Shown: positions 1 through 64,000 of the stretch, piece after piece | How the letters are laid out: the number at the start of each line of letters is the position of its first letter | Numbering within the stretch: position 1 is the stretch's first letter | The notes under the pieces: generated by a model | Seen by the model: only the letters and a program-made list of their open reading frames with translations | The model's database searches: none | What the model was told of the DNA's origin: nothing | Source of the DNA: Octopus bimaculoides | Lineage: Eukaryota | Direction of reading: 5' to 3' | DNA: 64,000 nt | Assembly: GCF_001194135.2 (NCBI RefSeq) | Contig: NC_068981.1 | Coordinates: 5,459,047-5,523,046 of the forward strand | Made by a program: the position numbers and the translations under genes

Positions 1-1398
1 GTATGGTTTCCATGGCTGAATGTCCTCACTACCAACCACTGGCTGTGAAGCAGTGGGAGCAGAGGCTTTGTGCCAGGTGATGGGATAATGGTCTTGAAGG
101 ACACATAATGAAGGTTTGATTTCTCGTTTCATTAAATTGCCAGTCCTCCTCCTTTGTGGTGTTGTCAAGGTTTCCAGCCGGCAAGCAATTTAGTTCAGCT
201 GTGACTGATCCTAGGTCATGTGTTCACTTGAATCTTTGTAGTAAATAAATTTGGTACTGCACCATTTTACATTTTATTACCTCGGTTCTCACTTTGGTAG
301 CTACAGCAAAGTTCATCTGACCAGTGTTCTCTAAATACTGCTTTCATTTCTCACTGTCCAATGCTTTCCTGAGTGGCTTATCTCTGCTGTAGACTGCAAC
401 AGTATGAAAACCTGTTTGTGTGGTTAAGAAGTTTGCTTTCCAACTGCATGGTTCTGGGTTCAGTCCCACTGCATGATACTTTGGCCAAGTGTTTCCAAAT
501 ATAGCCCCAGGCTGATGAGAGCTTTGTGGGTGGACTTGGTTGATGGAAAGTGAGAGAAGCCTGTCATAAATATCCATATCGCATTGTCTTCACATCACAT
601 GATTGTTGTAAATTCCCATTACATTTCCAATATTCTGTGAAATATTACCTTATTTGGAAATCGGTGAGGGTTGGCAATAGAAAAGGTATTTGGTGATAGA
701 AAATCTGCCCTATCTGATGCGTGCTAAAGCTATGAGGATGTGTGCCTTTCTAAATGTCTACATTTGGCACTTTCACAGGGAAGCATTCAGCTAAAACCTC
801 TGCTTCTAATGATGAGTGCAGTCGAAAAAAACCATGACACTGAAATATAGGTGAGTTAGCAACAGGAAAGGCCTTCAGCTGCAATGCAGTGATAAATACT
901 TGGTAATCCAGTGATAAATACTGAATCCTTCATAACCATCCTGATAAAATATTCTTCAACTTGCAATTCATTCCCAGTATTCAAACATTAAGGATGTGGT
1001 CCTCTGAAAGGGCAGGTTTTTAATTGTAAAGACTGGATAGTTTTATTTTGTAGAATCAGTGTTACTGTTATTTTGAGCTCTTTATTAGCTAAAATGTTAA
1101 ACCCTTTAGCATTTAAACCAGCCGTATCCAACCCAAATACTTGACCCATGCAATGTTCAAACCAGCCAGATGTGGCCTATCACACCTTTCTTACAATGTC
1201 ATTCTAAAAATAACAATCCTATCAATGAAATTTCAAAACTGCAAAGATAATGCATGATTAATTCAAAAGGAGGTGAATAAAAGATGGTTACATTTGACAA
1301 GAATAGTCTGAATGCTTATGGCTTAATTAACTTGGAAAGCTTGGCACTGAGTTGGTTGCTATTTCCAACAGTTCTATACTCTTTATATCTTTCTATAG

Positions 1399-1464
1399 AT
1401 ATGTGCGTCTAACTTTGGTGAAATATGCACAGTTGTAGGAGGTGAAAGTACAGAGCAAAATTTG
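1399..1464 (+). CDS. PPP4R1: PPP4R1 coding exon (first in window), ICASNFGEICTVVGGESTEQNL
   Basis: ttctatag acceptor, GTAAGT donor at 1465, 66 nt phase 0/0; matches recalled vertebrate PPP4R1 VCAANFGDICSVVGQQATEEML. Confidence 0.93.
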
Positions 1465-3468
1465 GTAAGTAGACTTTTTCCTGTTTGCTGTAGAATTCTG
1501 TAATTTTTGTTAAAGTGCGTGTCAAGATGTCCTTGTAGCGTTTAAGACCAGACCCATTATTTTTTATAATTTCTCAAAAAGCTGCAGAGCTGTGGACATA
1601 ATGTTATTGATTGCATTAATTTTTTTTGTTTTTGTTCATTAAATTACGTTAGTAGGATATACTGGATGGTGCAAAAGTAGTTATGCAGTTATGAAAAAAG
1701 AACCTGTACGTTTTATCAAAATTAAGTTACAATAAAAGTTTTATTTTAAATGTAACGTGATTAACGACACTGAAAATATCAAATGAGGCTAATTTAATGT
1801 GCTGATAATTTTAATGAATTATTATAACCTTCCACCACCACCCCACCCCCTGTATACAAGTCCTGAAATTTGATGGGGTAGGGTTTAATCAGTTAGTGCC
1901 TCCAGCATTTCACTGGTACTATATTTTATCAACTGTGAAAAGATGGAAAGCAAAGTTGACCATAGCAGGTTTTGAATTGAAAGCATAACACAAACCAGAA
2001 CAAATATGGGAAATTTTCTGACTCTCAAAACATTTCTGCTATTCCTTATATAAATTAAAAACCAATTTAGGTGTTTTTTTTCTCCGGCCTGTGGTCAGGA
2101 GCTTGCCTCTCAACTGTGTTTCCAGGTTCAGTCCCTTTGCATGACCCCTTGGTCAAGTGTCTCCTATATCTTGGGGCTAACCAAAGCCTTGTGAATGGAT
2201 TTGGCCGACAGAAACTGAAGGAAGCCCCCTCCCCCCACTGGCTGACAACCAGTGGTGGGGTGTTTACATCCCTGAAATTTTGCAGTTGTGGCAAGAGAAA
2301 CCAACAATAAATACTAGGCTTCAGAGAAACAAAAGTCCCAGGGTTGATTTATCCAATTAGAATTTGTCAAGGTGTTGCTCCAGCATGGCTGCGGTGTCAT
2401 GACTGAGACAAGCAGAAGATAAATGATAAAATTTGCAAGTAGCGAACCTTCAGTTGGAAATCTAAAGTTGGAATTTATCCATAAATCATTAACTCATTTT
2501 GTTTGTAATTTCAACCTAGAATACACTTCTTTTTCTCTGTTTCATTGAATCTAAAGCAAACTCGTTTCCTAAAACTGTGGACCATTTTGTGACTGAGATG
2601 CTGCTTACAACCGAAGCTCTTGGATTAATGTTCCTTTCAAATTTTGACACAAGGCCAGCAATTGGGGGGGGGAGGTTAGGTGATTACACTGACCCCGGTG
2701 TTAAACTGGCGCTTTTTGACCTCGATAGGGTGGAGGGCAGCATTGAACCTGGTGGCATTGGAACTTGGAATTGAATGTTAATGGAAAGGTAGTGTGTAAA
2801 TTTTGATTTATATGCAGAGACAGGGTTAACATAAGTTAGCCTGGAGAGGGACAGTAAAATTGAAGAGCTGTTGTGGGCGGATTGCAAAGGTAAGTCTTGC
2901 AGTTGAACATTGAATGCATAAAAATAGATGCAATCTGCTGTTCATGATACTATAGTTTCTCACACATTTTAAGGAGGATAAATATGACAAACAGATAGTA
3001 GCAAGTGCAAAAAGTAATAGGTTTACATATATATCTTCTTTTATTGTCCGTTTTAAATGCTGGTTAGGCTTGGGTCCACAAGGTTCCGTAATCTGTTTTG
3101 ACACAGTTTCTCTTGTTCGATGCCCTTTGTAATGCCAAGCACTGTAGTGTGTACTGGGTGCTTTATGTGGCAGCATCACAGGTGATTTTTGCATTGCAGG
3201 GCATAGCCTAATGATCAAAGGTGTGGTTCTCAGGATCACAGGTTCAATTCCCAGAACGGCTGCATATTGTGTCCTGGAGCAATGCACTTTATTTCAGTGC
3301 TGCTGTCCACTGAGCTGTAAAGGATTCACCCTGCAATGCATTTCCCCTTCTGATCAGGGGAAATGCTGACCTGCACGGCTAGCCAGTGGGGTCGTATCCT
3401 TCAAAAGCAATGCAAAGCGCATTGTGAACAGCAATCTATAGCATCTGGTAGCCTGTTCAGTACCATGG

Positions 3469-3470
<2 letters not shown>

Positions 3471-3544
<74 letters not shown>
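3471..3544. repeat. (AC)n microsatellite
   Basis: direct reading. Confidence 0.98.
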
Positions 3545-3546
<2 letters not shown>

Positions 3547-4678
3547 CCATACATTGCCATTTGTTCTATAGCTTTGAACTTGACCAAACTAAAATTCTGG
3601 TTAAAAAATATGATCTACAGCTGTAATGGTAGCATACGGATGGCTTTCAAATGATGTATTCTACCTTATTCGTTTTTAACTTGCCTCACTTCCTCCTCTG
3701 TGTACAATGAACACAAAGCTTTTGCATTCCTTTTCATGGGTTTGCCTCTCCTATGTTACTGCAAACACACTGGACATTAAAAATCTCACCGTCCATTTAT
3801 AAATGGATGGTTGGTAATGGGACTTAATATGTAATTTATATTAAGCCCAGGAAGTGGGGATTGGTATTAATCCTTTCTTACCTTTTACACCGGTGCCTGT
3901 CTCTTTATTTATACTATTACTTTTCAACACCTGGCAAAAAGCCACCACTACCCAAACTCAATTGAGGGAGCTTTTCCTTTTTGCCTTTGTCCAGACACAA
4001 TCTCTTTTCCTTTATGTCAAGTTATCATCATCTGGAATGTTTTTAGTAAGGCATGCAAAAAAAGAAGAAAGATGCATCAGTTTTAAGTCTTTTAAAGAAA
4101 ATCTCTGGTTGGATCTGGTTTCTTATGAAAGATGTTGAAGACCTTTTCAGTTTCCTTTTGTGTTACTAAAATAAAATAGTTTTTGTTTTTAATTTGTTAG
4201 GTTTATTGAAAATAGAAATGTCTGATTTGCCTCTGGCATCTGTTGTTACCATTTCGTTGTATTTTTTAAATCTTTCATATTTAGTCACCACTTTTGAATA
4301 TGACTGATATATTTATCTCTTTTCTTATATTCTGTTGAAATGGTGTTTCAATTTGAATGTAAAATAAATTAGTAAGTTAACTTTGCTGCTATTAAGCTGG
4401 TGTGTGGATTATAAAACAGCCTGAGATTTTCAGGGAAAAACTTTATGAAGTTAAAACAGTTTCTTTTGAGAACCAAGTATGGTCTCACGCGAGTTAATAT
4501 GAAGAAATTAACTTTTTAGCATTTAGACTGGCCATATCCAGCCCAAATATTCAGTTTTATGTTCAAAGTAGCTATATCTGGCCTCTTGCACCATTGAACA
4601 ATGTCATTGTAAATATAAGCAATCACATCATCAAAATTGCAAAGCTATGCGACAATGCATGATTCAAAGCAATGTGAA

Positions 4679-4846
4679 TCATCATCATCATCATCATCGT
4701 TTAACGTCCGCTTTCCATGCTAGCATGGGTTGGACGATTTGACTGAGGACTGGTGAAACCGGATGGCAACACCAGGCTCCAGTCTGATTTGGCAGAGTTT
4801 CTACAGCTGGATGCCCTTCCTAACGCCAACCACTCAGAGAGTGTAG
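4679..4846 (-). mobile_element. very abundant (GAT)n-tailed retroposon (RTE-like tail), representative minus copy
   Basis: CATCATCGTTTAACGTCCGCTTTCCATGCTAGCATGGG...GGATGCCCTTCCTAACGCCAACC; other minus copies near 12595, 13905, 16670, 23265, 28315, 29888, 34855, 36770, 46675, 51515, 56229, 60520, 62543. Confidence 0.85.
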
Positions 4847-7800
4847 AATGAACATTATATTTGACAAGGAAGTGCTCTGAATGGTTAATGTGGCTGTTTT
4901 TAGCTGTTTAGATGAGTTTCCTTTGAGGAGTTTTGTCTCAAAAGAAACCTTTTAATTACAGGTAAGTACAGGTGAAAATCACTGCACTGCAAAATTGTTT
5001 TAACCATCACCATATTAGTTTAACTGTGATGAGTGATTCTAGCAAAAGACTTCAGGAGTTGGACATATTGGATAGCCATGACAGATACATACACATGGAT
5101 TGCATAGAAAAGTTTGTAAAAATAAAATGGAATTCAGAGCCAATGTTTAAGATATTTGCATATGGATTTAACCATATATGCACTGTTTTTCTTCCATCTT
5201 TCCATCTGACAAACAGGTTTATGTAGTTTAATAGTTTTCCAGATCCAAATTTTGGCTTAGGAACCTAGCAAACCACTTATAAACTCTCCTCCCAGATGTG
5301 GCACCATCTCCATAAACATGTTTTTTGCTCTTTGTACAGCATTCTGTCCTTTCTGAAAATAAAGAGTATCAAATGACGAAAATGTTTGTCATTTTCCTCC
5401 ATTTCCTTTTTCTTCTTTTTTTTTTTTTTTTTTTCTTTTTTTTTTTTTGGAACATTCAAAACACATCTCTTAATGTATCCTACAGATCAGTTATTCTCGA
5501 CCATTTTAATAATATCCAAGTCGGATCCAAAACCTTTTTTTTTTTTAAATTTTAAAGAGGGTCACCAGAATGAATCATGATTCAATTAAAGAAATAGTTT
5601 TATTTATAGAGGGAAGATTGTTGAGGGCAGCCAGCACGATGTTTGAGAACCACTGGTGTAGATACACTTTGAAATGTTATCTTTCAGAATCTGTATATAT
5701 GCTAAAAGTCAACTGTGAAACAAAGTCACTTGTTCAAATACCCCCATTTAAAAGAAAAAAAAAGTCACAAGCTTTTGTTCTAACTCCGTAATTTTTTTAC
5801 AATAACAAGGTTTTTTTTTAAACATAACATCCTCTGTTGGAAAAATCCCAAATGTAATTAACATAAACCAATTGTGATGCACTAATCATTAAAGAATTTC
5901 TCGATCATCTATTTGTTAATTTAAATTTGAAAATGGTTTATAAAATCAGTTATGGTATATATCTTTGGATAGGTGTGGCCGTTTGGTAAGAAGTTTATTT
6001 CTAAACCACATGGTTCTGGGTTGTCCCAATGTACGAAACCTTGGGCAGGTGTCTTCTACAGTTTGGGCCAACCAGAACCTTCAGTGGATTTGATAGACAA
6101 AAATTGAAAGCTGTGTGTGTGTACATAGACACAGAGCAGACTTCTTTCACACACACACAGAATATCAGTGTTTATCCCCTGCCTCACGTAAAGACCAGTG
6201 TTTGGGAGAGGATACTAATGCAGTAAATACAGTGATACCTTACAGTATGAGTTTAATTCATTCCACAATCAAGCTCTTCTTAAAATTTACTCGTTTTACA
6301 AATCAATTTTCCCCCATTTCAATTAACTAAAATATAATTCGTTCCAGCCCCCCAAAAAACCACTCAATTTTTAAATTTTTATGGGTTTTAAAACAGAATA
6401 GGTGTGCTTACAAGTAAAATGACAATTGTGAAAAAGAGTATGCGAAAGAAATATGTAAGCTGGTTTATTTAACTGAATTACCTTAAAGATGTGACGTGTG
6501 CTCGTATTGTGGATTTCTGCTTGTACTTCAACATAATTTCACATGAGTCTCTGCTTGTACAGCAAATTACTCATACAATGGTGTGCTCGTACTGCAAGGT
6601 TCTACTCTGCCAGGTTTTAGAAGGAAGGAAAAACGCTAGTTGATTCCTTCAATTAACAATTCTTAAGGGCTGTGCTTCAGTCTAACAACTTAAATAAGTA
6701 AAGCATGTTTTGTGATGTAGTCTTGGATCCTTGATGCAAACACTTGTGCCCTAAAGGAAACTCTGGGCTGGCCTGGTTTTTTAAATTGGCTAACGTTGTT
6801 GGAAGTGGATGAGTTGTCATCTAAAAAAGAGCATTTTGCTGGGGGGGGGGGTCTTTCAACAAATTCCATTTGATATGTTACAAGTGTGGGAGAATTGATT
6901 TTAAAAATGATAAAGTACTCAGATGCGGTCTTGGGTGGGTTAATATAAAAAAGGGGCTTACCTTTTAAATAGTAAAAGGTGTACTTTGAAATAATTTCTA
7001 GATGAGTTAATCTATAATGCCACGTGTTCTTTTTTTTTTTGTATGACAAATACAATACACTTAGTTTTAGAGATGGTTGAGTGAGGGGACACCCCTATGT
7101 CTCTTTCTGTAATTTGCAATTCTTTTAGAAAGATGGTATTCACAGCAATTAAGACCAAAAAAACTAGCATTTTGTTGGTTACAATGATGAGTGTTCCAGT
7201 TGATCTTACTGGCTGTAATTAATGGGCAAATGGCTGAGCACTCTGGACACATTTGACCACAACCTAGTTCTTAAGGAGATTCAGTGTGACATGTCAGACC
7301 ATTTGAAATAAAGGTACTGTCCCATTTTGCCAGGATAGGGTCTTGCTCAATGACGATGCATTGCCAGGTATTAAACCCCTGACCCCACAATCCATGTGCC
7401 GAATGCCTTAACCACTGAGCTGCATTCGTTAACCTATTAGAGGAATTATTTTGAAAGTGGTGTCAGTCCTCTAAGATCAATTTCATCAGTTAATGCTCAG
7501 TTTTCCATACTTGCATGGGTGGGATTGAGTTTCTTGAGCATATCGGAGACCCTTGCTGTTGCCAACCTTCACCTGTCTTTCGACACAGGATAATATTCTC
7601 CCATTGCCAGATGTGTTTTTCATGGAAGACTGGAAACCTCCCTCCCTAATATGATAGTGATGCTCATTTACCATCAGTTGATGTATAGACATGGGTACAC
7701 AATTAGCATGATTCAGTTTCCATTACTGAGTCCACTTGGAAGGCTTTGGTTAACCTGAGACGCTTCCAGAATGTATTGCACATTGGGACTGAACCCCAAA

Positions 7801-8451
7801 CCAAGCTTCTCAACCACACAGCCATTCTTGCACCTTTCACTAATACAGAATAAAGTACTTAAAATCCTCTGGAGTATTTCTTTGATCCTTTTGGCATTTA
7901 AACGAGCTGGATTGACTGTTATCCTAAAAACAAACTCATGTCATTGAAACCAGAAAGCTATGAGATGGTGCATGATTAATACAAGGCAATGTGAATAAAT
8001 AAGCGTTAGCATTTGGCAAGAGTCTAATGCTTTAAGAAATTTTTAGAACCTGTATGACCAATGTCCTGCTGGCTAACCATGAGCAAATCCTTGTTACTGG
8101 TTTTAATAGATGGACACTGAAAGAAACTTGTTTGTGTGTGTGAGTGTTTTGTTTCTTTATCTTGAGATAATGAGATTGTTGTAAGTGACTGCAGTTGGTT
8201 TATAATATCCTCCAAAAATAGGTCTGGCCACGAGGAAGTATAACCTTGCTTGGAAACTGGTTGCAGGAAGAGTACCTGCCTCAATTCCTATTTGACCAAT
8301 ATAAGCTTGGAAAAGACATTGAAATGTTGTTGAGGGGAACTTTGAAATCAGTGTTTGATGGGTGTGTTGTGGGCTGTAAGTTCAATCCTGCTGCACAGCA
8401 CTGTCTTCTGCTATTGATAGAATCTGAATGGTTGTGTGAATCTAAGTTTAT

Positions 8452-8635
8452 TTAAACCCCTTTGATACCAAACTGCTTGAAAATGCCTCTGCTTATATGA
8501 AAGCAGCTTCCTGTTTTAAAATGGATTTAAATTAAATTTCCAAAGACTATGTTGTTAATGAGTTATTTGCTAAATGCTTATCAAAATTAATTGAATCAGA
8601 GGCAGTTTCAAGAAAAACGGTAACAAAAGGGTTAA
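8452..8635. mobile_element. TTAA-flanked MITE related to the 48333 family
   Basis: CCCTTTGATACCAA...GGTAACAAAAGGGTTAA; related longer copy at 11100-11664. Confidence 0.7.
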
Positions 8636-8710
8636 ACTGAAGAAGAAAAAAAAAAAAAAATCGAACAGATTCCAATTAACCATGGAAATATTTTTGCTTT
8701 ACTTTTGCAG

Positions 8711-8869
8711 CTAGAAAAGTTTGGTTCACTGTGTGAAGACAGTGTTTGGGGTGTAAGAAAAGGCTGTGCCGAGTCTTTTATGCCATTGGCATCCATATGT
8801 TCAGTAGACGTACGAAGAAATGTCCTTACCTCGTTATTTGTCAGCTTACTCTGTGATCAATCTCGCTGG
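8711..8869 (+). CDS. PPP4R1: PPP4R1 exon LEKFGSLCEDSVWGVRKGCAESF...LLCDQSRW
   Basis: ttttgcag/GTAAGA, 159 nt phase 0/0; HEAT repeat matching DNVWGVRKACAECF...DPSRW. Confidence 0.97.
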
Positions 8870-9794
8870 GTAAGAAAGTCTTCTTAATACCTTTTTTTAA
8901 TCATTTCGGCTTCAATTTCCATTTGTAAAGTGTTTGGCTTAAGACAAAGCATTGCTGTAGCGAGATTATATTTGTCTAAATGTTAGAGCTAGCACCGTGT
9001 GATAATGAGCCTTTTGTATATAGTGCCTGAATGCGAAACTTACTGGAAAAGGTTAAAAGAGGGACTGTGGAGGCAAACGCGAAAGTAATGATAGAGAATA
9101 GAATGGAAAAAGAGACAACTGAGTATCTAAAGTGTGGATAGACAAGTCAGTAGTAATGTTGATGAATTTTGGGAGACCTGGAACTTTTAAGGAAGCAGTG
9201 TCTTGACAGATTAAAAGCTGAAATGGATAATTTATTCTATGACTTGGCAATTCTAAATGAGAAAAAGCAGTTCTGAAAGTCATGGATGCACTTTGTTTTT
9301 CCATGTCCGCTAATGATAGGTATTAAAATAAAAAAAGAAAGTTGTTTGGAAGATGCTGGATATCCAAAATTTAGTTTGTCAGTACCCAAGAAACAATACA
9401 TTCAAGACATAAAGACTGACAAAATTGCATTTGTCTGATTGCACCTCTGTAGACAGTTTCCAGAAGAGCATCGATCTTGTAGACATGATGCGTGCATCCA
9501 GATTGGTGATGCAAACCCTAAAGCACAGGCATATCATTGCTATGCATGGCCAGCAATTGGGTGACAAAGTTCTTGCTGAATGATGCTAAGACACCTTTAG
9601 CCTGTTCAATGATTGTAGAGATGTGCCTCGTCCACAGATTATTGTAAATAGTTATGCCTAGGTTACAGTCACCAGCAGACGTATTAAAGTTGGTGTTTTG
9701 GGCTGTTTTCTGAAAATACGTTGTGGTGCACTTGGTTCACAACCAGCTTAGGTTGCCAGTCAACAAGTCAGATTGTGGAAAACCACAGTCTATA

Positions 9795-10624
9795 TACAAG
9801 GTACAGTAAATAAACTGTTCTGCTAAAATGAAAATAAGACTGACATCTCATTTTAACAGAATATTTACCAAAATTACGTAAGAATTATCTTAAAATACTA
9901 AAGAGTAAATTTATTCAATAGAATCGCTATTGGCTTCAACCACAGACCCCAAATGGCTTTGGAATCTCCTGCAACTCTTCTGGACAATCTCCTTGTTTAA
10001 GTTGCTGAAAGCTGCCATAATCCTTGCTTTCAGTTCATCTTTGGTGTTACAAGGTGTTTTGATGGTCTTTCGCTCAACTGCACCCCACACATGATAATCA
10101 AGGGGGTTGGCATCTGGGGAGTTAGGTGGCCAGATGTTAGGGGTGATGTGGTTGCAGAAATTGTTAGACAACCATGGCTGGTTTCTCCTGCTTGTGTGGC
10201 ATGGTGTTGCCAGACATAGTCTTCCAGTAGCTACCCTCTTGACCCAGAGGAGCGATATCTCCTCAAGGCCTCCTTGTTGAGTCTGAAGCCATGTGGGAAG
10301 ATAAATGGGGGTATAACGTCACCATCACTAGTGATCATTCCAAACACCATGATGTTGACTGGATGTTTGATTTTTATCACTGTCCTCAGATTAACACCCA
10401 AGCAGTCTGAAATATTCATGCTGAAGCTTCCACTGCGAATGCCAAGCAGTACAGCATGTCGTTCCCAAATTTCAGGCAGAGTGAATTGTGTCATGGTGCT
10501 GCTTCTCTCACAGTGTCCAACTGACCCTACTATACTGTGTAGTCAACAAAATCAAAAGCAAACAGTACGCATGCGTGAGATTGAAAATATAAAATGGCGG
10601 TAATTCAGCCATCATACCTTGTGT
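9795..10624 (-). mobile_element. decayed Tc1/mariner-superfamily transposon, internally deleted
   Basis: fragments WPPNSPDANPLDYHVWG...KARI (9911-10171) and N-terminal HTH-like region fused to KHPVNIMVFG...PPFIF (10231-10494); ends resemble TACAAGGTA/TACCTTGT. Confidence 0.85.
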
Positions 10625-10757
10625 GTGTGAGAGCATGTTAAATGTTGGCCAAAATATATACGTTCAGGTTAGGGCTAAGTATTTGCTGTTTTGTTGAGCA
10701 CTTATAATTATATAAGTGAGCAGATGTATAAATTCTGGGACCAACTTTTTGTTTTAG

Positions 10758-10882
10758 GTTCGGATGTCAGCTTTTCAAGAATTGGGTCCATTTATATATA
10801 CATTTTCCTCTCCCAATAATGACTCTGGTGTGTATATTAGTGAAGATGGTATGTTACATGTGTCTGAAGATGTTGCTGAGAG
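10758..10882 (+). CDS. PPP4R1: PPP4R1 exon VRMSAFQELGPFIYTFSSP...DVAE(R)
   Basis: gttttag/GTGAGC, 125 nt phase 0/2; matches VRQAAFQSLGPFISTFA; too short for the ORF track. Confidence 0.95.
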
Positions 10883-11894
10883 GTGAGCACATTTTCACTT
10901 TATCCTCTTTTTCTCTATGGTATTGTTGTTGTTGTTATACTCAAGTATTTTACATGACACAAAATGCTTAAAGCTTATTGTTACCATATTTCTGTTGTGA
11001 TACAGTTTTCTTTGAATTAATTTCAAATACTCTGCTACCTCTTCTGAGGTTTGGAATATAAATTAACATGAAAGTTCAACAAGAAGTTTTTAGATCACTT
11101 TAACCCTTTTGTTACTATATTTCTAAGTAAAACACGTCCCTTATGAGTTTTAATTAAATTCTAAAAGAATGACAAATTTAGACAGGTTTCATTAAATAAG
11201 TAACTTTTGTATCGATATAATTTTTGGAACACAATTGAAGAAAAGGTTCTTAATCAATTCTGTTGCATAACTTTTGTCTCAAAGTGACTCTAATTACAGG
11301 TAAATATACGTAAACAAGCCATCGTTTTTCTCGGTTTGTTTCCGCAGTGATCACTTCAAACAAGCTTATATTTGCCTGATTTCTCTATCTCTTTCATTGA
11401 AAAGCTCTCAAATTCAGAATCACTGCTTGATAGCATGATACTTATCAATTTTAAAAGTTGAAAAAAAATCACAAAAGAAAAAATGTGGAAAAAAATCTCT
11501 CCAAATTCACAGAGCTGAGATATCATGTCAGTTAGATACTGTAACTTGACTATTTGCAAAAGTGAAATCCTGTGTTTTCATGAAAGTACTAATGAGATTT
11601 GTTCTGAAATTCACATTTAAAAATCAATGGCTTCACTCAACCAGGTTAGTAACAAATGGGTTAAACCAAACAGCCTATATCATAAAACCCATGTGATCTT
11701 GGGTATTGATATCCAGCGTTAATTGTTTTAAATGTTCTTGCATTGAAATCACTCCATCGTTTGTCCAATTAACTCAAGATGAGGAAATTAGTTGACCAAC
11801 ATTTACATCAGTTGTTGTTAATTAGGAGATGACTTAGCAACATCTTGGCTGATGTCGACGTTGCCTTTTATCCTTTCGGGGTTGATAAGTACCA

Positions 11895-12160
11895 CAGTTC
11901 TGTGAGGAATTATTTACATTCGACAGATATTTGTCCTCAGGTGTAGTGGTTAAGAGCGTGGGCTACTAACCCCAAGATTCCGAGTTCGATTCCAGGCAGT
12001 GACCTGAATAATGATCTCGAAAAATACCTTAGGAATGAGAACCCAGGATCGAAATTTCCCCAATACACCTGAAGAAGGCTGGAGGGTATATCAGCCGAAA
12101 CGTGTTAACAACAAACAAGATGACAAATATCCATCAAACGTAAATAATGTTAAATACCAG
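11895..12160 (+). mobile_element. same family, plus-strand copy with truncated inverted tail fragment at 11895-11939
   Basis: head GTAGTGGTTAAGAGCG...GAGTTCGATTCC, tail CCTGAAGAAGGCTGGAGGGTATATCAGCCGAAACG; upstream TATTTACATTCGACAGATATTTGTCCTCA is the reverse complement of the tail end. Confidence 0.82.
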
Positions 12161-14332
12161 TTATATACTGGTGGCAATGTCACCATCTCTCCCCACCCTC
12201 TCCCAAAACTTCGGGCCTTGTGCCTTTAGTAGAAAGGATTATGTAGCAAGTGAAAAGTTATTTGATGGAATTCATATTTTCTGATTCCGAGACATTTCTT
12301 CTGTGTCTCAGTTCTTTGATTGAACTGAACTGCATAATTGAAAAATGCAATAAAGGAATCAGATTTTCCAATGTTGACGGGAAAACTTCCTAAATCAACT
12401 TATTTATTAGACATGTTTTGATGTGTTAATGATTCTGTGGTAAATTTGAAAATGTCTATCTTTATAAAATTAGGTCAGCCAACTGTGTGGCACCTTGGGT
12501 GAATGCCTTCTATTATAGCCCCAGGCTAATGGAAGTGTTGTGAGTGGTTTTGGTTGAGAGAAACTGAATGAAGCCCATCGCGTGTGTATGTGTGTCATCG
12601 TCATTTAACACTTGTTTTCCATGCCGACATGGGTTGAACTCTTTGGCAAGTTGGAGAGCTGCACCAGGCTCCAATTGTCTGTTTTGGTGGGGTTCTTACA
12701 ACTGGATGCCCTTCTTAATGCCAACCACTTTACAGTGTACTCAGTGCTTTTTATATGGCACCAGTGCTTCTTCATGTGGCACCAGCATGGGCTCATGGCT
12801 TCTGGTAGCAATTATAAAATGTGGGAAACCAGTGAATGTAAGAAATAATTGTAGCAACTGCTACCGACCAATTGAGAATTTTTGCAGTCAGTGCTAATCT
12901 TGATGCATTCATCTTGCCATTGTTGGTGCTCATTTTGTAATGTGTGTGTGTGTATTCCTGTTTCAATAGTCTCAAGAATTTCTCATCAGGACTTAACTAA
13001 TTTAATTTTCTCTTAGTATACTTCATCAAGTGTGGTAACAGTCTCATGAAGAATTTAGTAAAATATCTTTGTTGGGATTAAACCGTTTCTTTTGTATGCA
13101 AGCTGAAATTTAGCCCTATGACAACAGGTTTTTTTTTATCAGGCAACCAGGTTGCACTGACGGTGATCATCTCGGCCAAGATCAGCAATTAGTGCACAAC
13201 AACGGTTTGGTGCATATTTACATCAACCGCTTAAATGCATCCACTGTTTATTTAAGTAAACTGTCATCACTGAGAGGACTGTAAATTCCATGAAGGACCA
13301 GAAGAATTTGCTAGGAAGTCATAATGGAAATTGTGGTGCATCCACCAAAACTGCTGCTTTTATACTATTATGGTGATGAAGTCTTGAACTGAGTTGGAAA
13401 TAATTACATGAAGAATCTAACAAAACCTTGGTGGCCTCTATTATCGATTCTGTGAGTGATAGTGGGTATTTATATCAATGGGTACAAAACTGCAGCAGAT
13501 AGGGCCGTGTATATTCAAATCATCTGATTCAAAGCGAGTATACAGTGCTTGTAAATTTACATCAACCAATGTTATGGGGTGAATGGAAGATTTTTAATTG
13601 CGATCATTGAAACTCTTTAGCGTTCAGATTAATATAAAGCTTATTTAATCATTGTTTTCAATTAGTTATGCTTTGTGTTGTAGCTTTGAGATTTTAATAA
13701 TGCATTTGTTCAGTATTAGAATGACATTGTAGGGTAGGTGTGAGAGGTTGGATCTGGCTTGTTTGAACCTAAAACAAGTAAAATACTCGGCTGGTTTAAA
13801 TGCCAAAGGGTGAATTCAGGTAGTTTATCTCCCAGAACTGGCGCTAGTCTTGGGCAGGCTTCTATCAAGGCTGCCAACTGCAGTGTTATTCTCATTATTG
13901 TTATCATTTAATGTCTACTTTCCATGTTGGCATGGGTGGATCGGTTTGACAGTAGCTGGCCGGGCAGAAGCCTGCACCAGACATCTAACTGTTTTGGTAG
14001 GATTTTCACAGCTGAATGCCCTTCCAAACACTAACCACTCAGCAGAGTGGACTCAGTGCTTTTTATGTGGCACAAGCACAGGTGAGGTCAGTTTTGGCAA
14101 GGTTTTTACAGCTGGATGCCCTTCCAAACATCAACCACTTTACAGTGTGGACTGAGTGCTTTTTTTAAGTGGCTCCTGCCCTGACCTTGCAAGACAAAAA
14201 CATCTTTTGAGAAGGGAGGGGGCATTGGAAGAGGTGATCTTGTGTCAAAATGAACTTTCATCAGAATGTTGTGCTACAATATTATTAAGCATTTGTTTTT
14301 AGAGCTTTAATTTGACTAAATATTTGTTTCAG

Positions 14333-15234
14333 GAACCTTACTGATGCTGAAAAAGAAGCTAAAATTTGTTGTGATAGAGCGAATGAAACAAAACAGCCGT
14401 CGCCTTCTGTGGAAGTGGATGATGAACCAAAAGTAGAAACTGACAACAGTTCTTCTCAGACTTCAGAATATTCCCAGTCCTGTGATAAAGCATCTGTTGA
14501 AATCTGTGATAAACCTTCAAGTCCTGCTAATATTGTAGATATGCAGATAGATGCTGCAGAGCCAACAGCTGAAGCCTCTGAGTTAACTGAAATCAGGCTT
14601 TATACGGAAGAGATTTCTATCGAGGAGAAGAAGGCCAAGTCAATCCTGTCCACAATAGCTGCATTAAAGAGTGATGCCACTTGTACGAGCGAAGTAGATC
14701 AGAGAGAGTTGAGTGCAGAAGCTACAAGCAGTGAACAACAACAACAACAACAACAACCAGAACCTAGTTCAGAAATGAATATTCCTCCTCCTCCTCCTCC
14801 GCCTCCTCCTCAGACATCTGATCCAACGTCTTCCGAGGTCTTCAATGCGTTTCAGTATTGGAGGACTCCATTGCCAGATATAGCAAACCTAGAGTTAGAT
14901 TTGGCTGCCAGTAATAATAGTAAAGATGATAGTAATTCTGCAGATAACTTGTATGCTTCGAAACTAACACATCAAGACCAAGATAGCAATTCAACTTGGT
15001 GGTCTGGGGACCTGCTAAGCAGTTTAGCTAATATGGATCTTAGTAAATTTTGGCAAGTTCCTTCAGACCTCCAATGGGTGAACTCTGCTGCTGAGGTTGA
15101 ACGTAGTGCTGCTCGAATTATTCACACGGCCAGTATCAGCACTGTGTACAATCCATCCGAAACTGTTTCCAACATTGGTAGCACCCATTTGTTTGGTCAT
15201 CACGTGAACGAGTCTGCAAAAGCCATGGGTGATT
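14333..15234 (+). CDS. PPP4R1: PPP4R1 large acidic/low-complexity insert exon (polyQ, polyP, FNAFQYWRTPLPDI)
   Basis: tttgtttcag/GTAAGT at 15235, 902 nt phase 2/1, inside ORF 14409-15260; conserved motif matches vertebrate YNSFHFWRTPLPEI. Confidence 0.93.
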
Positions 15235-18200
15235 GTAAGTATATTTCTTTTTCACTTTAGCAATGTATTTGCTTGTTTTCTAAAACCTTGTCCCCTTACG
15301 TCAGACCTCCAGGCACCATTCCGATGTTTGCTGTAAAGATTCTGTTGCACCATTCCATATTGCCACTCACCACCTGATTTCTCTTTTACAACCTTCACAT
15401 AACACAACCCACTGAGGGCCCATTGACTAATGGTTAGTGCGTTTCTTATACAGTTGCAAGGTTATAGTTTCAATTCCCAAGCTAGCAGTACATTTCACAT
15501 TGCTCCAGTCCACTCAGCTGCAAACAGGTATGCTGTCCATGGGTAGTGGGTGAGATTGGCCACTCACATGCCACAGAAACTGGGCAATCAGTCCCGTGTG
15601 TCATAGAATTCGAGAGTGTAATGTCCAGGGTTTCTTAATGGTACTATGCAGAAAGGTACCGTTTCACCAAACGATCCTTGGAATGACACATTGTCTCTGC
15701 CACATTTGTGTTATGCCTTTCATGCATGTTTCACCTCAAGTGTGGGTCATGCTCCCCTTATCTGTTTATCACTTTGCTGCATATATTCATGTCTCTACTA
15801 TACACTATAGTCCTACTTATCCATATTATATCATAAAGAGACTGCCTAAAGGTTATCTGGTTACGAAACATTAGGTGCAGGCATGGCCGTGCAGATAAGA
15901 AGTTTTGGGTTCAGTTCCAGTGTGTGGCACCTTGGGGAAGTGTCCTCTAGTATTGCACCTTTGTGTGTGGATGTAACAGAAACTGAAAGAAGTGTGTCTT
16001 TGTCCCCTTGTCTTGACAGTGTTGTAAATGATTGCCACTGTCATACAAGCAGTGTCCTTTACTTGTAATGTTCTGTGAAGACGTGTCTGGCCCTTGTGCT
16101 CTATTGCAGAGGCCGGAAGCACGAGGGTTGACCAAAGGGCATTCGACAGTGGAAAGTCTGCCTCAGTAAACTCTGTCCAACCCATGGCAACCTGGAAAAG
16201 CAGGTATAAAATACAGATGTTGATACAAGCAAGACTTTCTAGTTGAAAAAAATTCTGAGAATTATTTAGAAAGTGAGTTCACACTCTTTCGGGAATGTTA
16301 ATATAAATTGAGTTGAAATCCTTAAATATTTAAATCTACTTGTTTTCTGTGTTACTTTTGGCTGCAGCAGCCATTTTTTTGGCTTGTTTCTGTATTTCAG
16401 GTGAGATCTTGTCACTAAACACTTCTCTATGATAATTTGATTTAACCAATTTGTTAATGTATTTCTGTTGAAGTACACTACCTTTGTTTCAATGAGTTGT
16501 GGAACTATTGAACAATGTAGTAAAATAGTTTTGTCATTTTTGATGGAAGTTTTAAGTTTGGATCACTTTAAGCCATCCATATTCTACCAAAATATTCTGT
16601 TTTATAATCCACCTGGCCAGGTGTGGTCCTTGACACCTACCCTGCTTTGTCTTTTTAAAAATAAACGATCATCATTTGTCTACCTTCCATGCTGGACGAT
16701 TTGATGAGAGCCGGCTAGGCAGAAGCCTGCACCAGGCTTTGTAACCGTTTTGGCAGGATTTTTATGGCTGGATGCCCTTCCTCACACCAACCATTCAGCA
16801 GAGTGGACTTAGTGCTTTTTATGTGACACAAGCACAGGCGGGGTCAGTTTTGGCAAGGTTTTTACAGCTGGACGCCCCTCCAAATGCCAACCACTGTACA
16901 GTGTAGACAGTAATCTGAATGTTAAAAGGGTTGAACGGGAAGTTTTTCTTGTTCCAGGGGTTGTGGTTACTGCTGGGTTGATAGTCAAAAGGGTGAAAGG
17001 GATCTATTTGTAATGAATGGTAGCAAAAGATTTTTATTATCAACATTTCAATTCAAATTTGTACAAGCTTTGCTTTTGTTTTACGATATGTTTAGGATAG
17101 TTGTCATCTGGTCGAGCTTGCTTGGACATTTTTTAACCCTTGCCCATTGTCCCTCTGTCTTGGATTAATTGAGGGAGGTCTTCAGGGTGACGTTCAGTGT
17201 CTCTGGTGAGTCTATCTACATACATGGTGTTCTAACAAGCTGCTCAAGTATGGTCGTACTTTGGCTTCCATAGCAGTGGGTCATTTGCTCTTGTTTAGTG
17301 CCCCACCACAGTCCTGCAAAATGCAAGCACCTTCTTATTATGGAATGGGGGGTAGGAGACAGGCAGATTTACATACAGCTGTTTCTTGTGCTCTTAACAT
17401 ACAGGTGTAAGTTCCATTTAGCTTGGGTTTTAGTTGCTCCATATAAAAGAACTGACTAATTGTCTGACAGGGTTGATTCCCAGACAACATCCTGTCTATT
17501 TAGATCTGATCTTGCTTAGGATAAGCTTCTAATTTGTGATGCTATGAACCTATTGTGATTGGATGATTGTCATTTCTTTGAACCAGAAACTAATTCTGTT
17601 TGAATTCTCTTAATCACTGGATTCTAGTCAACAGTCTTTATACGAAATGTCTTGTTTTGAAAAAGGTTGGCAAACTATATCTTTATATATAGCAAGCTTT
17701 GAAATCCGTTATGTACATGTTTTATTTTTATATGCACACACACACACACACACTTCAGGAATGTAACCGCATGTGGACTGTTGGCGATTTTTCCATTTTT
17801 TTCATTCTTCCTCTTTGGACTTCACTGTTTCTGACAAAGAGCCATGCTCGAAATGTTGACATCTCTCTCCCTCCTTCATCGATCGTCTAACTAATATATT
17901 TCTTGTGCATGTCCTCACATTCAGGGTTTTTAGTTTTTTTTAAAATTATATGTATAAGCACCCACTACAGTCTCTGAGTCGTTGGTGTTAGGAAGGGCAT
18001 CCAGCTGTAGAAACATTGCCAGATCAGATTGAGACTGGTGCAGCCTCTTACTCACCGTCCAACCCATGCCAGCATGGAAACCAGACGTTAAATGATTATA
18101 TATATATATAGCAAGCTTTAAAATCTGTTATGTACATATTATGGTTTTAATTGAAACTAATAAAAGTTTCATGGCTCTGAAAATACAATGGTATAGATGC

Positions 18201-18378
18201 ACTCTTATAGCATGTTGCATATTTCCATACAACCATCACACTCACAAGCTCTATCTATGCAAGCTTGTCCAAACATATTTTCTAAGGCATCCAATTAATG
18301 GTAGCTTGAATTGAAACCCTGTGTATATTATATATTTATCTTTCACTGGATGGAGTCCTTTTTCTTTTGAGCCCATCA

Positions 18379-18383
<5 letters not shown>

Positions 18384-18428
<45 letters not shown>
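18384..18428. repeat. (AT)n microsatellite
   Basis: direct reading. Confidence 0.97.
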
Positions 18429-18431
<3 letters not shown>

Positions 18432-19121
18432 TCTATATAAATAATAGTTTTGAAATTGGCTGCATGAACTACATGCTTTATATAGCTTGTTCTCTTGAAA
18501 TTCACTGGGTGAACCACACATTTTTCATGTTTCTGTTTTATTTTCTCTAGATATATTGAGAAAATGTCATAGATCCATTAACCCTGTTAAGTTATCTGGT
18601 TTTTCAGGTCTTGGCATTTGCAATGATAAAAGAAATGATCAAATACTTATTACAAATGTTCTTAAGGAATGTTGTTTGATGTTGCCAAATGTTCTTAATG
18701 GAGTGGATGTGTTTAATCAGAAGTTTGCTTACTTAACGCATGGTTGGTGATTCAGTTCCACTGCACAGCACTTTGGGCAAATATCTTCCATTATAGCATT
18801 GGGCCTTGACTGGATTTAGTTAACAGAAAGCTTTGACTTGGATTTGGTTGACAAGAACACAAGGAGCTTGTCATGTGTCTGTGTTTTCCTCATTTTTCTC
18901 TGGCTTGGTGTCATTGGCTTGCAGTCTACCATGAAAGCAGATCTTGGCTTCGTAGCAAATAGCACTGTCTGTCTGTCTGTCTGCCTCCAGTTCCCTGCAT
19001 AAAACATGTCCAACCTGTTAGTTGCGAGGTTGTTATCTCACTTGGAAACAAGTAGGGGTTGGGGACAAATTGTCTTGACATACTCTTGGCTCCTGCAAAC
19101 ATGGCAAAGCAGACATTAGAC

Positions 19122-19263
19122 CAGTGGTTCCCAACCCTTTTATTTAAACGAGTTTTCTCATAGATGCATCTTTGATATGCTCATCCTTGTGTGTGTGTGG
19201 ATTTTGAATTTAGTTGATAGACCTCCAGTACTACCTTTACGGGCCACAGGTTCAGAACCACTG
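19122..19263. mobile_element. hAT-type MITE
   Basis: CAGTGGTTCCCAACC...GGTTCAGAACCACTG TIRs; 8-bp TSD CATTAGAC/CATTAGAA. Confidence 0.85.
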
Positions 19264-20342
19264 CATTAGAACAACAACATCCCTCATTAAAATAGACTAG
19301 AAACATTTTTTTTTAGTATTCCTTTTTTAATTTTTGGTTTCTAATAAAATTTAATTTTCTTGATAAAATTTTGAAGTATTGTTTTAAGATCGTTTAAGTA
19401 ATTCATCTCAGAAATTTCAGCTTAATTTTCTCGGTTAAATATTGGTTTTAATTTACTTTTTATGGTTGTTCAAATATAAAATGACTGTTTTGTGTGGTTG
19501 TGAGTTTGGTCCCAACAGCATGGCACCTTGAAGCAATTCCTTTTCTGGGTGGGATGTGGTCGACAGAAATGTTGTGTGGTGTTTATGTGGCTGTAATTTA
19601 GAATGCAAAGGTGGATGAATACCAGGAATTTTCCCCTGCATGTCAGGGGTTTGTTTGACCCTTGTGGTACTTGTCTAACCCATTGAAAATACACTGCCTT
19701 TGTTTTGATTAATTTTGAAAATGAAAAATTTGAGGTATAGAAGGACAGATATGGGTATGTTACTGTTGATACGTGAATACTCGAGATGAAAAAGAAGGCA
19801 GGGTTAGGGTTAGGGAATAAGAGAGAGAGAGAGAGAGAGTAATAGTGGAGAAGATGTGTTGTGACCTGCTCTTGAGGGATATGGGGGATGGTGAGAATAA
19901 GTGAGTTTTGACTAAGGGCATCCAGCTGTAGAAACTCTGCCAGATCAGATTGGAGTCTGGTGTAGCCATCTGGTTTGCCAGTCCTCAGTCAAATCGTCCA
20001 ACCCAGGCTAGCATGGAAAGCGGATGTTAAATGATGATGATGATGATGATGACGACTGGGTGGGTGAGCAGAATAGAGATGATTGTTGAGCAAAATACAG
20101 GAATAGCTTGAGGTTTTTTTGCCTTGCAAGTTACTTGGTGACCCTGTCAGTGCCTGTACCATCTATAATCCACCTGCTCCACTCTGTAAAGTGGTTGGCA
20201 TTAGGAAGGACATCTAGGCATAGAAACCATGCAAAAACAATGGAACATTGTGCAATTCCAGGCTTTGCCAGCTCTTGTCAAGCCATCCAACCCATGCCAG
20301 CATGGAAGACAGATGTTAAATGAATCTAATGAAATAGTATAA

Positions 20343-20574
20343 TTAACCCTTTTAGCATTCACGTTATTCTGTCAAGTGTAATGCTTATTTATTCACACTG
20401 TCTTTGAATTAATCCTGCATTGTCTTATACCCTCGAAGGTTTCAATAACAGGAAAGTTTAATTTTTGGAATAGCATTGTAAGGTAGGTGTGAGAAGCCAG
20501 ATCTGGGTAGTTTTAACATAAAAGAAGTAGAACATTGAGGATGGATAGGGCTGGTTTAAATGCTAAAGGGTTAA
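20343..20574. mobile_element. second TTAA-flanked MITE family
   Basis: TTAACCCTTTTAGCATT...AATGCTAAAGGGTTAA; degraded relatives near 1097-1326, 4505-4680, 7890-8025, 13611-13814, 27890-28005. Confidence 0.75.
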
Positions 20575-20714
20575 GCTGGTATTTGGGACAAACTGACTTG
20601 GAATTGTACTGGAATGTTTCCCGATCGCTTTAAAACAACCAGGAGCAGTCGTGGGTGGGGGACGGTAAGGAAAGTTTAGTTATCTACATTACAATCGTCT
20701 GTAAAAATGTCCTC

Positions 20715-21230
20715 TTTTACTTGTTTCAGTCATTTGACTGCGGCCATGCTGGAGCACTGTCTTTAGTTAGCAAATCGAACCCAGGACTTATTCTTTGTAA
20801 GCCNNNNNNNNNNCTGTCTTTAGTTAGCAAATCGAACCCAGGACTTATTCTTTGTAAGCCTAGTACTTATTCTATTGGTCTCTTTTGCTGAACTGCTAAG
20901 TCATGGGGATGTAAACACACCAGCATCGGTTGTCAAGCTGGGGGGACAAACACAGACACACAAACCTATATATATATATGTGCACATATATATACGATGG
21001 GCTTCTTTCAGTTTCCGTTTACCAAATCCACTCACATAGCTTTGGTCGGCACGAGGCTATAGTAGAAGACACTTGCCCAAGGTGCCACGCAGTGGGACTG
21101 NNNNNNNNNNGCTTTGGTCGGCACGAGGCTATAGTAGAAGACACTTGCCCAAGGTGCCACGCAGTGGGACTGAACCCGGAACCATGTGGTTGGTAAGCAA
21201 GCTACTTACCACACAGTCACGCCTGCACCT
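20715..21230 (-). mobile_element. long form of the CORE-like SINE with microsatellite linker and 3' extension ending GAAACAAGTAAAA
   Basis: head at ~21225; same extension at 30130-30480, 51300-51510, 54375-54825, 56590-56970, 59295-59660. Confidence 0.8.
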
Positions 21231-21681
21231 GTTAATTTATGTTCTGAATACCTGCTTAATAGTGACAGTGCTAATTATTTTTTCATTATTTTCAAAATTA
21301 ATTGCGACAGAGGTCGTGTATATCAAATAAATCTGGTGACAGCTGGAAACCAATGAATGTGTGTTTGTGTGGACTGGGTGAGTAGGGCAATCCCTGCAGT
21401 CTATAATAAAGTTGGCAACTTAAGTTTCTGGTTTTGTCATGTTCAATTGATGGGGATCTTAAACTTCGCCAATGGGTTCCATGCGTTTGGGTTTGTCTTG
21501 ATATCCAGTTTGTCTATGCTAACACCACTGATATGGAATGTATTGATGAAGCATTGTTCTTGGGGCCTTGTCGTTGAGAAGCCTACTTGTTCAGCACACA
21601 GCCCCCACCTGCTCGCTTTTCTCTAAATATTCCTTTAGCTTTTATTGTTTTATATTTGTGGTTGGTTTTGTCTATTTGTAG

Positions 21682-21779
21682 GTTACAGCAGTGACTCAAG
21701 TTTACATCAAAGTTACGAAGGTAACTCGGCTAATGCTGACTATCCTTGTGCAAGAATAACAAAACTTTCAGCCCAGCAG
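21682..21779 (+). CDS. PPP4R1: PPP4R1 exon (C)YSSDSSLHQSYEGNSANADYPCARITKLSAQQ
   Basis: tatttgtag/GTAACG, 98 nt phase 1/0; exactly bridges the phase-1 end of the 902-nt exon and the phase-0 start of the next; low sequence conservation. Confidence 0.8.
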
Positions 21780-23679
21780 GTAACGCTTCTTCAATTAATT
21801 TACCATTTAAGTGACATAAATGACCACGAGTGTCTTATAAATTTCATTTTTTGCCATTCAGTATTTAAAATTTTCATATTTAGCTTCTTAGATAAAATAT
21901 TCATGCATTGAATATTTGTTTTGACTGTGTAAAGTTGATGCAAATAACAAAATTATATTTTGGAATATTTTCAGTTTAACATTTTTGTTATATCTTGTGT
22001 GGTGTGGTCATTATGCTAATAACACACACTGGTTAAATATTACTTCTTGTTAGTCAGTTGGCTAAATATCTAACCAATTAACTAATAGATTGCATGATTA
22101 ATGTGTTGGTTAAACAACCGGTTATTTGTTTGTCAAAGTCTTTTCATTGCTTTTCACAAACTTTTCCTTGGTTTGCTTTTCTCTCCTAAATGTCCGTTCC
22201 AAGTCTGTCCAAGAATCTTGGAAGCCAAATAAGTTGGTTTTTGGAACATAAATTAGCATAGAATTTTGACAAACTGTAGATCACATTCATCAGGGAGTTT
22301 GTGTCATGGGTTGGTTGGTATTGAAAGGATTAACCAGTTTGGAGATTACTGGACAGTGGTGGTGGTGGTAGTAGTAGTAGTAGTAGACATGCAAGAATTG
22401 ACTGTGGTTGATTTTCCAGACCTGTCATGGATTTCTATAGCAATCTTTGGAAATTATTGCAAACAAATTGTAAGAAACCCAGGACAAATTGATATGTTAG
22501 CACTGACCCCCACACACATGCAAACACCAATAATAGCCAATGGTATGCTGACATTTTGTAGCATTGTAATTCTTTGCCTTCTGTTGACCAAAATCCTGGG
22601 TTCTTCGGATGCTTTTCTTCCAAAGTTAATCACATAAAATATGATGGAATCATAACATGAAAAAGATTCCACTAATTCTAAATCTCTTTCCAAAGTCCGT
22701 ATATATGGTGTGCATCCACTCGCTACTGCTCATCGTCTGACTTCCACTGTCAGGAAATTTGGATACTGGCGTTGGTTGGCATTAGGAAGGGCATCCAAGT
22801 ATAGAATCCTGGCCAAAACCCAGGCAATGGGAATCTGCTGCAACTGTCTGGCTTCCCAGCTCTAGTCAGACCTCCTTCAATCCATGCCTGCATGGAAGAT
22901 GGATGTTGAATAATGTTTGTTACCATTCTTCAAAACTAAACAGAAGTGCTAAGGAATGGTTTGTTCAGGATGGCAGAGGATTTTAAGGACTGAGAGCTTT
23001 GTGTGTTAACACTTACCAAACTCGAGTCACTCTGCTGCTACTAAATATTAAAAACACATGCAAATGCTTATCTGTGCGTGTATTTCTTTTGTCTTTCACC
23101 CAACTAGAGAAGTGCTTGTTTCAAAATATGTGTACTATATTCTGCTACGCACATCTCTAGTTGGGCGAAAGACAAAGGAAACGAAGAACATTGAAGTAAG
23201 TTGCTGTTAATGTATTTTGGACACAGATATTTCCTGCTCTCGTTGATGGTAGAGACACACACATGACCATCATCATTTAATGTTTGTTTTCCATGCTAGC
23301 ATCGGTTGGATGGTCTGGCAGGAGCTGCCACAAGGTTGCATAGGAAGGACATCCAACCATAGAAACCCAAAACAGACTAATGCCAACCACTTTTACAAAA
23401 TTTACTGGGTGCTTTTTACGTGACACCAGCACCGACAGAATCAGCAAGTACTTTGCAAGACAACTACCCCTCAAATAGGGTGGGGGAGTATTGGAGTGTG
23501 GGTGTAGCTCTGTGCCAGTTGAGAGATTTATAGAAGGGACAGATAGATGCGTCTTGTTGTAGATACATAAAAATTTACAGTTGCTAACTTTCTTTTTATT
23601 TCTCTAATGCTTAGCCTAGCTCTTCTTCCATGATCATTAAATGTTTTATAAAATAATGTATTCTGAATTGATTCCGCAG

Positions 23680-23865
23680 GAAATAGTGCCTCCCAGTTTG
23701 TTACAGAGATTTCTTACAATGGTTGACCCTGCCTTATCACAGACTGTGGACTCTGAAATCACACGTCATTGTGCCTACAGTTTCCCTGCTGTTGCTTACA
23801 CTCTTGGCCGACATAACTGGCACTGCCTTAAGTCCCTCTTTGAAACCTTGGCTGCTGATATGCAA
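23680..23865 (+). CDS. PPP4R1: PPP4R1 exon EIVPPSLLQRFLTMVDP...HCAYSFPAVAYTLGRHNWHCL...LAADMQ
   Basis: ccgcag/GTGAGT, 186 nt; matches DVVPQALLDQYLSMTDPS...HCAYSLPGVALTLGRQNWHCL...LASDMQ. Confidence 0.98.
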
Positions 23866-26626
23866 GTGAGTATATATATTACGACCACTTTCACCCTTTT
23901 TCTCACCGTATTTTTATTTAGTTATTGAAAAGGAAACTTTTTGTTACTTTTGAATATCTTCAATCTTTTTGCTCGTTTCAGTCATTAGACTGGCCATGCT
24001 GGGGCATCACCTTCAGGAATTTTTAGGTGATTGAATCACTGCCAGTAATTTTAATTTTTACACCTGGTGCCTCTTTAGCCAAACTACTAAATTACAAAGA
24101 CGTAAACGCACCAACACCAGTTGTCAGGCAACGGAGGGGCAGGCATGCATGTGTCACAGGTTCCTTACAGTTTCCATAACACAGTCCTGCCTGTTCATGA
24201 AGACTTTATTAATATATCCATGAAATTATCAAGCAAGTGTTTGGAACAAATTGGCATGGAATTTTCATGATTTCTAAAATGAGTTTAGTATCAAAAAATT
24301 TCTAAATGAGGGGTTTCTACATCTTTTTCCCAGATTCTAAATATAATATTCAGCACAGGTTTCCCTTTTATGTGACATCAGCAGTGGTGCTTTTTACATT
24401 CATTAGTGATGCTGTTAATGTATTAAAAATTTTCTTATTTCCTAAGCATGCATTAAACATCTGAATTGTCTGCTGTGAAACAATTTGCAATGTTTTGTCA
24501 TGGCCCTTCTTGTATAGATTTCCTGTTGAAATTTTAGTAAATTTCTATATTTTACAATAAATTGTTCTGACATAACCAGTAAGATTAAGGTTGGTAGCAA
24601 CAAGTATTTGTCTTTTAAAAAGAGGAATTTCTTTCATACCATTATTAGATGGGACTACATGTGATGGAAAGTGTTCCTGAAGGTCGTGCCATAATATAAA
24701 ATTCATTTTACCATTGGTTTTCATGTTCGAAAGTAGATTTTTCCGAAAAATCAAAGAAAGAGAAAAAACTAGCAACACAACCACTTTTATGCATGAAAAT
24801 AAAAATTTCTAACGACAGGAATGGCTATGTGGTAAGAAGCTTGCTTCCCAACTACATGGTTCTGGGTTCAGTCCCACTGTGTGGTACCTTGGGCAAGTGT
24901 CTTCTACTATAGTCACAAACCAACCAAGGCCTTGTGAATAGATTTGATAGATGGAAACTGAAAGAAGCCCATCATGTGTGTTTGTCTCTCACTGCCATTT
25001 AACAACCGGTATTGGTGAGTTTGTATCCCTGAACACCAACCGATTGGCAAAGGAAACCAATAGAATAAGATTTAGGCTTGAAGCAATTCATTCAAGTAAG
25101 CTTCTAGATGGTGCCCCAGCATGGCCACACTGAAACAAGTGAACAACGAAAGCTACCCAGTATCACCTGTGTACATAAAACATATTTGAAGAGAGATACT
25201 TTGGGGAATTAACTAGAACTGTAATATAATGGGGGACGTTGGGCTGCCTCACGAGGCAAAGTGGCACGTGAAAAGCACCTTTTGAGTGTTTGGCCTCACG
25301 GAGGCAACATCAAATGGCTGACACCTTGGCATTATGTCCCGCTTGAGAAGACCCTCAAGCCAAGTAAAATCAGTCATGGCATATACTGGTGTCATGCAAA
25401 TGGCACCAATGCTGTTGGCACATAAAAAGCACCTGGTTGGCGTTAGGAAGGGCATCCAGCCGTACAAAACCATGCTAAATCAGACTGGAGTCTAGTGCAG
25501 CCTTCCAGCCTTGCCAGCCCTGGTCAAACCGTCCAACCCATGCCAGCATGGACAACGGTCGTCAAATGATGATGTTCTTACCACAAAAGCTGTTGACTCC
25601 TGTGATGAGGAACACTATTTTCTATCTTATACTTCATCATCAACATCTACTTAAGTGAAGAACTTCGCCAAAATCTCTTGCTGTTAATGGCAGATCATTG
25701 TCCTAATTTAGCCTCTGTTTTCCATCCTAGCATGGGTTGGATAGTTAGACTGGAACTGGTAAGCTGGAGAGCTGCACCAGACTCCAGTCTGTTTCGGCTT
25801 GGTTTCTATGGTGTGGATGTCTTTAATGTGTCATAAATTTGTAAAGATTTGGAAGGCTTTTCATGGATTTGCGTGTCCTCCTTTGGTGTAAGAACCATTC
25901 ACATTGTAAACATCTTGTACTTTTTGCTATCTTCATAATTAGGGTTATCAGCAAAAACTCGTAGACCTACCCCTGTGTGTGGCAATCATTTACTAAACTG
26001 TGAAAGAACATGTTATTATATGTGGTTTTGTAGTGAGACAAGTGGAGATGTTTGGGTAAGATTGTCAGTCAGCCTGAGACGTAGGTAAGATGAATTAGTG
26101 GTTAGCTGTGGAAACAATTGCTTGATCTATTCCATTGACAAACATTAACCCTATTAATATTGCTGCCTTCATTTTAATTAACTTTGAAAGTATGGAAGAA
26201 TTTAAAATAATTTTGGTGGAAGATTTTGAGAATTTAAAAACTAGAAATTTGTATCCTAATACGAAGAGGCAGTCTCATGTGAGTTCGAATCAAAAGAGTT
26301 AATGGAGAGATAACTTTTGTAGTTATATATATTGGAAGTCTGTCTGGACTTAGGGAAATCACTGGTAAATGAATGTTAGAAGCAGATGTCGTAGCTGATG
26401 CCAGTGGCATGTAAAAAAAATTCTTGGAGTGGTTGGTGTTAGGAAAGGCATCCTGTTGTAGAAATTTTGCCAAATCAAACTGGAACCTGGTGCAGCCCCC
26501 TGACTTACCAGTTTTCAACCAAACCGTCCAACCCATGCCAGCATGGAGAGCAGACATTAAATGATGATGATATGTGATTTAGCATTTGATGCTTGTTTCT
26601 TTAACAATATTTAATTTGGTTTTCAG

Positions 26627-26788
26627 TGGAAGGTTCGACGAACTCTGGCATTCTCCATCCATAAACTTGCTGTGATTTTAGGAGAAGATATTACCCATAA
26701 AGACCTGGTTCCTGTCTTTGATGGTTTCCTTAAGGATCTAGATGAAGTTCGGATTGGAGTTTTAAAGCATCTGATGGAATTTCTTAAG
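26627..26788 (+). CDS. PPP4R1: PPP4R1 exon WKVRRTLAFSIHKLAVILG...DLDEVRIGVLKHLMEFLK
   Basis: ttttcag/GTGAGC, 162 nt; near-identical to recalled WKVRRTLAFSIHELAVILG...DLDEVRIGVLKHLHDFLK. Confidence 0.98.
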
Positions 26789-27727
26789 GTGAGCCCTAGT
26801 ATAAACTACTATGCTTGGTTGACAAACCTTTAAACTTCAATTTTAACTATTTTCATACCTTTTATTTCTGTTGAAATAAATTGCCTGTCTTTCAGATAGC
26901 TATGAGAAATAGCTGTGGCTGTGCAGTTAAGATTGCTTCCCAACCATGTGGTTTTGGGTTCAGTCCTACTGCACGGCACAATGGGCCAACCAAGCCCTAT
27001 GAGTGGATTTGGTCAATGGAAAGTAAAAGAATCCCTTTGTGTGTGTGTCTGTATTTTTATCTAGGCATAGGTCTACAAACCTCTGTTCTTGACACTTGTG
27101 ATGTTGACTGTCCCATGGCCCCCTCTAAAGCCACTCTGTCTTCTGTGTTCTGAATGTGGTGGTTCAGGAGGATTCTTGCAAGAGAAATTCCTGGATGGTT
27201 GTCAAAAGAATTACCCGTTTCCTTTTCTTGTCAGACACCGTATGCCTCTTCCTCTTGCATGTAATGTTATTGGTTATTGTCAACGACGACAAACGGAACA
27301 AATAATTTTAGACATCCTGCGATGGTTGTAAAGAAACCTCACCGTCATCCAAGTGATGTTCTTTGTTTCCTGCCCTTCAGGAAAAGCAGATCTGGCTGCG
27401 AGGNNNNNNNNNNATCGTCCAACCCATGCTAGCATGGAAAGCGGACGTTAAACGATGATGATGATGATGATGATGATAATGGGTGATGGTTGGCAACAAG
27501 AAGGGCATCATTTAGTTGAGGAAATTCTACCTCAACAAAATTCTCTGTCACCAATACAGACTTCAAAAGTGGATGCTATAAACAATTGGAATGACTGAAG
27601 AATTTTGCTCTTAATCAGGATTTTGGAATTTTAATGGAAAGTTTCCATTCCTTCCCTTCCTAAATATTAAAAAACTTTTTTTTTTATTTTGTCTCTATTA
27701 ATCTTGAATTTTTTTTCTATTTTTCAG

Positions 27728-27828
27728 TTATTAAAGCCATCTGTGAGAAATGCATATTTACCAAAATTTGATAATTTTCTTACAACTGATAATCATAGAA
27801 ATTGGCGTTTCCGTTTAGAATTAGCAGA
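27728..27828 (+). CDS. PPP4R1: PPP4R1 exon LLKPSVRNAYLPKFDNFLTTDNHRNWRFRLELA(E)
   Basis: ttttcag/GTATGT, 101 nt phase 0/2; TDNxRNWRFR motif. Confidence 0.97.
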
Positions 27829-28922
27829 GTATGTATTTGAATTTGGAATATTTTCTTGTTTTGAATTAGTCATACATTAGCTTTGAGATTTTGATGATGT
27901 GATTGTTTTTAGAATGACATTGTTGGGTAAATGTGAGGGACCAAATGTGGCCTAATTGAAGTTAAAACAGATTATATTGGCCTGTTTAAATGCCAAAGGA
28001 TTCACCATCGAAGTGGATCAAATATGGAGATGAATGGTGATATAAGTAGAATAAGAACTGCATCCATAACAAGTTTGTGTTAATGGTGGGGAAGGAGGGA
28101 CAATTTGGTGACTTGGTCACAAGTGTCCACTTTCTTTGTGTGTGTGCACGTGCAAGTGTGGTTGCATGTCAAATAATCTTGCTCTGCAATCATGCTTAGG
28201 CAAAATGGGCGACCAACACCTTTGAAATGGTTGTTGTCGACAAGCAGAAAGTTGCAAGTCATGTGTGTGTATACACACACACACACACACAGGAGTTATT
28301 TATTGATATAAAATCATCATGTGCTTTGTGATGCTGGGTGGTTTGACAGGTTCTGACAAGCGACAGGGCTGCATTAGTTGCACGCCGATATCTGGGTTTG
28401 GTATGGTTTCTATTGCTGGAGACATTTCCTAATGCCAACTCACAGTGTACTGAGGGCTTTGTCTATGATGCCAACACCAGTGAAGTTTCCAAATAACTTG
28501 CAAAACAAAAAGAAGAAAGGAAAAGGGAACTGCAGCAATTGAATGGGTATAAATTTGAGGAAGAATGAAGGTGGCTTAATGCTGCCTTCGAAACAGTTCT
28601 CCAACATGATTGCAGTTCTAATGACTTGAAAAACTCAGATCTGTATGTGCTTGTTTTAATAGTGGAACTAGTTGTATACACACACACACACACACACACA
28701 CACTGAACTTTTAGTTCCTGTCAAAGAAATCCATTCAAAAGCCTTTAGTTGGTTAGTGGCCATATAGTAGAAGACACTTGTCCAAGGTGCAGTGGGAGTT
28801 AACCTGGAATCCTGTGGTTCGGAAATGAACTTGTGAACCACACAACTATATTTATGCTCATGTGTTGAATCTGTTGCGCTCTGATCATCTAATACGGACC
28901 ATTTTATTTGTTTCCATTTCAG

Positions 28923-29043
28923 ACAATGTGAACTTTTGTCTAGTCTATTTCAAGCTGAAGAAAATAGTACATTTTTACTACCAATTGCTCTTACTTTATT
29001 AAGTGACAAAGTTGCTGAGGTCCGGTTAGCTGCTTGTGCTCTG
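28923..29043 (+). CDS. PPP4R1: PPP4R1 exon QCELLSSLF...LLPIALTLLSDKVAEVRLAACAL
   Basis: catttcag/GTGAGT, 121 nt phase 2/0; PIAL..L.DKV..VR HEAT motif. Confidence 0.95.
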
Positions 29044-29203
29044 GTGAGTTCCCACTTGTTCTATTTTCCTTCTATTGGAAATAATCTTACATAATGAAGA
29101 AAACATATCTACAAAAAAAAAAAAAAAAATCAGTGAATGTATTTCACTTGAAATATATGTTTTCAAAGGTAGATAGGCATCGACGGCTAGCAAACCAAGC
29201 TAC

Positions 29204-29246
29204 TCTGGACTGATGATGAGCAATGACTCTGAAACTAGTCTCTGGG
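29204..29246 (+). ncRNA. hammerhead-like motif of a different family, GUC cleavage triplet
   Basis: CTGATGA 29210-16, stem II GAG/CTC with flanking T-T mismatch, GAAA 29231-34, palindromic ACTAGT stem III, C17 at 29240, stem I TCTGGA/TCTGGG with G-U pairs. Confidence 0.5.
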
Positions 29247-31261
29247 TGGAGGTGCTTTGTTTCCACTTTGAAAACATAGGGACACAGGAAATGTGTCAAG
29301 TCCAACAGGAAACGGTGTTTCCTAGGACTAAATAACAGTAGCATTCTTCCCTTTCATGGGACTGCCACATTAAGCTGACAGCATGCTATCACTTTATTGT
29401 GCTGCTACTGCATAAATCACTGAGATTTAGAAATATATTATTTCTATATCTAGACATAGTTTTAATTTGTGACTACTGTAGAATTGGTGTGTGTCCCCTA
29501 CCCCTTCTGAGTAGTTTTATGCCAGTGGTTTCCTTGTACAGCTTTGAGGAAAATTGAATAAAAATCACTTAGTTATTCTCTTGTAAGGTTCCTTGGCTGA
29601 ATTAGGTGAGGTTTGGGTGTGGGATAGTTTTGACTGAGAAGATTGACCAGTACACCAGAAATACCACCCTTAGAAGGGTTGGTTGTGTGTGTGTTATGGA
29701 TGCACAGTGTCTAAAGCAGTGGTTCTCAACCATTTTTTTTCGTACCTTTGATTCCCATTTTATTCTGGGGGAACCTCATAGCCATTTCCATCTTCAAAAA
29801 GGAGTTTTATAGATATTTTTCAAAATACCTATTTTCACTTATGTCAGCTTAAAGTGAAAGAAACCAAGCTGCTTCCTGCAATAAATACATCATCGTCGTT
29901 TAACATCCATCTTGCATGGGTGACAGGCAGCCAGGTAGAAAAAATACCCAAGGCTACTGTGTCTGTTTTGGCAGGGATTTTACGACTGGATGCTCTTCCT
30001 ACAGTGATATTTATGTGTGTATATCCGATGGGCTTTTCCATTGAATCTGCTAGAAAACGAATGAATAGAGAAGTTATTGTTTGGATTCTTGCTTTTGTCT
30101 GTGCCCGCTCATCAATTATTAGCTTTGTGTTCTGTCTTGTCATTGCGTCAGGCATTAGGCTGTGGCCATGCTGGGGCACTCTTGAACTTTTCGTTGAAGG
30201 AATTGACCCCAGTACTTTTTGTTTTTAAGCCTGGAACATATATCGGTTCCTTTTGCTGAACTGCTAAGTTATGCCATAAACACACCAACACAGGTTGTCA
30301 AGAGTGATGGTGGACACATATATGATGGGCTTCTTTCAGTTTCTGTCTACCGAATCCACTTACAAGGCTTTGGTTGGCCCGAGGCTATAGTAGAAGACAC
30401 TTGCCCAAGGTGCCACGCAGTGAGACTGAACCCGGAACCATGTGGTTGGGGAGCATATTCCTTACCACACATCCATGCAAAAATATATTTCTATATATTT
30501 TTACGTTTTGATTTCATTTTCAATACTGCTTTTGAGAATACAACTTTGTACAACATAAGAGATAAATGACAAATGTTTCTGTTACTATGGCAATATTGAA
30601 AATACGAAAGGAATTTAGGCAGTTTTTTTTTTATGTCTTGCAAGTACTTGGTGACCCTGTCAGTGCAGGTGCCACTTAGAAAAAGCACCCAGTCCACACT
30701 GTAAAGTGGTTGGCATTTGGAAGGGCATCCAGCTGTAAAAACTGACCTCTCCTGTGTTTGTGCCATGTAAAAAGCTTTAAGTCCACTCTGTTGAGTTGTT
30801 GGTGTTAGGAAGAGCATCCAGCTGTAAAAATCCTGCCAAAACAGACACAGTAGCCTAGAGTAGTTTTTCTACCTGGCCATCCCCATTATGCCAGCATGGG
30901 AGGTAGACATTAAACGATGATGGTGATGAATCCTTGATTTATTACCACAAAAGTTATTCATGGTATGATGTTGCCCTAAATACATTTCTTATTTTCCTCC
31001 CTTTAAAACTTCCCTCTATGTTATCAATGCGCACTCCCTTTCTGCTGCCCATACTACAAAGTAGTGTCCCTGGCAACTAACCCCACAACATTGGCCTCTA
31101 CAAGAGGCAACCATGCATCTGTGTAGTATTCTTAGCAGAGGTCTGGATATACAAAGAAACTGCACTGCTCAGTGCATGTATATCTTTCACTTGCACATAG
31201 CCATGCGCACACGTGCACGAGGAATATCTTCCAGTCTTGTATTGTTCTGTTTTTTTTACAG

Positions 31262-31374
31262 GCCAGCACCTTACTGAAACAGTTGTACAACACCAAGGAG
31301 CAATATTACCAAAGAATGGTCAATGACTTAGTGGAATGTTTTGCAACATATCCGAATTGGGTGAAACGTCAAGT
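31262..31374 (+). CDS. PPP4R1: PPP4R1 exon ASTLLKQLYNTKEQYYQRMVNDLVECFATYPNWVKRQ(V)
   Basis: tttttacag/GTAAGT, 113 nt phase 0/2; aligns to INELVENFGRCPKWSGRQ. Confidence 0.94.
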
Positions 31375-32125
31375 GTAAGTAACAGAGCCTTATCAATTTG
31401 CATTGTTTTACAGAATTCCAATATTATTAAAAAGCGACCAACTGGTGGAATCATTGGCATGCTGGACAAAATGCTTAGTGGCATCTTATCTGTGCATTCT
31501 GTTGCTCTCCTGTTTTGAGTTCAAATTCTGTTGAGGTCAGCTTTGCCATTCATCGTTTTGGGGTCAATAAAAGGAAATATACCAGTTGAACACTGGGGCT
31601 TATAAAATCAAATTAAACCCTTTCCTTGAAATTACTGGCCTAGTTCCAAAATTTGAAACCATTATTGTCGTTATTGTTATGTAACAAGATATGGCTGTGT
31701 ATTTGAGAAGTTTGTTTCCCATTCACGGCTGTGCAACCCCTTGAGCAAGTGTTTCCTACTGTCACTCCACACTAGTGAAAACCTTGTAAGCTTGGTGGAA
31801 TGGAAACTGATAGGAATCCGTTGTGTGTGCAAATGAGTGCAGGTTTGTAGTTGTAGCATTGTCTTGACACGATTTGATGCTTGTAAACAAGTTTCAGTCA
31901 GACAAGTGATGTTTGTTTCTTGTGTTCCGTGACAGATATATGTCTGGCCATGGGGAAATATTACCTTGCTTAGAAACAGGTGAGGGCTGGCGGCAAGGAA
32001 GGGTATCCAGGGGCAGAAAATTTTCCTCAGACTCCACCTGATCTATTCTGATATGGAAAATGGACGTCAGATTTAGGATTAGTTTTCAGGTGTAGGTGCG
32101 GCTGTGTGGTAAGAAGTTTGCTTTC

Positions 32126-32355
32126 TTCTGACGGCGAGCTGGCAGAGTGGTTAGCACGCCGGGCGAAATACGTAGCAGTATTTTGTCTGCAGTTATGTTC
32201 TGAGTTCAAATTTCGCCGAGGTCGACTTTGCCTTTCATCCTTTCAGAGTTGATTAAGTACCAGTTACACACTGGGGTCAATGTAATCGACTTAATCCCTT
32301 TGTCTGTCCTTGTTTGTCCCCTCTATGTTTAGCCCCTTGTCGGCAATAAAGAAAT
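32126..32355 (+). mobile_element. second tRNA-headed SINE family (GGCGAGCTGGCAGAG...CCTTTCATCCTTTC...GTACCAG), nested in a CORE-like SINE
   Basis: 15-bp TSD AAGAAGTTTGCTTTC (32111-25 and 32356-70); central domain recalls MetaSINE-type domain (from memory); relatives near 31490, 50405, 61705 (+), 2630, 49730 (-). Confidence 0.85.
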
Positions 32356-32842
32356 AAGAAGTTTGCTTTCCAACCATGTGATTTTGGGTTCAGTCCCACT
32401 GCGTGGCACCTTCAGTAAGTCTTCTACTATGACCAAAGCGTTGAGTGGATTTGTAGAGGGAGACTGAAAGAAGCCTGGTGTATGTATGTGCGTGTGTGTC
32501 CGAGTCTGTGGCAAACACACCTGTTTGACAACTGCTGCTAGTGTGTTTGTGTCCCCTAACATACCGATAAGCAAAAGAGAGCATGGTTGATTTGTTTGAC
32601 TAAAATTCATCATAATATTGTCCCAACATGGCTGCAGTAAGTGAAAGAGAAAAGACAAAATTCCAAGATCCTAGTAAATGAAGGAATGGTACAGAATAGT
32701 TGAATTCCATCCAGCTAATCTACCAAAATGTTTGGTATATTGTTAGTATGAATGCCTTCATTTTAATGACTGGATTTTCAGGTTTTTCTCTGAAATGTGA
32801 AGTAAGTTATTAAAAAAGCCAAATTCCTGTTTTAATTTTTAG

Positions 32843-33003
32843 ATATGCTCACCTTTGCTGGTCAATTTTAGAAGATAATAGCATTCCTCCAGAGCGTTTT
32901 GCTGTAGATTTTCTTCCAAGTCTTCTCGACTTAGCAACAGATATCATACCTAATGTCAGAATCACTTCAAGTAAAACTCTGTCTCAATGTGTTCTTTCTG
33001 TAG
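32843..33003 (+). CDS. PPP4R1: PPP4R1 exon YAHLCWSILEDNSIPPERFAVDFLPSLLDLATDIIPNVRITSSKTLSQCVLSV
   Basis: ttttag/GTAAGT, 161 nt phase 2/1; aligns to DQFAVHLMPHLLTLANDRVPNVR. Confidence 0.96.
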
Positions 33004-33214
33004 GTAAGTTGTTTAACGATTCATCTTCATTAATTAATGCTGTTGTTGCATTTTTATGCCGTCCCATAATGTGGTAACACTTTTGTTCCTGTATTTCTGT
33101 TGCCTTTCATTCGATTAATTTTGAAAATAATGAATTTAGCCCTTCTGTTTCCAACCTGTTGCCTTTCATTCGATTAATTTTGAAAATAATGAATTTAGCC
33201 CTTCTGTTTCCAAC

Positions 33215-33596
33215 NNNNNNNNNNNNNNNNNNNNNNNNNNNNNNNNNNNNNNNNNNNNNNNNNNNNNNNNNNNNNNNNNNNNNNNNNNNNNNNNNNNNNN
33301 NNNNNNNNNNNNNNNNNNNNNNNNNNNNNNNNNNNNNNNNNNNNNNNNNNNNNNNNNNNNNNNNNNNNNNNNNNNNNNNNNNNNNNNNNNNNNNNNNNNN
33401 NNNNNNNNNNNNNNNNNNNNNNNNNNNNNNNNNNNNNNNNNNNNNNNNNNNNNNNNNNNNNNNNNNNNNNNNNNNNNNNNNNNNNNNNNNNNNNNNNNNN
33501 NNNNNNNNNNNNNNNNNNNNNNNNNNNNNNNNNNNNNNNNNNNNNNNNNNNNNNNNNNNNNNNNNNNNNNNNNNNNNNNNNNNNNNNNNNNNNNNN
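33215..33596. other. assembly gap; others at about 20804, 21101, 27404, 43344-43589, 44785-44884, 45705, 55069-55672
   Basis: runs of N. Confidence 0.98.
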
Positions 33597-34069
33597 TTAC
33601 CTGTAATTAGTCATTTTGAGACAAAAATTATGCAATAAAATTAAGAACCTTTTCTTTGTGTTCCAAAAAATCACATTAATATGTTGAAAAGTTTTTTAAT
33701 GAAACCAGTCTAAATTTGTGATTATTTTAGAATGTAATTGAAACTCATAAGGTGTGTGTTCTACTTAGAAATTTAGTAACAAAAGGGTTGAGTAAAATAT
33801 CTTTGCCCTCATTAAACTTTTGTTTAGAATATAATTTCACATGAAAGTTTGTAGGTCAATTAAAGAACTTAGGCTAGAAGCACTGCGCAGTGACTTGCAC
33901 AAATATAAACTTGCATTATTTACATTTGATGGATATTTGTCCTCATCTTGTTTGTTGTTAATGTTTCGGTTGATACATCCTCCAGCCTTCATCAGGTGTC
34001 CTGGGGAAATTTCGAACCTGGGTTCTCATTCCCGAGGTATTTTTTGATGTTATTATTTTTATTATTCAG

Positions 34070-34226
34070 CGGAGTGGTTGGCGTTAGGAAGGGCATCCAG
34101 CTGTAGAAACTCTGCCAGATCAGATTGGAGCCTGGTGCAGCCTTCTGGTTTGCCAGTCCTCAGTCAAATCGTCCAACCCATGCCAGCATGGAAAGTGGAC
34201 GTTAAACGATGATGATGATGATGATG
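34070..34226 (+). mobile_element. (GAT)n-tailed retroposon, representative plus copy
   Basis: GTGGTTGGCGTTAGGAAGGGCATCCAGC...ACGTTAAACGATGATGATG; other plus copies near 17957, 19895, 20185, 22770, 25240, 26395, 30630, 43780, 44535, 60260. Confidence 0.85.
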
Positions 34227-34453
34227 TCACTGCCTAAAATCAAACTTGGACTCTTGGGGTTAGTAGTCCACACTCTTAGCCAGTACACCATATGCCTGTG
34301 GGCAATTGTGGAGTGAATTTTAGGACTTATAAATCTAATATTTTCCTATCCTTCCTTAATACTGGTTCCCATTTGCTACTCATATCTGCACTCAGTCTGC
34401 TTAGGAGATTGTTGTGTCCTAGTATTGTCCTACCATATGTGTTGCTTCTTTTA

Positions 34454-34503
34454 GACACCTGATGAAGGCTGGGGGGGGGGTGTATCAGCCGAAACATTGT
34501 GTT
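34454..34503 (+). ncRNA. minimal hammerhead-like motif on sense strand of PPP4R1 intron
   Basis: GACAC-CTGATGA-A-GGCTG-loop-CAGCC-GAAA-CATT-GTGTT. Confidence 0.6.
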
Positions 34504-36452
34504 AACAGCAAACAAGATGAGAACAAATATCTGTCAATTGTAAATAATTCCTCATCTCTTAAATATAGAATTGAAATATTAACTTATCAACTCATATACA
34601 CTCAACACATATCTGAATCTGTAAGAAAAGCATTGTCTGCGTTTTGTGAGGGAGGCAAATTCTTGCAGCCCACAAGTAGTTTCAAATATGTATTGTAGAA
34701 ATAAGGGCATTTTCAGGTTGGGAAATGAAGTATTTGGTGCTGGAATCTTGGTGGACTCTTTATAATATATATTTCCAGAACTCTACAGCTCAACCAGATT
34801 AAAATTTTTGAAATGCATGAAGAAACTCTTATCCTTTTCTTGGATGCAGCTGAAAATAAATAGGTTGGACAGTTTGACCAGGACTGGCAAGGCTGGAAGG
34901 TTGCACCAGTGTGATTTAGCATGGTTTCTTTGGCTGGATGCCATAGAACACAACGCCAGTCGCTCCAAGAGTGAAATGGGTGCTTTTATGTGCCACCAGC
35001 ACAGTGTCTATATACAAACTAACAACCTGAGTTGTGTCTGCGTATATCTGAGACTCCGTGTGAAAGAAAGAAATAAGTCAACAACAGTGCAAATGTAGGC
35101 TCTCTGTTGCTGAGGTTTTGTGAAGTTCTTTGTTTTGTCCATTATTTCACTCCTCTCACCTGAGTTATCTTTCCCTACCTTTAAACACAGGAAAAGATTT
35201 TTCAACAGCTGAGAAACCGCCCATTCTCCTGTGGTTTTTAAGAGTGCTGCCAATACAAACTCTGCTGGCTCACTTAATTTCTGGTTTTATTCTCGGATCC
35301 TCTCCAATTAAGTGTTGAGCCACCACCATATGATTTTAATTAGCCCCTACTGCTTGTGTTTCTTGGGAGTAGACATTTGTTATTATATCTCTAATCAGGC
35401 ATTTTCTTGTTCATACTGATACGACCAGACATTCACTGTTCTTATCATCCATGCTGGCATGGTTGGATAGTCTGACAAAGATGCATTGAGCTTCAAATGT
35501 CTGCTCTGGCATTGACTCTTCAGCTGTCTTAGATTGCCAAGCATCACATTTTGTGATCTGGTGGGGCCCACATTGTGTAAGACCTTCTCTGATTTGGGAA
35601 ATTTTGTTATACTTACCAAATCTCCATTCACACAACCAGGCAGTGCCTGATGGGCACATACTAAATGCTTGCAGTCAAGTGAAATGCTCACACCCATTGT
35701 TAGACCAAATCACCAGACAGTAACCACCCAATTGGTGGTTTAAGTGAAGAGCACTATGGTCTTCAATTTATTTGTGGAACACACCATGGTGATGGCAGCA
35801 ACCCCCACATGTAGCACAACACACTTCTGGCCACTGCCCAAAGAAAACCACAGCAATATTTTATTGGATTAATTTCTTTTCTTTTTAACATGAAAGTGTC
35901 TTCAACAATGAAAAAAAAGCAGTGACTTGCAGGGCCAAGAAAAAGCGAAGCCCCGCAACTGAATAGGGTCGTTGTGGGTGAGGTGACTTTATGCCAAGTA
36001 TTGAGGGACTCAAAATACGATGGGAAGATAGTGTCTTGCTGTAGAGGTAACACATGGCTATCTTGCATTATATAGGGGTGGGTACAAAGAAGCTAAAATC
36101 ACGGTGACAAGGTATTGGCACATACTTTCCAAGATATCAGAAAGGATATGAACTGAATGTTGAGTGGGGTTGGCTTCTCTATAAATCCCCTTTGCATCTT
36201 AACTCAACTGTATCCAGTCAATTGTTTCTTTCTAGATTCTATAAATCTATTTACATTCTATACTTAATCTCTGCAATATTGCATCTCTTGTTGTAAAGGG
36301 GACTAGGGGCTTATTGTCTTCCTTCACTGTTGGATAAACCTTGCGTGTTTCACTGAAGGTCTCTTGTAAGTAAATAATCTCTCCAAGAAGCTGTTTAATG
36401 TTGATCGTTTCTATGGAAACTAATGCATTTTGATTTACTGAATGTTTTGCAG

Positions 36453-36610
36453 ATTATTTGGTTTCGCGTAAAAACCCACATTATGAACGACTAGTTGAAA
36501 CCATGCTTAAACTTCAGGTTGATAAAGACAAGGATGTGCGTTATTTCTCAGCTTTGGCACCTAACAAATTCCAAGAAGATAGTCATGAAGAAAATACTTG
36601 CCAGGATACG
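36453..36610 (+). CDS. PPP4R1: PPP4R1 exon (D)YLVSRKNPHYERLVETMLKLQVDKDKDVRYFSAL...CQDT
   Basis: ttttgcag/GTAAGG, 158 nt phase 1/0; aligns to LQMDRDSDVKYFA. Confidence 0.95.
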
Positions 36611-36659
36611 GTAAGGTTCTTTATTCACCTATTCATTACTTTTCCATTGAAATTGTCTC

Positions 36660-36662
<3 letters not shown>

Positions 36663-36724
<62 letters not shown>

Positions 36725-36768
36725 ATATATATATATATGTGTATATATATATATATGTGTGTGTGTGT
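36663..36768. repeat. compound (AT)n/(GT)n microsatellite
   Basis: direct reading. Confidence 0.96.
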
Positions 36769-38561
36769 ATCATTGTTGTCGATTAATTCCTGCTTTCCAT
36801 GCTGGCATGGGTTGGACCTTTTGATTGAGGACTGGTAAGCCAGAAGGCTGCACCAGGTTCAATCTGATCTGGCAAAGTTTCTACAGCTCCAAGAGTGTAT
36901 TGGGTGCTTTTACGTGCCACTGGCACGAGGGCCAGTCAGGCGGTTCTGGCAACGACCACGCTCGAAAGGCATTTTTCACGTGCCGGTAAGGTGACACTGG
37001 CAACAATCATGCTTGGATGTGCTTTTAGCGTGCCACTTAACAAGCAAAGTTTATTGTCCAATGAATGAAGGGTACTCAACATTGGGCCTTACCGAGGCAA
37101 GGACTAGTGACCGAGACCTTTGGAGATATGCTGTACTTGGGAAGTCCTGACAAGCCAAGTGAGACCATACCCCATGGCCTATGCCAGTGGGTGTAACCAA
37201 CCCACTTATGAATACAATAAACTTTGCTTGTGAAGACCTATTGAGGCAAGTGAAATCAAAACCAAAATTGCTGACATGTCCGATGACAGTACCGCCTGAT
37301 TGGCACTCACGCCAGTGGAACGTTAAAAACACATCCAAGCGTGGTATATGTATGTGTATGTATATATACATATATATATATTTTGTGGGTTTTTTGAGTT
37401 GGGGCTTGTGACATAGCTGGAAGTTGTTAGGAAGATACCTGAAATAGCCTGACACCCTAACCACTAAGCCATGTATCAGGCAGGTGGATTAATGAAATAG
37501 TTAAACCTGTTTGATGCTTGGAGAGGGGAAAAATAACTGTAACTGGGGTTTTTCTTCTTTTTGTTGTAAAAACCACTTGGACATGGGTTTCTTTCCTGTG
37601 GTGTGTCAGTTTATGGTCTCAAAATAATAGCATTTGGCTCTTACAGAACAGAGACTGAGTTGATTGGATCACAGAGAATTTGTTGAACTGGATTTTCTAC
37701 CACTGGATGTCCTCCCTGTTTCAAATGTTTCCAATCAAGATAGAATTTTCCCAGTGGCCAGGCATGGTTTTCACTTAAGATTGGAAGTGAACGTGTATGG
37801 CAGTGGGGGTTTAAACCCCTCCCCCAACACCCACATATAAAGGGTGAAGACTAATAAACACCAGCCGCTGCCACCGAAGGGTGTTGAATTTCTAAAGGAA
37901 AACTAACTGAACTCTCAAAGCAGAAGCAATGGAAGGGGCTGTTTTCTATTTTGCATTCTGCCTCGGACTGCGAGGTGCAAGTGGACCTGAAGGGCAGACT
38001 TGTCTTCCCAGAGGAGACAATCGTAACATTGCTCACTCTCAGCAGACCCCCCCCCCAAAAAAAAATGGCTGTCGTTGTGGTTATATTGGAAGGACAGGCT
38101 TGATATTTCCCACTTGGTAAAGGAAATGAGATTTTCAAATTTAGTCAATGGGGCCCTTGTCAAGAGCTGATGGGCAGCCTCATGGTGTATCATCTAGGTC
38201 AGTGTGCTGTTTCCTGCTGGAGATAGGCCTGGAACCCAGACAAGTAAAGAGAGCCATCAAGGAAATAGGGACTTGACCTAATTAACCCATTATTTTGGAT
38301 GTTAAGGGAACAAAATAATGGGTTCATTGGGTTAAGTTTTATTTGTGAAATATGGTTGTTTTGAACTTGTTGCAGAAAGAGGTCTGTGTTTGTGGTGATG
38401 AGTGGGGCAGGGCTTATTAGGAATGTGAACAGGGTGCAAAGGGGGTGGCAGCCTGAATAAAACGTTTAGGAACCACTGGTCTAAGCCAATGAGGGTGTTG
38501 TTTTAAAGATTCTTCAATTATCTTCCACAAGATTTAAAATGGCAGTAATTTTGTCTTTCAG

Positions 38562-38573
38562 GTTCCTGTATGA
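38562..38573 (+). CDS. PPP4R1: PPP4R1 probable terminal coding exon VPV-stop
   Basis: ttgtctttcag acceptor, GTT CCT GTA TGA TAA in phase 0, followed by ~4 kb lacking SINEs; not confirmed by transcript. Confidence 0.72.
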   Translation, partial: VPV

Positions 38574-40770
38574 TAAAGCTGACAAACTGTACCAGCAGGG
38601 ACCAAGAGCAGCATCAACAAAACAAGATATCTATATCTAGCCCCATCCCTCTCACTCCTTGCCCTGACTGCGACTAGCCCTCCATCTGTGATACTACGAG
38701 TCAACCCTATGCAATTGTAATTAACTAACCTGTTCTTTATCCAAGGGTTGATGGAAACATTTCTAGGGAGACTGAAAAATTGCAGTTTTTAATTTATTCA
38801 TTGTAAATGGCTCCATTTTTTTTTCTGTTTTTAAATCTTAGCTGATGATCCCTCCCTCCATTTCTACAGGACCAATTTCAAAATCAGAGCCTATTGAAAT
38901 ATTTAGTGGCATTTTTATTTTTCATTTGGCTGCATCAGTGAATAGAAACAATCTGACTGAAGAATTGGAAGTGTGTGTGCAAACCTGTATCTATGCGTAT
39001 ATAGACACGCCCACACACATACGATGCATTCTTAAATGGCAGTCATTTGTTTCAATCTCCTAACTCATTCTTACCAACTAAATCTCCTTGTTGGGTCCAT
39101 TTATAGTCCGTTTGGAAAATTATGAATTTTTTGTTATTTTGAACAAATTAAGAGGAGAAATATAATTTTTAGGGAGATTTATATTAATGACCGTATTTTA
39201 CTTTGTTTTTCCTCCCTGTCGATTTATTTTCCATTTTTATTGAATGAAATTTGTAGATGAAACCTTTATTTTTTATGTTTTGTTCCCCACATTTAATTAA
39301 AATATATCAAAAATAAAATTATTATTATTATTATTAATTGCCCAAATTGCACAAACAACCTGCATAATGGTGGGATTTCTTGTTTTTAATTTTGTTGGCC
39401 CTAAATCACTGGAACATCCTTTCAAAAACTCCATCTCTGTTTGGCTTCAACAGTAGTGGCAGCAGCAGTTGTGAAGATTCCTCACCATTTCGGTGACTTA
39501 TAATATTCCATGCTCTGGAATTTGTTTGAAATTCTGAGAACAATGTTTTTTTTTTTTTTTTTTTTTTTGGTGCAGTAAAATAATTGTTTCTGCTCCTTGT
39601 CTAAAACTTGTCCCCTTGGTTCATCGATTCCTCTATATTTCAACTTCATCTATTAAATGATCACATCTTTGATGTTTGCTTTTAAAGGGGTTCTTTAAAA
39701 TCCAACATCCTTTTAAGCTTGCAGGTCTTTGAATTGGTTTGCACCTGAAATTCTAGTAGCCATTATACATGTTTCTTAAATTTAATTCTTCAAACTGGGT
39801 TCAAATTATTGTTGTTATATTTGAAGTGGATTTTAAAATAACACAATTTGTGAATTTATTATAGCTTAAAAAAAAGAAAAAATGGAACAAACAAAAAAAA
39901 ATGTCCCTTGCAGTTTGATTGGACTCTCAGGAAATAGATTCAGTTTTGAGAAAATAAGAGAAAAAACAAAAAGGTGCCTAAATAAAAAGCACATTGTTCC
40001 TGCGAGTGAGATGTGGTCCCTGACCCCTATCTAAGAAGGCTAAGTCCATTATAAGACAGCAGGGAAAAAGTGGTGGGGGTCAAGAATGTTACACTGACCA
40101 CCACCACTACCACCATCAACACTAACATAATTATTGTGATTTCCAATAGAGAATTCTTGAACAGCTCCTTGGATATTCAGAGTGCAATCACAGCCAGCTC
40201 GGCACTTTATAGTTTTATTCCATTTGTTAAACCACGACACGGCATTGTTGTCGATGGAATTTGGTTCATCTTGTTGATTGCTGAAATGACATTCTAACGG
40301 CTGTAAATTTGTAGCTTTTTCTCTCACTCTCCCTCCTCCGCCTCCTTCTCTTCCTCAGTTGTATTTAAAGTGTGTGTGTGGGTGGGTGGGTGTCTGGTTC
40401 AATACTTCTTAACCATTTCTACATCACTGCTGCCACTGCTGGTTCTCAACATAAACCCCATCCACTGCTGACCTTTCTTTCTGCCCCACACCTCTCACCA
40501 TTTTGCTCTCTCTCTACCAGTCTATTATTGCTGGTACTGTTATTAGCCACATGCAAATACCGGCTTTTGGCAGTACTTTCCTCATGTCTAATCAACCAGA
40601 CCTTTTTTTTTTTCCCCCAATTCCACCACCAAGCTTGTTGGTTCCAGACAAGAAGTATGTATAAAAGTGAATGGTCCCATCAAGTTTGTTGGTTCCAGAC
40701 ATGTGTATAAAAAAGGCCTGTGGTTTTTTCTACTGTCAATTGGAGCCTTTTGTCTTTGAATTGACGATCC

Positions 40771-40792
40771 AATAAATTGTGATACAAATAAA
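40771..40792 (+). promoter_or_regulatory. candidate PPP4R1 polyadenylation signals (two AATAAA)
   Basis: AATAAA at 40771 and 40787 followed by a T-rich tract ~40818-40833; proximal AATAAA also at 39312 and 39981. Confidence 0.5.
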
Positions 40793-42598
40793 TATTAATA
40801 CAAAAGATTTTGCTAGTCTTTTTTTTTTTTTTTAAATCAGAAATAAGTGGCAAGTGCTGATGTCCTTGGCAGTTTGGTCAGATTTAGGTAAATCTCTCTT
40901 GCAATGGTTGTTCAGACAACTCAATTATGAAACATCCTTTCAAGGGTTACAGACAGCAATATATGACAGATTTTTCATTTAAGGTGAGGCAGAACCACCT
41001 ATTCTACCTGGCTTTTGGTCTGGTGATGGTATGTTCATATTACTAATGGTTTACCAGTTGCTTTTTTCCAGGTACCATCTTGGTGTGAACTGGTATGTAT
41101 GTATTGCTTGTTGAAGCATAGTGCAGATGGATTTTCTTATTCATTTTAAGTTAAATCAAAATATTCCTCCTGACGGAAACTTTCATGGCTACAGAATCCT
41201 TGCTAAGATTGCTGCCACCTGAGTTCAGTCTCCGGAAAATGTCCAAGCTGTGAAACAGTCTTCTGCATTTTAAATGTTCAGCAAATGTTTGTTTTTTTTT
41301 GTTTTTTTTTTTATTCGTCCAACAATCAGAAGAACCTTACATACAAATCTCCACTTTGGTATAAGATGTTTGCTGGATACAAACCCTGATTGTATCCTAA
41401 CCTTACACACTTCACGTCAAACCTGCACTTGTTCCACACCTCAAAACTACATCCACCAATGAATAGGGGCCAACATTGTCTTTTCCTTCAGCAGCACAAA
41501 AAATGCACTCATTCCTAGTTTTTCCAATACATAACTTCCTTAAAGACAAATCACCAAAATCTATACATGGACCTACATGCAGTGCTGCCAGACTCTTTTA
41601 CTGGCCTCATTCAGAGGCTAAGGCCATGCTTGAGCACCATTCCTTCGGAGTGTTTGAGTCTCTTTTCTGTGCTGTTTCTCGTGAAGTAGTGAGTTGGATG
41701 GAGCTGTTTCTGGATTCAACTGGTTTCTCATAAAAATTTATCCAGACTTTGTTTTAAAGTCTGGCAAAATCTCTTGAGGTTGTTTGGCAGAATGTTTATA
41801 GTACTGGGTCCTTATTCTTCTTATACTCAGAATGAACCTAAAGCAGTGAATTAAACAGAGTTGTCTTTCTTGGTATGCAGAAGCTTGAAATGGAATTTGG
41901 TCAACAGGGTTGGCTCTGAAATGATTTGGTGTTTTTTTTTTTTTTTTTTTGGCACCTTTTGCCTAAAATGAGAATTTTTCTCCATGGCAAACCAGTGACA
42001 GTAGGGTCTTTTTTTTATATTTACAGTTTAAATCTGTCCCAAATATATTTGATTTGATCTATAAGTTTTAATTCACAACATTGCTTCATGTGCTTACTGC
42101 ACCCTGTCTTCTTGACCAGTTATCTAAAATATACTAAACATGCACTGAGAAATTCCGAAAACTAAAATGCAGTACCTCAAATGACACCTGGCAACTTGCT
42201 TTCAAGGCACCCTGCTAGGGACATACCCAAAACAAGGCTTGGACACTACATTTTAAAGTCTCCTGTCTGGATTTTAAACATAACCTCCCATACTGGGAAA
42301 TCTGTGCTTTTACGTGGTGTGCCAGGAAGATGAACAAGATTACACTAGACATTTTGCTGATGGATGTACCCACACCTAGCAGTGCCCTCATAGAAAATAC
42401 CAGCCAGTTCATAAGTCGAGTGCAGTAAAAAAGACCACCTATTTTGACCGAAAGAATGTATCTCATGATGAACCAACACCTGATGACAGATTCAGGAGGA
42501 AGAACTTTATAACATTTTCGAAAATGTGAAAACACCAAAAGAAAAGCTCAACAACCTCAAGGGAAAGCTCCAGGGAATATTGTACCAGCCGTCAAAAC

Positions 42599-43734
42599 CA
42601 GTGATTCCCAACCTGGGGCATGATAATATTTTGGTGAGGCATGTGTAGGGGTTATGTTGAATTTATACCTTTAGTACACAATGTTTAATATACCAATAGA
42701 GAAAGGAGGCAATTCAAGAATGAGTTATTAAAAAAAAAAAAATTCTTCACATCCCCTTCTGTGGACAAGTTTATCAAATTTTGGACACTTTAGAGACAAC
42801 AGATTGTTTTAATAATAATAATGATGAGACCTGGATCTGATGTCTCTAAAGTGGAGATAGAGTATTTCCTTCGATTTAGCGGTATGTGAAAACATGTAGG
42901 TAATTACAAATGCATTTGTGTATGCATGCATGTAGGATCGAACTGGTCAGTAGTGAAAGCAATGCCATCTGAATTCCCTCTGGAGACACAGAACTATGTG
43001 TACGGGTGTGTCTAAGAGTGTTCAGTCTTTTGTCTCTGGCGACAGAAATCTAGATCCGCAAGAAAAATGTGGTGCTGTAGAGTGTTGATGAGGGATGCAA
43101 GAATTAAATGGAGTGGAAGTAAAGGGTGGCGGCAGAGAACGAAGCAAAACAGGCAGAGATAGAGATTTGTGGTACTGGTGATGCGCACACGTATATATGT
43201 GAACAGAGATGAAAATTAACAGGTCATTTTATTCCCACCAGTCAGTTTGTGAATTCAGCACGTAAAGTAAAAATCTTCCATCATTGATACAAAAGCTTTT
43301 GCAGCTGAGAAGATTCACAGAATATTTTTTTGGTTCTTTTTGANNNNNNNNNNNNNNNNNNNNNNNNNNNNNNNNNNNNNNNNNNNNNNNNNNNNNNNNN
43401 NNNNNNNNNNNNNNNNNNNNNNNNNNNNNNNNNNNNNNNNNNNNNNNNNNNNNNNNNNNNNNNNNNNNNNNNNNNNNNNNNNNNNNNNNNNNNNNNNNNN
43501 NNNNNNNNNNNNNNNNNNNNNNNNNNNNNNNNNNNNNNNNNNNNNNNNNNNNNNNNNNNNNNNNNNNNNNNNNNNNNNNNNNNNNNNNNTTTTTTTTTTT
43601 TTTTTTTTTTTATACATCCATTGCACTATTTTTTTTCAGGTAATATTGTAAACATTAACCAAATTTTGAATAATAAAAATTAAATATCACATGGGGGCAT
43701 CAGGGTTTTAGAAATGATTGGGTTGGAACCACTG
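42599..43734. mobile_element. possible hAT-type non-autonomous element spanning a gap
   Basis: CAGTGATTCCCAACC start and GGTTGGAACCACTG end; flanks match only 5/8, so the ends may belong to two elements. Confidence 0.35.
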
Positions 43735-44934
43735 GTCTACATTATCAATATATGAAAGTTTAATAAGGAACGAAGTCTGAGTGGCATGTAAAAAGCACCA
43801 TTCAAGTGTGGTCGATGCCAGCTGATTGGTCCTGTGCCGGTGGAACGTAAAATACAACCACTACACTCTTGGAGTGGTTGGCATTAGGAAGGGCATCCAG
43901 CTGTAGAAACTCTGCCAGATCAGATTGGAGCCTGAGGCAGCCTTCTGGCTCACCCAGTCCTCAGTCACAGTCCAACCCATGACAGCATGGAAAGTGGACG
44001 TTAAACGATGATGATGAACAAAATAGCAGATACAGACATACCAGTGTATATATATATATATATATTAAATAACATTAATGGCAGAGGTTTAGAAATTAAC
44101 AGGAAGCTAGAGTTAAACGAGAGAACCAAGCCATATGCCTCTAAGAAACCTGGAATCAGGCTGAGGGACCACAAATTCAATTTCCTAATCAACCCCTCAG
44201 TAAGACTAATTTACTTATCTAAATCCAACAAGCATTGGATTAGCTAGTTAATCATAGGTAGCATAATACCCACCCTTAAATCTGATTAGCCCTGTGATCT
44301 GACACCCGTAAAGTAACAGCTGGGTTTAAGCAACTAGATACAGAAAACTTACACTACATAGGCGCAAGAGTAGCTGTGTGGTAAGTAGCTTGTTTACCAA
44401 CTACATGGTTCCAGGTTCAGTACCACTGCGTGGTACCTCAGGTAGGTGTCTTCTATTAAAGCCTTAGGAACATTGTGCACTCTAGGAATAGCTTATATTT
44501 TGAATTGGTGGTTATGAGCCCTGTTCTTGACAAGCACTCTCTGAGTGGTTGGCGTTAGGAAGGGCATCCAGCTGTAGAAACTCTGCCAAATTAGATTGGA
44601 GCCTGATGTAGCCATCCGGTTGCACCAGTCCTCAGTCAAATCGTCCAACCCATGCTAGCATGGAAAGCGGACGTTAAATGATGATGATACATATTATATA
44701 TATATGTATATTTGAATATGTATATATATATACACATACAGTGTTAAGCGGACAGCAGAACTCGAGGCAATTCAGCAGCACTATNNNNNNNNNNNNNNNN
44801 NNNNNNNNNNNNNNNNNNNNNNNNNNNNNNNNNNNNNNNNNNNNNNNNNNNNNNNNNNNNNNNNNNNNNNNNNNNNNNNNNNNNATGCTAGCATGGAAAG
44901 CGGACGTTAAACGATGATGATGACAATGATGATG

Positions 44935-44996
44935 ATACACATACATATATATCTACATACATATATACATACATATATATATACATACATATACAC

Positions 44997-45029
<33 letters not shown>

Positions 45030-45105
45030 CATACATATATATATACATATATATATTTACATATTCATATTTATATACATATACATATGTATATACAAAT
45101 ATATA
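44935..45105. repeat. compound ATAC/AT low-complexity repeat
   Basis: direct reading. Confidence 0.93.
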
Positions 45106-46633
45106 ATTTAGAGAAAAAAAACACAATTATTGAATTCATCCATGAAAATCCATAATCACACATAAAAAAAAATTAGTAAGTAAATACGCTAAAAAGACCT
45201 ATAATAAAAACACAAAGTAATAAATATTAAAATAATAAAATGACTACATGTGTTTCAGAACCACATTTTGAAATAGAAAATAAAATAAAAATCAAATCGA
45301 CTCAAAATAAATCGATCAAAAATCAATTCTATTCTAAAATATAGCTAATCTTCGGGTCAAAATAATAATAATAATAATAAAATGAATGTATATATATCGA
45401 CTAACAATAAATATCAAATGAAGTTATATCAAAATACTTATTCTACCAATAAATAAAAGAAAAACATTTAACAATATTACTGAAAATAAATGCAATACTC
45501 ATCTTATCGAAGCTTTAGTTTAAACTAAAATTTTAACCATTATACTATTAACTTAGTGTTTATTAGAATTAAGTTGCGTGAAAATATGGCGTAAAGAAAA
45601 GTAATAGAATAAAGTGATATATAAAAAATGAATGAGAGTTCTATTTATAAAATCAAAATGTATTTTAGCTTTAATTATAATAAAAAAATTAACTGTATTA
45701 CAAANNNNNNNNNNTTAAAATCTATATAATTTTTAAGACTTATTAAGACAAAAATACATAAATTATATAATATATACCAAAGAAGTTAAAATAGTTATAT
45801 ATATATATATATATAAATAAACATTTGTGTAATATTGTTTGTTTTTTCCAGTCCTTGTTTTTGTATATATTCACTTTATATAGCAGTGTATGTAAATATA
45901 TGTAAATATACATTATATGTAAATATACATTTTTCTAAATCTTGTATGACTCTTATTTCTGTCTATCAGTCCCTTCACCCTTATTCGTTCCCCCTCTCTC
46001 ACATTTCCTTGCCTTCTCTTCTTGCTCACTTTCCCTCCACTTTTCACTTCACTGTGTCACTGTCATTTTTTCTCACCCCTCCTTAATTCTTTTGTCCTTC
46101 TGCCTCTACCTCTCTCCCTTCTCTTTCCATGTGATTGGTGTTCAGCCAAGCCTGACCTTTCTTTCTTGTCCAGCTGTTGTTCGTGCAACATTGTTATTTC
46201 TCCCTGTGCCTGTGAAATCTTGTATCCCTGCTGTAAGGCCTTATTTCCATCTACGCCAGCTTAATTTAATTCGTCCTTAGTTGAAAGACATCTGTTGTTA
46301 TGTCCCCTTATTATTCCTACTGTATTTGTATAACATTGTTCGTTTCTTTCCGTCCTTGGTTTCGTATAGATTCGCTGCTTTCTTCCAAGGAATCTAATGC
46401 TCTTAGCTTAGTTTTTCTTTGGGCTGGCCAGATTAGAGCAATATCAAGAATAACCAGTCAAAATTGCAAGGATAATCTGGATCTCAACTGAAGAGAGAAA
46501 ACTCCGAATGACCTGTCCATGTTTTCTTTGTACCGTCTATCTGGATGTTTGCATTCTTGTCCCATGCTGTATTATTTGTATATATTTATATAGCAGCGTA
46601 CGTACACCTTGTCTCTTATACATACATACATAC

Positions 46634-46664
<31 letters not shown>

Positions 46665-48167
46665 TATACATACATACCATCATCATCATTTTATGTCCAC
46701 TTTCCATGCTGGCATGGGTTGGATGGTGTGACTGAGGACTGGTGAGCCAGGAGGCTGCACCAGGCTCCACTCTGATCTGGCAATATTTGTACAGCTGGAT
46801 GCCCTTCCTAATGCCAACTACTCCAAGAGTGTAGTGGGTGCTTTTACATGCCACCAGCACTAGGTCCAGTCTGTTGGTTCTGGCAACGACCATGCTCAAA
46901 AGGTGCTTTTACGTGCTACCTGCATGGGAGCCAGTCTGGTGGCACTGGCAACAACCACACTCAAATGTTGTTTTTCACGTGGCACTGGCACATGTGCCAG
47001 TAAAGCGACGCTGGCAATGATCATGCTCGAATGGTGCTGTAATTTGGTCTCAGGAGACATTGTTTCCAGCTGGCTATACGACACGATCTGTGTTCTTATA
47101 TTTTCGAACAAGGCTAAATTACAGCAACATTTGTCCTAAACCAGGACATAAAGAATCACATATCAAGTGATTTTTTTTACTTAATGCAATGTTCAACTTT
47201 ATTATCGCAGTCACAAATTATTCAAAATTATGGTTATGAACTTAGGACCCTGAGCTGTTTTTTTCTCTGGCATCAGGGGTGGATGAGATACCTATGGTGT
47301 TGCTTTTAAAAGTAAAGGAGGAGTAATGAAGTATGATTATAGAAAAGATTATGTTGAATATTGAAACATTTGAGTCGGAGAAGGAAATCCAGGCCCCAGG
47401 AGAATAAATGTGACTGTAATGACCTGAGGAGAGTGCTCATGATGAGTGAAAAGTAATCTTAGGAAAGGTAAATTAATTAGTTTGTTTAAAACTTATCTGG
47501 TATCAGAGAAATTGTGACTCTCAAAGATTCTGTATGTTTAGGATAAAAAGAGGAAAAGATAGGAGAAATAGCTGGGAAATAGCTTCCAATGTTATTGATG
47601 CAAGAGATTGGTGAGCTGCACCAAACTACATGTATGCCATTGGAAATTTCATTTCCTTCTTTGGATTTTAGTTTTTCTCCTTCCTAATGAAGAGCTAATG
47701 CTTGAAATGTCAAACTCTCTCTTTTCATTGAGTGTCAAACTAATACATTTCTTGTGCACGCCCTTACGCTTTTTGACTATATGTTTGTGTGTATGTGTGT
47801 TAAGCATGTATTATGGATGTGTGTGCGTAGGAATGTCTGTATATGTTGCTATGTGTGTGCATATGTGTGGCTTGCAGGTTAAGTGTTTATATGTTGGAGA
47901 CAGCCAATGCGTGTGTGTGTGTGTGTGAATATCTATCTGTATATGTTACTATGTGTGTGTGTGTGTGTGTGTGCGGGTAATATATTTACTGATTGAAGAA
48001 TTAAGTAGAGTTCAGAAGAGCCAATATATACATTGAGAAATGGTCAAAGGAAATTTGGGTCTGTCATTGGTGGATTTAGACACCATGGAGACAGCAGCTT
48101 CTCTTGTTACTGCTTGCATTATTAACAACACAAAGAGAGAGTTTTATGGGTTTTTATTTTCATTCCT

Positions 48168-48181
48168 TCATGACAAAACAC
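48168..48181 (-). CDS. minus-strand gene probable terminal exon (C)VLS-stop
   Basis: ctttcttttacag acceptor, GT GTT TTG TCA TGA in phase 1; AATAAA on minus strand at 48158-48153. Confidence 0.6.
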
Positions 48182-48332
48182 CTGTAAAAGAAAGATGGAA
48201 TTTAGATTTCTGACATTAAATTCAATTAATGAATCTGGAGCACAAACATTTAAAAGTGGTCCCTCCAATTCTCCTTACAATTGGTCAGCCCCTATCATTG
48301 GTCATAGTGCCTATTATTCCCCATATTCCCTC

Positions 48333-48815
48333 TTAACCCTTTCGATACCAACGTGGCTGAAACTGTCTTTGGCTCTGTAGTACAAATGTCTTGTTTTCAT
48401 AAGTTTTGAATTAAAATCCTCCACCAAACCTTAGTCACAATTTATGTTCCTAACACTAGCTTAATGATAACTAAGTTATTTTACTAAATTCCTTGTTATA
48501 TTTACAATTAATTGAAAGAAACACAGAACATCTCAACAGAAATATGGTAACAAAAGGGTTAAGATCTATAATAGAGAAACAATCCTTAACCCTTTTGATA
48601 CCAACCTGGCTGAAACCAGCTCTGGCTCTGTAGTACAAATGTCTTGTTTTCATAAGTTTTGAATTAAAATCTTCCACCAAACCTTAGTCACAATTTATGT
48701 TCCTAACACTAACTTAATGATAACTAAGTTATTTTACTAAATTCTTTGTTATATTTAAAATTAATTGAAAGAAACACAGAGAATCTCAACAGAAATACAA
48801 TAATGAAAGGGTTAA
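48333..48815. mobile_element. two adjacent TTAA-flanked (piggyBac-type) MITE copies, 48333-48562 and 48586-48815
   Basis: each TTAA-CCCTTT...AAAGGG-TTAA, closely similar, 23-bp spacer. Confidence 0.85.
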
Positions 48816-48885
48816 TTGTTGCGAATCGTCATGTGACTGCCTCAACAAGCCAACCATGACCTCTAAGAAAATCAAATACTATTGG

Positions 48886-49110
48886 GTTGGTGCATAATTA
48901 TTGCAACTTTTTTCCAACAAAAACAATAACAACATGTAACAAAAACATCTTTAAATGATTATTCCAGAGCATATTCACCATCTTCTTCAATTACTGCTTC
49001 CCATTTGCTTGGCAGACGGTCAGACCATCATTTAAAGATGTTTTGTTAAATATTGTTATTGTTTTTGTTGAATAAAATTTGTTGAAAAAAAGCCACAATA
49101 ATTCTCTACA
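48886..49110 (-). mobile_element. mariner deletion derivative
   Basis: TATTGGGTTGGTGCATAATTATTGC mariner-type TIR; minus strand encodes DRLPSKWEAVIEEDGEY (mariner C-terminus); internal inverted AAACATCTTTAAATGAT. Confidence 0.7.
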
Positions 49111-49111
49111 T

Positions 49112-49680
49112 CAGATACACTACCTTGTGGTATTCGCTGCAAACCTCTTCAGTGAGGAGAATCCCAGAGCCAAACAGTTCCTTTTATTTTCTTTTGGTAC
49201 CATGGCCAGAATGTAGGACATGTCCTGCCAATTCTCTGTTCTTTGTTTTCTGTAACAATTCCTCTTTTTCCTGATATTCAAATGCCTCTTTCTTTCAACC
49301 GGTTCATCAAATGTGACATCCACATCACCCTTCTCCTTCTTCTCCTCCTCCTTTTCCCTTCAATCTTTCCAGTCATCCCTAAATGCTCCAGGCCCTCTTC
49401 CTTCGTCACATGACCAAGAAACCTCAGTCGCTTGGCCCTTTACCTCGCAAAGCAGTCTCCTACTTACTGCAGCTCGGGTCGTCACTTCTTCATTAGACAC
49501 TTTACCTGTCCATGCCAGCTTCCCAAACACCTTCTCACTTCTGATGCTATAAGTCCATGCCTCACTTCCATACATTAACACAAGGTAGACATAGCAGCTC
49601 AATATACAGATCCGTGTCTTGATGCTCAGATGGATTCTCAAGATGTAATACCAGTTCAATACTTGGGTCAATTCTTCTCT
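49112..49680 (-). mobile_element. RTE-clade non-LTR retrotransposon 3' remnant
   Basis: LSIKTRICILSCYVYLVLMYGSEAWT...WTGKVSNEEV, typical RTE ORF2 C-terminus, frameshifted. Confidence 0.85.
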
Positions 49681-50005
49681 CTCTCTCTCTCTCTTCTCCT
49701 GTCCATCTTTGTTTCTTATTTCTTTATTGACCACAAGGGGCTAAACATAGAGGGGACAAACAAAGACAGACAAAGGGGTTAAGTCGATTACATCGACCCC
49801 AGTGCGTAACAGGTATTTAATTTATCGAAGCCGAAAGGATGAAAGGCAAAGCTGACCTCAGCGGAATTTGAACTCAGAACATAGCAGAAGACAAAATATC
49901 GCTGAGCATTTCACCCAGCTCGCTGCCATCTTTGTTTTTGAATGCAAGTCTATGGTCAAGACATGCTGCTGTATGAAATGGTACTGCTTCTACAGTTCCA
50001 CTCAC

Positions 50006-50062
50006 AAGGGTAGGCCACCATCAGAGAGATCTGCCACTTCAGACCTTTATTGATTTGAAATT
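50006..50062 (-). CDS. minus-strand gene exon h: (E)FQINKGLKWQISLMVAYP
   Basis: ttgatttgcttccag acceptor, GTGAGT donor, 57 nt phase 1/1. Confidence 0.72.
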
Positions 50063-50591
50063 CTGGAAGCAAATCAAGTGTGTTTCTTGTGAGTCCAGTA
50101 TCTCAGGCACCAGCTGACCAACGCTGACTAGTGGTGTTGACCATGGACACTGACAGATAAAACAAAGAGAGACAGACTTAGTTCTATCAAAAAGCCACAA
50201 CATTATAGACATGATGTCATTGTCTGTAATGGAGGGTGGGGTGGGGTCTTTATAGTTCCATCAGTCATTGACCTGTGTTAGATATAAAATAGTGAGAACC
50301 ACCTGGGAATTGAACTCACATCATCAGGTGAATTACAGATTGTTTAGTAACATCTGGTTATAGTTCCAAGACATCAAGCTGGCTGAATTGTAAGAATTTG
50401 CAACATTTTTGTCCTCTCTTTACATTTTGAGCTCAAATTCTGTTGAGGTTGACTTTAGCTTTCATCCTTTCAGGGTCAATACATTAAACACCACATGAGC
50501 CCTGGGGATGGATGTAATCAACTTATCTTCTCCCCACCGCAAAAGTACTGGTCTTGTGCTGAAATTTGGAGCCACACCTATGGACTATTTA

Positions 50592-51009
50592 TTTGGTCTT
50601 CGCTTCAGTTTTGTTATTTTAGTTCCTTTGTCAGAGCTCTTTCCTCACACCTCCTGTGACCTCTTCAGTGACTCTCTATCCCATGTGTCTCCTTTTGTTC
50701 TACTTCCTCCATTTTGTCTTTCTGTGGTATGTATCTTTATCTGTGCATGCATTTGCGTTTTGTACCTGTGTATGTGTACATGCATGCAGATACACGCACA
50801 CACATACATATGCGCATGCATACACACACAGGTACAAACACAAATGCATGCACACATAAAGATACCACAGAAAGACAAAATGGAGGAAGTAGAACAAAAG
50901 CAGACACATGACATGGAGAGTCACTGAAGAGGTCACAGGATGTGTAAGGAAAGAGCTTTGACAAAGGAACTAAAATAATAAAAATAATAAAACTGAAGCG
51001 AAGACCAAA
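50592..51009. repeat. 418-bp foldback (long imperfect palindrome) flanked by TA
   Basis: TTTGGTCTTCGCTTCAGTTTT... mirrored by ...AAAACTGAAGCGAAGACCAAA; ~190-200-nt arms, CA/TG-rich centre. Confidence 0.88.
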
Positions 51010-51893
51010 TATGTAGTTCGTGTGTTTAATTGGTAAAATAATAATAATTTATGGCAATCAGAAACTTTCTGTTTGTTCCCAAAACAATTTGCTGAGTTTA
51101 TTTCATATGTTAAATTGGGAAAGTACATCTTCAGTTTATAATGCTGAGCTCAGTTCCTCTTGTAGCTGTGATCCCATCCAGGGGCAGATGAGTCTCTCTG
51201 ACACTATGGAAACTGAAGGACTGACCCCAGGAATGGAAGAATTTCTTCAATGGAGTACTACTTTTTAAATATCTGGATGGTTTGCAATTAACACCTTTTT
51301 ACCTTTTACTTGTTTCAGTCATTAGACTATGGCCATGCTGGGGCACCATCTTGAACAATTCTTGTTGAACAAATTGTCCTCAGTACTTATTTTCAAGTCT
51401 GGTATTTATACTATTGGTTTCTTTTGCTAAACTGCTAAGTTCAGGGGTATAAACAAACCAACACTGGTTATCAAGTGGTGTTGAGAAACAAACAGAAAGC
51501 CACAAACACACAGACATCATCATCATTTAACGTCTGTTGTCCATGCTGGTATGGATTGGACGGTTTGACCAGGGCTGGCATGCTGGAAGGCTGCACCGGG
51601 CTCCAGTCTGATTTGGCATGGTTTTTCTACAGCTGGATGCCCTTTCTAATGCCAACCACTCCGAGAGTGTAGTGGGTGCCTTTTATGTCCCACCAGCATG
51701 GGTGCCATTTATGTGACACTGGGGTGCATTTACGTGCCAATTTGCATGACACTGGTATCTGCCACGACTGCGATTTTGCTCAGTTTGATGGGTCTTCATC
51801 TCAAGCACAACATAATGCCAAAGGTCTTGGTCATTGCCTCCGTGAGCCAAAACACTCAAAAGAAACTCAGCCACTTTGCCTCCATGATGTATG

Positions 51894-51927
<34 letters not shown>

Positions 51928-52032
51928 TCATCATCATTGTCGTCATTTAAAGTCTGTTGTCCATGCAGGCATGGGTTGGATAGTTTGACTGGGCTGATAC
52001 GCTGGAAGGCTGCACCAGACTCCAGTCTGGAT

Positions 52033-52068
<36 letters not shown>

Positions 52069-52762
52069 CAGGCTTCTTTCAGTTTCCGCCTACCAAATCC
52101 ACTGAAAAGGCTTCGGTTTGCCCGAGGCTATAATAGAAGACCCTTGCCCTAGGTACCAAGCAGTAGGACTGAACACCAAACCCTGTGGCTGGGAAGCAAG
52201 CTTCTTCGCAATAGCTACATAACATTGACACAGAGTGTAGAGTTAGTTTCTTGCTCAAGGCTACAACTCAATAACATCAGTCAGACCTGAACTAGACTAA
52301 GGTTGCCAGTAGGCCATCTCCTCATCCTCAAAGCCATTTCAGCCCTGAGACAATTTGAGTTGTACAGTCCCTTATGCCCTGATCCTTCTCTCTCCCTGAA
52401 TTACATGGAGGAAATCTCGCAAAGGATTTCATCTTAGCCACCCTTGTTACCCAACCTTTTGCTCTCACTCTCTCACAACACCACAGTTTCTGGAGACAAT
52501 GGCCACACATCGAAAACATACCCCTGAAACACCCCCCATTACTTACATAACAGGGCATGGCCAATGTACCCCACCTAAACACCCCATTAGTTATATAACA
52601 TCCCCCTTGAATTACCCCCTTCACTTACCAACTGACCTTTCATGCAGTTATGATGACAAAAGAAAAATTTTTCTCAACATTTTTACTGGGATCCATTATC
52701 TTTTACTTGTTTCAGTCATTAGACTGTGGCCATGCTGGGGCAACACCTCGAAGGGTTTAGTT

Positions 52763-52946
52763 CAGTGGTTCGCGACTTTTTCACTACCAAGGACCCCTTT
52801 TATTTAAATGAGTTTTCCCACAGACCCCTTCTAATATGCTTATCCTTATGCATATATATATATGAAATCAAAATTTAATTCATGGACCCTCAGTACTACC
52901 TTTGCAGACCATCAGGGGTCCATAGACCCCAGGTTGGGAACTACTG
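52763..52946. mobile_element. hAT-type MITE (same family as 19122) nested in a SINE tail
   Basis: CAGTGGTTCGCGAC...GTTGGGAACTACTG; perfect 8-bp TSD GTTTAGTT. Confidence 0.88.
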
Positions 52947-53690
52947 GTTTAGTTGAACAAATCAACCTCAGTACATTTTACTCAAGACTGTTAAGTTACA
53001 GGAATGTAAACCCACCAACACCAGCTGTCATGTATTGGTAGGGCAGAAAGACAGACATAAAACTTCGCACACAAAGATATATATACAGACATACTAGTTT
53101 GTCTGTTGTTGTTGATGACGACCAAGGACATTATGTGTGAGAAGACGGGATATGGTGTGTTTTTTGGCTGTGGCCAATCAGTCCGATGCAGGTCGTGCAC
53201 TGGTGGTCTGTTGGAACCAAAGGCAAGGATTTAGCTGTGGACTTGGGTCGTTTGTGTTTTCTTTGTGTCCCTGCAACCCTGTTTGGTTCATAGGAGGTGA
53301 CATCTCTGTTGATGCAGCTTTGCCAGGCAGGGTGGTCTACACACACACACACAATGGTCTTCTTTTTGTTTCCATCTACCAAATCCACTCACAAGGCTTT
53401 GGTCAGCCCAAGGCTATAGCAGAAGACGCTTGCCCAAGGTGCCACGCAGTGGGACTGAACCCAGAACCATGTGATTCAGAAGCAAGCTTCTTACCACAGA
53501 GTCACACCTGTACCTATATTTTAAAAATCTGTTGTGCCAGCCAGGTTAGGATTAACTCTGTGCTTGGATTATATAAATGTGTCCCAAATCAGGAGTGAAC
53601 TACAAAATATCTTCCTCCCCAACTCCAACACCATCAACAAAACACATCAAACACCCTGCCACCATTATCACAACTAATTAATCTCCTTAC

Positions 53691-53746
53691 CAAATGTTTT
53701 TACATCTTCAGTACATTCTTGTATGGAAATTGACAAATTCTGAACC
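53691..53746 (-). CDS. minus-strand gene exon g: VQNLSISIQECTEDVKTF
   Basis: ttttcttcttctttacag acceptor, GTAAGG donor, 56 nt phase 2/1; other frames closed. Confidence 0.78.
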
Positions 53747-53918
53747 CTGTAAAGAAGAAGAAAAAAAAAAAGCAATTTAATTAAGAACAAAAAGTTCGCT
53801 TAGGATCATTAATTACAGAACAATTAAAGCACAAGTTCAGTTGGGCCACACAAAATAGTCATTTAGCTAATTATAGTTTCATAATTAGATATTATTTAAG
53901 GATTGTTTTTAAAAAAAT

Positions 53919-54338
53919 CAGTTCTATATTTAAGAGATGAGGAATTATTTACATTATTTACATTTGACAGATATTTGTCCTCATCGTGTTTGTTGTTAAC
54001 ACAGCGTTTTGATTGATATACCCTCCAGCCTTCATCAGGTATCTTGGGGAAATTTCTCATTCCTAAGGTATTTTTTGATATTATTATTATTTAGGTCACT
54101 GCCTGGAATCGAACTCGGAATCTTGGGGTTAGTAGCCTGCGCTCTTAACCACTATGCCATATGCCCATGGGAATAATAATAATCAACAACATCAAAAAAT
54201 ACTTTAGGAATGAGAACCCAGGTTCGAAATTTCCCCATGACACCTGATGAAGGCTGGAGGGTATATCAGCCGAAACATTGTGTTAACAACAAAGAAGATG
54301 AGGACAAATATCCGTCAAATGTAAATAATGTAAATAAT
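53919..54338 (-). mobile_element. tRNA-headed, hammerhead-tailed retroposon with inverted tail copy (most complete locus)
   Basis: minus-strand head 54166-54093 with A box TGGCATAGTGG and B box GAGTTCGATTCC, tail to 53919; plus-strand tail copy 54172-54338; CCCATGGG at junction 54164-54171. Confidence 0.85.
54239..54284 (+). ncRNA. minimal type I hammerhead ribozyme-like motif
   Basis: stem I GACAC/GTGTT, core CTGATGA, extra A, stem II GGCTG/CAGCC, GAAA, then C-A-T-T (ACG at this position in two other copies); activity untested. Confidence 0.65.
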
Positions 54339-55678
54339 TTTTTTAAATTGTTCAAATATTTGGTGTAGTGTACAAGTAATTTTTTCTTTTACTTGTTTTG
54401 GTCATTAGGCTGTGGCCATGCTGGGGCACCGCATCGAAGAATTTTAGTTGAGTTAATTGACCCCAGTATTTACTTTACTTTTAAGCCTGGTATTTATTCT
54501 ATCAGTCTCTTTTGCTGAACTGCAAGATTACAGGGATGCAAACACACCAACACTGGTTATTAAGCGGTAGCGGGGCAAACACAGATACAAACGCATACAT
54601 ACATGTACCCATATATGCGTGCATGTATATATATATATTATTTATATATTATTTATATATATATATGTATATCTATATGACAGGCTACTTTTAGTTTCCA
54701 TCAATCAAATCCACTCACAAGGCTTTGATCAACCCAAGGCTGTACAAGAAGACACAGCTTGATGGACTGAACCCAGAACCATGTGGTCCGGAAGCAAGCT
54801 TCTTACCCCCCAGTCAGCCTGTGCATATTGTGCATAAATTTTAGTAACAAATCTTACACGAGGCCCCAAGTGTCATATGCGCCCCCAACAGGTCAAATGG
54901 ACCTTTTGGGGGCGCATTGACCTCCTTCATGGAGTCCTTGACCCCCACATCATCCCCAGGCATGTACAAGAAAATAAATAAATAATGAAAATAATTAAGT
55001 AGATGTGCATTTATCGAACCCCCGAATAGTTCCATCGAGCCTTAGGGGTCGATATCGACTGCTTTGGAGNNNNNNNNNNNNNNNNNNNNNNNNNNNNNNN
55101 NNNNNNNNNNNNNNNNNNNNNNNNNNNNNNNNNNNNNNNNNNNNNNNNNNNNNNNNNNNNNNNNNNNNNNNNNNNNNNNNNNNNNNNNNNNNNNNNNNNN
55201 NNNNNNNNNNNNNNNNNNNNNNNNNNNNNNNNNNNNNNNNNNNNNNNNNNNNNNNNNNNNNNNNNNNNNNNNNNNNNNNNNNNNNNNNNNNNNNNNNNNN
55301 NNNNNNNNNNNNNNNNNNNNNNNNNNNNNNNNNNNNNNNNNNNNNNNNNNNNNNNNNNNNNNNNNNNNNNNNNNNNNNNNNNNNNNNNNNNNNNNNNNNN
55401 NNNNNNNNNNNNNNNNNNNNNNNNNNNNNNNNNNNNNNNNNNNNNNNNNNNNNNNNNNNNNNNNNNNNNNNNNNNNNNNNNNNNNNNNNNNNNNNNNNNN
55501 NNNNNNNNNNNNNNNNNNNNNNNNNNNNNNNNNNNNNNNNNNNNNNNNNNNNNNNNNNNNNNNNNNNNNNNNNNNNNNNNNNNNNNNNNNNNNNNNNNNN
55601 NNNNNNNNNNNNNNNNNNNNNNNNNNNNNNNNNNNNNNNNNNNNNNNNNNNNNNNNNNNNNNNNNNNNNNNNGCCCTG

Positions 55679-56190
55679 ATGCCGTACCAGGCGGTGGGTC
55701 TCATGGCTTCTGATCTTAAACTGATTGGAAGTGTTATCATGTACATATTTTGTCTTGGTATAAAAGATGGGTTTTACAGCAAGTATCCCTATCAATACCA
55801 CAGATTTGCTTGTCAGTTGTTTGACCTTAATCAGTTGAGCATGTCCCTTGGTGGCTGACAATATGTGCATCTCTGATCATGAGCAGAAGTAGTTGGGGAG
55901 CATCATAGTCATGTGTTGAGAGGAATTCTTTGGGGTTTGGATAATTCACCTTTGGAAACATGGGCGTTTTGAACAAAATGGGCTACTCAACCTGAAGAAA
56001 ATTCTAACTGGGCCCCACTTGCAAGGTCATGCGCTGTTTATCTTGATATGAGATCACCATGTCGCGCACATATGGTTGTGATGCATGTGCCTGGTGTACC
56101 CTTATCAGACGGGTAGTCATGATGGGTATAATGGGCTTCGTATACTTTTACCCGAGTGTCACTTTGGTGGCACATGCTGTTCTCTTACTC

Positions 56191-56228
<38 letters not shown>
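55679..56228 (+). mobile_element. non-coding retroposon-like 3' end with (AAT)n tail
   Basis: non-genic sequence ending in (AAT)n at ~56191-56228; family not identified. Confidence 0.4.
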
Positions 56229-56229
<1 letters not shown>

Positions 56230-57269
56230 CATCATCATCGTTTAACGTCCGCTTTCCATGCTAGCATGGGTTGGACGATTTGACTGAGGACTGGTGAACC
56301 AGATGGCTGCACCAGGCTCCAATCTGATTTGGCAGAGTTTCTACAGCTGGATGCCCTTCCTAACGCCAACCACTCCGAGAGTGTAGTGGGTGCTTTTTAC
56401 ATGCAACCGGCACAGGAGCCAGTCAGGTGGCACTGACATCCAACCATGCTCGAATGGTGCTTTTTATGTGCCACCAACATGGGTGCCCAGTGCCAAAACA
56501 AACAAGAATAGAAACATTTTTGGAGGGATTTGAAGCATCACTTTCCCATTATTGAACTTGCTTGGTTTGACTGATGTACAAATTCTTTTAATCTTTTACT
56601 TGCTTCACTCATTTGATTGCGGCCATGCTGTAGCACCACCTTTAGTTAAACAAATTGACAGCAGGACTTATTCTTTAAGCCTAGCACTTATTCTATTGGT
56701 CTCTTTTGCCGCACCACTAAGTTATGGGGACATAAACATACCAACATCGGTTGTCAAGCAATGGTGGGGGGACAAATACAGACACAAACATACGCACACA
56801 CACGCATATATATGATGGGCTTCTTTCAGTTTCCATCTATCAAATCCACTCACAAGGCTTTGGTTGGCCCCGAGGCTATCGTAGAAAACACTTGCCCAAG
56901 GTGTCACGTAGTGGGACTGAACCCAGAACCATGTGGTTGGGAAGCAAGCTTCTTACCACACTCCTGAGCCTATAATAATTATCTACAAATATGATAATAA
57001 CGATAATTGTTATTATACCTCTGTGTGTTTTGATATTAAAACTGAAAAAAAGAAATTGACCATGTTTGTAAAAAGTTTTGGGTTTGCATCCCCCTAAGCA
57101 AATTCTGTTCTTGCGCTCATGGCCCCTAACCCCTATTGTTTGCAACCAGACACACACAATTCTAAGTGTTTCAGCAAATTAGTAAAAGTATATGAGAAAG
57201 GATTAAGTAGAAGTAAAGCACTGTCTTGAGTGATAGGACTCTCAGACCGGCCAGTTACTGGTTTGCTTG

Positions 57270-57470
57270 GTATATAAGTGATCAACACCACATAATCATC
57301 CTCGAATGGAATGCAAGTCCATCGTAGGGTCGCTCGTCCACAGCAGAGAGGACTGGAACAACGAAGAAATGAAGTATTTTGCTTAAGAATACAATGCACT
57401 GCCCAGTTTGGGAATCGAAACAGCAAACTTATGATCACAAGCGCAACATTTTATCCACAAGGCCAGGCAG
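57270..57470 (-). mobile_element. further tRNA-headed SINE family (degraded)
   Basis: reverse complement has tRNA-like head followed by TTCTTAAGCAAAATACTTCATTTC...GTTCCAGTCC; relatives at 3195-3330 and 15415-15600 (+). Confidence 0.55.
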
Positions 57471-57646
57471 CTTCACAAAAGGATTACGACTAACTGGAAT
57501 GCCTTTTTGTTGATAAGAGAAGATTCATGTCAATGAGTAATGACTGACAAGACTTCTATCCGGGCAATATCGTCTGCGGAAGAAGAGATGCCACAAGGAT
57601 TGTCACGGGGAACCTCACAGCAGACCCACCCCCCACGCCCCGCTAC

Positions 57647-57750
57647 CCTTCCAGGAAATCATTTATATTCTCCCCCCCCCCGTTGCTGTCAGGAGTTGTT
57701 AACAATGTCAGGCAAGGGAGATAACTTTCTATCTGTAAATACACCAACCA
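57647..57750 (-). CDS. minus-strand gene exon f: WLVYLQIESYLPCLTLLTTPDSNGGGENINDFLE(G)
   Basis: ttccttcaatag acceptor after a long pyrimidine tract, 104 nt phase 0/2 bridging exons e and g; donor GTAGCG is weak and the frame crosses a 10-G run. Confidence 0.55.
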
Positions 57751-57770
57751 CTATTGAAGGAAAATGGAAA

Positions 57771-57985
57771 GAAGGAAAAGAAGGAAATTGAAACAGAAAA
57801 GAAGGAAAAGGAAAATGAAAAGAAAAAGAAGGAAAAGGAAAATGAAAAGAAAAAGAAGGAAAATGAAAATGAAAAGAAGGAAAATGAAAATGAAAAGAAG
57901 GAAAATGAAAAGAAAGAAAATTAAAAGAAGGAAAAGAAGGAAATTGAAACAGAAAAGAAGGAAAATGAAAATGAAAAGAAGGAAG
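57771..57985. repeat. purine-rich minisatellite built from GAAAAGAAG/GAAAAT units
   Basis: direct reading; fills most of the 240-nt intron 57751-57990 of the minus-strand gene. Confidence 0.9.
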
Positions 57986-57990
57986 CTTAC

Positions 57991-58081
57991 TTTTGATGAC
58001 TGGTATTTCTCCAAAAGGCTGCTGAAAACCTTCAGCTCACCGTTACTGGCTTGAAATATCTTTCTTTGAGTCCACACTTTT
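57991..58081 (-). CDS. minus-strand gene exon e: KVWTQRKIFQASNGELKVFSSLLEKYQSSK
   Basis: ttctcttttaactctag acceptor, GTAAGC donor, 91 nt phase 2/0. Confidence 0.8.
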
Positions 58082-58633
58082 CTAGAGTTAAAAGAGAACA
58101 AATAAATAAATACATAAATTGAAGCTAATATCAAATTGTATGGAGGAAGACCCAAACAACCCTCTCCCTTTCTTTTCTCTCTCTCTTTGCCTCTTACTAC
58201 AACTAACATGTCATTCCCCTCTTCATGTCATTATCATTTTCCTTTCTCTCCACCTCTCACTTCCACTAACCACATGGCAGCGCATCCACATTTGGCATTA
58301 ATACACAAATGATAATAATAATAATAATAATGATAATTCCCCCACCGAGCCCCCTATTTACTTACTGGTACCAACTTCATTTACTGTCTTTCTCTTTCTC
58401 TCCCTTTCCAATGCCTTCAACGAAGGCTTCTCTATGTGGTTGCTGAACCTGCTAGAAACAGCAGCCAAATGTCACTCAAATCACAACTTGTTGCCATTTA
58501 GAAAGAAGAGCATCTTACATAAGACCTCGACACACTTTATGTTAAGACATGATGGTCATGGCTGGAATACCTTTGATCACAGGTTTACACAATCAGGCTT
58601 CAACAACAACAAAATCTTGCAACTCATACTTAC

Positions 58634-58735
58634 TCCGATGCTTCCTGGAACTCCGAATAAAGTCGGATGGCATTCGGTTGGCAATGCTTTGTAATCAACT
58701 CTCCAGCTTTCTTGCAATTTTCCAAAAATCGACTC
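58634..58735 (-). CDS. minus-strand gene exon d: SRFLENCKKAGELITKHCQPNAIRLYSEFQEAS(E)
   Basis: ctgtctatttccag acceptor, GTAAGT donor, 102 nt phase 2/2. Confidence 0.85.
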
Positions 58736-59688
58736 CTGGAAATAGACAGAACATCCTTGTCAGTCGTCTCTTTTATGAATACCAAAGACAATGAGATGGT
58801 GGTGGGGAATGACAAAGAAACAAGGACAGTACTCCAGCATGGCCACAGCCAAACTGAGTGGAACTGCATAAAAAAAGTAAAAATAGAAACTGGAACGTCA
58901 ATAGAATATTACATTAGTAATTGTCCAAGACTAATTTCTAAAGAGATTCTTACCACATGGTTCCGGGTTCAGTCCCACTGCATGGCACCTTAGGCAAGTG
59001 CTTTTTACTATAGCCTCGGGCTGACCAAAGCCTTGTGAGTGGATTTGGTAGACGGAAACTGAAAGAAGCCTGTTGTGTATGTGTGTCTTTGTTTGGTGTC
59101 TGTTCCCCTCCCCACACTGCTTGACAACTGGTGCTAGAGTATCTACATCACTGTAACTTAGCGGTTGAGCAAAAAGAGACTGATAGAATTAGTACCAGGC
59201 TTTAAAAATTACAAGTAGTGGGGCCAATTCATTTGACTAAATTTCTCAAGGTGATGCTCCAGCATGACCACAGTCTAATGTCTTTTATTTTTTGTTTGTT
59301 TCAGTTTTTAGACTGTGGCCATGCTGGGGCACTACCTTGAAGAATTTTTAGTGGAATAAGTCAACCCTAAGCCTGATACTTATTCTATCAGTTTCTTTTG
59401 CTGAAATGCTAAGTCATTGGGATGTAAACACACCAACACCGGTTGTCAAGTGGTGTGAGTGGGTGTGGCAGGTAAAGACAGACAGACAGACATACATGAC
59501 AGGCTTCTTTCAGTTTCCATCTACCAGATTCACTTATAAGGCTTTGGTCAGCCCAAGGCTACCAGAGAAGACATTCGTCCTATATGCCATGCAGTGGGAC
59601 TGAACCTGGAACCATGTGAGAGGGAAGCAAGCTTCTTACCACATGGCCATGCCTGCACCCGAGGAATCCGAAAACAATGGTTGCTTAC

Positions 59689-59793
59689 TTGTCAAGTTCC
59701 TGAAACTTGTCCAGGTTGTCTCTGTTTGTGCCGTCCAAAAGGCGAGTGCTGATCTCTTGGGTATGACTCGCTAAGTTTGTGATGGTCGGGACG
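59689..59793 (-). CDS. minus-strand gene exon c: VPTITNLASHTQEISTRLLDGTNRDNLDKFQELD(K)
   Basis: tttctcttctctcgcag acceptor, GTAAGC donor, 105 nt phase 2/2; only the phase-2 frame is open; CpG-rich versus flanks. Confidence 0.85.
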
Positions 59794-60794
59794 CTGCGAG
59801 AGAAGAGAAACGATAAAAAGAGACAAAATGACAAAAAATATTCAAATAGTCATGGCTCTAATTAAACCTTGTAATTAGCAAAAAGCCAAGTGAACAAGGC
59901 AGCGTCTATGTGATCACTGGACCTGCTAAAAATAGCAGCCAGGTCTCTATGTAATCAGAGGAAAGAGGAACAGCACACTGGATAACATAGTTAGAGATGC
60001 AGCAGGTTTAAGTAATAGATGGGGTGGTCGTGGTTGGCTCTTATCACTTGTAGCTTCCCATCAGAAAGGAAATAAGGTGTAAACACACACACACATCATT
60101 GTACTCACACACACACATGCACACCAACAACAATAATAATAGCCGTCATGCCCGCATCTACTGCCACCACCACCACCATCATCATCATTCAACTGTGTGT
60201 GTGATGGGCCCCATGGAGGCAGTGACAGGTGACCAAGACCTTTGGTGATATACCATGCTTGTGTTGACCTGTCAAGCCGAGTTCGACTGTCGTCGTGGCT
60301 GATGCCAGTGTCGGGTCATTGGCACCCATGCTGGTGGCACGTCCACTACACTCTCAAAGTGGTTGGCGTTAGGAAGGGCATCCAGCTAGGGAAATCTTGC
60401 CAAATCAGATCAGAACCAAGTGCAGCCCCCCCCCCCCAGCTTAGCATTTTTCAGTCAAACTGTCCAACCTATACCAGTATTGAAAGCAGACGTTAAATGA
60501 TGATGATGATGATGATGAACTTGTTTTCCATGCTAGCATAGATTGGATGATTTGACAAGACACTGGCAAACCAGAGGGCAGCACTGGGTTCTATTGTCTG
60601 TTTTGGTATGGTTCCTTACAGCTGGATGCCCTTCCTAATGCCAACCATTTTCCAGAGTGTCTGCTGGGTGATTTATGCATGGAACCAGCACCAGTGCTAC
60701 TAACGTGCCACTGGCACAGGTGCTTTCTTCACAGGTACAGACATATTCTATTGACACAAACACACAGTCATCATTATACAAAGAGTCTCTCCGC

Positions 60795-61342
60795 AATGAT
60801 ATTTTTTGAAGACACCATCAACACCGAGAGATATTGCTCAAATATCATCTCTCCATTTGTAAGACCAACTCACTGAAAGTGAAATTAATAATGCATACTT
60901 TCAGCAAGACGGAGCTACAGCACAGATTTCATGCATCACCATGGCGCTACTTCATGAGTTTTTCGGTGAATGGATTATTTCGAAGGGACTTTGTCCAACA
61001 AGATCACCTGATTTAACACCACCAGACATTTTTTTTTTCTGGGGAGCAAGTAAAGGATCAGTGTACAAGAATCACCCGAAAACCATTAATGAGCTAAAAG
61101 ATGCAAACATAACCTTCACACAGTCCATACTGCATCAGACTCTCCAAGATGTATTTCAAACCATGTGTAGAAGATTCAACTTATGTATTGAAAATGGAAG
61201 ACGACAGCACCACACCTCTTATAAAGTTTTTGTAAAGTCTTGTAAAGTCTAATATATTCTTTTGTAGTTTTCTTATACCATCTTATAAATATTTATTTTG
61301 CAATAAAATACTGCGGAGAGATTTTCTGAACAACCTGTATTT
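60795..61342 (+). mobile_element. 5'-truncated Tc1/mariner-superfamily transposase remnant
   Basis: IFFEDTINTERY, YFQQDGATA, PTRSPDLTPPDIFFFWG...PKTINELK with frameshifts; ends GAACAACCTGTA. Confidence 0.88.
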
Positions 61343-62282
61343 TACTGTCGTTTTACGCATGCACACGCAACACAAATTGGTGGAATAGTTAGAACCTCAG
61401 ATATTGGTCCCAATCCTCTGCACTACAAGTTCAAACCACACTGAAGTTAACGTTGAAACTTTCTTACATTCACAAGCAATAAATATTGACCCACTCTCTC
61501 GCCGTCTCTCAGGAATCAGTTATGTTCAAAGCCAGACAGGAATGGCCTCCACCAGTTTTAGATGCCTAAGACACCCAGTATGTCATGATAATACTTCTAC
61601 AACTCAATCAAAAGTTCAGGACCAAATACAGGAAGGACGCACACACACACACACACACACATTCAGCTTCAAACCTATTATCATTATCATCATTAAGATC
61701 TGACAGAATCGTTAGCACACCGGGCGAAATGTCTAACGATATTTTGTCTGCCACTAAGTTCTGAGTTCAAAATCCACCGAGGTCAACTTACCCTTTCAGG
61801 GTTAACTAAGTACCAGTTATGCACTGGGGTTGATGTGATTGACTTAATCACTTCTCCCAAATTTGAGGCATTGTACTTCCAGTAGAAAGGATTATCATTA
61901 TTATTATTATTATTATTAAGGTAGTGAGCTGGTAGAATCGTTAGCACATTGGCTGAAATGTATTTTGCCCGCACAAAAGAAGCCCTACTAGTTATGTTTC
62001 TACTCAAGTGACCTTTCATGCACCTCTCCTTCCAACAAGGCCCCTCAACTGTCACGTGACATCACTGACCCTATATCACCCCCACTCCCCACACACACAC
62101 ATCATGGTCTCCCTCCTGTGTTAACGGATAACTTTGACACTCAGCCATGTGTGGCAGTTCAACACAACGCATTACCCTGCAAACCACAACAGATCACCCA
62201 CATGTTCGTCCACATGTTCAAGTTTTCTCACAACCATACAACATCTCCTGCCCCTTCTCTGTACATGCCCCATGTGACCTAC

Positions 62283-62371
62283 CAGTGATCAGATTCCATG
62301 CAACCCGTCTTCAGCCAGTAATGATTCAAGAATTCTAAATCAAAAGCCGATCTCCGCTTCTGTAAAACATC
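62283..62371 (-). CDS. minus-strand gene exon b: DVLQKRRSAFDLEFLNHYWLKTGCMESDH(C)
   Basis: long polypyrimidine tract + ttattttag, GTAGGT donor, 89 nt phase 0/2. Confidence 0.82.
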
Positions 62372-62540
62372 CTAAAATAAGTGAAAAAAAAAGAAGAAAA
62401 ATTAAAGACATTGCATAATAGATTTTATTTATTTTCTTACACACACACAAAAACAAAACACCACCACCACCACTAACAACAACAACAACAATAGCATTCT
62501 TAAGGTATATCCACATTAACTAGGATATACAGATTGCTCC

Positions 62541-62576
<36 letters not shown>

Positions 62577-63412
62577 TTAATGTCCACTTTCCATGCTGGC
62601 ATGGGTTGGACGGTTTGATTGAGGACTGGTGAGCCAGGAGGCTGTGTCAGGCTCTAATCTGAATCTGGCAATGTTTCTACAGTTGGATGCCCTTCCTAGC
62701 ACCAACCACTCCGAGAGTGTAGTGGGTGCTTGCTATGTGCCACCAGCATGGGAGCCAGTCAGGAAGCACTGGCATCGACCATGCTCGAATGGTACTTTTC
62801 ACGTGCCACCAAATGGCTTTTTACCAAGGAAAATAAAGACAATTGCCCCGACCTGTTTTACAGTTCTTTGGCCACTCATAGCCAAGGACATGTCATGCAG
62901 TTTAACTGCTTGGAATTTATCTTAGCTTTCCTACGCATTTTAATAAATATTATAAATACACACACACAGTAAATAGATGAAAATGCACAGTAAAGTTAAA
63001 ACAATTACCATAATCTCTTTAAGAAAAATTAAAAGAGAAAAACAGACAGATTTCATTTAGATATATAACATTTTTTTTACTTTGCATTTCTTAAGTGTAA
63101 ATTATAGAATCCAGTCATGGAAGGAAAACAATAAATGGCTACCACAATCGTGTACATGTCACACTGTGCTATTCAGAGGGGCAACAGATAAACTCAATAA
63201 GAATTCTGTTATTAACAAAGAATTCCAGCAACGGACAGACTAGAGGGTGGGGGTTTGTTTGCTGTAAGTCTGACTAGGAAGTTCTGTGGAAATTCATGTT
63301 GATGTTAGGTGAAATAACTTTCATCATCATCATCATCATCATTTGTCTATGCATGGCTGGGTGGTTGGGTGGATGGATATAAATATAGAAAGAAACGTGA
63401 TAAAAGCCTTAC

Positions 63413-63548
63413 TTCGATTTTAATCATTTTTGTTGTGAGTTCATTGAGTTGTGGAGAAAGGTTCCGTAGACACGTTAAAGTGTTTTTAATCCATGAAGTG
63501 TTTGCAACGGATTCACTTTGATTCAAGAAGCTTTGTTTCAGATAAGTC
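63413..63548 (-). CDS. unidentified minus-strand gene, exon a: TYLKQSFLNQSESVANTSWIKNTLTCLRNLSPQLNELTTKMIKIE
   Basis: ttttttgtttttcag acceptor, GTAAGG donor, 136 nt phase 2/0, open frame. Confidence 0.82.
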
Positions 63549-63784
63549 CTGAAAAACAAAAAACCAATACAACAGCGCTTTTATTTATTTATTTATTCTT
63601 GATTTTTCTTACATTATACAACACACACTTTGTCGTCTTTTATTTCCATTTACACACACACACACACACACACACTCACATCTTGGAGCAGAATTACTCT
63701 TGTCCATCTGCTACATAGAAATTCCATCCCTGTCAGCCTGTCTTTGATTCCACAACACCTGTTGTGCATCAATAGTTGACAATG

Positions 63785-63955
63785 GCGCAGGAGTGGCTGT
63801 GTGGTAAGTAGCTTGCTTACCAACCACATGGTTACGGGTTCAGTCCCACTGCATGGCACTTTGGGCAAGTGTCTTCTACTATAGCCTCAGGCCGACCAAA
63901 GCCTTGTGAGTGGATTTGGTAGGCGGAAACTGAAAGAAGCCCGTCGTATATATGC

Positions 63956-63960
<5 letters not shown>
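63785..63960 (+). mobile_element. tRNA-derived CORE-like SINE (representative)
   Basis: A box TGGCTGTGTGG, B-box-like GGTTCAGTCCC, CTTGGGCAAGT CORE-like motif; other copies near 405, 2075, 5970, 15880, 24820, 26905, 32093, 44360, 58950 (+) and 7690, 28700, 30320, 31680, 52065, 53365, 54680, 56815, 59495 (-). Confidence 0.85.
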
Positions 63961-63988
<28 letters not shown>

Positions 63989-64000
63989 CATATATATATA

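What the first reader, a model, noticed from the sequence alone, without database searches (positions are those of the whole stretch)
48168..63548. Hidden nine-exon gene convergent with PPP4R1, family not recognised
Seen: nine short exons (14-136 nt) with canonical splice sites whose phases chain without a break (2-0-2-2-2-0-2-1-1) into about 250 aa: TYLKQSFLNQ...KIEDVLQKRRSAFDLEFLNHYWLKTGCMESDHCVPTITNLASHTQEISTRLLDG...ENCKKAGELITKHC...KWLVYLQIESYLPCL...KGLKWQISLMVAYPCVLS*. It looks helical and matches no family I can name; the 5' part lies beyond the window. Inference: an uncharacterised, possibly lineage-restricted, lipid-anchored protein.
Basis: partly seen in the sequence, partly recalled or inferred. 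Interest (0 to 1): 0.7.

Follow-up and report, generated by a model that had tools for sequence, protein, structure and literature searches.

The report
Octopus TBK1/IKKε-like kinase gene tail

Summary
A minus-strand gene is present.

Against the Octopus sinensis orthologue (LOC115231772) these exons are about 95% identical in DNA, versus about 87% for introns. dN/dS is 0.04.

Exon 8 (50062-50006) lies beyond the real stop. Exon 9 (48181-48168), which supplies the "CVLS" lipid-anchor box, has no support.

The N gap (55070-55672) hides a real 71-nt exon. Without it the last exon is out of frame.

The family is recognisable. The window encodes the scaffold/dimerisation domain (CCD1) of a TBK1/IKK-epsilon-like kinase.
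- In O. sinensis the exons just upstream encode a full TBK1 ubiquitin-like domain (Pfam E=1e-25) and the end of a kinase domain.
- A 673-aa cephalopod-like relative has the kinase, ULD and this domain.
- hhalign to canonical TBK1 SDDs gives 95.8% probability.
- The top 20 Foldseek hits are all TBK1.

This is ordinary biology and an annotation gap, not a new family.

The parts
63413..63548 (-). Coding exon, 136 nt (TYLKQSFLNQ...KMIKIE), early part of the scaffold/dimerisation domain. It is the first exon of the gene inside the window.
   Evidence: AG/GT sites. 95.6% nt identity to L001 9639-9774. tblastn to P0001 residues 58-102. The phmmer alignment of the re-spliced orthologue to human TBK1 runs into this exon.
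62283..62371 (-). Coding exon, 89 nt (DVLQKRRSAFDLEFLNHYWLKTGCMESDH)
   Evidence: AG/GT sites. The protein is 100% identical to P0001 103-131. 95.5% nt identity.
59689..59793 (-). Coding exon, 105 nt (CVPTITNLASHTQEISTRLLDGTNRDNLDKFQELDK)
   Evidence: 47% identical to P0002 529-566.
58634..58735 (-). Coding exon, 102 nt (SRFLENCKKAGELITKHCQPNAIRLYSEFQEASE). This is the most conserved SDD motif and aligns to TBK1 '[33 protein letters not shown]'.
   Evidence: It also matches Owenia TBK1 (P0003) 613-653.
57991..58081 (-). Coding exon, 91 nt (KVWTQRKIFQASNGELKVFSSLLEKYQSSK), ending in phase 0
55070..55672 (.). Assembly gap that most likely hides a 71-nt coding exon, orthologous to O. sinensis FTKDLNKEMFHDNNEDLIFHMMK(R)
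   Evidence: The exon is present at L001 19033-19103 with cag/gtaaat sites. It is absent from all read letters of the window. Synteny blocks end at 56808 and resume at 55069. The last exon is in frame only if a 3n+2 exon intervenes.
53674..53746 (-). Terminal coding exon ((R)VQNLSISIQECTEDVKTFGKEIN, stop TAG at 53676-53674)
   Evidence: tblastn to P0001 255-278, 95.8% identity. 95.8% nt identity to L001. The O. sinensis model also ends in this exon, two codons later.

Best explanation
Window positions 63548-53674 (minus strand) hold the 3' half of an octopus gene for an IKK-related kinase of the TBK1/IKK-epsilon family.

The six readable exons, plus one hidden in the N gap, encode most of the all-helical scaffold/dimerisation domain (SDD, Pfam 'TBK1_CCD1') and a short C-terminal helix. 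The start of the SDD, the ubiquitin-like domain and the kinase domain lie beyond the window's right end.

By analogy with solved TBK1 structures (established knowledge, not tested here), this helical bundle forms the spine of a constitutive dimer and packs against the ULD and kinase domain. It holds the two active sites apart, so that activation needs trans-autophosphorylation of the activation-loop serine between clustered dimers. The active kinase then phosphorylates IRF/NF-kB-pathway substrates downstream of pattern-recognition receptors.

Shown here: the exon structure, purifying selection, orthology to O. sinensis LOC115231772, and homology of the encoded domain to the TBK1 SDD.

Inferred: that the window's own gene carries the kinase and ULD exons upstream; dimerisation; the immune-signalling role.
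For: 1. Orthologue. O. sinensis LOC115231772 is the only word-index hit, at 93% identity. It matches the window exon by exon, with dN/dS 0.04 over 197 codons.

2. Upstream exons on the O. sinensis contig. Two properly spliced exons lie directly upstream of the annotated start. They encode the end of a kinase domain and a complete TBK1_ULD (PF18396, E=1e-25, 89.8 bits against a gathering score of 31, profile positions 1-86 of 88). The re-spliced 401-aa protein hits only TBK1 chains in the PDB (E=4e-18). That alignment runs through the ULD into the first window exon.

3. Exhaustive HMMER search. It found just two other relatives.
- P0002 (673 aa) scores E=4e-45 and is 38% identical over residues 399-669. 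It has Pkinase plus TBK1_ULD and matches human TBK1 at E=2e-128. It is encoded without introns on 2.2-2.4 kb Logan contigs from at least 5 sequencing runs.
- P0003 is Owenia TBK1 (E=8.6e-4). Its CCD1 scores E=1.5e-34 and it matches human TBK1 at E=3e-149.

4. Profile comparison. The cephalopod SDDs against the human and Owenia TBK1 SDDs give hhalign probability 95.8%, E=8e-9, over 198 columns.

5. Structure. The AF2 model is all-helical. Its top 20 Foldseek PDB hits are all TBK1 (TMq 0.46-0.58, about 250 columns); BAR domains and IKK-beta follow.

6. Pfam. TBK1_CCD1 is the best Pfam hit for the window peptide itself, though below threshold.

7. Literature. Molluscs, including the squid Euprymna, are reported to have TBK1 and IKK-epsilon genes with KD-ULD-CCD1 architecture (PMC10844198, PMC9879056, PMC6685332).
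Against: - The Pfam CCD1 score is below the curated cut-off for the window peptide and for the orthologue (17.3-19.3 bits against 25.9).
- A profile of the three cephalopod SDDs alone finds no TBK1 chain in the PDB by sequence.
- The AF2 model has low confidence (pLDDT 53), so the Foldseek ranking is supportive rather than decisive.
- The kinase and ULD exons of the window's own gene are outside the window and were not seen.
- The O. sinensis RefSeq model starts only at the end of the ULD exon.
- No RNA-seq of this species was available to confirm the junctions.
Confidence: 0.9

Rival explanations
1. One reading: a nine-exon gene for a novel, lineage-restricted helical protein that ends in a CaaX box (CVLS) and is lipid-anchored.
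For: The chain can be rebuilt with canonical AG/GT sites and unbroken phases. The sequence at exon 8 is 93% identical in O. sinensis.
Against: - Exon 6 carries a 1-bp indel and is only 84% identical in O. sinensis.
- Exon 8 lies 2.3 kb past the orthologue's stop.
- 2,802 open AG..GT segments are available by chance in that 10 kb.
- The family is TBK1/IKK-epsilon.
- The related transcript P0002 also ends a few codons after the homologous RVQ motif.
Confidence: 0.02
2. A kinase-less short paralogue. The gene really encodes only an SDD protein (about 280 aa, as annotated in O. sinensis) or a ULD-SDD protein. Such a protein would act as a decoy or dominant-negative partner of full-length TBK1-like kinases.
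For: The RefSeq model LOC115231772 is 280 aa and starts at a Met at the end of the ULD exon. No kinase exons for residues 1-275 were found on the 26-kb O. sinensis contig.
Against: - In-frame, correctly spliced exons for the kinase C-lobe end and the whole ULD lie directly upstream of that Met.
- The closest relative, P0002, is a full KD-ULD-SDD transcript with intact HRD, DFG and activation-loop Ser motifs.
Confidence: 0.06
3. A decaying pseudogene copy of a TBK1-like gene. On this reading the missing exon is truly deleted rather than hidden.
For: One exon is absent from the read sequence. A repeat-like insert (55673-56208) abuts the gap. The stop falls two codons earlier than in O. sinensis.
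Against: - dN/dS is 0.04, with 26 synonymous against 5 non-synonymous changes.
- All twelve splice sites of the six readable exons are intact.
- The last exon stays 22/23 identical in the frame that requires the missing exon.
- The expected position of the exon falls within or at the edge of the N run.
Confidence: 0.02

Closest known systems
Vertebrate TBK1 (and IKK-epsilon); solved structures 4IM0, 4IWO, 4JL9, 6NT9
   Same: - Collinear KD-ULD-SDD architecture in the orthologue and the relative.
- The window peptide aligns to the TBK1 SDD by profile-profile comparison and by fold.
- The conserved motif KF(Q/D/E)xxxK..L...(C/A)KKA...T..C is shared.
   Different: - The SDD sequence is very diverged: about 14-18% identity, with Pfam CCD1 below threshold.
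- The protein ends about 45 residues after the CCD1-aligned region, so the roughly 70-aa C-terminal adaptor-binding domain of TBK1 seems absent or reduced to one helix. This is an inference from lengths, not a test.
Molluscan/annelid TBK1/IKK-epsilon homologues (scallop CfIKK3, oyster TBK1/IKK-epsilon group, Euprymna TBK1 and IKK-epsilon, Owenia CAH1784808.1 = P0003)
   Same: Same family and the same KD-ULD-CCD1 layout (PMC9879056, PMC6685332, PMC10844198). P0003 is hit directly by the octopus protein.
   Different: Owenia TBK1 has a canonical CCD1 (E=1.5e-34) and a 110-aa tail. The octopus/P0002 clade has a fast-evolving SDD and a short tail.
Octopus sinensis LOC115231772 ('uncharacterized protein', 280 aa)
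   Same: It is the orthologue, with 192/197 identical residues over the shared exons and identical exon boundaries.
   Different: The database model is 5'-truncated and unnamed. The window's copy stops two codons earlier (TAG instead of GAG), and its penultimate exon lies in an assembly gap.

Membership tests
TBK1/IKK-epsilon (IKK-related kinases) | N-terminal Ser/Thr protein kinase domain with an activation-loop serine (TBK1 S172) | not testable with these tools
   The domain lies beyond the window end (>64000). Indirect evidence only: the O. sinensis contig has the last kinase-domain exon (L001 4775-4951, 58% identical to P0002 276-337). The relative P0002 has Pkinase at E=7.6e-43 and the motifs HRDIKPGN, DFGAAR and FVSLYGTEEYLHPDMY.
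TBK1/IKK-epsilon (IKK-related kinases) | TBK1-type ubiquitin-like domain (PF18396) between the kinase domain and the helical domain | tested here: met
   Met in the orthologue, not in the window itself. The re-spliced O. sinensis protein scores E=1e-25, 89.8 bits against a gathering score of 31, over profile positions 1-86 of 88. Its PDB hits are only TBK1, at E=4e-18.
TBK1/IKK-epsilon (IKK-related kinases) | Scaffold/dimerisation domain homologous to TBK1 CCD1 (an elongated helical bundle) | tested here: met
   - hhalign of the cephalopod SDDs (window peptide as the first row) against the human and Owenia TBK1 SDDs: probability 95.8%, E=8.3e-9, 198 columns.
- phmmer hit to Owenia TBK1 at E=8.6e-4 in a library of 1.84 billion proteins.
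- Foldseek top 20 all TBK1, from a low-confidence model.
TBK1/IKK-epsilon (IKK-related kinases) | Pfam TBK1_CCD1 (PF18394) at or above the curated gathering score | tested here: not met
   17.3 bits for the window peptide and 17.8-19.3 bits for the orthologue, against a cut-off of 25.9. It is nevertheless the best Pfam hit each time. P0002 is also below threshold (20.9 bits).
TBK1/IKK-epsilon (IKK-related kinases) | C-terminal adaptor-binding domain (TANK/NAP1/SINTBAD/optineurin-binding coiled coil) | tested here: inconclusive
   The proteins end soon after the SDD: window ...GKEIN*, O. sinensis ...KEINEL*, and P0002 at 673 aa. A final predicted helix (P0001 245-279) could be a remnant. No profile for this domain was available to test.
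CaaX-prenylated (lipid-anchored) proteins | A Cys-a-a-X box at the true C-terminus of the translated product | tested here: not met
   CVLS arises only from the unsupported 14-nt exon 48181-48168 joined to the unsupported exon 50062-50006. The conserved reading frame stops at 53674 with ...GKEIN.
   Joined plus-strand ORF pieces between 8636 and about 36600 give HEAT (E=2.5e-15) and PPP2R1A-like_HEAT (32.2 bits against a gathering score of 27). They also hit PP2A PR65 chains at E=6e-18. Assigning them to PPP4R1 rather than PPP2R1 rests on my memory of PPP4R1 motifs, not on a test.

The most novel reading that the evidence does not exclude
The octopus/P0002 clade may be a cephalopod-specific, fast-evolving branch of IKK-related kinases. 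Its dimerisation domain has drifted below Pfam recognition, and it has lost the C-terminal adaptor-binding domain. That would imply a different way of recruiting the kinase to upstream sensors than the TANK/NAP1/optineurin route of vertebrate TBK1. An alternative is that octopus uses the locus to make a kinase-less SDD-only regulator.
Probability: 0.25. Interest if true: 0.35.

Novelty: new member of a known kind. Interest (0 to 1): 0.15.

Why it matters
The value is mainly for annotation.
- The locus appears to have no protein model in the window's genome. No window-encoded protein came back from the database search.
- In O. sinensis it carries a 5'-truncated, unnamed model. It should be named a TBK1/IKK-epsilon-like kinase.
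- The case shows that an assembly gap can swallow a short exon, and that a phase-compatible decoy exon can then be found by eye.

Biologically, the gene adds one IKK-related kinase to the cephalopod innate-immune repertoire. That repertoire is of interest for squid-Vibrio symbiosis and for antiviral signalling in an interferon-less lineage, but the gene is not a new kind of gene.

Tried and rejected
- Two of the three word-index protein searches returned nothing: P0002 residues 305-673 and Owenia TBK1 residues 320-700. I therefore could not collect other cephalopod or molluscan paralogues, or build a tree to tell whether this is the canonical copy or a divergent second copy.
- phmmer of P0001 against the PDB gave only weak coiled-coil noise from the PI3K p85 inter-SH2 domain (E about 0.3).
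- A 3-sequence profile of the cephalopod SDDs against the PDB gave no TBK1 hit.
The accepted job, with 4 sequences, gave only pLDDT 53.
I rejected this because the O. sinensis sequence has a frameshifting indel and intron-level identity there.
- I looked for the hidden exon elsewhere in the window by tblastn and by short-word blastn. Only its flanking ATT microsatellite matches.
- The species of the Logan runs (SRR27666058 and others) that carry P0002 could not be determined.
Full report
**What is in the sequence**

The window has the look of an octopus genome: about 38% GC, with many SINE-like and microsatellite repeats.

It has nine exons: 63548-63413, 62371-62283, 59793-59689, 58735-58634, 58081-57991, 57750-57704, 53746-53691, 50062-50006 and 48181-48168. 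All are bounded by AG/GT, with the stated phases. Together they make 697 nt, or 231 aa, ending ...AYPCVLS*.

**Which exons are real**

The only hit in the 5.8-billion-protein word-index search is Octopus sinensis 'uncharacterized protein LOC115231772' (P0001, 280 aa; 93% identity, E=1e-106). No window-encoded protein was returned, so the window's own genome seems to have no model here.

tblastn of P0001 on the window, and DNA synteny with its 25,955-bp contig L001, give the following picture.
They are ungapped and 92-96% identical in DNA, whereas the surrounding introns are about 87% identical.
- Over 197 shared codons there are 26 synonymous and 5 non-synonymous differences: dS 0.26, dN 0.011, dN/dS 0.04. 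This is a gene under strong purifying selection, not a chance chain.
- After exon 5, the orthologue continues with FTKDLNKEMFHDNNEDLIFHMMK and then RVQNLSISIQECTEDVKTLGKEINEL*. The latter is the window's 53746-53674 ((R)VQNLSISIQECTEDVKTFGKEIN*, stop TAG).

**The gap**

The exon FTKDL...HMMK is 71 nt in O. sinensis (L001 19033-19103, cag|...|gtaaat). It has no match anywhere in the read letters of the window, by tblastn or by short-word blastn.

- Collinear alignment with L001 stops at window 56808 (= L001 17604) and resumes at window 55069 (= L001 19690).
- The exon lies 587 bp from that second anchor, about the nominal gap length of 603 bp.
- The readable stretch 55673-56208 is a repeat-like insert. 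It matches another part of L001 in the opposite orientation.
- Exon 5 ends in phase 0, and the last exon needs two bases from its predecessor. A direct join gives ...SSKGSEFVNFHTRMY*.

A 3n+2 exon is therefore required, and the gap is where it should be. In O. sinensis the same stretch is 84% identical, with 7 gap positions including a 1-bp insertion inside the 'exon'.

Exon 9 has no testable counterpart, because the contig ends first. In the 10 kb after exon 5 there are 2,802 AG..GT segments of 14-136 nt with an open frame, so unbroken phases are not evidence there. The CVLS box, and with it the 'lipid anchor', falls.

**What the gene is**

Pfam's best hit for the window peptide is TBK1_CCD1, but below threshold (E=0.0037, 17.3 bits against 25.9). 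It is the same for P0001. The decisive evidence comes from four sources.

*1. Upstream exons in O. sinensis.* Directly upstream of the annotated Met of LOC115231772, and in the same exon, the frame stays open. With one further exon (L001 4775-4951), and with proper splice sites, it encodes the end of a kinase domain and a complete TBK1 ubiquitin-like domain. That domain scores PF18396 E=1e-25, 89.8 bits against a gathering score of 31, over profile positions 1-86 of 88. The re-spliced 401-aa protein hits nothing in the PDB except TBK1 (E=4e-18). The alignment runs from the kinase end through the ULD into TYLKQSFLNQ..., the first exon of the window. The RefSeq model is therefore 5'-truncated, on a short contig.

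*2. Exhaustive HMMER search.* The search of 1.84 billion representative proteins found only two other proteins.
- P0002 is 673 aa (E=4e-45, 38% identical over its residues 399-669). It has Pkinase plus TBK1_ULD and matches human TBK1 at E=2e-128. It is encoded on intron-free 2.2-2.4 kb Logan contigs from several runs (SRR27666058 and others), which I take to be transcripts.
- P0003 is the annelid Owenia TBK1 (E=8.6e-4). It has a canonical CCD1 (E=1.5e-34) and matches human TBK1 at E=3e-149.

*3. Profile-profile comparison.* The window, O. sinensis and P0002 SDDs, compared with the human and Owenia TBK1 SDDs, give probability 95.8%, E=8e-9, over 198 columns.

*4. Structure.* An AlphaFold2 model of P0001 is all-helical but of low confidence (pLDDT 53). 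Even so, its 20 best Foldseek matches in the PDB are all TBK1 (TMq 0.46-0.58 over about 250 columns), ahead of BAR domains and the IKK-beta SDD.

Negative results: the SDD alone, as a single sequence or as a 3-sequence profile, does not reach TBK1 in the PDB by sequence. This part of the protein is strongly diverged.

**How it most likely works**

What follows is inference from established TBK1 structural biology (PDB 4IM0, 4IWO, 4JL9).
- The window encodes most of the helical scaffold/dimerisation domain, which forms the spine of a constitutive homodimer.
- That domain packs against the ULD and the kinase domain and keeps the two active sites apart.
- Activation therefore requires trans-autophosphorylation between dimers clustered on upstream adaptors. 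The active kinase then phosphorylates IRF/NF-kB-pathway substrates.

Molluscan family members with the same KD-ULD-CCD1 layout interact with MyD88 and MAVS and respond to immune challenge (PMC9879056, PMC6685332). The squid Euprymna has both TBK1 and IKK-epsilon transcripts, and TBK1 is induced by symbiont colonisation (PMC10844198).

One real difference stands out. The octopus protein and P0002 end about 45 residues after the CCD1-aligned region, so the vertebrate C-terminal adaptor-binding domain seems missing or reduced to one helix. I could not test this further.

**Surroundings**

On the plus strand, ORF pieces between 8636 and about 36600 form a PP2A-A-like HEAT-repeat protein. Pfam gives HEAT at E=2.5e-15 and PPP2R1A-like_HEAT at 32.2 bits. 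PDB PR65 chains are hit at E=6e-18. Motifs such as WKVRRTLAFSIHKLAVILG...DEVRIGVLKHL look to me, from memory, like PPP4R1. The two genes are tail-to-tail, with about 17 kb between the last HEAT-gene piece and the kinase gene's stop.

**Verdict**

On the interpretation, the gene stands, but 'unrecognised family', 'lineage-restricted' and 'lipid-anchored' do not. This is a new, poorly annotated member of a well-known kinase family. Interest is low.

Noticed in passing
window 8636-36600, + strand (pieces at 8636-8884, 14316-15257, 23641-23925, 26615-26830, 28885-29091, 31136-31375, 32814-33074, 36434-~36600): A multi-exon PP2A-A-like HEAT-repeat gene, probably PPP4R1, convergent with the kinase gene. 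Pfam gives HEAT and PPP2R1A-like_HEAT, and PDB PR65 is hit at E=6e-18. It includes one unusually long exon of 314 codons, rich in Ser, Glu, Gln and Pro.
   Followed up: partly
L001 (O. sinensis VCDQ01000250.1) 4775-4951 and 6362-6565: The RefSeq model LOC115231772 ('uncharacterized protein', 280 aa) is 5'-truncated. Two unannotated upstream exons encode the end of a kinase domain and a full TBK1 ULD. The gene deserves the name TBK1/IKK-epsilon-like.
   Followed up: yes
window 50584-51017: A large inverted repeat: 140-nt arms that are 89% complementary, an outer 46-nt pair, and a 95-nt TG/CA-rich centre. It is conserved at the syntenic place in O. sinensis (L001 22505-22938). It may be a MITE-like element or a hairpin, downstream of the kinase gene's stop.
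   Followed up: partly
window 55673-56208: The stretch abutting the assembly gap is 80% identical to L001 15592-16147 in the opposite orientation, which is a different intron of the same gene. It looks like a dispersed repeat inserted next to an (ATT)n microsatellite. That may be why the assembly broke here.
   Followed up: partly
P0004 vs P0002 (Logan contigs): The relative has a second isoform (683 aa) that diverges exactly at the junction homologous to hidden exon / last exon (…VNLIQ|RVQTAT… versus …VNLIQ|SFLTNS…). This suggests alternative 3' exon use or intron retention in this family.
   Followed up: no
window 53674-53676: The window's stop (TAG) is two codons earlier than in O. sinensis, where the same position reads GAG TTG TGA (…KEINEL*).
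   Followed up: yes
window 57760-57985, minus strand: The intron after exon 5 begins with about 220 nt of a degenerate tandem repeat (ttccttcttttcattttcatt…), seen. The same stretch aligns poorly with O. sinensis.
   Followed up: no
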